Part shown: positions 1 to 64,000 of the stretch, piece after piece
Position numbering within the stretch: position 1 is the first letter of the stretch
How the letters are laid out: every line of letters starts with the position of its first letter
Origin: Macrostomum lignano
Taxonomy: Eukaryota
DNA length: 64,000 bases
Assembly: GCA_002269645.1 (NCBI GenBank)
Contig: NIVC01003341.1
Span: 39,274-103,273, forward strand
Direction: 5' to 3'
Made by a program: the position numbers and the translations under genes
The notes under the pieces: model-generated
Told to the model about the DNA's origin: nothing
What the model saw: only the letters and a program-made list of their open reading frames with translations
Database searches by the model: none

Positions 1-876
1 AGCCTCAGCTCAGTACCGGGTTGAGACACTTGGGAGGCAGTAGCCTCAGCTCAGTACCGGGTTGAGACACTTGGGAGGCAGTAGCCTCAGCTCAGTACCG
101 GTTTGAGACACTTGGGAGACAGTCGCCTCAGCTCAGTACCGGGTTGAGGCACTTGGGAGGCAAGGGCCTCAGCTAAATATCGGGTTGAGACACTTGGGGG
201 GAGGCAGTAGCCTCAGATCAGTACCGGGTTGAGACACTTGGGAGACAGTCGCCTCAGCTCAGTACCGGGTTGAGGCACTTGGGAGGCAAGGGCCTCAGCT
301 AAATATCGGGTTGAGACACTTGGGGGGAGGCAGTAGCCTCAGATCAGTACCGGGTTGAGACACTTGGGAGACAGTCGCCTCAGCTCAGTACCGGGTTGAG
401 GCACTTGGGAGGCAAGGGCCTCAGCTAAATATCGGGTTGAGACACTTGGGAGACAGTCGCCTCAGCTCAGTACCGGGTTGAGGCACTTGGGAGGCAAGGG
501 CCTCAGCTAAATATCGGGTTGAGACACTTGGGGGGAGGCAGTAGCCTCAGATCAGTACCGGGTTGAGGCACTTGGGAGGCAAGGGCCTCAGCTAAATATC
601 GGGTTGAGACACTTGGGGGAGGCAGTAGCCTCAGATCAGTACCGGGTTGAGACACTTGGGAGACAGTCGCCTCAGCTCAGTACCGGGTTGAGGCACTTGG
701 GAGGCAAGGGCCTCAGCTAAATATCGGGTTGAGACACTTGGGGGAGGCAGTAGCCTCAGATCAGTACCGGGTTGAGGCACTTGGGAGGCAAGGGCCTCAG
801 CTAAATATCGGGTTGAGACACTTGGGGGGAGGCAGTAGCCTCAGATCAGTACCGGGTTGAGACACTTGGGAGGCAG
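1..876. repeat. ~41-bp minisatellite (AGCCTCAGCTCAGTACCGGGTTGAGACACTTGGGAGGCAGT), runs off the window start
   Basis: About 21 tandem variant units are directly visible; two or three unit variants alternate. Confidence 0.95.
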
Positions 877-1749
877 CACCCTTGTCAAGTGAATTAAAAG
901 TTTGAATTCATGACAATTAGTTGCGCTTCAACAAATTTTAAAACCGAACTTTAAAACCAAACTGTAATACCATGCTGCAGTGACCACAGATGTTTATGAT
1001 AAGTTAAAAACGATTTTAACTACAAATTGCTTCGCGAAACCGGATAAGCCACTGAACTAAACAAGTTAGACAAACAACCTTAAATGCTAATAAAACAAGC
1101 TCTCTAATAAACTATCTATAGCTCGTAGTACGAAGCGCAAAGTCAGCTGACAAGACATGACAGCGAGTTAAAGAGTCGGTGAATTCTTATAAACTATCCG
1201 CAATCGAAATTTAAATCAAAAGTGAAAGTTCCATCTTAGGCAAGCCAGCATCATGCACACGAATTGCTGCTTTGGCTTGGATTTCTATGTAAAATCATGT
1301 GACAAAACACCGGAAAATTTACTGCCCACGTAACGGAGTTTTGTTTGAACTGACAGGTAGATCGAACTTCTGCTTTAGTTAACATTCAAAGTGAACATTC
1401 CTGGTGTGACTAACCCAAAATTATTGTTATAGTGCTAAAGTACGAGCAACTACTGAAAAATAGCTACTTTCCGGATTTATCATGCATCAATGGTAAACAA
1501 TAAATATTGTACAAGTCACTAATTTGTCTCGTACATGTAAATAGCCATCCGATGAAATCTTGTTAAATGCTTTTACTCGTATATTTCAAATTATACTCGT
1601 TTATTTTTGCGTTTTGCCTGAACTTCTTTCTCTATAGTGCGTTTTGCTTGTCTGTATTAATGCTTTTGATTAAAATATTCGGAAATATGTTTCGTCGAGC
1701 TTTTCTTCCAGTAAAAGTTTCAACTACCTTAGCCCCAGTAAGCGCTTCT

Positions 1750-4378
1750 AGTAGCTTCTCCTCAGTAGCTCCTCCTCAGTAGCTTCTCTCCAATAGCTTC
1801 TCCTCAGTAGCTTCTCCTCAGTAGCTTTTCCTCAGTAGCTAGCTTCTCTCCAATAGCTTCTCCTCAGTAGCTTCTCCTCAGTAGCTAGCTTCTCTCCAAT
1901 AGCTTCTCCTCAGTAGCTTCTCCTCAGTAGCTAGCTTCTCTCCAATAGCTTCTCCTCAATGGCTTCTCCTCAGTAGCTTCTCCTCAGTAGCTTCTCCTCA
2001 GTAGCTAGCTTCTCTCCAATAGCTTCTCCTCAGTAGCTAGCTTCTCTCCAATAGCTTCTCCTCAGTAGCTTCTCCTCAGTAGCTTCTCCTCATAGCTTCT
2101 CCTCAGTAGCTTCTCCTCATAGCTTCTCCTCATAGCTTCTCCCCAGTAGCTTCTCCCTAGTAGCTTCTCCTCAGTAGCTTCTCCTCAGTAGCTTCTCCTC
2201 AGTAGCTAGCTTCTCCTTAGTAGCTTCTCCTCAGTAGCTTCTCCTCTGTAGCTGCTCCCCAGTAGCTTCTCTCAAATAGATTCTCCCCAGTAGCTCCTCC
2301 TCAGTAGCTTCTCCTCAGTAGCTTCTCCCAGTAGCTTCTCCTCAGTAGCTTCTCCTCAGTAGCTAGCTTCTCTCCAATAGCTTCTCCTCAGTAGCTTCTC
2401 CTCAGTAGCTAGCTTCTCTCCAATAGCTTCTCCTCAATGGCTTCTCCTCAGTAGCTTCTCCTCAGTAGCTTCTCCTCAGTAGCTAGCTTCTCTCCAATAG
2501 CTTCTCCTCAGTAGCTAGCTTCTCTCCAATAGCTTCTCCTCAGTAGCTTCTCCTCAGTAGCTTCTCCTCATAGCTTCTCCTCAGTAGCTTCTCCTCATAG
2601 CTTCTCCTCATAGCTTCTCCCCAGTAGCTTCTCCCTAGTAGCTTCTCCTCAGTAGCTTCTCCCCAGTAGCTTCTCCCCAGTAGCTTCTCCCCAGTAGCTT
2701 CTCCTCATTAGCTTCTCCTCAGTAGCTTCTCCTCATAGCTTCTCCCCAGTAGCTTCTCCTCATTAGCTTCTCTTTAGTAGCTTCTCCTCAGTGCTCCCCA
2801 GTAGCTTCCCCTCAATGGTTTCTCCTCAGTAGCTTCTCCTCGTAGCTTCTCCTCGTAGCTTCTCCTCAGTAGCTTTTCCTCAGTAGCTTCTCCTCATAGC
2901 TTCTCCTCATAGCTTCTCCTCAGTAGCTTCTCCTCAGTAGCTTCTCCCCAGTAGCTTCTCCTCAGTAGCTTCTCCTCAGTAGCTAGCTTCTCTCCAATAG
3001 CTTCTCCTCAGTAGCTTCTCCTCAGTAGCTAGCTTCTCTCCAATAGCTTCTCCTCAATGGCTTCTCCTCAGTAGCTTCTCCTCAGTAGCTTCTCCTCAGT
3101 AGCTAGCTTCTCTCCAATAGCTTCTCCTCAGTAGCTAGCTTCTCTCCAATAGCTTCTCCTCAGTAGCTTCTCCTCAGTAGCTTCTCCTCATAGCTTCTCC
3201 TCAGTAGCTTCTCCTCATAGCTTCTCCTCATAGCTTCTCCCAGTAGCTTCTCCCTAGTAGCTTCTCCTCAGTAGCTTCTCCTCAGTAGCTTCTCCTCAGT
3301 AGCTAGCTTCTCCTTAGTAGCTTCTCCTCAGTAGCTTCTCCTCTGTAGCTGCTCCCCAGTAGCTTCTCTCAAATAGATTCTCCCCAGTAGCTCCTCCTCA
3401 GTAGCTTCTCCTCAGTAGCTTCTCCCCAGTAGCTTCTCCTCAGTAGCTTCTCCCCAGTAGCTTCTCCCCAGTAGCTTCTCCCCAGTAGCTTCTCCTCATT
3501 AGCTTCTCCTCAGTAGCTTCTCCTCATAGCTTCTCCCCAGTAGCTTCTCCTCATTAGCTTCTCTTTAGTAGCTTCTCCTCAGTGCTCCCCAGTAGCTTCC
3601 CCTCAATGGTTTCTCCTCAGTAGCTTCTCCTCGTAGCTTCTCCTCAGTAGCTTTTCCTCAGTAGCTTCTCCTCATAGCTTCTCCTTAGTAGCTTCTCCTC
3701 AGTAGCTTCTCCCCAGTAGCTTCTCCTCAGTAGCTTCTCCTCAGTAGCTAGCTTCTCTCCAATAGCTTCTCCTCAGTAGCTTCTCCCCAGTAGCTTCTCC
3801 TCAGTAGCTTCTCCTCATTAGCTTCTCCTCATTAGCTTCTCCTCAGTAGCTTCTCTCCAATAGCTTCTCCTCAGTAGCTTCTCCTCAGTAGCTTCTTCTC
3901 ATAGCTTCTCCTCAGTAGCTTCTCCTCATAGCTTCTTCTCATAGCTTCTCGCCAGTAGCTTCTCCCTAGTAGCTTCTCCTCAGTAGCTTCTCCTCGTAGC
4001 TTCTCCTCAGTAGCTTTTCCTCAGTAGCTTCTCCTCATAGCTTCTCCTCAGTAGCTTCTCCTCAGTAGCTTCTCCCCAGTAGCTTCTCCTCAGTAGCTTC
4101 TCCCCAGTAGCTTTTCCTCAATGGCTTCTCCTCAGTAGCTTCTCCTCAGTAGCTTCTCCTCATAGCTTCTCCTCATAGCTTCTCCCCAGTAGCTTCTCCT
4201 CATAGCTTCTCCTCATAGCTTCTCCTCAGTAGCTTCTCCTCATAGCTTCTCCCCAGTAGCTTCTCCTCATAGCTTCTCCTCATAGCTTCTCCCCAGTAGC
4301 TTCTCCCCAGTAGCTTCTCCCCAGTAGCTTCTCCCCAGTAGCTTCTCCTCAGTAGCTTCTTCTCAATAGCTTGCCCCC
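1750..4378. repeat. 14-bp satellite (TAGCTTCTCCTCAG)n, ~2.6 kb, with higher-order block duplications
   Basis: The tandem unit is visible throughout. Variant blocks such as AAATAGATTCTCCCC and CAATGGTTTCTCC recur at long spacing. Confidence 0.97.
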
Positions 4379-4444
4379 AGTGTAAGGCATTGCCCTCCTG
4401 AGAATAATTATTTTCGCAACCAAATTCCAGGAAACCAGACTCAC

Positions 4445-7400
4445 AGCCGCTACTGTCGCAGCTCGCCGGAGCATAATGGTGGCACAGCCAATCACGGAGG
4501 CCACGCTGAGCAAACCGCAGACTACAGTGGTGAACAGAACCAGACGGAGAGTATCGCACGTAGTTGGCGTGCTTTGGCTTGAGCTGTTTTCTGAAATTGT
4601 TGATTTTTATTCAGCGAAATTTAGGATTAGTGTTGGGTCTTGGTTTTTGCTTTGGGGGAGGCTTTAAGGTTTAGGGGCCGTCATACTAGGGTGCCAGGGA
4701 ATTAGGACAGGTTGTTAGGTCTCGCACGCACTAGTAGTATTACGGTTTCGAAGGCATAATGCTCCGAGTGACCTACGGGGAATCATCACTTGAAGTTCGA
4801 CTTAAAGCAACTGCAATTGATAACTTTGTTTAGAGACGCCGCGAGATCCCATAACAACCCCTTCAAGAACAATGGTCCGTTGGGCAAAATATAGACTGGA
4901 TATCAAAGTTCGCGCAGAATCGCATTGAACTTTGTCGTTCTCAGATAACAGTGTTACGACCTAGGGTGCCAGTCTAAGTCTATCAACTTCTCTCATCAAG
5001 GGGGTTGTAGCCTAGTGGTCAGAGCGTCGGACTCACGACTGAAAGGTCGGGGGGTTCGATTCTCGACCCACTTGGAACGATTGGCGTCCTTGCTTGCGCA
5101 AGACACTTAACTCTGCATTGCTTCAGTTCACCCAGCTGTAAAATGGGTGCCAGCATTAGCTGGGGTAATTGAGGGTGTGTGGCGACCCCCCAGTACTTGG
5201 ACTGAACAGCCGTACGCAGCCTTCAGATGCGCCGCGCAATAGCTGCGGCTGAGCTGTCGGTTGCACATCTGGCCCGATTGAGACAGGTGTACGAGATAAG
5301 CGAATATTACTATCATTATTATTATTATTTTATTACTTTATTTGAAGCATCAGGTCCGGTTTTGAAGTTTTGAAGAGTTGAAGCGGACTATCATCCAGTA
5401 GTCATTGATATACTTTTCATTAGTCCTTGAAACTTACCCTTCCCCGCTTCCATATGATTTATTACAGCATTATGGGCATTCTCTTCGCCTCCGATAGTTT
5501 TTATCGCTGTCACTTGAAATATTTTGTCGCCATTTTGCATCTGCAGGCCAACGCAGACGATTTGCATCGTGGCCGAGTAGCTTCTGTTGGACGTCGAGAT
5601 CGTTGTTACCTGCAAGATAGCCACCAGGGATGTTTGCCTTTTTAGATCATCTTAGAAAATGGATCTAGAATCAGAGCGTCTGCAAGGTTGACTCACATTG
5701 GTGAGACTGCAGTTCACGTTTGACATTTTAGGCCGACCTTCTTGAATCTGCACTGACCATTTCAGAGCATTGGATGCTGATTGTATTGTTAGGTTGCCTT
5801 TGTCTGAAAAATCAAGTGCTTTGAATGTACAGCTTTTGAAAAAAGCTGGAAATGCGACTGATTCACTGTTCCTATAGAAGTACGAGGCGTGGAGGCGTGG
5901 GGTGTACAAAGGACCAGGGGTGTCGCCATGGATTTTATGGTGGGAGGGACAAAGCCAAGAGCTCTACATGTACATGTACATGTACTAAATTCCTCTATGT
6001 ACACTATTTTCAGAATCAGTGCTTTCAGCGATCATTTTAGCGCCACAGACACTCACTTCAGCGCCGCAGTCACTCACTTTAGCGCCGCAGGCACCATTTT
6101 AGCGCCACAGGCACTCATTTTGGCGCCACAGGCACCACTTTTGCGCCGCAGGCACCATTTTAGCGCCACAAGGCACTCACTTTTGCGCCGCAGGCACCAT
6201 TTTAGCGCCACAAGGCACTCACTTTTGCGCCGCAGGCACTATTTTAGCGCCACAAGGCACTCACTTTTGCGCCGCAGGCACCATTTTAGCGCCACAAGGC
6301 ACTCATTTTAGCGCCGCAGGCACCATTTTAGCGCCACAGGCACTCATTTTGGCGCCGCAGGCACCATTTTAGCGCCACAGGCACTCATTTTGGCGCCACA
6401 GGCACTCATTTTGGCGCCGCAGGCACTCATTTTGGCGCCACAGGCACACTCATTTTGGCGCCGCAGGCACTATGTTTGTCGCCCTGAAGCAAAATTATTA
6501 ATTGCCATAACAAGTCAACAAAGGTGGAGTGGGGGGCAAAGCATTGGCATGACCCCGGTAGCTTTTACTGGGTCCCCCCTGCCCCCCCCCCTGTGGCGAC
6601 GCCGCTGCAAAGGACTATTTTCTTTTGGGAAACACTCGTTGAGATCCAACTTCGATCTAAGCCAAAGGTCGTTTTTTTAGTTTTGTGAACAATCTACCAA
6701 GAAAGCCTCTATGTTCGCTTCGCTCCTCGGGAAACAACACTTAAAAGAATTAATCATAGATTTTTTACACTTAATTTATCACTTATTCCCTGAATCCAAC
6801 AATCCAACAATGCGAAAATGCGACAATGCGAAGTCGACTCACAAAACACAGTTGGGGTAGTTTGGCTTAAAACTCGGTTGCTATGGAGATCTGATTGGTT
6901 GGCACGGCAGGCAATTTGCCAATTTCTGTGATTCATCATCCAATGCTTCACTTGCAGTTGATGCGTGCTGGTGTTACCGATGACCTGTAGTGTAGGAGCA
7001 TAAATGTATTTGTAGGAGCAATAGTACTTCAAATTTAAAACATGATGTAATAAAATGTTGTAAATGAATAATATCGTTAAAACGTACAGAAGTTCTATTG
7101 AGCTTGGACAGAACAGTCAAATCATTCTGGACAATTTCGCACGAGTGGCCAATTGCGCTGCAATTCGGCGATGTGAGCGTAACGTTCTCAATGCCGCCCT
7201 CAAGCCAGTAGGAACTCAAGCCGAAACTTATGCTTGCCTGACAGGGCTCTAGAAATTTTAGCAGGGAATTTCTTCGCTTCATCAATAAGACAAGCTGTAA
7301 ACAAGTTGGCATGTAATATGACAAAGTGTTACGCAATCTAGCTCACCAACTATAGTTGAAGGGCTAACATGGAACGTTCTGTACAGAGTAGCAATTGACC

Positions 7401-10285
7401 AACTCATTGTTGAGCGACAGTACAACTCGCCGCCAAGCTTTGATCGGTCAGCCTTCACCAGAAACTGGGAGATGGTGGTGTAGGCAGGAAAGCCCGTTCT
7501 GGACAGAGTCACTCGGACAGACTGGATCGGGCAAGGGGAGACGATATCATGACAAGTGAGACACTCAAAACGTTATATTTGTATTACAATTGGATTATAA
7601 CTCAGAGTAGTTTGCAGTCTTTAGGTTTGAAGACTTTAGGTCTGTAGTCTCTAAAGGTTTGTAGTCTTTAGGTTTGTAGTCTTTAGGTTTTTAGTCTTTA
7701 GGTTTGTAGTCTTTAGGTTTTTAGTCTTTAGGTTTGTATTCTTTAGGTTGTAGTCTTTAGGTTTGTATTCTTTAGGTTGTAGTCTTTAGGTTTGAATTCT
7801 TTAGGTTTGTAGTCTTTAGGTTTATATTCTTTAGGTTTGTATTCTTTAGGTTTGAATTCTTTAGGCTTGTATTCTTTAGGTTTGAATTCTTTAGGTTTGT
7901 AGTCTTTAGGTTTATATTCTTTAGGTTTGTATTCTTTAGGTTTGTATTCTTTAGGTTTGTATTCTTTAGGTTTGTATTCTTTAGGTTTGTATTCTTTAGG
8001 TTTGTATTCGTTAGGTTTGTAGTCTAGGTCCTACATTCCCAAAGGAATAGTTTTTGAATATCCCAACAGTTTCAAGAAAAGTTTTGATATAAATAATGCT
8101 CAAATGGATGTCTACATAATCTTCGTGAGTGGCGTTCGTAGCAATGCTCCACAAAAGTTTCCAGTCAAAGTCAACTTGAAACGAAAGACTTAAAAGGTCA
8201 CTTCCTTGGGCTTCCAGGAAATAAAGATTGTAAATAAAGATAAATAAAACATTAATTATTACCTCATTCACTTGGTCCAAGCGTTCCCCGGCACCATTAT
8301 TTCCATATCTAAAAACGCAAGAATGATTGGAAGGCGGATACTCCTCAACGGAGGTGAAGTTGACCAGCACAGACGAGTTGACCAGCCACTTCTTTGGCAC
8401 GCTCAGTGCCGTACGCTTGGCCACGACTGAAAATGGCCGAAAAATATCGTTTCTCTTCTATCACTGAATCGATTTTGAAATACAATGAACGAAAAATTCA
8501 AACTGACACTTCACGCCGATTGTCCTGACAATAGGACAGTTGCCACGATCCGGACTGGACAGGTTTCCATAGCAACAGATTAGCTCAGAACCTTGCCACC
8601 TCATCATTGGCTTGAGCTTAAACGAAAATCTTCCTGGAAAAGCCTGTGAATGGATAGATTTGATCGATCAACTGATTAGCTTTCAGAATGGCTTAATGAG
8701 TTCTAGTATCATCGAGTTCGACACACAATAGCTACCTGCTTGGACTCAACCGCAGGGACATCAGGGCGGTCAGGGTGGGTTTGGGTCAGTTTTGCTAAGC
8801 ATTGTCACCTCCAGGGAAAATCCGTAGCGGGAAATGCGCCTCTTTGGCGTCGCGAATGCAGAGCCCTTAATTTGTGAACCTCTGGCCCCAAACCGGGACA
8901 CCTCTCAGACGTTTTCACTACCCAAGGGCTACCGGGCAAACGACCATCCACCTCCTGCCTGGACTCTCCAGGGTCTCCGGATGCCCGGAACCCCTGCAGC
9001 TGAGTCTAGAAAGTCAAGTCACATAATAGCTACAAACACAGGTTCTTACCCGTTCTCTGACAACGACAACCCTCCTCAAATTCAATGGATTGCGACGAAC
9101 AAAGCATGAAACAGATAGACCTCTTGAACTTGAATCCATAAGATGGAAAGTTACAGTTTTTGCCTCCTTCAGTTTCAAAAGTGTCATTGTTGCATCGTGT
9201 GGGTCGAGTTTCAAGGTCGGTTTGTAGCCTGTGCGTTCGACCGGATCAAGATGAAATTTCAAAATAACATATTCAGTTTTGAAAAAGTTCAAATACGCTA
9301 GATTAAAAACCATTTCCTACCAGAAATATTGATTGCAGAAAAGCTGAGCTCATTTGAACTTGACAGAAGAATATAGGATATCGGTTTCTGAAAAAAAACA
9401 AGAAGGCAAACATGCTAAGAATCTATTCTAACGCATAAACAAACAGCCTCAAATATAAATAGTTATGACGTACCTGGTTAGAGCTACTAATCTGCATCCA
9501 AAATTCGCTACTGTTGAAGGCCTCCAAGCTGGCGCGGCACGGATCCTCCAGCTGCAGCTCCAGCGGGAGGCTCGAGGCTCCGACCGCTGACACGGGCGAG
9601 CCGACCGGAGCTGCTGTGTGCCACTGGTCATCTGCAACACGAGTGCTTGGCTGCTAGCTGGTCTCACACTGTCTCAGAGTGCTAATTAGATGCTAGCTGG
9701 TCTCACACTGTCTCAGAGTGCTAATTAGATGCTAGCTGGTCTCACACTGTCTCAGAGTGCTAATTAGATGCTAGCTGGTCTCACACTGTCTCAGAGTGCT
9801 AATTAGATGCTAGCTGGTCTCACACTGTCTCACACTGTGTCCCAGACTCCCTCTGCCTCATCATGCATCATGAGAATGAGTCGGTCAGCGTCACTCACCC
9901 CCGTCTCGCACGCTCACCGCCTCCAGCATCATCGGCTGCCTCAGCTGCATCACAAGCCACCGAGGCCCGGACCGCACAGCAGCAGGGAATCGGTTTGTCT
10001 CTGACTGCCGACTCTCCCACCAACAGCAGTGCGCACCGCTGGGTTGCCAGGTGCGCAGAACGTCAGCCCTGCTCAGCTTCACTGTCACTGTGAAGCGAAG
10101 ACTTCACAACTTGTACATATGAGCATCAGATACTGCATTTTTGCTAAGCTACGAGTACGAGTACAATGTGGCACAAATAGATACTCTTATTCGAAATTCT
10201 TACCGAGATTTTTAGAGCCAAAAGTGAGACCAGCTTTCCATACAGCCATTAATAACAAAATTGTTCCTAAACCTGTAGTCATCAT
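4445..10285 (-). CDS. Gene B: multi-exon type I membrane Ig-superfamily protein (signal peptide, possible discoidin-like domain, ~3 Ig-like domains, FN3-like domain, TM); last cytoplasmic exon unresolved
   Basis: Manual minus-strand exons: 10285-10204, 10087-9899, 9631-9474, 9387-9321, 9228-9050, 8643-8508, 8426-8263, 7521-7347, 7248-7088, 6984-6843, 5803-5697, 5609-5438, 4590-4445. All introns are GT-AG, phases join, and the total is 1878 nt with no stop. Signal peptide MMTTGLGTILLLMAVWKAGLTFG. Ig-like motifs FKLKPMMRWQGSELIC and SQFLVKADRSKLGGELYC. FN3-like VGLQMQNGDKIFQVTAIKTIG. TM LVLFTTVVCGLLSVASVIGCATIMLRR. Exon sizes and phases mirror gene A. If the 4444 donor is unused, the frame reads to a stop at 4349-4351. 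Confidence 0.8.
5000..5335 (+). mobile_element. tRNA-derived SINE, family 1, full length, in an intron of gene B
   Basis: Pol III A box (TAGCCTAGTGG) and B box (GGTTCGATTC). Central CAAGACACTTAAC...CACCCAGCTGTAAAATGGGT segment resembles conserved SINE core domains. (ATT)n tail. Second copy at 28760-29008. Confidence 0.85.
5915..6607. mobile_element. Non-autonomous hAT-like TIR element (MITE) with an internal ~21-bp GGCGCC tandem array
   Basis: TIRs CAGGGGTGTCGCCA / TGGCGACGCCGCTG (12/14 match). Perfect 8-bp TSD CAAAGGAC at 5907-5914 and 6608-6615. Array at ~6034-6470. Confidence 0.9.
7612..8025. repeat. 15-bp minisatellite (TTTAGGTTTGTATTC)n in gene B intron 7
   Basis: Tandem units are directly visible. 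Confidence 0.95.
9653..9830. repeat. 39-bp VNTR, ~4.5 copies, gene B intron 2
   Basis: Unit GCTAGCTGGTCTCACACTGTCTCAGAGTGCTAATTAGAT, identical to the array at 17425-18730. Confidence 0.95.
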
Positions 10286-10649
10286 CCCACTTAATTGGTG
10301 CAATAGATTTGTCGGGCTAAATTGTATAGGTGAAACTTGATAGTGCTTCATATATCATGCTGGACCAGTGCTTACCTCGAAAATACAGCGCTTAAAAGTG
10401 TAAAAGCCTTACCCACCCGATGTTTATTTTTCTGTGGCTAGAGGGTGTCCGGTCTCGTCACGTGTTCGTCAAGTCCGAACAGATGCCAACATCCTGACAG
10501 AGCGATATAGTTGCTATCTTTAGCTTATGTATAAGACTGTATTAAACGTAATGTAATGTACCCAGTTATTAAAAGTGGAATGTTGCCAGTTAATTAATAA
10601 GTTTAGTTGGCATGCGCAAGGAAATCATACTTCTTTGTGGCCTTATCAG

Positions 10650-11325
10650 TGTGGATCAGGGATGAATCGGTTTGGGTCAAGGGATGAATCAGTGTGGGTC
10701 AAGGGATGAATCAGTTTGGGTCAGGGATGAATCAGTTTGGGTCAAGGGATGAATCGGTTTGGGTCAAGGGATGAATCAGTGTGGGTCAAGGGATGAATCA
10801 GTTTGGGTCAAGGGATGAATCAGTGTGGATCAGGGATGAATCGGTTTGGGTCAAGGGATGAATCAGTGTGGGTCAAGGGATGAATCAGTTTGGGTCAAGG
10901 GATGAATCAGTGTGGGTCAGGGATGAATCAGTGTGGGTCAGGGATGAATCAGTGTGGGTCAAGGGATTAATCAGTGTGGGTCAAGGGATGAATCAGTGTG
11001 GGTCAAGGATGACTCAGTGTGGGTCAGGGATGAAACAGTTTGGGGTCAGGGATGACTCAGTGTGGGTCAGGGATGAAACAGTTTTGAGTCAGGGATAAAT
11101 TAGTTTTGGTCAGGGATGAATCAGTGTGGGTCAGGGATGAATCAGTGTGGGTCAGGGATGAATCAGTGTGGGTCAAGGATGACTCAGTGTGGGTCAGGGA
11201 TGAATCAGTGTGGGTCAAGGATGACTCAGTGTGGGTCAGGGATGAATCAGTTTTGAGTCAGGGATGAATTAGTTTTGGTCAGGGATGAATCAGTGTGGGT
11301 CAAGGATTAATCAGTGTGGGTCAGG
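10650..11325. repeat. 21-22-bp minisatellite (GGGTCAAGGGATGAATCAGTGT)n between genes A and B
   Basis: Tandem units are directly visible. Confidence 0.95.
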
Positions 11326-11575
11326 GATAGAAGCAGTGTAGAGTTAGTTGCTATGCAATAAAAGAAAAGGCCTTCAATCCATAATGATTATCTTCATTAT
11401 ATATTCTGTAATCTGTAGATAATGGAGATGGCACTCATAAAAAGAAGGTTTGAATTCGGACACCATGCTTTTCTGAGTAGTCTGCAGTAGAATTTTATAC
11501 GTTTACTTTGTCGGCCATATGCGTTTTCGCTTTCAAACTTTTCAATCGAGTGAGATTGCGGTTCTCTAAATCAGA

Positions 11576-19231
<7,656 letters not shown>

Positions 19232-19662
19232 TTGCCTTCAGTATGCCAGTAGCTGTGGGCAAGGATTAGCGAATTCGATATTTTTCTATTCAGCCAGAAT
19301 TGTTCACGACAAAGATTTTAAACATGCATGTGGAACTTTGTAAGTAAATAGTTTTTTTTCATAAATATTAACCCCGAAGTTTGAAAAATTCTGTACTTCG
19401 TTGCGCGCTATAGATTTACCATTTCCAGTCTTCGCCGTCGAACTGTTAAATTTATGAACTGCACTAGTCAACAGGTACGTTTGGTTTGCTTATTAAAAAC
19501 CTCTTTACTTGCTTCATCATTTACATGTAGCTTCTGTAAGTTATTTCGAAATTTGCAGCATTATTTTTATTATATTTAATTGCAAATTTTGATGCGACCT
19601 TCTTTTTTAACGAAATGCCTGCAAGAAGTTTGCAGTTATTTTTGGCTCACGAGATGTTCGAT

Positions 19663-20930
19663 CAGAGGCGTCGCAAGCGGGGGAAAGCTGTGGGGGACAT
19701 GCAAATCCCCCCCTCCACCCCACCTTGTGACCCGATATGGAAAGCAATAAGTTTGCTTTAGGGTGCCAAAATATAGCGCCTGCGGCGCCAAAATGAGTTC
19801 CAGCGGCGCCAAGATGAGTGTCCGTCTGCGGCGCCTAAATGAGTGTCCGTCTAGAGCGCCTAAATGAGTGTCTGTCTGGGGCGCCTAAATGAGTGCCAGC
19901 GGCGCCAAAATGAGTGTCCGTCTGGGGCGCCTAAATGAGTGTCTGTCTGGGGCGCCTAAATGAGAGCCAGCCGCGCCAAAATGCGTGTCTGTCTGGGGCG
20001 CCTAAATGAGTGTCTGTCTGGGGCGCCTAAATGAGTGTCTGTCTGGGGCGCCTAAATGAGTGTCTGTCTGGGGCGCCTAAATGAGTCCCAGCGGCGCCAA
20101 GATGAGTGTCCGTTTGCGGCGCCAAAATGAGTGCCAGCGGCGCCAAAATGAGTGTCTGTCTGCGGCGCCAAAATAAGTGTCCGTCTGCGGCGCCAAAATG
20201 AGTGCCAGCGGCGCCAAAATGAGTGTCTGTCTGAGGCGCCTAAATGAGTTCCAGTGGCGCCAAAATGAGTGTCGGTCTGCGGCGCCTAAATGATTGTCTG
20301 TCTGCGGCGCGAAAATGATTGTCCGTCTGCGGCGCCAAAATAAGTGTCCGTCTGCGGCGCCAAAATAAGTGTCCGTCTGCGGCGCCAAAATGAGTGCCAG
20401 CGGCGCCAAAATGAGTGCCAGCGGCGCCAAAATGAGTGTCTGTCTAAGGCGCCTAAATGAGTTCCAGTGGCGCCAAAATGAGTGTCCGTCTGCGGCGCCA
20501 AAATGATTGTCCGTCTGCGGCGCCAAAATAAGTGTCCGTCTGCGGCGCCAAAATAAGTGTCCGTCTGCGGCGCCAAAATGAGTGCCAGCGGCGCCAAAAT
20601 GAGTGCCAGCGGCGCCAAAATGAGTGTCTGTCTAAGGCGCCTAAATGAGTTCCAGTGGCGCCAAAATGAGTGTCCGTCTGCGGCGCCAAAATGATTGTCC
20701 GTCTGCGGCGCCAAAATAAGTGTCCGTCTGCGGCGCCAAAATGATTGTCCGTCTGCGGCTCCAAAATGATTGTCCGTCTGCGGCGCCAAAATAAGTCTGC
20801 GGCGCCAAAATAAGTGCTAAATCTCAAAGCCTGGTTCTCGAAATAATGTAAGAATCTATACTCATGTAGTTCGTAGAATTCTGACTTTCCCCCCCCCCCC
20901 ACTATAAAATCCATGGCGACACGGCCCCTG
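19663..20930. mobile_element. Second, inverted and larger copy of the satellite-carrying hAT-like MITE, upstream of gene A
   Basis: Ends CAGAGGCGTCGCA... and ...CCATGGCGACACGGCCCCTG. Imperfect 8-bp flanks TGTTCGAT/TGGTTGAT. GGCGCCAAAATGAG array at ~19770-20815 is homologous to 6034-6470. Confidence 0.8.
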
Positions 20931-21189
20931 TGGTTGATAAAAAATTATCATTGCAAAAAAATTGCAGGGGCAGCTGTCAAAAATTAAGGGCATCGATCCG
21001 TTTCACTTGACGGTTGAATAGAGTTGAATGGTTGCATGGGTGCTAGGGGGGCAACCCATTTCTAAAAATATACCGGTAGTTGACATTTGAAAGAAGTAAT
21101 TAATCATTCGAAAAGATAAGTGAGGTCCATATATTTCTATACGATCGCCAACCAATGTTTGAAGTTAGATAACTTTGGTTTCTGAGGGA

Positions 21190-22995
21190 GCCAAGCACAG
21201 CCAAGAAGGAGACAAGTCGGCCGCATCTTCAAAACCAGATTCGGGTCGCCACCTTCAATGCCCGCACTCTCAGTCAGACATGGAGACTGCAGGAGCTGAC
21301 AAGGCTGGCGGCCGACCTCAACATCTCCATCCTGGCAGTTCAAGGACATCGGCGGCAGACTGTGGATCTGGGCCTAATCTGGCAATTCAAGGCTGCCCCA
21401 GCCACTCCCCAGGGAATTGGAGGCATCGGCTTCCTGCTGTCGCCCGTCGCATCCTGAGCGCTGCTGGACATCAGGTTCCCACCCGAGCGCCTGGGACACG
21501 CCTCCTTTGCCGGAAAAGACAGGCGGCTTCACGTCATCTGCGTCTATTCTCCAACGGCCCCCCCCCGGACCAGCGAAGATCCGTCGGAGACAGAAGCCCT
21601 TTACGACACTTCGGGCTGCATGCTTGATTCCATCCCTGCTCGTGACTGTCATTGTTGCTGGGTGACTTCTGGTGACTTCATAAGCTGTGGCATCCCCAAT
21701 GCCAACTCACCTTTTCTGTCCAGTTTTATCCAGGCCAGAGATTTGATGACTGTCAATGTCACCATGCGACAGCGCTTCAGCAAGTTTCAAAATTTCTCTG
21801 GCCCCAACGGACGAACCACTCGGCTAGACTGGATTCTTTGCCCAACTGCCCTGAGGTCCAGGGTGCGCAGAGTCCTCAACATCCGCCCCGACTGCGTTCA
21901 ATCTGATGACCGCCTGGTGGCATGCGACTTCGATCAGCACTAGCAAAAGCTACGGCCTGCGCCACCTCACCCGCTCTGGGCAACCCGGACACGCGGCTGG
22001 CCTTCCTACGCAAGTTGCTTGCCGCTACTCTTGTTCCAGCCGAGTACTTCGAGTCTTCATCACGCCGTCGAGGATGCTGCAGCGCTTCTCCCACGGAGAC
22101 AGGCAAACCATCCAAAGCCCCTTTGGGACCGCGATCTCATCATCTCCCAGGCAAGGCGGCATGTGCAGAGCACTGCTGCACTCCACGGCCATGACAGCGA
22201 CCAGGCCAGTGCTGCCATGGACGAGCTGCAGCTCATCTACGCCCAGCGGACTGAAACCTTCATCGAAGAGGCTGTGAGCGAAATCCAACTCGCTACTGAC
22301 AACTGCCGCCATAGTGCTGCCTGGAGGGCCATCAACCAGCTGACTGGCAGGAAGCCCAGGCCCAACACCATCGTCGGCACTGATTCCACCGAGCACCGCA
22401 AGGCCCTGCTGGCCACCCACTACCGCGAGGTGCTCAACGCGCCCGCTCCAACTGCGCCTCTCCAACTGACCATACGAGCTGATGCCGCCGCTAGGGTGGA
22501 CGCCATCCCTCCCAGCGGTCCTCAAGCTGGCCGAGCTCACCCCAATCATTACCAGCCTGCTGAAAAAGCACTGCAGCCTTGGAGGCAACGAGGCTCCTCA
22601 GCAATGGCACACCTCCAATATTGTCTCCATCTCCACCGATCGCTGCTGAGATACGCGCTGGGCGTGCATTATCCGGAGCGCCTGTCGACTAACGCTCTGA
22701 TGGCCCGCGCTGGAACTCCGCCCCCCTGAGCGCTATCCTGCGACGGCGCCGTCAGATGCTGCTGGGCCACTGCCTACGGACCCTGGGTCGCTGTGCGCCC
22801 GTCCCTGGCCCTGGCCATGCTGCACGGGCCGACCGAGCAAAATTGCGCCGCGGCCAGGCCCGCACTGCCAAATCTATAAGAGCTATAACGGACTGCTCAT
22901 CGCGCTGACCTGCAGGCGCTTGCGCTGACCCCTCAGGCTGCTGCTGCCTGCCCCTCCAGCCTGTTCTCTCTCCTCTGCGTCTTAAAAAAAAATAT
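21190..22995 (+). mobile_element. Degenerate non-LTR retrotransposon (RTE-like): AP endonuclease remnant, RT core deleted
   Basis: Broken frame reads IRVATFNARTL...ISILAVQ...GIGGIGFLLSP...HVICVYSPTA...RLDWIL...SDDRLVACDF, an APE endonuclease motif set. The linker then reaches PQQWHTSNIVSI, joined directly to C-terminal HRSLLRYALG...RRRRQMLLGHCLR. There are stops and frameshifts and an A/TA-rich 3' end. Confidence 0.85.
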
Positions 22996-25319
22996 ATATA
23001 TACGCGCGTGAGGCCTGAGGATTTTTAATTGTGAAGCCTAAAACGCCCCGAATAGGGTGTAGCAATTGAATTATTCTTAGATCGTTGAGATTTGAAATGG
23101 CTGTTAATAAATATCATTATGCATCACATGTACATGTACTTTCCTGATGATCGAGAAAGCCGCTGTAAATGACTAGAAATTTGGTGAGGGAGCCTGTGCA
23201 ACATTCCGACGTCCGTCGTCAACTTACCCGACGTCGATGGATGTCTCTAGCAAATATCTCTTTTTACATTGCGTCGACGGATAAACGACGTTATAGGTCG
23301 GCCAAACGTCGTAAATTGAAAATCATTTTAAAGTACCTTTTTAGCAGCGAAGTCATATGTTGGACGTCAAATTAATAAGTCGGCCGGCGTCATCGACGTT
23401 GGATTGCTCTACGGGGGTAGATGTGGGGGGGGGGTTCAGAACCAACAGGAGGGAGAAGGTGGGCGCGCTTGGTTTGGTAAAAAAACTCGCTTGGTCTTGG
23501 CCTGTACAATCTTTCGGGGTCTCAATTCAAGGGCGGTCTCGATCCGGTTGTTGTGCCTCTGGCTATCACATCTACAATGTAGTTAGTAAAATTTCTGTAA
23601 AATAGATATAAACTCTTTATAAATACAGTTCAACGGAGGAAAATTTACAGTTATAGTTATTAAAAAGCTTACTGTCAGTCTGTTCAAAAATCGTTATTAA
23701 TATTTTATTTTCCGTGGATGGTTGCAAATTATAAAATTCGATTTGCCGTTTTTCCGAGAAATAGATTTGTCTTGATTTGTGTTTTATTGTTATGTGCAGT
23801 TAACTTGTATCCAATCTCTGTCTGATTGTTAGTATCTGATTGTTAGTTTAAAATATAAAAGCAACCCTATAACTCTTAGTTATATGTAATTATTTCTCTT
23901 GCAGCTTATGTGAATGCCGAATATAATGCGCTTTGGTACAGTTTAGGTTTAATATGAATTATACAATTGCAAATTCAGATTTTGGTTGTTAAATATTTTT
24001 TGCCAAATTGAAAGAGTAAAAAGCATCATCAATGCAACATTATAATCTAAATCATTTTATTTATTCACATTCCCTATTTCTTTGTTACTTAGAACACTTT
24101 GAACTGATGTTAATAATAAAATAATGGAAGATATATAAGGACAAGATTTTATAATATGTAGACTTTCAAAAATAGGATTACTTTGTCTTTGTCCTTTGTT
24201 TTATATTGTTGGAATTGCTTTTTTATTATTCTTTATCTATTTCACATCAATTTCTACTCATATCTTGTATATATCAAATAATTATTTTTTAAGTTTATCT
24301 TAAAATTTTTATACACTAATTTGAAAGATCTGGTTATATACTATGATATCTTGACTTGGACAAGAAGAAAATATTTAGAAGCAATATTGCTTTATTGCAT
24401 TCACAAATTCTTTATATTTTCAGTTTATACAGTTTTATTTATAATGATTTAGTACCCACTGTTTATACTATAGAAATAGAAAAAGTTAAGAAGATAAATA
24501 AATTTTGGTTAATAGTAAAACTAAACTAAAACTAGTAAAACTAAATTTTATTTAGAGGTTATATAGGAATTGTACCTCTGATTTTATCATTTGTTTTTCT
24601 TATATGTATAACTATAATCAAAAAACAAATGATAAAAATAATACAAATGATAAAATATATATTCAACAAAAACAATATATAACAACTGTCATTGTTGTTT
24701 TTGTATATTTAATTTAATAATTTAATAAGAGTTTCTGCCCCAACAATTTAAAGTGTATAAACATTGTTTATCAATTTAATTTGGTACATATGTTTATACT
24801 ACTAATTTGCAATTGTTTTACCAATATATTTATTAATATTAGTCTTGAATTTTTTTAAATAATGTGTAAAACATATGGATTTAGATTGACTACCTTGCAT
24901 TAACATATACAAGTTATAAATATGATAGCCAAGCTTGCTTAAGACATATCATAGAAAAAATATTTATATATAAATATATATATATATATATAAGTTAGGC
25001 AGTAGTCCATTCCTATTTTCAGCACATTTTTGTTGCTATTAGTAGAATGATATAATCATCTTACCTTTAGAGGTATTAGACCTTTGACCATTGTCAGTAA
25101 AATTAAAACTAAGCCATATTAAAAGATAACAATTATCAGAAAACTTTATCAGTATCTCATCACTCAAAATATTAACCGCCAGCCTCAAGGCATTTTCCCC
25201 ACCACCACATGAGTCTGTCAATGCCGGCACTGATGCCACTCTTTGTTGTGGCTGCCATTCCTTCGCGATAAGCCCCATTGACTTCCTCCTTGCTGCTAAA
25301 ACGTCGGCCTCACATTGTC

Positions 25320-26520
25320 TCCTTGATCCTAAGGAAGAGGAAAAGTCGCACAGGCTGAGATCTGGCAAATAAGGTGGGTGTGGAAGAATTTCCCCGCCCC
25401 ATGAGGCTTCAATCACCAATTTCTTGCGATGTGGAGCAGCGTTGTCTTTTGGTTTTTTGTGCAAATGGGTGCGAATAGCATCCTGGTCTTAAAAATTGCA
25501 CCCTGAAATTTGACTCAGGGTGCGAGAAGCGCACCAGAATTTTTTGCAAGGATGTGATGCTGATTTCACAATTTAGTGTTATGGGCGTCTTAAGTCCATA
25601 ACTTCGTATTCTTAGAATTAGCCAGCTGAGTGAGCTGAGCTGCTGAGCTGAGGCTGAGGGGAAAATTATAAGGAAATCAAACAATTAAGTTAAGCGTTTG
25701 GAATTTGGATCATCATTGGATGGTTTGGATGGACAGAAACTTTGAAACACACTATTAGTGTTAGACCAGTTTTTGTCTGCAGCAGTGCAGCGCATCCTGG
25801 TCTTGAAAATCGCACCCTGAAATCTAGCACAGGGTGCAAAATCGCACCCAAGTTATGGACGAAAAAAGCCCAGGTTGTCTTGCAGCAGGATTGGGCCCTG
25901 GGCGTGCAAGCTCGGCCTTCTGTCGCGAATGGCACTTTGCATCTTGCGCAGCACTTGCAGATCATAGTCACCATTGACTGTCTGGCTGGCAGGAACAGCC
26001 TGATCGAAGATGATGTCCTCGCGATCAAAGAAAGTCACATGCATGATTTCCAGCTGAGCAATGCTCCCCGCAGCCTTCACTGGCCTTGGAGAGCCAGGCC
26101 GGCACCAAGATGCGCTCTGCCGCTTCAGTTCAGCCTCCCGCGAGTGAGCCCAAGTCTCATCACAAGCCACGATTCTCTGAAGAAACTGAAGCCCCTCGCG
26201 CCTGTGTCTTTGCAGATGAGCTGCTCTGAGAGTTGTGCGGCAGACCTTCTGCTCCTCTGACAAGATGTGAGGCACCCACCACGCGCAAATCTTCCTGACT
26301 CCAAGATCTTCAGTAAGCATCTCATGGATTATCATGAGACACGCCAGTAGACTCAGCCAGCTGACGACTGAACAGGGCCTTCCACTTCGAGGTTCGTCAT
26401 GAACGTCCTCCTTGCCGTCAAGAACACCTGCCATCCAGCGACGTGACGTCCAGTGTCATGACGGGCAAGAGTCTCATGCCATGGCTCGATGCATGATGGC
26501 GTGTGTCTCTGTTGGAGACA
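25320..26520 (-). mobile_element. Decayed mariner (Tc1/mariner) transposase, interrupted by an insertion
   Basis: Motifs DEPRSGRP, WVPHIL, IVACDETW, QDN|AAPH and HPPYLPDLSLCDF (YSPDLAP-like). Internal deletions and frameshifts are present. No TIRs were confidently found. Confidence 0.9.
25448..25873. mobile_element. ~425-bp non-autonomous insertion nested in the mariner, at the second catalytic Asp region
   Basis: Flanked by a 7-bp duplication GTTGTCT (25441-25447 and 25874-25880). Internal CACCCTGAAAT/GGGTGCGA repeats. Removing it restores QDNAAPH. Confidence 0.7.
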
Positions 26521-26880
26521 GCCCAAGCAAGGCGTGAAACTTGATACTGGTTCGTTTGTCTTCTTTAGAGAAGCTTTTTTTGCAAAACGGAGGTGTTCAT
26601 AATAAGACTTGTAAATTTTCTGCTGTAAAGCTAGGTTTCTAGATTTCAAGCCAAGTTTTTTGTAACAGGCACTTTATATACCAGGCAGTGGCCTGGGTTT
26701 AGCCGCATTTCGTTACGTAACTTACAAATATATATATTGGTCAATAAGCAAAACTTTTCTGACAGCCCTCTCTCATATTCATAAAAGTGCCTCAAAAATC
26801 GATGACTGATTAAAATGAGTTCAACAGTTTTCACATTTTGCAAATATGTTATAGCAAACTGATTGAATTTCAGCTAAGCA

Positions 26881-28538
26881 ATGGCATCTGCAGTGGTACG
26901 CTGTGTTGGAAAGCTCAACTCCAATCGCACAGCCCTGTTTTTGTGCGACATGCAAGAGAAATTTCGAAAAACAATCACTCACTTTCCTGCCATTGTTGAC
27001 ACTTCTTCTCGGATGCTGCGAGCCTGTCAGATAATGAAGATGCCAGTCTTTGTCACTGAGCAGTATCCAAAAGGTGATTGTGGCATTGATTCACATTTCT
27101 GACATTGGAGTTATCTATATGCAGTCTTTCTCCCTTCTCGATGACTCAGCAGGCATCTCTACCCCCTACTCACCTACTCAATGACTCAGCAGGCATCTCT
27201 ACCCCCTACTCACCTACTCAATGACTCAGCAGGCATCTCTACCCCCTACTCACCTACTCAATGACTCAGCAGGCATCTCTACCCCCTACTTACCTACTCA
27301 ATGACTCAGCAGGCATCTCTACCCCCAACTCACCACTCAGCAGGCATCTCTACCCCCCAACTCACCTACTCAATAACTCAGCAGGCATCTCTACCTCCCA
27401 ACTCACCTACTCAATGACTCAGCAGGCATCTCTACCCCCTACTCACCTACTCAATGACTCAGCAGGCATCTCTACCCTGATGGCATTCCAGGTCTCAGTC
27501 ATACAGTTCCTGAACTCGGCGACCTCTCAGGAGTCACCGTTATAGACAAGACCCAGTTTTCAATGTGTGTCAATGCCGTCATGTCTGCCCTACCGTCCGA
27601 AATTGACTCGGTTCTGCTGTGCGGCATCGAAGCTCACGCCTGCGTTCAGCAAACAAGTCTGGACCTGCTCGAGAAGAATTTTCAGGTGCACGTGATTGTT
27701 GATGCTGTTAGTTCCAGGAATCCGGTTGACAGGTGAGGACAGAGCCTTGTCAGTAGTTTTTAAATAAATATTTTCAATTGTTGCTATGTTTAAATTTAAG
27801 TTTGGTCAGTTTAAAAATCTACATCCCAGAGTTTCAGGCTGAACTTTCTCAAGAATTTTCATGTTGAGTCACTGCCAGATTCTCATGTTGAGTCACTGTC
27901 AGATTCTCATGTTGAGTCACTGCCAGATTCTCATGTTGAGTCACTGTCAGATCCTCATGTTGAGTCACTGCCAGATCCTCATGTTGAGTCACTGTCAGAT
28001 CCTCATGTTGAGTCACTGTCAGATTCTCATGTTGAGTCACTGTCAGATTCTCATGTTAGATCACACTGCCAGATCTTCATGTTAGATCACACTGCCAGAT
28101 CCTCATGTTAGATCACACTGCCAGATCTTCATGTTAGATCACACTGCCAGATCCTCATGTTAGATCACACTGCCAGATCTTCATGTTAGATCACACTGCC
28201 AGATTCTCATGTTGAGTCACTGTCAGTCTCCCAGATCCTTAGGTTGATTCAACCCCCCCCCCTTTTGAGTACCTCAACCAGAATTAATCGTGAGGTAAAT
28301 CAATAACGTGGCTCTCATGCATACTTTTGTCATTAATCCCCGATTCAGAATGTACGCCCTGGACCGGATGAAGTCGGCAGGGTGCTGGCTGACCACATCG
28401 GAGTCGGCAGTCTTGGCTCTGCTTCGCGACGCCTCGCACCCGCACTTCAAAGAGGTGCAGAAAATTATCTGGGAGCCGTCGCTTGACTCCGGCCTGCTGC
28501 AGCCCGGCGGGCGCGAACCAAGCGGTGGGAAACTCTGA
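26881..28538 (+). CDS. ISOC2: Isochorismatase domain-containing protein (ISOC1/ISOC2 family), 3 exons, 207 aa
   Basis: Exons 26881-27073, 27492-27732 and 28349-28538 are GT-AG and in phase (624 nt). Motifs [45 protein letters not shown] and [24 protein letters not shown] are typical of the family. ISOC1 versus ISOC2 was not tested. Confidence 0.93.
27141..27478. repeat. 40-bp minisatellite in ISOC intron 1
   Basis: Unit ATGACTCAGCAGGCATCTCTACCCCCTACTCACCTACTCA. Confidence 0.95.
27855..28225. repeat. 24-bp minisatellite in ISOC intron 2
   Basis: Unit TCTCATGTTGAGTCACTGTCAGAT with a second variant (GTTAGATCACACTGCC). Confidence 0.95.
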
Positions 28539-28759
28539 GCAATTCTGAGCAATTAGCAGATCAGATCAGCCTTGATTGCTGACTTTGACCAGCACCAAGA
28601 TCCGTCTGTAGTCGAAGGATAAAAAGTTACTGTAGTTTTATTGAAATGAAAATTTATTTGAAGTTTTAATTTTGCCGCGAAATTCATGAGCAAGATAAGG
28701 ATTTTTCACTAATTTGATTGTTGGTTCAGTTTAGTTACTACAGATAAACAAAAGTTGAT

Positions 28760-29008
28760 TACACCTGCCCTAATTGGGCCAGATGTGCAACCGACAGCTC
28801 AGCCGCAGCTATTGCGCGACGCATCTGAAGGCTGCGTACGGCTGTTCAGTCCAAGGACTGGGGGTCGCCACTCACCCTCAATTACCCCAGCTAATGCTGG
28901 CACCCATTTTACAGCTGGGTGAACTGAAGCAATGCAGAGTTAAGTGTCTTGCTCAAGGACACAAATTGTTCCGAGTGGGTCGAGAATCGAACCCCCGACC
29001 TACAACCC
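28760..29008 (-). mobile_element. SINE family 1, second copy, with ~35 bp deleted from the tRNA head (A box lost)
   Basis: The reverse complement matches 5001-5290 closely but joins GGGTTGTAG directly to GTCGGGGGTTCGATTC. Confidence 0.85.
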
Positions 29009-29569
29009 TAGGTGAGAAAAACAAACAAAAGTAAAAATTTATTATACCTATCGACATTTCATTAGTTTGGAAATTGTTTAAAGAAACCCGAAAAATTCTA
29101 TCTTGCAAATGCATTTATAGAGCGAAAAATTATGACTTCAAATAAAAATTAAGTATGATTTACAAAGCAAATAGTCGCTGACAAGCCAAGCCCATCAATT
29201 CTTTTGGATTTGGTTTCTGTTTTGATTTTTTTATTATGTATTAAAGTTTTCTATGCAAAAAAATCTACTTTGTCACTTGTGTTTTAGTAGCCCCTAATTA
29301 TTTTAACAAACCATTTAGCGATAGTATTTAAAATCTATAGAGTTTAATAAACGATGAGATAAATTAACTGTCAAATTTTATTTACTGATTTGTTTAATTA
29401 AGCAGAAACAATAATTGTTCTCGAGTTTTGAATCTTGATAACTGTAGCAAGTGTTGAGAATATCATGTATTTAATGTATTAAAATGTTAAATTCTCATAG
29501 GCTGCGGTTTGCGATAGGCTTGCACTTGAGCAAACCGGCTTTTGTGCCCAAGCACGCTCCTTCTGTGCG

Positions 29570-30010
29570 CCCCCCCCCTGCCGCGTGTGTACGTTCTGTA
29601 TCGTGTCGGTTAGGTGGGCGCCCCCCCCGCCGCGTGTGTACGTTCTGTATCGTGTCGGTTAGGTGGGCGCCCCCCCCCGCCGCGTGTGTACGTTCTGTAT
29701 CGTGTCGGTTAGGTGGGCGCCCCCCCCCCCGCCGCGTGTGTACGTTCTGTATCGTGTCGGTTAGGTGGGCGCCCCCCCCGCCGCGTGTGTACGTTCTGTA
29801 TCGTGTCGGTTAGGTGGGCGCCCCCCCCGCGTGTGTACGTTCTGTATCGTGTCGGTTAGGTGGGCGCCCCCCGCCGCGTGTGTACGTTCTGTATCGTGTC
29901 GGTTAGGTGGGCGCCCCCCCGCCGCGTGTGTACGTTCTGTATCGTGTCGGATAGGTGGGCGCCCCCCCCGCCGCGTGTGTACGTTCTGTATCGTGTCAGT
30001 TAGTGGGCGC
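29570..30010. repeat. ~48-bp GC-rich minisatellite, ~9 copies
   Basis: Unit CCGCGTGTGTACGTTCTGTATCGTGTCGGTTAGGTGGGCG plus a variable C run. Confidence 0.95.
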
Positions 30011-30277
30011 CCCCTCCCCCTCCGCCGGCGGGGTTTCTTTATAAATAATGTATTTTAAAGTACAAAAAAAGTGATTTTGAGTTTGCAAAACGTTTGATCT
30101 TGAAACACACTCTGGCTGGGGAGTTCAGATCAAATGTAAAAACTATAAGGATTTTCAGTCGCAAAATCGTGTCCATTATAAAAGAATTTTGTTGTACTTT
30201 TCTCTAGCAAATAGGGCCTCAGAAAGAATACATTTAAAACAGCACTCTAGTTATTTTGATCGCAAATATCATATTCA

Positions 30278-31048
30278 TTAGTCGAATGGCGACACGCACT
30301 CGCAAAAGGCTCTGTAGTTGCTTTCTGACTCGAATAAATCGGCTAGGCCAGTTTTGCCGTAGTATCTGCCCACAACATTGTCCTTTTCGTCGTTATTGTC
30401 GGGCTCACTAGCGGCCCACAGAGAGCGGTCCACAGTGAGGTTGCAGCCGACCCAGTACCAGCCACCATCCCGCTCAGGACTGCCGGGTGGCTGATAGCCT
30501 CCAAGCCAGATCGAATCGCTTACAACTTGAGCTTGCCAGAGAGATTCCACGCGCTGCATCTCAGCGTCGTCCATCACGTCGGCCATGATCACCAGCCCGA
30601 GCTCCGCCTCGCACTTCTGCCTGCTCAGCCACCAGTTTCCAGCCTCAGCCAGCAGCTTGTACTTCACTCCGCACAGGTCGTCTCCGTAGCCAGCCGGACA
30701 CAGAGCGCCCGGCCGCAGTCCCGGCTGCTGCTTCACAAACACGCGGCCTCTCCTGGAGCAGCCGCAGTCCTTCACCGACTTGCTGCACCTGTCGAACACG
30801 AACAGCTGGCACGGAGAGTCGGCTGTGCTGAATGCCTGGCAGCGCTGGTTGCCGCTGCACAGGGCGGCGCACTCGATCTTGCTGGCAGCTCGCGGGTGAG
30901 ACTGCACGAACTCGGGCCTGATGCACAGGCTGCCCTCGATGCTTTGGTAGTTGGACAGTCCTTGGCTACCAGCTGCGGCACCAAGAATAGCCAGGACAAG
31001 CAGTGCAGCAGCAGTGGCCACAATGATAGCTTGATTGCTGATAGCCAT
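30278..31048 (-). CDS. Secreted PAN/apple-like + C-type lectin domain protein, copy 1 (EPD motif), intronless, 256 aa
   Basis: Open ORF with signal peptide MAISNQAIIVATAAALLVLAILGAAA. PAN-like SKIECAALCSGNQRCQAFS. CTLD W..SRQKC, IWLGG, WYW, W...EPDN and FCEC. Confidence 0.88.
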   Translation of the reverse strand: MAISNQAIIVATAAALLVLAILGAAAGSQGLSNYQSIEGSLCIRPEFVQSHPRAASKIECAALCSGNQRCQAFSTADSPCQLFVFDRCSKSVKDCGCSRRGRVFVKQQPGLRPGALCPAGYGDDLCGVKYKLLAEAGNWWLSRQKCEAELGLVIMADVMDDAEMQRVESLWQAQVVSDSIWLGGYQPPGSPERDGGWYWVGCNLTVDRSLWAASEPDNNDEKDNVVGRYYGKTGLADLFESESNYRAFCECVSPFD

Positions 31049-31984
31049 AGTTTTTGTAGAGTTTGACGCTTTTAGTGTGACGATCAATGCGGGTGAAGCA
31101 GGGAGCCGAGCAATGCGGATCCCACAGCTTTTATCCTTATTTCATCCATGTGAAACACGGAAGCGGTGCTATCCTGCCTTTGCAAAAATAGCGGACGAAG
31201 AGAATCATCTCCTGCAGAAAAGCTAGCGGGCCAGAACTGGATTTGGTTCCGAGTAGGTAGCCAGCCGAATCTTTCTCGGCACTCCAGGAACTTCTCTCGC
31301 GTTTAGGAAAACTTTCGATAACCATCAGGACTTTGCCGTCGATCTAAGCTGCAATAAATTCCTGTCCTCATCGTCTTTACTATTTCTTTGTTGGAAGTTT
31401 TCACGCCTATACATTGTACTCATGTACTCGCAAGAGGAAGTGCTAGCTACATGTACATCCGCTCAGAAGCGTAAAGTCAAAGAAACTTGAAGGCCGCCTT
31501 TACAACGGAACCTCGAAATGTTTTCCGCGGGTTGAAAGCTTTTAAGGGCTGCATAGAAAATGCTTCCGTCACTCCCATGGATAGTCCTGTATTCTGCTGC
31601 CAGGCTTTATATCAAGTTTAGAAGCAACAGAAATCTGAGAGTAAAAAGTTAATTCAGACGTAATTTGCTTTCTTTGAGTTGCAACTCGCATGCGGTGTTA
31701 AGTCAATTTTCAGACAGGCGGCCCGCGGGACCCAACTGACAGCCGAGAAGTAGACAAGTAGAGCTACTGATCTAGCAGCTCAAAAACTGTGGCTCAGACG
31801 CACAGAACCGTGATTTCTAATGTAATTTAGATTATATAATATAAAAACAATGACCTTGTGTTCCCCGGGGAGTTAACGAGTTGTTACTCGATCAGAATGA
31901 AACTGTCCCCACCAATAAGTTCCCAAATATAAGCTTTCCTTGAATCTAATGTAGATGGCTCCGTTGAATTTGATTTGAGCACGC

Positions 31985-32955
31985 GAGGTTTCCCGCAGCG
32001 GGGTTTTCCCTCAGCGAGGTTTTCCCTCAGCGAGGTTTTCCCTCAGCGAGGTTTCCCGCAGCGAGTTTCCCGCAGCGGGGTTTTCCCTCAGCGAGGTTTT
32101 CCCTCAGTGAGGTTTTCCCTCAGCGAGGTTTTCCCTCAGCGAGGTTTTCCCGCAGCGAGGTTTTCCCTCAGCGAGGTTTCCCGCAGAGGTTTTCCCTCAG
32201 CGAGGTTTTCCCTCAGCGAGGTTTTCCCTCAGCGAGGTTTTCCCGCAGCGAGGTTTTCCCTCAGCGAGGTTTCCCGCAGAGAGGTTTTCCCGCAGCGAGG
32301 TTTTCCCTCAGCGAGGTTTCCCGCAGCGAGTTTCCCGCAGGGGGGTTTTCCCTCAGCGAGGTTTTCCCTCAGCGAGGTTTTCCCTCAGCGAGGTTTCCCG
32401 CAGCGAGTTTCCCGCAGCGGGGTTTTCCCTCAGCGAGGTTTTCCCTCAGTGAGGTTTTCCCTCAGCGAGGTTTTCCCGCAGCGAGGTTATCCCTCAGCGA
32501 GGTTTCCCGCAGAGGTTTTCCCGCAGCGAGGTTTCCCTCAGCGAGGTTTTCCCTCAGCGAGGTTTCCCGCAGAGGTTTCCCGCAGAGGTTTTCCCGCAGC
32601 GAGGTTTCCCTCAGCGAGGTTTTCCCTCAGCGAGGTTTTCCCGCAGCGAGGTTTTCCCTCAGCGAGGTTTCCCGCAGCGAGGTTTTCCCTCAGTGAGGTT
32701 TTCCCTCAGTGAGGTTTTCCCTCAGCGAGGTTTTCCCTCAGTGAGGTTTTCCCTCTGCGAGGTTTTCCCTCAGCGAGGTTTTCCCTCAGCGAGGTTTTCC
32801 CTCAGTGAGGTTTTCCCTCAGCGAGGTTTTCCCGCAGAGAGGTTTCCCTCAGCGAGGTTTCCCGCAGAGAGGTTTCCCTCAGCGAGGTTTCCCGCAGAGA
32901 GGTTTCCCTCAGCGAGGTTTCCCGCAGAGAGGTTTCCCTCAGCGAGGTTTCCCGC
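31985..32955. repeat. 16-bp minisatellite (AGCGAGGTTTTCCCTC)n between the two lectin genes
   Basis: Directly visible. Confidence 0.96.
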
Positions 32956-34025
32956 CTCCTGCTGGGATCATAAAAAGAGAATACGATGTACACATGCATG
33001 CCTTACATGCTAGTCAAGGCAATGTGCAATGTGCAGTGTAAAGTGTAGTATATGCGTGGGTAAAACTGTTTCCTACATGCAACCTACTCATAGTAAGTCC
33101 TAGGCGTTCTAATCCCTGGTTTGCAAACTGATAAATATATTGGAAGCAAAGCAAAGACTGGCGGGAGAGAATCTGTGCTGGAGAGGTTCCTGTGAGAAAA
33201 CCTCCTGCAGGAAAAGTTCGCCGCAAGAAAACTTTTTGTTTGCGTCCCCGTGAAAACACTGAAGAATGTGAGGGTGCGTTAGTAAAAAAGCTTTGAGTGT
33301 TTGATTTTCCCTGTTTCATAACTGAAATCTGGAAATTATAGTAGATGCCGATGATATAAGACATTTTCTCAATCTAAAAAGCTGATGTTTTTTTCATGCA
33401 AAGCAATGCATTTAACCACACTGACTTAGCATAGCTTGTACAGAGAAGTCCCATGAGGTGTTCAATTGTCTCAACAGCGCATGCTTACTGAGCAACGCGT
33501 GGCTCTATGATTTCAGTTTAGCTTGCAGCTATACTTTTTATTTACGAGAAACTGCTCCTAGATTTAGTATTTTCACCGATGCCAATATCCAGTTTATTTT
33601 ATTTAGTGGAATCAATTCACTGCTGCTCACCTAAGCTGCAATTTTCATCGGTAGAACAATTTAATTCCAATGTTTAAATAGAAATTTTGATTTCATCTAC
33701 GAAGAAGTGAGAACTAATTTAATATTGAAATACATTTGAATGCGCCAGAAAATTATGGAAAAATAATTCGTTACAACATTCTGCCAATAGATATAAATAT
33801 AGATACAATTACAGTCAATTCAATGAAACAGAAGTCCGCACCTAGTTCTGCGGTTGAATCGGTTATACACTATAGAGAGAAAATGGTGTCGTCACATTAC
33901 ATGTAGCTACGTAACAAAGAAGAAACAGTTTTTTGGCTACAAAGTTTCAAAAAGTTTCGAAAAGTTTCTCGCATGCGGAATAACTATAATCGCCTTCCAG
34001 AGATTTTCATGTGGAATTTGGTAGC

Positions 34026-34796
34026 TCACTCAAATGGTGATAGGCACTCGCATAGACTTTTGAAACTGTCGGCCTCTTTTAAGTCGGCAAGGCGGCTCCT
34101 AGATTGGTAAAAGCCAACAGCAGCTTCAGCATTCGCATAATTATTAGGCTCCAGACTGTTCCACAGAGTTCCATCCAGGGTGATGTTGCAGCCGACCCAG
34201 TACCAGCCACCGCCCGGCTCAGTGCTGTTGGTAGTTTGGAAGCCTCCTAGAAAAATTGAATGACCAAACAAACCGTTTTTGTTCCTTATAAGCTCGATTT
34301 TATTCATCTCAGCGTCGTCCATCACGTCGGCCATGATCACCAGCCCGAGCTCCGCCTCGCACTTCTGTCTGCTCAGCCACCAGCTTCCAGCCTCAGCCAG
34401 CAGCTTGTACTTCACTCCGCACAGGTCGTCTCCGTAGCCAGCCGGACACAGAGCGCCCGGCCGCAGTCCCGGCTGCTGCTTCACAAACACGCGGCCTCTC
34501 CTGGAGCAGCCGCAGTCCTTCACCGACTTGCTGCACCTGTCGAACACGAACAGCTGGCACGGAGAGTCGGCTGTGCTGAATGCCTGGCAGCGCTGGTTGC
34601 CGCTGCACAGGGCGGCGCACTCGATCTTGCTGGCAGCTCGCGGGTGAGACTGCACGAACTCAGGCCTGATGCACAGGCTGCCCTCGATGCTTTGGTAGTT
34701 GGACAGTCCTTGGCTACCAGCTGCGGCACCAAGAATAGCCAGGACAAGCAGTGCAGCAGCAGTGGCCACAATGATAGCTTGATTGCAGATAGCCAT
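34026..34796 (-). CDS. Secreted PAN/apple-like + C-type lectin domain protein, copy 2 (EPN motif), intronless, 256 aa
   Basis: Same architecture as copy 1. CTLD IFLGG, WYW, W...EPNN and LCEC. The ATG is chosen by alignment with copy 1. Confidence 0.88.
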   Translation of the reverse strand: MAICNQAIIVATAAALLVLAILGAAAGSQGLSNYQSIEGSLCIRPEFVQSHPRAASKIECAALCSGNQRCQAFSTADSPCQLFVFDRCSKSVKDCGCSRRGRVFVKQQPGLRPGALCPAGYGDDLCGVKYKLLAEAGSWWLSRQKCEAELGLVIMADVMDDAEMNKIELIRNKNGLFGHSIFLGGFQTTNSTEPGGGWYWVGCNITLDGTLWNSLEPNNYANAEAAVGFYQSRSRLADLKEADSFKSLCECLSPFE

Positions 34797-37207
34797 AGTT
34801 TTTGTAGAGTTTGACGCTTTTAGTGTGACGATCAAGGTGTCATGGTGAAACATGCAGAGAGCAGGGCTTTGATAGAGCTGTGATATCACAGCTTTTATCC
34901 ATGGTTTCAAGGCAGGTAACATGCAGGGAAGCTGCAAATTCCTCCCATAGCAACGCAAACAAAGAAGACGAACAGAAACTAGCATCGGATGACAGCGGTT
35001 GGAGCGCTCCAAGACACCCGTCATTAATTCCCTTCACGCGGACAGTTACAAACGTTCTCCATCCTCGCTTCCATTCCTTAGTTTCCTACCCCTGCATGGC
35101 TGTCGGGAAAATAATGACGAACAGATAAGGACAAATTCAAAACTAGAAATCACGTTGAGACCTTGTTAACGTCTTTCAGTCAACATACGAGTTTACACAG
35201 CATATTCTTAGAAAGTTTAGGCCTGTGAAAGCAAGCGCGGAAGTGCTACACCCGCTCAGATGCGTTAAGATATAGAAAACTACGGCTTGCCTTTACAACA
35301 AATGGAGAAGACTGCATGGTTTAAAGCCTGCTGCTTGCTGAAAGCTTAAAGAAAATTCTAAAAATACTGAGCCCGTATTGACAGTTTTTCTCTTCACTTC
35401 TCGCTTTAAAGCTCAATGCATCACTTTTCTAGCGAGGCGCCTACCAAGACGCCAAAAATTGGCTCCCCTACAATTTAAATTTCTGCCGTACGCCACCAAA
35501 ATTGTTTTATCAGGTCTCCAGCTATGCTACAAGCTACGCTGTGATAGCTAGAGCACTCTGTTAATGCGGCAGATGCGGTCTAGCAAAGCTGTGATCAATC
35601 ATTCATCAAAACAGTATGTTTAATTTATTGTACATGCACAAATAATTGGAATCTAGGGTCAGGGGCGCTCCGAGTGGTCGCGCCCCCTGTTAGTGATGAC
35701 GTGCATTTTCGCCAAAATTTATAGCCATCACATCTCCGCCCTATAGGGGTTTATCCTCCAAAATCCGCGCCCCTCCACAAAATCCAAAAATTCACCAATG
35801 AATCGGATATGGTCTGCCAGTGCATATACAAGGGTCCTGGAGTTTATACTTACAGTTCTATGCCTGCCATGCAAGATTTGAAGAAAATTTAGTCGTCATC
35901 GCTAAACGAGCACAGTAGCTAGTTCCAGAAAATCAATAAGCAAAGGCCATGCGATTTCGTGCCCTATAGACGAAAGAACCCTAGATGACATTGGCTTGGG
36001 GTTTCTTACAAGATCTGACTTGAACTGCGCCCTAAGTTCTTGCAAGAGCTCAGCAGATCTTCGCCATTGAAATACATAGTCAATTCTTACCAGATCTTCT
36101 GAACAGATCATGCAAGATCTTCGGGCCAGATCTGCTAAGATGACACAGGATCATGCAAGTTCTTGAGGCCATATCTTCCAAGAAGATACAAGATTAGTCA
36201 AGATCTGATAAGGCATCGAAGATGAATGTCTATAGCACGCAATGCGCGTGCAGTACCTCTATGGTGCATACATAATCAAAATTTTAAGACTCGGGAACTC
36301 GGGAAGTTACCTGAAGAAAAAAGTAATATAAACAAAAGAAAATTTTTCTCTGCATTTTATTATTGGGTGAATTATTGTGGCACTATTGGGCAATTCCCTA
36401 TTTAAACATTTTTACTATTTCATTTTTATTTATAATTTACATACAGAGAGCATATAGTATTTACAAAAGCATGAACACAAAAACATAAAGGCGTAATGAA
36501 GTAGCAAACACAGCAAAATACAATAAAATTCCATTGCAAAAATTATAGCAAATTATAATTAAATTGCAATCTCGACAAGCATGCGATATAAACTAAATTA
36601 TAAACATTTTCCTTAAAAATGTTGCTAAAACAAATCTTTACAAAATTAGGCTATCATACATATATAGTCATTGGCTCATTTCCTTTATAGCTAACACAAA
36701 ATTTAGAAAGTAAAAATTCACAATCAAATTGCAATTCGTCCAATTTAATATTTAAAGTATTCTACTGTAAGTAGAAAGTATAACATTTGAGTAAAATTGC
36801 AATTTAATTAATTTTGTGGAAATAAAATTACAATTACGGCAATTATATAAAATTCTTGGCAATATTTCTAATTTCATCCCAATCCGGGTGTCTTGGAGGG
36901 GAGGGAACGGCACATCTTAAGAGCAAATTGCTTCTGCAAGAATAAGTGTTGAACAAATTTCTCTAAAATCAGAGTAACTATAGTAACTTTTGCTCATCGA
37001 AATTTCCGTTTTGCCATATTGCATTACCAACCGTTTCTTTCTGTTAATTTGATGCCAGTTAGTTAAAAAACCCCCCATTCTGATATAGCTGCATTAAAAA
37101 CTGTTTACAAAACTGTATTTTGAAAAGTAAACTAGAAAAGTTTTTTAAAGTATTAAGTTTCGCAAATCTGTTCACCAAAGGCGGCTAGGCATAATGACAG
37201 TTAGAGT

Positions 37208-37320
37208 GCAGCTGGGCACCGAAGGCAGCTGGGCACCGAAGGCAGCTGGGCACCAAAGGCAGCTGGGCACCGAAGGCAGCTGGGCACCGAAGGCAGCTGG
37301 GCACCGAAGGCTGAGCACCA
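37208..37320. repeat. 17-bp minisatellite (GCAGCTGGGCACCGAAG) x ~6
   Basis: Directly visible. Confidence 0.9.
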
Positions 37321-40300
37321 ATGCACAGTAGGCAACGCAGGGCATCTGGCAGGGAAATGAAGATATTTGTGACACTGACAAGACTAATATTATTCACTTT
37401 CTACTTCGAAATTCGGATTTTAGAGCTAAGTAAGCAATATATTAGGTTTTTAAACTACATATTATTTTGCACTTGTAGCTTGTACTAGTAATACCCAGAG
37501 CGGCTGAAGATAGACAAAATTTAATCTAGTAAGCAAAATAAAAATGTACTCATAATCAGAGAACGAAAAAACGACACGAATGTGTAGGCGCGCTGCCTGC
37601 TTACCTGCTAGGGTTGCTCATACTGCTGGGGCTGCCGTGTCGCCGCAGTGCTCATGCATACTGTGTGCACCTGCCAAGGGGGACGCAAAGTTGGGTATGA
37701 AGTTCTGTAGATATTGGGTTTAATATTGGTTGTAAGTTCTGTAGATTCTTACTGACATCTAAAGTTATTACAGACCGAATGGATCAAATTCAAGATAGTG
37801 TTAATGTACTAATTACGAAAAAATATACTTTGGTTTTACACAGAAGTAAAAAACACGCGCAAATAAATGGGCTACCTAATTGTGTTCGCAGCAGCTCAGA
37901 ATTGGCACAAGGTAGACCTGGTTATCATCGGCCACCAGCAAGCACTTTAGGAAATCCAAACCAATTGGAACAGGAAAGTCGTCGCATCCAAAACTGTCTT
38001 CGTACTGCTGCCGTGAACAACAAAACATATTATTCTTTTTTACTGATAAAATCGGAGAAATTCTGACAGACTGGGTCCCGTGATCAATGCTCTTGATGAC
38101 TCCTACAGATTCGCTAGAACCTAGAATAATTCACGATGAAGCTGATGCACGTTCCTTTCCGAGCATTATCATAGGTATGGAACACCTGCATTCCATTGGA
38201 GAAAGAATTCTTACAACTTATTTTACCATCACGATTTTTGCTTAAAATATTTAGCGGCTGGTGAAGCCTATGCTGATGCATGAAAGGGCGCAAAATAGCT
38301 TGCAAACAGAATTGGTTATCTCCCAAAAGGCTCAACCGATTTTCATTGTTTCTTCAAAATACTAAAAATGATATACAAAAATGGCTCTTCACCACACTTT
38401 TATTATTGATTCCAATGAGTGACTAACAGACAAAACTAATGCTTACCTTTTGCCAGGCAGCTTTCTTGGACACAGAGAACTAAAATGGAATTATATTGGA
38501 TTGCCAGTTAGACTTAGTAAGCTATTACTTTTCGGATATACTTATATTCTACCAGTTTTAGTATAATCCTTAACTTGATGATTGTTAAAGAATTAAGCAT
38601 TGGAGATGTGATTTATAATTCAATACAGCAGCCTGAGCAGTGATAGGCAATGACTAGTTAATAAAAGTTATCTTGAAAAGATAATTTTTTTAAAATAAAA
38701 AACATTAAACATTTAAACTTCAACTCAAGAAACTAACTTTCTTGATAACAAAAAAACTCCAAATTTTCAAAAAATAGCTCTTTTCTGGCTAACTTGTCCA
38801 TTACTGCAAATATGGAAAGATAATAGTAGAAAAGGGACAAAGGCTAGCATAGCAGGCCTTTGTTAGCAAAATAACAAGGTGTTTATTAATATGTTGTTGA
38901 CCACAAAGTCATTACCAAAAACACTATAAAAATATTTTCCAAGGTACACTATCATAAAAATATACATAAATAATGAATACAAAGTCTAAAGTAATTTAAG
39001 TAAACAACCTAGCCCTACATTATAAGCTACCATTATATTTAAAAACTTAAGGACCAGACTAAAGACAAATGCATATATATAACCATTTTAACAACATATT
39101 AAAAATATTTGCATAACTTACCTTGGAAAACATAACATTATTGAGACAAGGCCTCACTATAGGAATTGGTTTTGTTGTACCATAACAAAACAAACACATT
39201 TTGCTGCCTTTGCCTTTCCAAGCCAAAGTAATCCTGGCTTGCTGGTCTGCGTTGCCTTTTAGCCCTTGGACTTTGGCTTGAATGATCACCAGTTTCCATA
39301 TTCTTTCTAAATTAGATAGAAAATTTGCACCTGGAAATTTAAGTTTAGACTTCAGATTAAAATATAATTGTGATCAAAAAAATTATTACTGAGTTTGAAG
39401 AATATTTTATAAAGATACTCATAATCATGACTACTATTATGCATATTTCATAAGCTTAAGGACTAAGGGTAATATGCTTATAAACATGCATTTTCTATTT
39501 AAATCATGACCTCATGATCTCTGGATAATCTTTATAATCCATGATCTTACTTAGCTAGCTTATGGATTAGACCAGTATACTATCTATACTATATACATAG
39601 TCTATATATAGCATTGTCTAAATAGTATATTACTAATAATAACAGCAAACAAAATCAAACATAATATAATTATCAATGAACCATGTAGTTTAAAGTTAGA
39701 AACACCCACTTTTCAGAGTATGGCCCAGTGGCAAATATAGAGCCGCAACCAAAAATTTTTTTTCATACTTTTTGAGGTATAGGACCAAGACCGCCACACA
39801 AAGACTGCCATACTTGGGGGAGCTAGGGGGAGGAATTTGGCTTGCCATGTTATTGGATGATGCTGAGAAAGGGTGAGATGGAGAGAGCCAATAAGACAAG
39901 GCTACAAGAAAGAAACTAGTAAATGGGCCAAGTAGGTAAATAAGCCAGGCTCCTCATTTTTTTCATTCAATTTGAATTGTAAAGGAACTATAAGATAGGC
40001 CTAGGCGTATTGTTAAAATTGCCTTGGTTGACTTGCAACCATTTTGGGCCACTTATTTGCCTTATTGGTAACCAATCTTAGGATATTTCCTCTTATCTAA
40101 CTTTATAACCCATCACAACCAATATGGCAATAGCAATGCAGGAAGATAATAGCTCCCCCTCAGTGTCAATTCCATTAGCCAGTTAGAGCTGTGGCAGTCT
40201 TGGTGTATGGCAGTCTTGGTCATGAGCCCTTTTTTGGTCTACAACTATAATTATGCCAGGTCTATTAAGTAGGCCTATTTTCCAATATTGGGTTGTAGTG

Positions 40301-41949
40301 TTTGGTATAGCTTGGCCCCTTTCTTAAAAGTTTTCTAGATCTGCACTTGGTATGGCCTTTTATAAAATAGAATAAACTAGAGTCTAAGTAAGGGAAGGGC
40401 CTATTTAGGCCTATTCATAGCTCAATAGGCCTAACAGACAATATCAGTTATAGGGTGTATAGTACCATTGTCTGATTATAGAATAGGGTAGGCCTACCCA
40501 TGGCCATGACCCATGAGTCATAGGGAGGGGGAATAGGTTATGTATGGGTACCCTATGGCCTACCTGTCCCTTGGTTAGTAGAGAAGTTAATGAATAATAG
40601 GTAAATAGCCTAGCTAAATAACTGGATATTATATATAATTTATAAGTTGAAAGACCTTATTTTTTCATTCAAACAATAACATTATACCTATGGACATGTT
40701 GTCTGATATAATAATTTGTCAGTTGTCATGGCTTTTTCATCATTTTGACATTGCCATTATTATTGCATTAGCCTAAGAATGATGGAATATATGAGAGACA
40801 AGTTAGACCTAACCTCTAAACTTTAAAGGTATTCTACCTAATTCCAAATGATCCTTACCGATTTAAAGATTAAATCTAAAGCACATTTTGGTATATATGC
40901 GAAAGATTCAATCAACTGATACTATTTTTAGATGGACAACAAGTCAATAATTGCAGATAAGGAGAGGCACGTTTTTCATTACTTTGTTCATACCTATTTT
41001 ACTAGCTAAGGTATAACAAAAAATTTTTCATTGCGATGAAGTCTTTAACCGTTATTCCCTTTTATTTATTGAAAGGAAAATCTAATGTATAAAAAGTGAG
41101 TAACTTGTTTCGGCAACATATATTTAAACATATGTATGTTTAATTTCAAACCTTGTAAAGTAAGATCTGACACGAAGCAGCATATTTTGTTCCATATCTT
41201 GCATGAAAAAGCAGATATGACTGACGCAATTAATGACACTTTAAGCTTAACTAAAGCGTGTTTTTATGTTTGTTACTGTCATATTATTTCTTTCTATACA
41301 TTCCTGATACTCCACACTCATTTGGATAAGAAATTTATGCACTTATCGTGAGCAGATACTAGCCGCATCTGGTAAGATATTACAAGACATAGCAGATGCT
41401 AAGATCTGTTAAGAAATGAAAGTTAAAAACAGATCTGCTACGCGGGTGTGAACAGATTGTCATCTAGGGAAATCTCCTCAAGCCAAGGTACAAAAGACCT
41501 GCAAAAGGTGGATTTTAGATGAAAAAGGTGGGCAATGTAGGGGCCTGTATAGAGGCCTGTAGCAGGGCCTTCGACCGCGACTACACATATCAGAGCAAAA
41601 AAACCTGAAGCCGGCACGTCATCACAGTAGTGCATGCACCCGGTGCGTAACGTTACAGGATTTCGAATGTATGCCAATACATGTACAAAAAGTTTTTTCT
41701 GCTTATCCTTTATGTAGATCATATGTAGATCATATTACTGCCGTTATTTGCAGCTGACATTTTGCAATTAAAATTTATCTTTCGAAGCTTAAATCATACT
41801 TAGACTTAGACGTCTTATTAGTTGAACAACATTTCTTTTCTAGTTAGCTTAATATATGCGTTAATTTGTGCCCAAGAAATGGTCCTTCTCGGCAAACTTT
41901 GTTAAAGTGCTATTACCATTTTTAACTGTTTGAACCCGACCCGATAAGA

Positions 41950-42893
41950 CTATGCAAGGCCCATCATACATACATACATACAAAGGCGGTTGGGCCGCGC
42001 CCATGGTCAGGAAGGTGCAGCGTGTGCGCCGGAATAACATCCATCAAAATTTTTGTTGTGCGCCGCGTGCGCCGAGAAAAAAAAATTACTTGTGCGCCAT
42101 GCGCTGAGAAAAATACACTTAAAAAAGCACCATCAAGTATTAAGTATCTAAATTGAATCAATACCAATGGAAGTTCAAGCAGTTCAATCATAGCTTCTAT
42201 TTGCAAAATATAAGCAAAAAGACGCAACAAAAGCCGCGAAAGGCGCAAATTTGTTAAGTTTGTTAAGTCGATTAATGAAATTTGAAATAGAAACAACATT
42301 GGAAATAACGACTATCGTATCGACTATCGTTTATTTTATTGATTGATTGACATTTAATATACAATATCATTATTATATTGTCACGTACACTGACGTACCT
42401 TGTGCGCCATGCGCCGAGCCATGCACCGATGCACCGAGCCATGCGCCGATGCGCCGAGCCCATGCGCGCGGCGCAGTGAAGTGTGCGCCGTGCGCCGGCA
42501 AATTGCTGATTTGCGCCGGAAAATTCCGAGGATTCTACCGTCTTCCTGGCTGTGGGGCCGCGCCACTCGCGCGCGCGTGCGCGCAGCAGCCTTAGAGACA
42601 CAGAGTGGTCTTCTGGGCGGATTCCGGCCACCAGACAGATGGTTTTGCCAACAAAAAGTTTTCACTATTTGCTGTTTCGGTCACAATAGTGTTTATTTCA
42701 AATGCAGATAGTCGAGATAGATTTATTCTATGTAGGCCTACTGTATTGTATTAAGCTATATACAATACATGTATTTAGCTTGCTTCTTTCAATGCAGTGT
42801 TTTATTTCAAATTTAAATTGAAGTAAATACTTTATATCAGTTGCTTGTAATTTGATGCCTTGCATCTTGAAACCGACCTTGTGCCTTGCATAG
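41950..42893. mobile_element. Probable ~940-bp non-autonomous TIR element with GTGCGCC subterminal repeats
   Basis: Inverted CTATGCAAGGC / GCCTTGCATAG. The GC-rich TGCGCC clusters sit in an AT-rich background. No clear TSD. Confidence 0.45.
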
Positions 42894-44684
42894 GTCAGCA
42901 TCAAAAAGGAAGTATACTACTTGTTAAAGTAAAGTGTTTCTAAGAAAAAACACTTATATTTTAGCTTTTAAATTTTTTTTCATGCAAAAAGAGCAAATGC
43001 AAGAAGGGTAAAAACATGCAATTAACTTTTATACCTTCTTATTTCATCAAAAATAGAACTTGTCAAAAGCAAAAATTATTGATTGCAATTCCATTGATGC
43101 TTATTATTGCTATGCTATTAATATTCTCAGTTGTAGTCAGTATATTCACTGTTGCATAATAAAATTTTGAAAGAAATTGTACTATTTTTATTAATATTAA
43201 TTAAATAACAATAGGCTATAAGGCCTAGTATTAGTATTTGACAAAAAGGATTTTAATGAAAAGGTTTTTGACAAAATAGGCCCCCCTATCTTGTCACCTT
43301 TCAATTCTTTTTGCACAAGCTTGTGCATTAGAGCTGTCAAAATTAGAGATTTTATTCGAGACGAGATTCGAGACGAGAAAGGTTTATAAGTCGAGAAATT
43401 CGAGACGAGACGAGACAAAGTAAATCTAAAAAAATATATTTCAGAATTCAGAATTGCATCTTGTCTTGCTCTTGTCTTGTCTTATCTTGTCTTAAATTTC
43501 TTGACAAGATATAATTCTAAAATATATTTTTTAGATTTTTCAGAATCTAATTGATTCTTTCTTAATTCTAGTTTTAATTCTTTGCTATTTATTCATAAGC
43601 ATTTATGCTAGTAACATATAGGCCCTACTATTACTAATTACAATTAGACCTGCTAGGCCTATATATGATATTGATATTTATTATCATATATATATATATG
43701 CATTGTATAATATTGCATTAAGTTTATGTTAGTCTATAGATTAAATAGTTTATTAACTAAGCCAAGGAAATTGCAACAAAGTAAAATATGCAATCTATAA
43801 AATTATTGGCTTAATATTGCAAGGTAGACTAAATCTAAAGAAATCTAAAGAAAGTAGAAATCTTAGTAGAAGACAATGTTCTACATGTTTAAATCTATAA
43901 ATATATATTTAGCTACTTCTATTATCTATTAATGACTTATTTATTATTGTAGTAAGTATTAGGGCCTAGTAGTAACTTCAAATTAATAGGTTATATAACT
44001 TATTTGGTTAATAATTTTTTTCTTTTTTTACTAATCAATTGATTATAAAACAAAAATTGAAAAATCAATGGTCAAACTAAAGTCAAACTAATCAAACTTT
44101 TATAGCTAGCTAGCTGTTATAAATTTGAATTTGTTTTACTTAAGTACTTAGAAATCTAGAAATCAAATATTTATTAATAATTGGCTAGTTACTTAACTTT
44201 GTCATAGCTATTAGCTAGCTATATAGTTAGTTATAGTTGCCCAGGTGTCTCAATTCCACTGTGTTCCCTGTTTGCCCAGGTGTCTCAATTCCCCTGTGTT
44301 CCCTGTTCGCCCACCTGTGGCTAGTTCTAGCAAACTATAAGTGTAGTAGGTATGTAGGTGAGGTGTAGATTGATAGATATATAGATAGGTAGGTATGTAG
44401 GCTCCTATACTAATGTGCTGATTTGTAAGTATCAAAATCAAGAAATAAACTATAGCATTCCAGAGTCAATCTCCTATGGCCATCTTCTAGTCAAGAAATA
44501 TTCTATTTTTCTGCATATATAGTGCATATATATGTGCATATATAGGCCTTTGCTTTTGTTTCAAAGGGCAAAGCCATCAGCTATAGGGGCATACATGCGC
44601 AACTTCTGAAATTACGCTGGCCATGCGACTTAGTTTTCGATAAAAAATGCGACTTACCTATGAAAGAGGCAAGCAAAAACTTTA

Positions 44685-44748
44685 GGTAAACGGCAGGAGT
44701 AACTATGACCATATTTTTAAAGCTAAATGCCTCGCCAGCTAATTAGTG
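44685..44748 (+). pseudogene. ~64-bp fragment of eukaryotic 28S (LSU) rRNA
   Basis: GGTAAACGGCAGGAGTAACTATGAC matches conserved GGTAAACGGCGGGAGTAACTATGAC at 24/25, and AAATGCCTCGCCAGCTAATTAGTG matches AAATGCCTCGTCATCTAATTAGTG at 22/24, with the correct 15-nt spacing. The comparison is with the conserved 28S sequence recalled from knowledge. Confidence 0.85.
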
Positions 44749-45169
44749 CTGCGTGCAGATTCCGCGTTTTTATAACAGCTAATCAGTATGTCATCTAGTG
44801 GCAGCATGAAGCAATTAGTAAATTGTCAGTACAGTGTAGTGAGCATACTACAAAAGTCATGATTCATGAATGTCCAGAAGTAAGTTAAGTGAATACAGTG
44901 TGACCTATAGCTCAAGAACGATTTGCTAGACGATTTGGCATGGAAGATGAGAGCCCTGATTCAGATGGCTCATCAGATGCACAATACGAATCCAGTAGAG
45001 ATACAAGCTGTGAAAACCCACAGATTTTTAAACCACTGAATTCTAATTCCCGGAACTATTTTTGCATAGATTCTAAATTTGAAGTCATGCTCAAACAAAA
45101 ACTTGTTAACAGTTAGGAAAAAGGCAGATGGGAGTAATGCATGTTAAACTAAGATTTGAGGCCTTTGCA

Positions 45170-45850
45170 AATTCTCTCTATTCCTCAATCTTCTCATCCT
45201 CTTTTTCTTTTCTCTCTCATCCCTTATCCCTTCTCTCTTTCCTCTCCTCTCTCCTCTCTTTCCTCTCCTCTCCTATCTCTTCTGTCTCCTCTCTACATTC
45301 TTATCTCTCCTCTCGTCTCTCTCCATTCCACTCTACTCTCTCATCTTATCTTCCCTCTCGTCTCTCTCCACTCTACTCTCTCATCTTATCTCTCCTCTCT
45401 TTTCTACTCTCTCATCTCTCCTCTCTTCACTCTCCTCTCATCTCCTCTTTATCCTCTCTTCTCTCATCTACTCTCTCCTCTTTACTCTTTCCTCTCTTCT
45501 GATCTCATCCATCATCTTTTCTTTCCTCTTTCCTCTAATCTCCTCTTCTCTCTCATCTCTTTTTTCTCCCTCAGCTTTTCTTTCCTCTTCTATCTTTTCT
45601 CCCATCGCATCGCTCGCCTCTCCTCTGTTTGCTTATCTCTAATCTTCTATTCCCTCTACTTTGAAGTAAGAAAATATGCACATATTTTTGCTGAAGATAA
45701 GAGGAGAGAAGAGGGCATTGAGGAGAAAGGGTAGAGAGAAAGGGGGAGAAGAGAGGAGAGTAAAAATGAGAGGAGAGAGAAGAGGGAAAAGGGGGGAGAG
45801 AGAGAAGAGGGGAGGCAAGGTAGAGAAGAAGAGAGAGATGAGAGTTGAAG
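45170..45850. repeat. Low-complexity polypyrimidine (45170-45660) followed by polypurine (45700-45850) tract
   Basis: Directly visible CT-rich then GA-rich sequence. Confidence 0.9.
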
Positions 45851-46862
45851 AGACACCAACCTTGCTAGTTAGGAAGTTTCAAAGTTTCAAAGACTTGTGG
45901 CTCTCCTGCCACACTTGCACCTACTACCCCCTGATTGCCTCTGATTGTGACTTATTTCCCTCTTATTGCGACTTAGTTGCTTCTTTTTGCGACTTACCTA
46001 ATCTTTTTGCGACTTAGTTGCTTCTTTTTGCGACTTACCTAATCTTTTTTGCGACTTACCTAATCCTTTTTGCGACTTACCTAATCCTTTTGCGACTTAG
46101 CTGATTCTTTTGCGACTTACCTGATTCTTTTTGCGACTTAGTTTGCTTCTTTTGCGACTTACCTGATTCTTTTTGCGACTTAGTTTGCTTCTTTTGCAAC
46201 TTACCTGATTCCTGTTGCGACTTACCTGATCCTTTTTGCAACTTAGTTTGCTTCTTTTGCGACTTACCTGATCCTTTTTGCGACTTACCTGATTATTTTT
46301 ACAACTTAGTTTGCTTCTTTTGCGAATTGTTTTTCTTTTGCTTCACCATTTTCCCTGAACTGCTCTTTCTTTCGCTTTCCTCTTGCCTTTCTTGGTTCTT
46401 GTGTTTTTCTGTTTTTGGTTGACTCAATTTTGCGACTTACCCCTGGTCAGCCACGATTTACGGTGGCCGGATCGGCCAGCTCGGCCAGCAGTTGCGCATG
46501 TATGTATAGGGGCCTAAAGGCTACAACTAGCTGGTCCAATTGCAACCATTGGTGATTGCTAGCTATTGCATAGCCTTAAGCCACATAGGGCATAAATGGG
46601 CCTACCACACTTTGATGGCCAAAAGCAAGTTGAGGGTTTATTTCTTTGCTTTATAAGAAAGTATGCTGATCCACTTGATGAAATTCTCACTGTTAGCATT
46701 TATGAAAGATATAGCAAGTAGTATGACTAAGCACCATTAGATAAAAGAAGACATTGACAATATTGCAATAGGCCTAAGGCCCCCTATTGGAATAAATGTT
46801 AAAAACCCGCGGACGCGCGCTTTAGAAAAGAGTCAAACTATTTTACCGCGCTTTAGGATTAT

Positions 46863-47174
46863 TAGAGATGTTCCGAAAGATCTGCAGTTTTGTCGAAATC
46901 AAAATTCGCTAACTTTCCAAAATCAAAATTGAAATTTCCCGAAATCATAATTCAGAAAAACAAAGTTTAGTATGATCAACACTCACTTTTTTACTTTCAA
47001 TTTACTGCTTAAGCAAAAAGTAATACATGTATATGTAGTAGAAAGTAGTTTATTTTTAGCGACTTTTTAGACACTACCAAAATTTTCACTTCTAAATTTT
47101 ATTTCGAAATTGAAATTCGCTCTAAAAAATTTCAAATTTTGGAAAATTGAAATTGAATTTTCGGAACATCTCTA
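46863..47174. mobile_element. 312-bp hAT-like MITE
   Basis: TIR TAGAGATGTTCCGAAA / TTTCGGAACATCTCTA with (C/T)GAAAT subterminal repeats. The TSD is degenerate. Confidence 0.75.
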
Positions 47175-49185
47175 AGCTTAATTAATTACGAGTGTATAAG
47201 CCCCTTCAACAGAGGTATTATACCCATTTCTATATGTATGTATTTGCTAGAGCAGCAGCCAGTAAGATAAGGCAGCGTGCGCAGGCGCTGCGCCTGTGCG
47301 CGCGCTGCGCTTTAGAAAAATTTCAAAAGTGCGCCGGACACCGTCTGCAGTTTTACAACTTTTTCCTATAGGGCTAAGGCCTATAGCTAGCCTAATAAAG
47401 CAAAAATAATAGATACATAAATAGTATAACAAAAAGAAGCAATAGCATAAGCAAGCAAATATAGTATAGTGGTGGCCACAATGATGTTCATTAACATTGT
47501 AGATATTCGTAGGCCTAATAAGATTATATTTGTATGATAGTGTCAACTTTGAAATTTTGTTTTCTATAAGCCTATTTCTTAGATATTTGCATTCATACAT
47601 GCGTAATAGTTGGCTGAGTTGACCCATCCAGTTGACCAATTTGGTGGCCAACCAAGGTAAGTCATAAAAATGCCTAGGGCCTACCCAAATAAATATTTAA
47701 CCTTAATAAGACTGTCATAGTTAGGCCCTCTTGCTGTTTATCTAAAGTGTCGTAGGGCTTACTCCTGTCCTCCAATTTTCCCACTAATTACCACCAAGCT
47801 GTGCTAGCGGTTTTCCTGTACAATACAAAATCCACTGGTACTAAGTTGTTCTAGGGTTATTTCTTCTTATTAATCTTACTGATTGTTATTTGTCTTTTAC
47901 TAGTAGCACATGTACTTCTATTGGTAGCGTTTGTACTTCTATTGGTAGTGTCTGTACTTCTATTGTACTTTCTGGCCTGAGCGGTCTTTTAGGCACTATT
48001 TATCCTATCCCTATATTCCTCTAAAGATATTATTCTCAGTCCTGGGCGTTCCCGGGATCAGAGGGTCACAGTGCACTTTGCTGGGTATTCTGCCCTGAGG
48101 CGGGTTTCTCAGACTCTGAGTCTGGACTTCTCTACCCTGTGGTAGGATTTCTGCCTTTCTATAGGCGGGTTACAAGACTCCTAAGTCTAGGGTTTCTCAG
48201 ATTCTAGATCTGGTTATCTCGTTCTCTGAGAATGGATTTAACTCCCAATCTTGGGGCAATTCCTATATTACTATCTAATACTACTCGAAATAAGTAACAC
48301 AAGCGAATACAAGCTCAAGGCTGATAGAATTTCTTCTCAACTGAGAATTGCTTATTGTTCAACGAGGAACAGACGAGAGCAAGATGGTTTGCTAGGCTCT
48401 CAAATGGCCTCTATTTATAGTATAATTTTTCCTGTCATTTCAAACAAAAAGTAATATAAAGAATATAGAAAATATACAAAGTATACAAAATATTCGTGTA
48501 GTAAAACAAAATAATAGCTTTTTTGAATTTATACCTTTTCTAAGAAATGTAAACTACTAAAAGAAGAAGGCCTATTACAAAAGCTACATTATTTTTGCTC
48601 TAGGGTTTCTTATCTTTTATATTTGGCCAAAAACTAGTCGCATTTATTGTAAAAACTAAGTTGCATAGCCAACCAAATTTTAGAGGTTGCACATATATGG
48701 TTGCGCATATAACTATAGGCCTACTTCAATTTATATTTTATCTATTTTATTTAACCTTTTTAGGGCCTAATACTTAAAGTTACTCTTCTTATTTCTATTA
48801 AATTAAATTAGGCGTATGCACACATCTTTTTAGACTATTTGATAAACTGACCAAAGGACTATATGTAATAAGAGTATAATTTCAAAAAGTAAAATACTGT
48901 GTCTATGCATAAAGCTAAGATATACATGCACAACCTTGAGAATCACTCAGCTATTTCTATTGGCAACACATACACATGTAAGTCCCTATTAGCCAAGAGC
49001 AGTCATAAGATGACTATTCTATTCAATAGTGACTTACATGTGTGTGTGTTGCCATTAGAAATGGCCAAAAAGTTTGAATATCAATGTTGGAATAAACTAG
49101 AGCATGCCTGCTATATTTTGGTTAGTTTCTTATCACCATAGGTCTAATTTAAATGTGTATGAATAACAAATATGACTAGGCCTAC

Positions 49186-49928
49186 TAGTGATAGATTGAT
49201 ATTATTTTTCAAATCAAAATTGAAATAAAATTTTTTGGTTCCTTAAAATTGAAATCAAAATTGAAATCAAAATTGAAATTAAAATTTTTTAAGCTTAACA
49301 AATTTTTACTTTTTCGCTAATCATGCAAAAAGGTTAACACCTTGCCTCTGCATGTATAAGCTTACATGTTTTATAAAAAGTATCTTTGATATGTTTAAAC
49401 CAGAATACTTAAGATTTAACTTACTTTAAAAATACAAAATAGAAAATGCTAGTGTATTATGTATTATACACTTGTACATAGAAATATAGTAGAAGTTGTA
49501 TTATACTTCACCGCTGTTTAAGCTGAAGATCTAGATATGAGTAGCCTATATCCATTTCATTAAGGCTTTAAGTCTTTAGCCAATTATAATCCATGTCGAT
49601 GAGTTCAGCCAGTGGGCTTGTGGAGGTTGAGGTGGTTGCAGCACAAGGTCTAGAACAGTGTGTGCCCCACACAATCTTTTCTTGTAGAAAAAATGATTCT
49701 CACCTCCCCACTGAGTCTTTGAACTGCGCTTTCTTTCACTTCCTATAGATTTTCTTACTTGTGTAGCATGATCACAATGTCTAAATTGTTAAAATATTAA
49801 CCAAAATTTCAAAATGATTTTCGATGAATAGTGTCAAAATTCAAAATAGAAATCGAAATTATTTGGATGCAAAATTAGTTTCAAAATTTGGAATATCGAA
49901 ATCAAAATCGAATTTCGATCCATCACTA
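49186..49928. mobile_element. 743-bp hAT-like MITE
   Basis: TIR TAGTGATAGATTGA / TCGATCCATCACTA (12/14). Perfect 8-bp TSD AGGCCTAC at 49178-49185 and 49929-49936. Confidence 0.85.
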
Positions 49929-50708
49929 AGGCCTACTATCTATTTATTTACAGAATCTAGATATAGCTAGGCCTATAATAGCACTAAAGTTACTTTTTTT
50001 GGGTTATCTTTAAAATGCTATTGCTAAACTATTATTGACTATATATAAGATATATAGAAGTTTTTATCTGTTTTCTGTTTTATTTTTCATTTGCTTAATT
50101 ACAAGAAGCATTAATGCTACAGATAGTACATTGGGATTTCTTGCTATTGGTTATTGCAGTTGAAAGAATGCAGTTATAGATAAATAGTTAACACTTTAGC
50201 CCCCACAATCTGAACCACTATGTGCATGTGGCATCAAAACTCTGTTGCTTGAGTCCCCAAACCCAGGGATTTAAAAGCTCCCCTCACAAAAGCTTAAAAA
50301 TGGGCAACATTCATTTATTCCTTTAAAGTTTTTTACTGCTTTACCTTAGCCCAAATAAAAAATGGCTCCAGTGGTCTTTCAGGTCTCAAGTCTCCTAAGT
50401 TACTCAGTGACCTAGATGTGCGAATTAGGTGTGGGATTGTTATTATTTCTATCTAAAAACCTCCATATCCACAACTTCTCATTGCTGTATCCATCTCTAC
50501 TTTTTTCTAAGCTGGATAGCATTTTTTCTAGTTCTATCATTTCTGCTATATAAACTTAATATTCATTGTTAAATTTAAGTAAACTGTAGTCATGGAGTCT
50601 GCAGACTTTAGCATATTTGTCTTAGTGACTCTTAAAAATCTGACATTAATATTCTACTTTGAGCACACTTCAACACTTCTCAACAACTATGTCTGACTGC
50701 TTTCATTC

Positions 50709-52254
50709 ATGCATAGAAAAGTCCTGCAACCCACGCAGCAGCTGCATCAAAAGCAGCAGCAGCAGATCCAGTCACCATCATCGCCATCCTTGGTGACACC
50801 AGAGGGCACTCCAGCTGACATCGAGACGGTCATCCGAGACTCTCTTCAACGTGATGGCGCCGAGCAGCTGAAACGGCGTTTTCTTGCCGCCGCCTCCTCC
50901 CGGGATTCTTCATCATCGGTCTCAGAGGCTGCGGGGCGGAAAGCCGCCATGGAGGAGTTGCTGTCGTGCGCCAGAGACACCGTTCTGCCTGCTCACGCCG
51001 CAGCGCGCGCTGCTTTGGCGCGCGGCCACGCTAGATTGCGCGCTAAACGCGACAATTTGCAGCGCAGAGCTGACGAGGTCCATAAACAGTTGGACGCGAT
51101 GAGGCAGGAGGGAAAACTCGTTCAGTTGGTGAGTGGGATTATAGATGCGCTTTTTGCGATCTCACAGTTTAGAATCGGGATCTCACAGTTTAGAATCGGG
51201 ATCTCACAGTGTAGAATCGGGATCTCACAGTTTAGATTTGGGATCTCACAGTTTAGAATCGGGATCTCACAGTTTAGATTTGGGATCTCACAGTTTAGAA
51301 TCGGGATCTCACAGTTCAGAATCGGGATCTCACAGTTCAGAATCGGGATCTCACAGTTTAGAATCGGGGATCTCACAGTTTAGAATCGGGATCTCACAGT
51401 TTAGAATCGGGATCTCACAGTGTAGAATCGGGGATCTCACAGTTTAGAATCGGGATCTCACAGTTTAGAATCGGGATCTCACAGTTTAGAATCGGGATCT
51501 CACAGTTTAGAATCGGGATCTCACAGTTTAGAATCGGGATCTCACAGTTTAGAATCGGGATCTCACAGTTTAGAATCGGGATCTCACAGTTTAGAATCGG
51601 GATCTCACAGTTTAGATTTGGGATCTCACAGTTTAGAATCGGGATCTCACAGTTTAGATTTGGGATCTCACAGTTTAGAATCGGGATCTCACAGTTCAGA
51701 ATCGGGATCTCACAGTTCAGAATCGGGATCTCACAGTTCAGAATCGGGATCTCACAGTTTAGAATCGGGATCTCACAGTTTAGATTTGGGATCTCACAGT
51801 TCAGAATCGAGAATCCCCATGCTGATCGCAGGCGGACCGCCTGGATGCAATATCCAGCACAGCGGAGTCGCATGCTGCCCGTCTGTCAGCCGTGTCGCGC
51901 CGGCTGGGTGAGCGGCAGCTGTGCCTGACGCGGGAGGAGCAGGCCGCCCTGGGCGAGTTGCAGTCGCTGAAGTCCAACCGGCTGGCTTCGCTGTCAACTT
52001 TTATGGCTTCGGCTCAACGAAAGTGCCAAGCACTGGCTGCGTTGGCTGCTGAAGCCGAGGCTTCTTCTAGCAGACAGCAGCAGAAGCAGCTGTCTTCCAC
52101 TGCTCAGGCTGGTTCGTCTCCATCATCATCGTCCAGCAGCTGCGTGCTGTCGCCGAAGCAATACAACGGATTGACTGGCGCTTTGAAAGACGAGGCAGGT
52201 CGAATTGAAGGCCTGGTGCAAAGGGCCAAAACTCTGGAGGAGTGTCTGGACTGA
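50709..52254 (+). CDS. NUP88: Nup88-like protein, C-terminal coiled-coil half only (2 exons, 280 aa from the first ATG); upstream beta-propeller exons not found
   Basis: Exons 50709-51128 (donor GTGAGT) and 51832-52254 join in phase 0. The pattern IETVIRDSLQR...LADRLD...LTREEQAALGELQSL...VLSPKQYNGLTGALKDEAGRIEGLVQRAKTL follows the Nup88 C-terminus as recognised by eye. A possible acceptor at 50716 suggests an internal exon. Confidence 0.6.
51158..51810. repeat. 21-bp minisatellite (TCTCACAGTTTAGAATCGGGA)n in the Nup88-like intron
   Basis: Directly visible. Confidence 0.96.
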
Positions 52255-52614
52255 TTTTCTTTTTAATTTAATTATCAATAGCATTTATTACCCGCCAAAA
52301 ATGAGGCAGATGTCATAAGATTCACTTACAGTGTCAGAATGTCACAATCCAATCAATTGGATTGAATCCAGTGTCAGAATTATAGACTATAAAACCTGGT
52401 ATTCAGATTGAGCCACTATGAAGGTTGCTAACAGTAGTATGAATAGTGTATCGTAATTTATCAATAGTCACTATTTAAAAGTATTTTCATATCCCGTCAA
52501 CTGTCTACTTATAGTAGAAATGTAAGCTATTGAATGTTAAATAAATTAAAGTAATTATGAAGTACTTTGTTGGGAGGTATGCAATTCCCTATTCCACTCT
52601 AACATACTATTTAA

Positions 52615-53494
52615 CAGTGTTGGGCACCAGTCCGTTAATAAGCGTTAATCCGTTAATAAGCGTTAATAAGCGTTAAGATTTTTCATTAACGTTAACGGAC
52701 TGTCGTTAAGATTTTTTTGAACTAACGGATTAACGAATTTGCGTTAAAAATTTTGTAAATTAACGATAAATTCATCGTTATCGGTAGTGTCTATGTCAAT
52801 GACCAAAGACGCAAAGAAGGAACGAAAAATAGAAGTCTTACAAGAAGTTTAAACATTACGAACGTATTTGGGCTTACCTGTATGCCTAAATATAATCTCT
52901 TTATTTATGACGATGATCATACAGACGTACATGTAATTAACAACTTCTTACAAATAAACTTTAAAATAATGAATTAAAATAGTGTGAAACTTTATTTCTT
53001 GCGCATGAGCATCGATCGCTTTGATTCACTTCTGTCCCAATCTTTCGCAACTTTCTGCTGCGCCTGCTAATGGTACTGAAACAACCTTCCTATGCGTATT
53101 TAATTATGAATTTCTCGTTATTAGCTTTTAAGTTTCAAATAAAATAAGTTACTTTTTACCATATGCTTTACTTTTAGTAGTATTATGCATGCAAGTTTTT
53201 AAAATGATTATTTATTACTTTTTTAGCTTTCAAATCGCTTAGATGACCTCTGTGTTTCGCTAAAAAGATGGAATAGCAAAGACTTGCATTACGAAGTCTG
53301 TTTTGGAGAAAACCATTTGAAAACGTGCAAGATTTCCGTATTTTCTGTGTTAACTTTAACGGATTAACGCTTATTAACGATTATCAGTTAACTTAACGAA
53401 ATTAGGATTTAAAAAGTTAAGATTTTTTTGTTTTAACGCTAACGCTTTTGCTATTAACGGAAGTTAAGATTTTCATTAACGGTGCCCAACACTG
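52615..53494. mobile_element. 880-bp hAT-type non-autonomous element
   Basis: Perfect 14-bp TIR CAGTGTTGGGCACC / GGTGCCCAACACTG. Perfect 8-bp TSD CTATTTAA. CGTTAA/TTAACG subterminal repeats. Confidence 0.93.
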
Positions 53495-53789
53495 CTATTT
53501 AATATTTGTAATGATTTTTATTGCAAGACGTGCCTAGTAATTTTAATTATTCATTTCATATACGCTCGTATATGAAGTTAATCTACAGTTGTATTAATTC
53601 TCGTTATAAGGCCCATTGTTCTAATAAAGTTTTTGCACTTCTTTTAACTATTTGTACTTTTGTTCATTCGGAATGTTTTTTTCTATTTCCTGTAAAATGA
53701 AGTTTGTTGTTGCATCTGCCGTGTGAGCCTTTGAAATGCAACAATAAGTCGTTATCAGTCTTCAAAATCATTTTTTTAATAAAAACCCT

Positions 53790-54300
53790 GTGAGATTATC
53801 GGGGTCTCCTATTCCCAGATAAGATTATCGGGCTCTCTATTTCCAGGTGATATTATCGGGGTCTCCTATTCCCAGGTGAGATTATCGGGGTCTCCTATTC
53901 CCAGGTGAGATTATCGGGATCTCCTATTCCCAGGTGAGATTATCGGGGTCTCCTATTCCCAGGTGAGATTATCGGGGTCTCCTATTCCCAGGTGAGATTA
54001 TCGGGGTCTCCTATTCCCAGGTGAGATTATCGGGGTCTCCTATTCCCAGGTGAGATTATCGGGGTCTCCTATTCCCAGATAAGATTATCGGGCTCTCTAT
54101 TTCCAGGTGAGATTATCGGGGTCTCCTATTCCCAGATGAAACTATTGGAGTCTACTCCCAGGTGAGATTATCAGGGTCTCATTCCCAGATAAGATTATCG
54201 GGCTCTCTATTCTTAGGTGAGATTATCGGGGTCTCCTATTCCCAGATCAGACTATCAAGGTCTCCTTGATGAGACTATTGGGCTGTACTCACAGGTGAGA
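53790..54300. repeat. 29-bp minisatellite (GAGATTATCGGGGTCTCCTATTCCCAGGT)n
   Basis: Directly visible. Most units contain CCCAG|GTGAGA. Confidence 0.95.
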
Positions 54301-54360
54301 AGTGTTTTAAATTTAAATATCCAATAATTCGCAGATATTTTAATTTCATCCTTCTGCCAG

Positions 54361-54995
54361 CCAGACGACCCAATAAACCAATCAATGCGAGGCCGCCAAA
54401 GCGACCTCAGCCGTTGGGTTCCTCATCCGCTTCCGCTTCATCCGCTTCCGCTTCCTCCGAGGAACCGCAGCTGGTAGGCGATGAGCAGCAGCAGCAATCG
54501 GCAGACGAGTACAATTACGAATTGGAGTTGTCCTGGTGCCTCGAACGGTTGAGACTCACGGCCGCTAATCGGATGGAGAAGCAGAGAAGCTCGGGGAGTG
54601 CCAGCGGCGGTGGCACGCCGAGACGTCAGCTGGAGTCTGAGCTGGCCGCAATTCGCGTGCTCAGCAGCGCCGGTGCCAGCAAGCTGCAGAAGCGGCAGGC
54701 AATGCGCCAGCATCTGGGCGACTATCGAGCCAAGATGCGAGCAGAGTTGGCCCGTCAGCAGCACGCGTCCGCAGTCAGTCGGCCAGGCACACCTGCTGGA
54801 CACGCGGTTCGAACCTGCGTCCTCTCTGAGGCGTCTAATTCAACTGACGAGCAGCAGAGCGACCAGATTGCCGCAGAGTCAGCTGTTGAGAAACCCGCTA
54901 AGAAATTGTTTGATTTCCGATTTAACTTTGATGTGCCGGATAGTGCTGATGGAACAAGTGCGGAATGTACAACTGCGGCTAATGGGGACAAGTAG
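54361..54995 (+). CDS. C8orf33: UPF0488/C8orf33-like (DUF4615) protein, terminal exon; start exon not identified
   Basis: Motifs ELELSWCLERL, AAIRVLSS, KRQAMRQHLGDYRAKMRAE and FRFNF match the family as recognised by eye. There is a polypyrimidine-AG acceptor at 54360 and no in-frame ATG near the ORF start. Confidence 0.8.
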
Positions 54996-55184
54996 TCTGA
55001 TTGGGTCTTTTTCGGTGTTTTTTAATCCCTTCCAGTGCATTCTTATTGCTAGCTGAATTTTATTGATCTTTTTGTGTCAATATAGTACTAGCTAGCCGAC
55101 TCTTTGAAGTATAAATATATATGTATTTGTCAAACGTTTATTATCTCAATTGATTTCATTGTGTAAAATTCAGGACATTCGGGA

Positions 55185-55290
55185 CTGGGGCTTTGTGTTT
55201 GATTTACCTCCCGCACGACATGCGCTGTACACCCAGTGTGAGCGTGTGTATGAGTATGTATGTACTCAGGAGTACATAAGGACGTAGACA
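55185..55290 (+). mobile_element. SINE family 2-related fragment
   Basis: GCGCTGTACACCCAGTGTGAGCGTGTG core similarity only. Confidence 0.45.
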
Positions 55291-55906
55291 AGATGTTAAT
55301 ACATACGCTTTGTACAGCGGTTCACCATTGTCGCGGTTTTAACTGCAACATCTTGATCCTATGCTCCTACATGTAGCTAACATCGCAGCTTTCTCCTTTG
55401 TTTCTTTCCAAGTCTAAGCCAGATTGGGATTTTCATTCCTCCGAGAGCTCTCTTGAGCTCAAGCGTCTATTTTTTGTTCCTGTTAAAGTACAGGATAAAA
55501 AGCTGTCGACGGTTAATCCCTAAGATTGTATAAATTCTGACAGTTACGAGGGATGCCTGATGCGTGCGTGCGGGAAGGATATAATTTATTGCTATACAAG
55601 TTCTCATACTTACCATGGAAGCATAAATACAATCGAGAGGACTGAGCGCTCTTCTCCCTACAGCTCAAATTCATGTGTACAATTGCGATATAGCTGCTAC
55701 GCTCTCTGCATGTTGACTTGCTATTGAAGCTATTGCATGTTCACTGGCTGTCCGTGAGTGCCTCTCATTGGCCGGGCTTATGATCCTACATAGAGCTTTT
55801 TTATTCTATTTCTCTCCCTCTCCCTCGACCAGGCTGCTGTTACAAGAGCTGGCTACTATAAGAGCTGTTCAGCTAACATACCTGCCTGGCTACAACTGCA
55901 TCCAGA

Positions 55907-62142
<6,236 letters not shown>

Positions 62143-62249
62143 TGACAGTGCAGCATTCTGCTATTCATACAGATTACCATGTTATATGCTCTATTTGAGC
62201 TGGCTTGTTGTATTGCTTCAACATGTAGTTCATGCTACATGCATGGTTT

Positions 62250-62495
62250 TGAGGTCTGGGTGCTCGGGTTTTGAGTCTGGGGTGCTCGGGTTTAAAGTCT
62301 GGGGTGCTCGGGCTTTGAGTCTGGGGTGCTCGGGCTTAAAGTCTGGGGTGCTCGGGTTTTGAGTCTGGGGTGCTCGGTTTTGAGTCAGGGGTGCTCGGGT
62401 TTAAAGTCAGGGGTGCTCGGGTTTTAAGTCTGGGGTGCTTGGGTTTTGAGTCTGGGGTGCTCGGGTTTTGAGTCTGGGGTGCTTGGGTTTTGAGG
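62250..62495. repeat. 22-bp minisatellite (GGGGTGCTCGGGTTTTGAGTCT)n downstream of the ENaC stop
   Basis: Directly visible. Confidence 0.92.
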
Positions 62496-63379
62496 TGTGG
62501 AATGTTCAGATGGTGAAATGTCAAGGGTTTTTCGATGCAGTTAATTATATTTTTCACTTCTTGCCTTCTTTTTCTGTCTTATTTGTTATTCATTGCGCTT
62601 ATTCAAGGGAATAACTGTCAATGTAATGTAAATAAAATATAACTTTTAACTTGTTATCATATTAATCATATTCATATTCCCAAGTCATTCAAGTAAGTTT
62701 CTTAGCATGAATTGGTTATGTCCTAGAGTCAATGCCTGTGTTCATGCCTGGGTGGCATGATGCACTTGATCTAAAAAGTGTCAAAGCTTTTTTAAACAAG
62801 ATTATTTGTCACTGATAAGAAATGCAGCTGTTGGCTCTGAACTTATCACGCCACTGCCTCATGCTGATTAGAGAATTGATTGACAAGGTCAACCTTTGTT
62901 GTTCGCCATGTTATTTAGCCGCTTAAAAAATAGCGGTTGTCAGTCATTGTTGCAATCTTGACAAAACATGGCTAGCTTTTTCCGCTATCTCTGAACCGAG
63001 TGGCTCATTTAGTTTTTTTAATGCGAATATTTTTTCTCTGCGCAGCTGAGACCGCCTTCATTGTAGAAGTTCATCGAGTAGTGTGATAACGCACTGGTAT
63101 AAAATACTGGCAGCCAACGCCGCTATAAAATCCAGTCCCCTGGTCCCAGACAGCGGAAGACTAAACAACTGCTTTACGGCTTGCCTGTTTGTAAAATATT
63201 TCTGCTTTTGTACTTTGCACTTCCAGGTGAGTAGTAGGAAACTGCTTCTCTTCTGAGCATTTTAATACTGGCATTGATGCACTTTGTAGACAGTTATACA
63301 GAAATGTCTCCTTGTCATGTACCTGGAGATTTCTGATTGCTTGTTTTGCCTGCAATCCCCTCCCTGAAATCTCTCACCC

Positions 63380-64000
63380 TTTCATCCGTCTCCCTTCAAT
63401 CAGTCTCCCTTCAATCCGTCTCCCTTCAATCCGTCTCCCTTCAATCCGTCTCCCTTCAATCCGTCTCCCTTCAATCCGTCTCCCTTCAATCCGTCTCCCT
63501 TCAATCCGTCTCCCTTCAATCCGTCTCCCTTCAATCCGTCTCCCTTCAATCCGTCTCCTTCAATCCGTCTCCCTTCAATCCGTCTCCCTTCAATCCGTCT
63601 CCCTTCAATCCGTCTCCCTTCAATCCGTCTCCCTTCAATCCGTCTCCCTTCAATCCGTCTCCCTTCAATCCGTCTCCTTCAATCCGTCTCCCTTCAATCC
63701 GTCTCCCTTCAATCGTCTCCCTTCAATCGTCTCCCTTCAATCCGTCTCCCTTCAATCCGTCTCCCTTCAATCGTCTCCCTTCAATCCGTCTCCCTTCAAT
63801 CCGTCTCCCTTCAATCCGTCTCCCTTCAATCCGTCTCCTTCAATCCGTCTCCCTTCAATCGTCTCCCTTCAATCCGTCTCCCTTCAATCCGTCTCCTTCA
63901 ATCGTCTCCCTTCAATCCGTCTCCCTTCAATCCGTCTCCCTTCAATCCGTCTCCCTTCAATCCGTCTCCCTTCAATCCGTCTCCCTTCAATCCGTCTCCC
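63380..64000. repeat. 15-bp satellite (TCAATCCGTCTCCCT)n running off the window end
   Basis: Directly visible. Confidence 0.97.

What the first reader, a model, noticed from the sequence alone, without database searches (positions are those of the whole stretch)
9506..18982. Sharp-edged gene-conversion tract homogenising the N-terminal domain and its VNTR intron between otherwise diverged paralogues
Seen: ~9520-10078 (gene B) and ~17300-18982 (gene A) are near-identical across most of exon 2, all unique parts of intron 2, the 39-bp VNTR unit and the first two-thirds of exon 3. Identity starts a few codons into exon 2 (ITLQ vs VTVK differ, LSRAD onward is shared) and ends inside exon 3 ([14 protein letters not shown] vs CRAS-LEAFNSSEFW), where homology continues at a much lower level. 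I count 7 exonic substitutions in the tract, 6 of which change an amino acid (W/G, I/L, R/C, G/D, A/T, Q/L). Inference: one paralogue recently received the other's membrane-distal domain by ectopic conversion, making a chimeric receptor. This is domain shuffling of the kind seen in recognition-gene clusters.
Basis: partly seen in the sequence, partly recalled or inferred. Interest (0 to 1): 0.75.

Follow-up and report, generated by a model that had tools for sequence, protein, structure and literature searches.

The report
Shared receptor head kept identical by conversion
Two neighbouring flatworm (Macrostomum) surface-receptor genes that are otherwise only about 25% alike share a nearly identical first domain, including the repeat-filled intron inside it. 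The same block sits in every one of the 13 gene copies I could examine, so it is a family-wide "constant head" kept uniform by DNA copying between genes, not a one-off swap between these two.

Summary
On the minus strand, gene A 18981-17299 and gene B 10076-9527 are 96-98% identical across exon 2, both unique parts of intron 2, the 39-bp VNTR unit and the first 105 nt of exon 3. There are 7 exonic substitutions and 6 change an amino acid. Outside the block the genes are colinear old paralogues with the same intron phases and 18-41% protein identity.

A and B belong to a Macrostomum lignano-restricted family of type I membrane proteins with Ig-like ectodomains. Thirteen copies on five sequences carry the same cassette with the same step-like edges. 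These are the window plus four Mlig_3_7 contigs. The VNTR holds 1-34 units.

Inside the block:
- Intron and exon diversity are equal (pi about 0.03).
- Omega is about 0.8.
- A and B are not each other's nearest relatives.
- 13 of 36 informative site pairs fail the four-gamete test.
- B-type copies differ in where the 3' edge falls.

An outgroup member has a diverged head (38% identical) and a plain intron 2. The syntenic Mlig_3_7 locus holds an A-5'/B-body fusion, which is the product expected of a crossover inside the cassette.

Best reading: family-wide concerted evolution by interlocus gene conversion, confined to a constant N-terminal cassette. This is a known kind of process in a new family.

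The parts
17299..18992 (-). Cassette copy in gene A. It comprises exon 2 (18992-18804), intron 2 with the VNTR, and the first 105 nt of exon 3 (17403-17299).
   Evidence: Alignments. It is 94-99% identical to 12 other copies.
9527..10087 (-). Cassette copy in gene B. It comprises exon 2 (10087-9899), intron 2 with a short VNTR, and the first 105 nt of exon 3 (9631-9527).
17424..18735 (.). 39-bp minisatellite in intron 2 of gene A, 33.6 units at 99% match. It has stop codons in all six frames.
   Evidence: TRF, unit map, and direct reading of the unit.
9652..9832 (.). The same 39-bp minisatellite in intron 2 of gene B, 4.6 identical units.
17269..17298 (-). 3' transition zone in exon 3 of gene A ([10 protein letters not shown]), 21/30 identical to B. 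Family diversity rises here from 0.04 to 0.14 and then to 0.47.
9497..9526 (-). 3' transition zone in exon 3 of gene B (LEAFNSSEFW). The Mlig_3_7 B-type copies carry the family consensus (WEAFGSS) here, so the conversion end points differ between closely related copies.
12437..19231 (-). Gene A, 11 exons, 594 aa: signal peptide, head module (exons 2-4), three further modules bounded by phase-1 introns, a TM helix and a 19-aa tail. Exons: 19231-19132, 18992-18804, 17403-17249, 17161-17095, 16979-16804, 16286-16127, 16075-15879, 14622-14442, 13282-13116, 12918-12765, 12675-12437.
   Evidence: Manual model with all GT-AG introns and an open frame. The family is supported.
4445..10285 (-). Gene B, 13 exons inside the window, 626 aa open through the TM exon. 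The cytoplasmic tail exon was not found in the window. Exons: 10285-10204, 10087-9899, 9631-9474, 9387-9321, 9228-9050, 8643-8508, 8426-8263, 7521-7347, 7248-7088, 6984-6843, 5803-5697, 5609-5438, 4590-4445.
   Evidence: It is 578/626 identical to M. lignano BOX15_Mlig016317g1 (P0020).

Best explanation
A and B are two tandem members of a Macrostomum-restricted family of type I membrane proteins. Each has a signal peptide, an N-terminal head of unresolved fold, a chain of Ig-like domains, a TM helix and a variable tail.

In one subfamily a cassette is kept 96-99% identical at the DNA level among paralogues that are otherwise 19-41% identical in protein and have unalignable introns. The cassette is exon 2, intron 2 with its 39-bp minisatellite, and the first 105 nt of exon 3. 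It encodes about 98 residues of the head.

The mechanism I propose is recurrent interlocus gene conversion, with occasional crossover, among all cassette copies. Tracts cannot run past the cassette. On the 5' side they meet the unrelated intron 1. On the 3' side they meet diverged coding sequence. This gives step-like edges that reinforce themselves over time. Intron 2 lies between two homologous arms and is carried along.

Shown: the identity pattern, its presence across the family, equal intron and exon diversity, discordance between cassette and gene-body relationships, different 3' end points among close copies, and a crossover-type fusion in another assembly.

Inferred: that conversion is the process, that heterology sets the edges, and that the head is kept uniform because it serves a common partner.
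For: 1. Step-like mosaic between A and B.
2. Thirteen copies in the window and four Mlig_3_7 contigs have the same edges. Diversity (pi) is 0.015-0.056 inside and jumps to 0.39-0.64 outside.
3. pi is 0.029 in exon 2, 0.029 in the 5' unique intron, 0 in the 3' unique intron and 0.042 in the exon 3 part. Omega is about 0.8. B against its near-orthologue P0020 is no more conserved in the cassette than elsewhere.
4. Cassette distances ignore gene lineage, and 13 of 36 informative site pairs fail the four-gamete test.
5. B-type copies with 93-96% identical flanks differ in where the consensus sequence ends (GGC versus AAC).
6. The syntenic Mlig_3_7 locus L001 has A's exon 1, intron 1 and exon 2 start joined through the cassette to B's exon 3 onward. 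It lacks the roughly 8 kb in between.
7. The outgroup member P0063 has a head 38% identical to the cassette product and a plain 517-bp intron 2 at the same position, with no VNTR.
8. The family has only 34 representatives among 1.84 billion proteins. Nine of these were looked up, and every member of their clusters is from M. lignano.
Against: - No donor or direction can be named.
- There is no decline of identity away from the VNTR, so nothing shows where conversion starts.
- Most variants are singletons. A single past homogenisation followed by decay fits almost as well as ongoing conversion.
- The fusion in L001 could be an assembly collapse. I had no reads.
- Only one species' data were available, so the classic species-versus-gene-lineage test could not be done.
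- Some four-gamete failures could be recurrent mutation.
Confidence: 0.8

Rival explanations
1. One reading: a single recent conversion between A and B transferred the head of one gene to the other and made one chimeric receptor.
For: A and B are adjacent and in the same orientation. They differ by only 7 substitutions in 368 aligned tract columns.
Against: - Eleven further copies on four other contigs have the same block and the same edges.
- W_A is closer to L2_22k (5 differences) and L4_9k (6). W_B is closer to L1_56k (4) than to W_A (7).
- Each of A and B carries only private changes relative to the family consensus.
Confidence: 0.05
2. The head is simply ultraconserved by purifying selection on the protein, and no DNA exchange is involved.
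For: The cassette encodes the membrane-distal part of a surface protein, and it is 90-100% identical in about 35 predicted proteins.
Against: - The unique intron sequence is as conserved as the exons.
- Omega is about 0.8.
- The outgroup member's head is only 38% identical.
- The other introns of the same genes are unalignable.
Confidence: 0.03
3. The cassette is a mobile or copied unit, such as an exon-carrying element or a segmental copy, that was inserted recently into each gene. Under this view it is not an old gene part that became homogenised.
For: The edges are identical and step-like in all copies. One orphan array of the same 39-bp repeat, with about 30 nt of its 5' flank, sits in the intron of a different gene (L003 4510-5578).
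Against: - The outgroup has a homologous head with an intron at the same position.
- The reading frame and phases are continuous.
- Homology continues at a low level for 30-60 nt past the 3' edge, and into exon 4 at 41% amino-acid identity.
- The 3' edge differs between copies.
- I saw no terminal repeats or target duplications, although I did not search for them systematically.
Confidence: 0.05
4. Assembly artefact: a collapsed or chimeric consensus made the two regions look alike.
For: The genome is neopolyploid and rich in repeats (PMC10733133), and VNTRs are hard to assemble. Many UniProt gene models break exactly at this intron.
Against: - A and B differ by 7 substitutions, a 2-nt indel and 29 VNTR units.
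- An independent PacBio assembly (GCA_002269645.1) shows 11 more copies, each with private variants and its own VNTR length.
Confidence: 0.02

Closest known systems
Concerted evolution of the ligand-binding domains of vertebrate paired receptors: Siglec-5/14, Siglec-11/16 and CEACAM1/3 (PMC4042635, PMC5701461, PMC2832619)
   Same: Conversion is restricted to the 5' exons that encode the membrane-distal domain, and the introns between them are included. The edges are sharp and the rest of the gene (stalk, TM, tail) stays diverged. The genes lie in tandem clusters of Ig-superfamily genes.
   Different: - Here the homogenised block is shared by a whole subfamily of at least 13 copies and at least 8 lineages on several contigs, not by a pair.
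- The head gave no Pfam hit and only a low-confidence model (pLDDT 25-43), so it could not be shown to be an Ig V-set domain.
- A hypervariable minisatellite sits in the middle of the block.
- Opposing signalling tails are not demonstrated.
- The organism is a flatworm.
Region-restricted gene conversion in clustered protocadherin variable exons (from my own knowledge: Noonan et al. 2004)
   Same: In a tandem array, one segment is homogenised among paralogues within a species while the other segments diversify.
   Different: In protocadherins the homogenised part is membrane-proximal or cytoplasmic and lies inside one large exon, with no intron or VNTR involved.
Minisatellite-associated recombination hotspots (from my own knowledge: human MS32 and MS31A, Jeffreys and co-workers)
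   Same: A highly length-variable minisatellite lies at a place where conversion and crossover occur.
   Different: At human minisatellites, instability is polar and driven by a flanking hotspot. Here no gradient of identity away from the array was seen, so the link is only positional.

Membership tests
Interlocus gene conversion / partial concerted evolution | A high-identity block in paralogues whose flanks are highly diverged | tested here: met
   The block is 96-98% identical against about 50% nucleotide and 18-41% amino-acid identity in the flanks. Family pi is 0.02-0.05 inside and 0.4-0.6 outside.
Interlocus gene conversion / partial concerted evolution | Non-coding sequence inside the block is as similar as the coding sequence | tested here: met
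   pi is 0.029 and 0 in the unique intron parts, against 0.029 and 0.042 in the exon parts. Omega is about 0.8.
Interlocus gene conversion / partial concerted evolution | Relationships within the block disagree with those of the flanks, and variants are mosaic | tested here: met
   In the distance matrix, copies that share flanks are no closer in the block than copies that do not. 13 of 36 site pairs fail the four-gamete test. 3' end points differ among B-type copies.
Interlocus gene conversion / partial concerted evolution | Paralogues within a species are more alike than orthologues between species | not testable with these tools
   Only M. lignano sequences were reachable.
Immunoglobulin-superfamily cell-surface proteins | Ig-fold ectodomains | tested here: met
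   In the AF2 model of P0019, residues 280-525 have pLDDT 80-86. Foldseek matches ICAM-5 D1-D4 (E 1.3e-11), SYG-2, nectins, SIRP-gamma and CD22. This applies to the body of the protein, not the head.
Immunoglobulin-superfamily cell-surface proteins | A match to curated Ig sequence models | tested here: not met
   Pfam gives only C2-set_2 at E 0.04, below its cut-off. There are no hits in eight other family members and no PDB sequence hits. UniRef names the proteins 'Ig-like domain-containing'.
Paired activating/inhibitory receptors | Near-identical ligand-binding head on receptors with opposing signalling tails (ITIM versus a charged TM residue or adaptor) | tested here: inconclusive
   The shared head is confirmed. 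The tails differ: A has a 19-aa tail, and B-type tails contain YYEDLDEYSQI and YVNY. No canonical ITIM/ITAM pairing was shown and no ligand is known.
Minisatellite-driven recombination hotspot | Conversion polarity: identity falls with distance from the array | tested here: not met
   The pi profile is flat inside the block on both arms.
Minisatellite-driven recombination hotspot | Hypervariable array length and private variant units | tested here: met
   1 to 34 units among 13 copies, and each array has its own variant map.
Discoidin / galactose-binding-like head domain (my first impression from the motif RWLVMQL..AVSV) | A sequence or fold match | tested here: inconclusive
   No Pfam hit. 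In both AF2 models the head has pLDDT 25-43.

The most novel reading that the evidence does not exclude
The minisatellite intron may act like an immunoglobulin switch region. Deletional recombination between the cassettes of same-orientation neighbours would re-join one promoter, leader and constant head to a different receptor body. The A-5'/B-body fusion in Mlig_3_7 is what such an event would produce. This could happen in the germline at high rate, or even somatically. The cassette would then be a programmed 'body-switching' device and not a passive product of conversion. Nothing I found excludes this. The only evidence for it is one fusion haplotype and the position of the repeat.
Probability: 0.03. 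Interest if true: 0.9.

Novelty: new member of a known kind. Interest (0 to 1): 0.55.

Why it matters
It is a very clean natural example of concerted evolution confined to part of a gene. The edges are step-like, an intron and a minisatellite are included, many copies are available, an unconverted outgroup exists, and so does a crossover product. That combination makes testable what sets the limits of interlocus conversion and whether an intronic minisatellite promotes it.

It also defines a lineage-restricted family of Ig-like surface proteins in a regeneration and sexual-selection model flatworm. These proteins have a constant head on very different bodies and tails. This suggests one common partner read out in many ways.

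There is a practical point as well. In the UniRef M. lignano set (which I attribute, from memory, to the older ML2 assembly) 11 predicted family proteins end at the exon 2 boundary in front of this intron, and 14 of the 24 models from the second search begin at or just after the start of exon 3.

Tried and rejected
- Pfam on exons 2+3, on full-length A and B, and on eight family members gave nothing above threshold.
- A PDB sequence-profile search gave nothing.
- An Rfam scan of the cassette gave nothing.
- Folding of the VNTR unit as single-stranded DNA was no better than shuffles (z 0.06-0.34).
- Exact look-ups of the short UniRef models P0001 and P0002 returned no contigs.
I therefore used database family members instead.
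- Two AF2 runs failed to resolve the head domain.
- I first suspected that B was truncated by a TAA at the exon 10 / TM-exon junction. This was wrong, because two further exons lie in between.
- I considered that the equal length (1312 bp) of the VNTRs in W_A and L1_20k meant the same allele. Their variant-unit maps differ, so I rejected that.
- I looked for a gradient of identity away from the VNTR and found none.
The family-wide counts (47:20 on 220:74 sites) show near-neutrality.
Full report
**What is in the window.** The sequence is eukaryotic and very rich in minisatellites. blastn finds only one kind of similarity between 1-10400 and 11401-19400: B 9505-10090 against A 17277-18995, at about 97%. 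Global alignments fix the details.
- Intron 1 is unalignable (52%).
- The first 11 nt of exon 2 match at 8/11.
- The rest of exon 2 matches at 175/178.
- The 5' unique part of intron 2 matches at 66/68, differing only by one 2-nt indel.
- The 39-bp repeat unit is the same in both, with 33.6 copies in A and 4.6 in B.
- The 23 unique nt before exon 3 match at 23/23.
- Exon 3 nt 1-105 match at 101/105.
- The next 30 nt match at 21/30, and after that similarity is lost.

**The genes.** Using splice sites, phases and A-versus-B protein similarity, I built an 11-exon, 594-aa model for A and a 13-exon, 626-aa model for B. All introns are GT-AG. The first ten exons of the two genes have the same phases and similar lengths. 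Amino-acid identity per exon is 18% (exon 1), 92% (exon 2), 69% (exon 3), 41% (exon 4) and 19-31% (exons 5-10). A and B are therefore real and very old paralogues.

Both genes encode a signal peptide, an N-terminal module (exons 2-4), further modules each bounded by phase-1 introns, and a TM helix. Pfam and PDB sequence searches find nothing significant. An AlphaFold model of a family member has confident beta-sandwich modules (pLDDT 80-86) that match ICAM-5, SYG-2, nectins, SIRP-gamma and CD22. The body of the protein is therefore a chain of Ig-like domains. The head stayed unresolved in two models (pLDDT 25-43).

**The family.** Protein searches hit only Macrostomum lignano. A profile search of 1.84 billion representatives found just 34 proteins. 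In about 35 predicted proteins the stretch from [10 protein letters not shown] to [19 protein letters not shown] is 90-100% identical, while the rest is 27-41% identical to A. Eleven predicted family proteins in the UniRef set end exactly at the end of exon 2.

**DNA of other copies.** I fetched five loci from assembly GCA_002269645.1. Probes from A's two arms find 13 cassette copies: two in the window, six in L001, two in L002, one in L003 and two in L004. The 5' arm is 94-99% identical and the 3' arm 91-97%. The arms are separated by 65 to 1313 bp of the same 39-bp repeat, which is 1-34 units, and each array has its own variant units.

In the multiple alignment every copy starts to match at the intron 1 / exon 2 junction. 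Every copy stops matching about 105-135 nt into exon 3. Nucleotide diversity is 0.015-0.056 inside the block. It jumps to 0.39-0.58 on the 5' side within one 40-nt bin. On the 3' side it goes through 0.14 to 0.47-0.64.

**Why conversion and not selection or artefact.**
- Diversity is the same in exon 2 (0.029) and in the unique 5' intron (0.029). It is zero in the 3' unique intron and 0.042 in the exon 3 part.
- Relative to the consensus, the copies carry 20 synonymous and 47 nonsynonymous changes on 74 and 220 sites. This gives omega of about 0.8. The A/B ratio of 6:1 is therefore unremarkable.
- B against its near-orthologue P0020 is 92% identical overall and about 94% in the cassette.
- Pairwise differences in 368 columns range from 3 to 21. 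W_A against W_B is 7, W_A against L2_22k is 5, and W_B against L1_56k is 4. Copies that share flanks (W_B and L2_10k at 8, L1_89k and L2_22k at 7, L4_2k and L4_9k at 10) are no closer than unrelated ones. In addition, 13 of 36 informative site pairs fail the four-gamete test.
- Among B-type copies whose flanks are 93-96% identical, the consensus sequence ends at different points. L1_10k and L2_10k read CTTCGGCAG, W_B reads CTTCAACAG and L1_20k reads CTTGAACGG. This is best explained by separate conversion events.
- An outgroup member, BOX15_Mlig026732g2, has a homologous head only 38% identical to the cassette product. It has no intron 1, and at the same position as intron 2 it has a plain 517-bp intron without the repeat. 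The head is therefore ancestral and its uniformity is specific to one subfamily.

**A crossover product.** Window 19074-29551 is syntenic with L001 10158-1 at 96-99.8% identity, with the same isochorismatase gene upstream. In L001, A's exon 1, intron 1 and the A-specific start of exon 2 are followed, through a 13-unit VNTR, by B's exon 3 and the whole B body. Intron 1 matches A at 143/150, and sequence after the tract matches B at 187/198. The annotated protein P0019 has exactly this structure. The roughly 8 kb between the two cassettes is absent, and A's body (window 12200-17250) has no match in any of L001-L004.

This is what unequal crossover inside the cassette would give. Alternatively it is an assembly collapse, and I could not examine reads. 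M. lignano is a neopolyploid (PMC10733133, PMC5704211). The window and L001 may therefore be subgenome copies or haplotypes.

**Mechanism and its limits.** I conclude that recurrent interlocus conversion, with occasional crossover, homogenises a constant cassette across the subfamily. Flanking heterology confines it: intron 1 on one side and diverged coding sequence on the other. Whether the minisatellite starts the exchanges is open. It lies in the centre and is hypervariable. However, identity shows no gradient away from it, it has no special predicted structure and it has no Rfam match. Because most variants are singletons, one past sweep followed by decay is hard to separate from ongoing exchange. 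The differing end points and the fusion argue for more than one event.

**Comparison with known cases.** The closest parallel is vertebrate paired receptors such as Siglec-5/14, Siglec-11/16 and CEACAM. In those, conversion keeps the ligand-binding exons and their introns nearly identical while stalks and tails differ (PMC4042635, PMC5701461, PMC2832619). The present case differs in several ways:
- It involves a whole subfamily, not a pair.
- The head could not be shown to be an Ig domain.
- A minisatellite is embedded in the block.
- The family is new and restricted to a flatworm lineage.

Full-text searches found no description of this in Macrostomum.

**Verdict.** It is a new member of a known kind of process and a good system for studying how partial concerted evolution is delimited.

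Noticed in passing
L001 10001-17000 (NIVC01001776.1), compared with window 973-19568: The syntenic Mlig_3_7 locus carries a fusion gene made of A's exon 1, intron 1 and exon 2 start joined to B's exon 3 onward (protein P0019). It lacks A's body, the intergenic region and B's exons 1-2. Further downstream in L001 a second B-type copy is split. Its 5' part lies at 19.5-22.7 kb and its 3' part at 80-86 kb, with three other cassette copies in between.
   Followed up: partly
window 15107-15842 vs 7610-8025; also 13368-14355, 6032-6471, 1750-4372: Homologous introns of A and B each hold a minisatellite, but with unrelated units. Intron 7 has a 19-bp unit in A and a 15-bp unit in B. Other introns hold 20-, 21- and 14-bp arrays, and the 14-bp array in B's intron 13 is 2.6 kb long. 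Only the intron 2 array is shared between paralogues.
   Followed up: no
L003 4510-5578: An orphan 1.07-kb array of the same 39-bp repeat, with about 30 nt of the cassette's 5' intron flank. It lies in the intron of a different gene upstream of P0023 and has no cassette exons.
   Followed up: partly
L001 38080-38700; L001 55682-55931; L001 19852-21552: Some cassette copies are decaying. L1_38k has lost most of the exon 3 arm, and the codons next to its exon 2 splice donor are altered. L1_56k has a 5-nt deletion in exon 2. L1_20k carries 9 nonsynonymous changes.
   Followed up: no
window 17424-18735 vs L001 20106-21417: The VNTR of gene A and that of a B-type copy in Mlig_3_7 have the same length (1312 bp), but their variant-unit maps differ. 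This is probably coincidence.
   Followed up: partly
L005 6001-6300: The outgroup family member has exons 1 and 2 fused, with no intron 1. Intron 1 therefore sits exactly at the 5' edge of the cassette in the homogenised subfamily, and it is either a gain there or a loss in the outgroup.
   Followed up: no
window 30416-31087 and 34161-34835 (minus-strand ORFs 30281-31141 and 34029-35033): A second tandem pair of ORFs is 91.9% identical over 675 nt. Each encodes a hydrophobic, TM-like stretch. Neither has a Pfam match.
   Followed up: partly
window 25856-26455 (-), 27458-27733 (+), 54273-54992 (+), 55877-56605 (+): Pfam hits in long ORFs: a mariner-type Transposase_1 fragment, an isochorismatase-domain exon (syntenic with L001), DUF4615, and an amiloride-sensitive sodium channel (ASC) exon.
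   Followed up: partly
window 21169-22726 (+): Long overlapping ORFs that looked to me by eye like a retrotransposon endonuclease/RT remnant. Two pieces gave no Pfam hit at E <= 0.01, so this is unverified.
   Followed up: partly
UniRef M. lignano models P0001-P0011 and P0013-P0017, P0021, P0022, P0025: Many public gene models of this family end at the last codon of exon 2 or begin at the first codon of exon 3. Some fuse the TM tail of one gene to the leader of the next (P0005, P0038).
   Followed up: no
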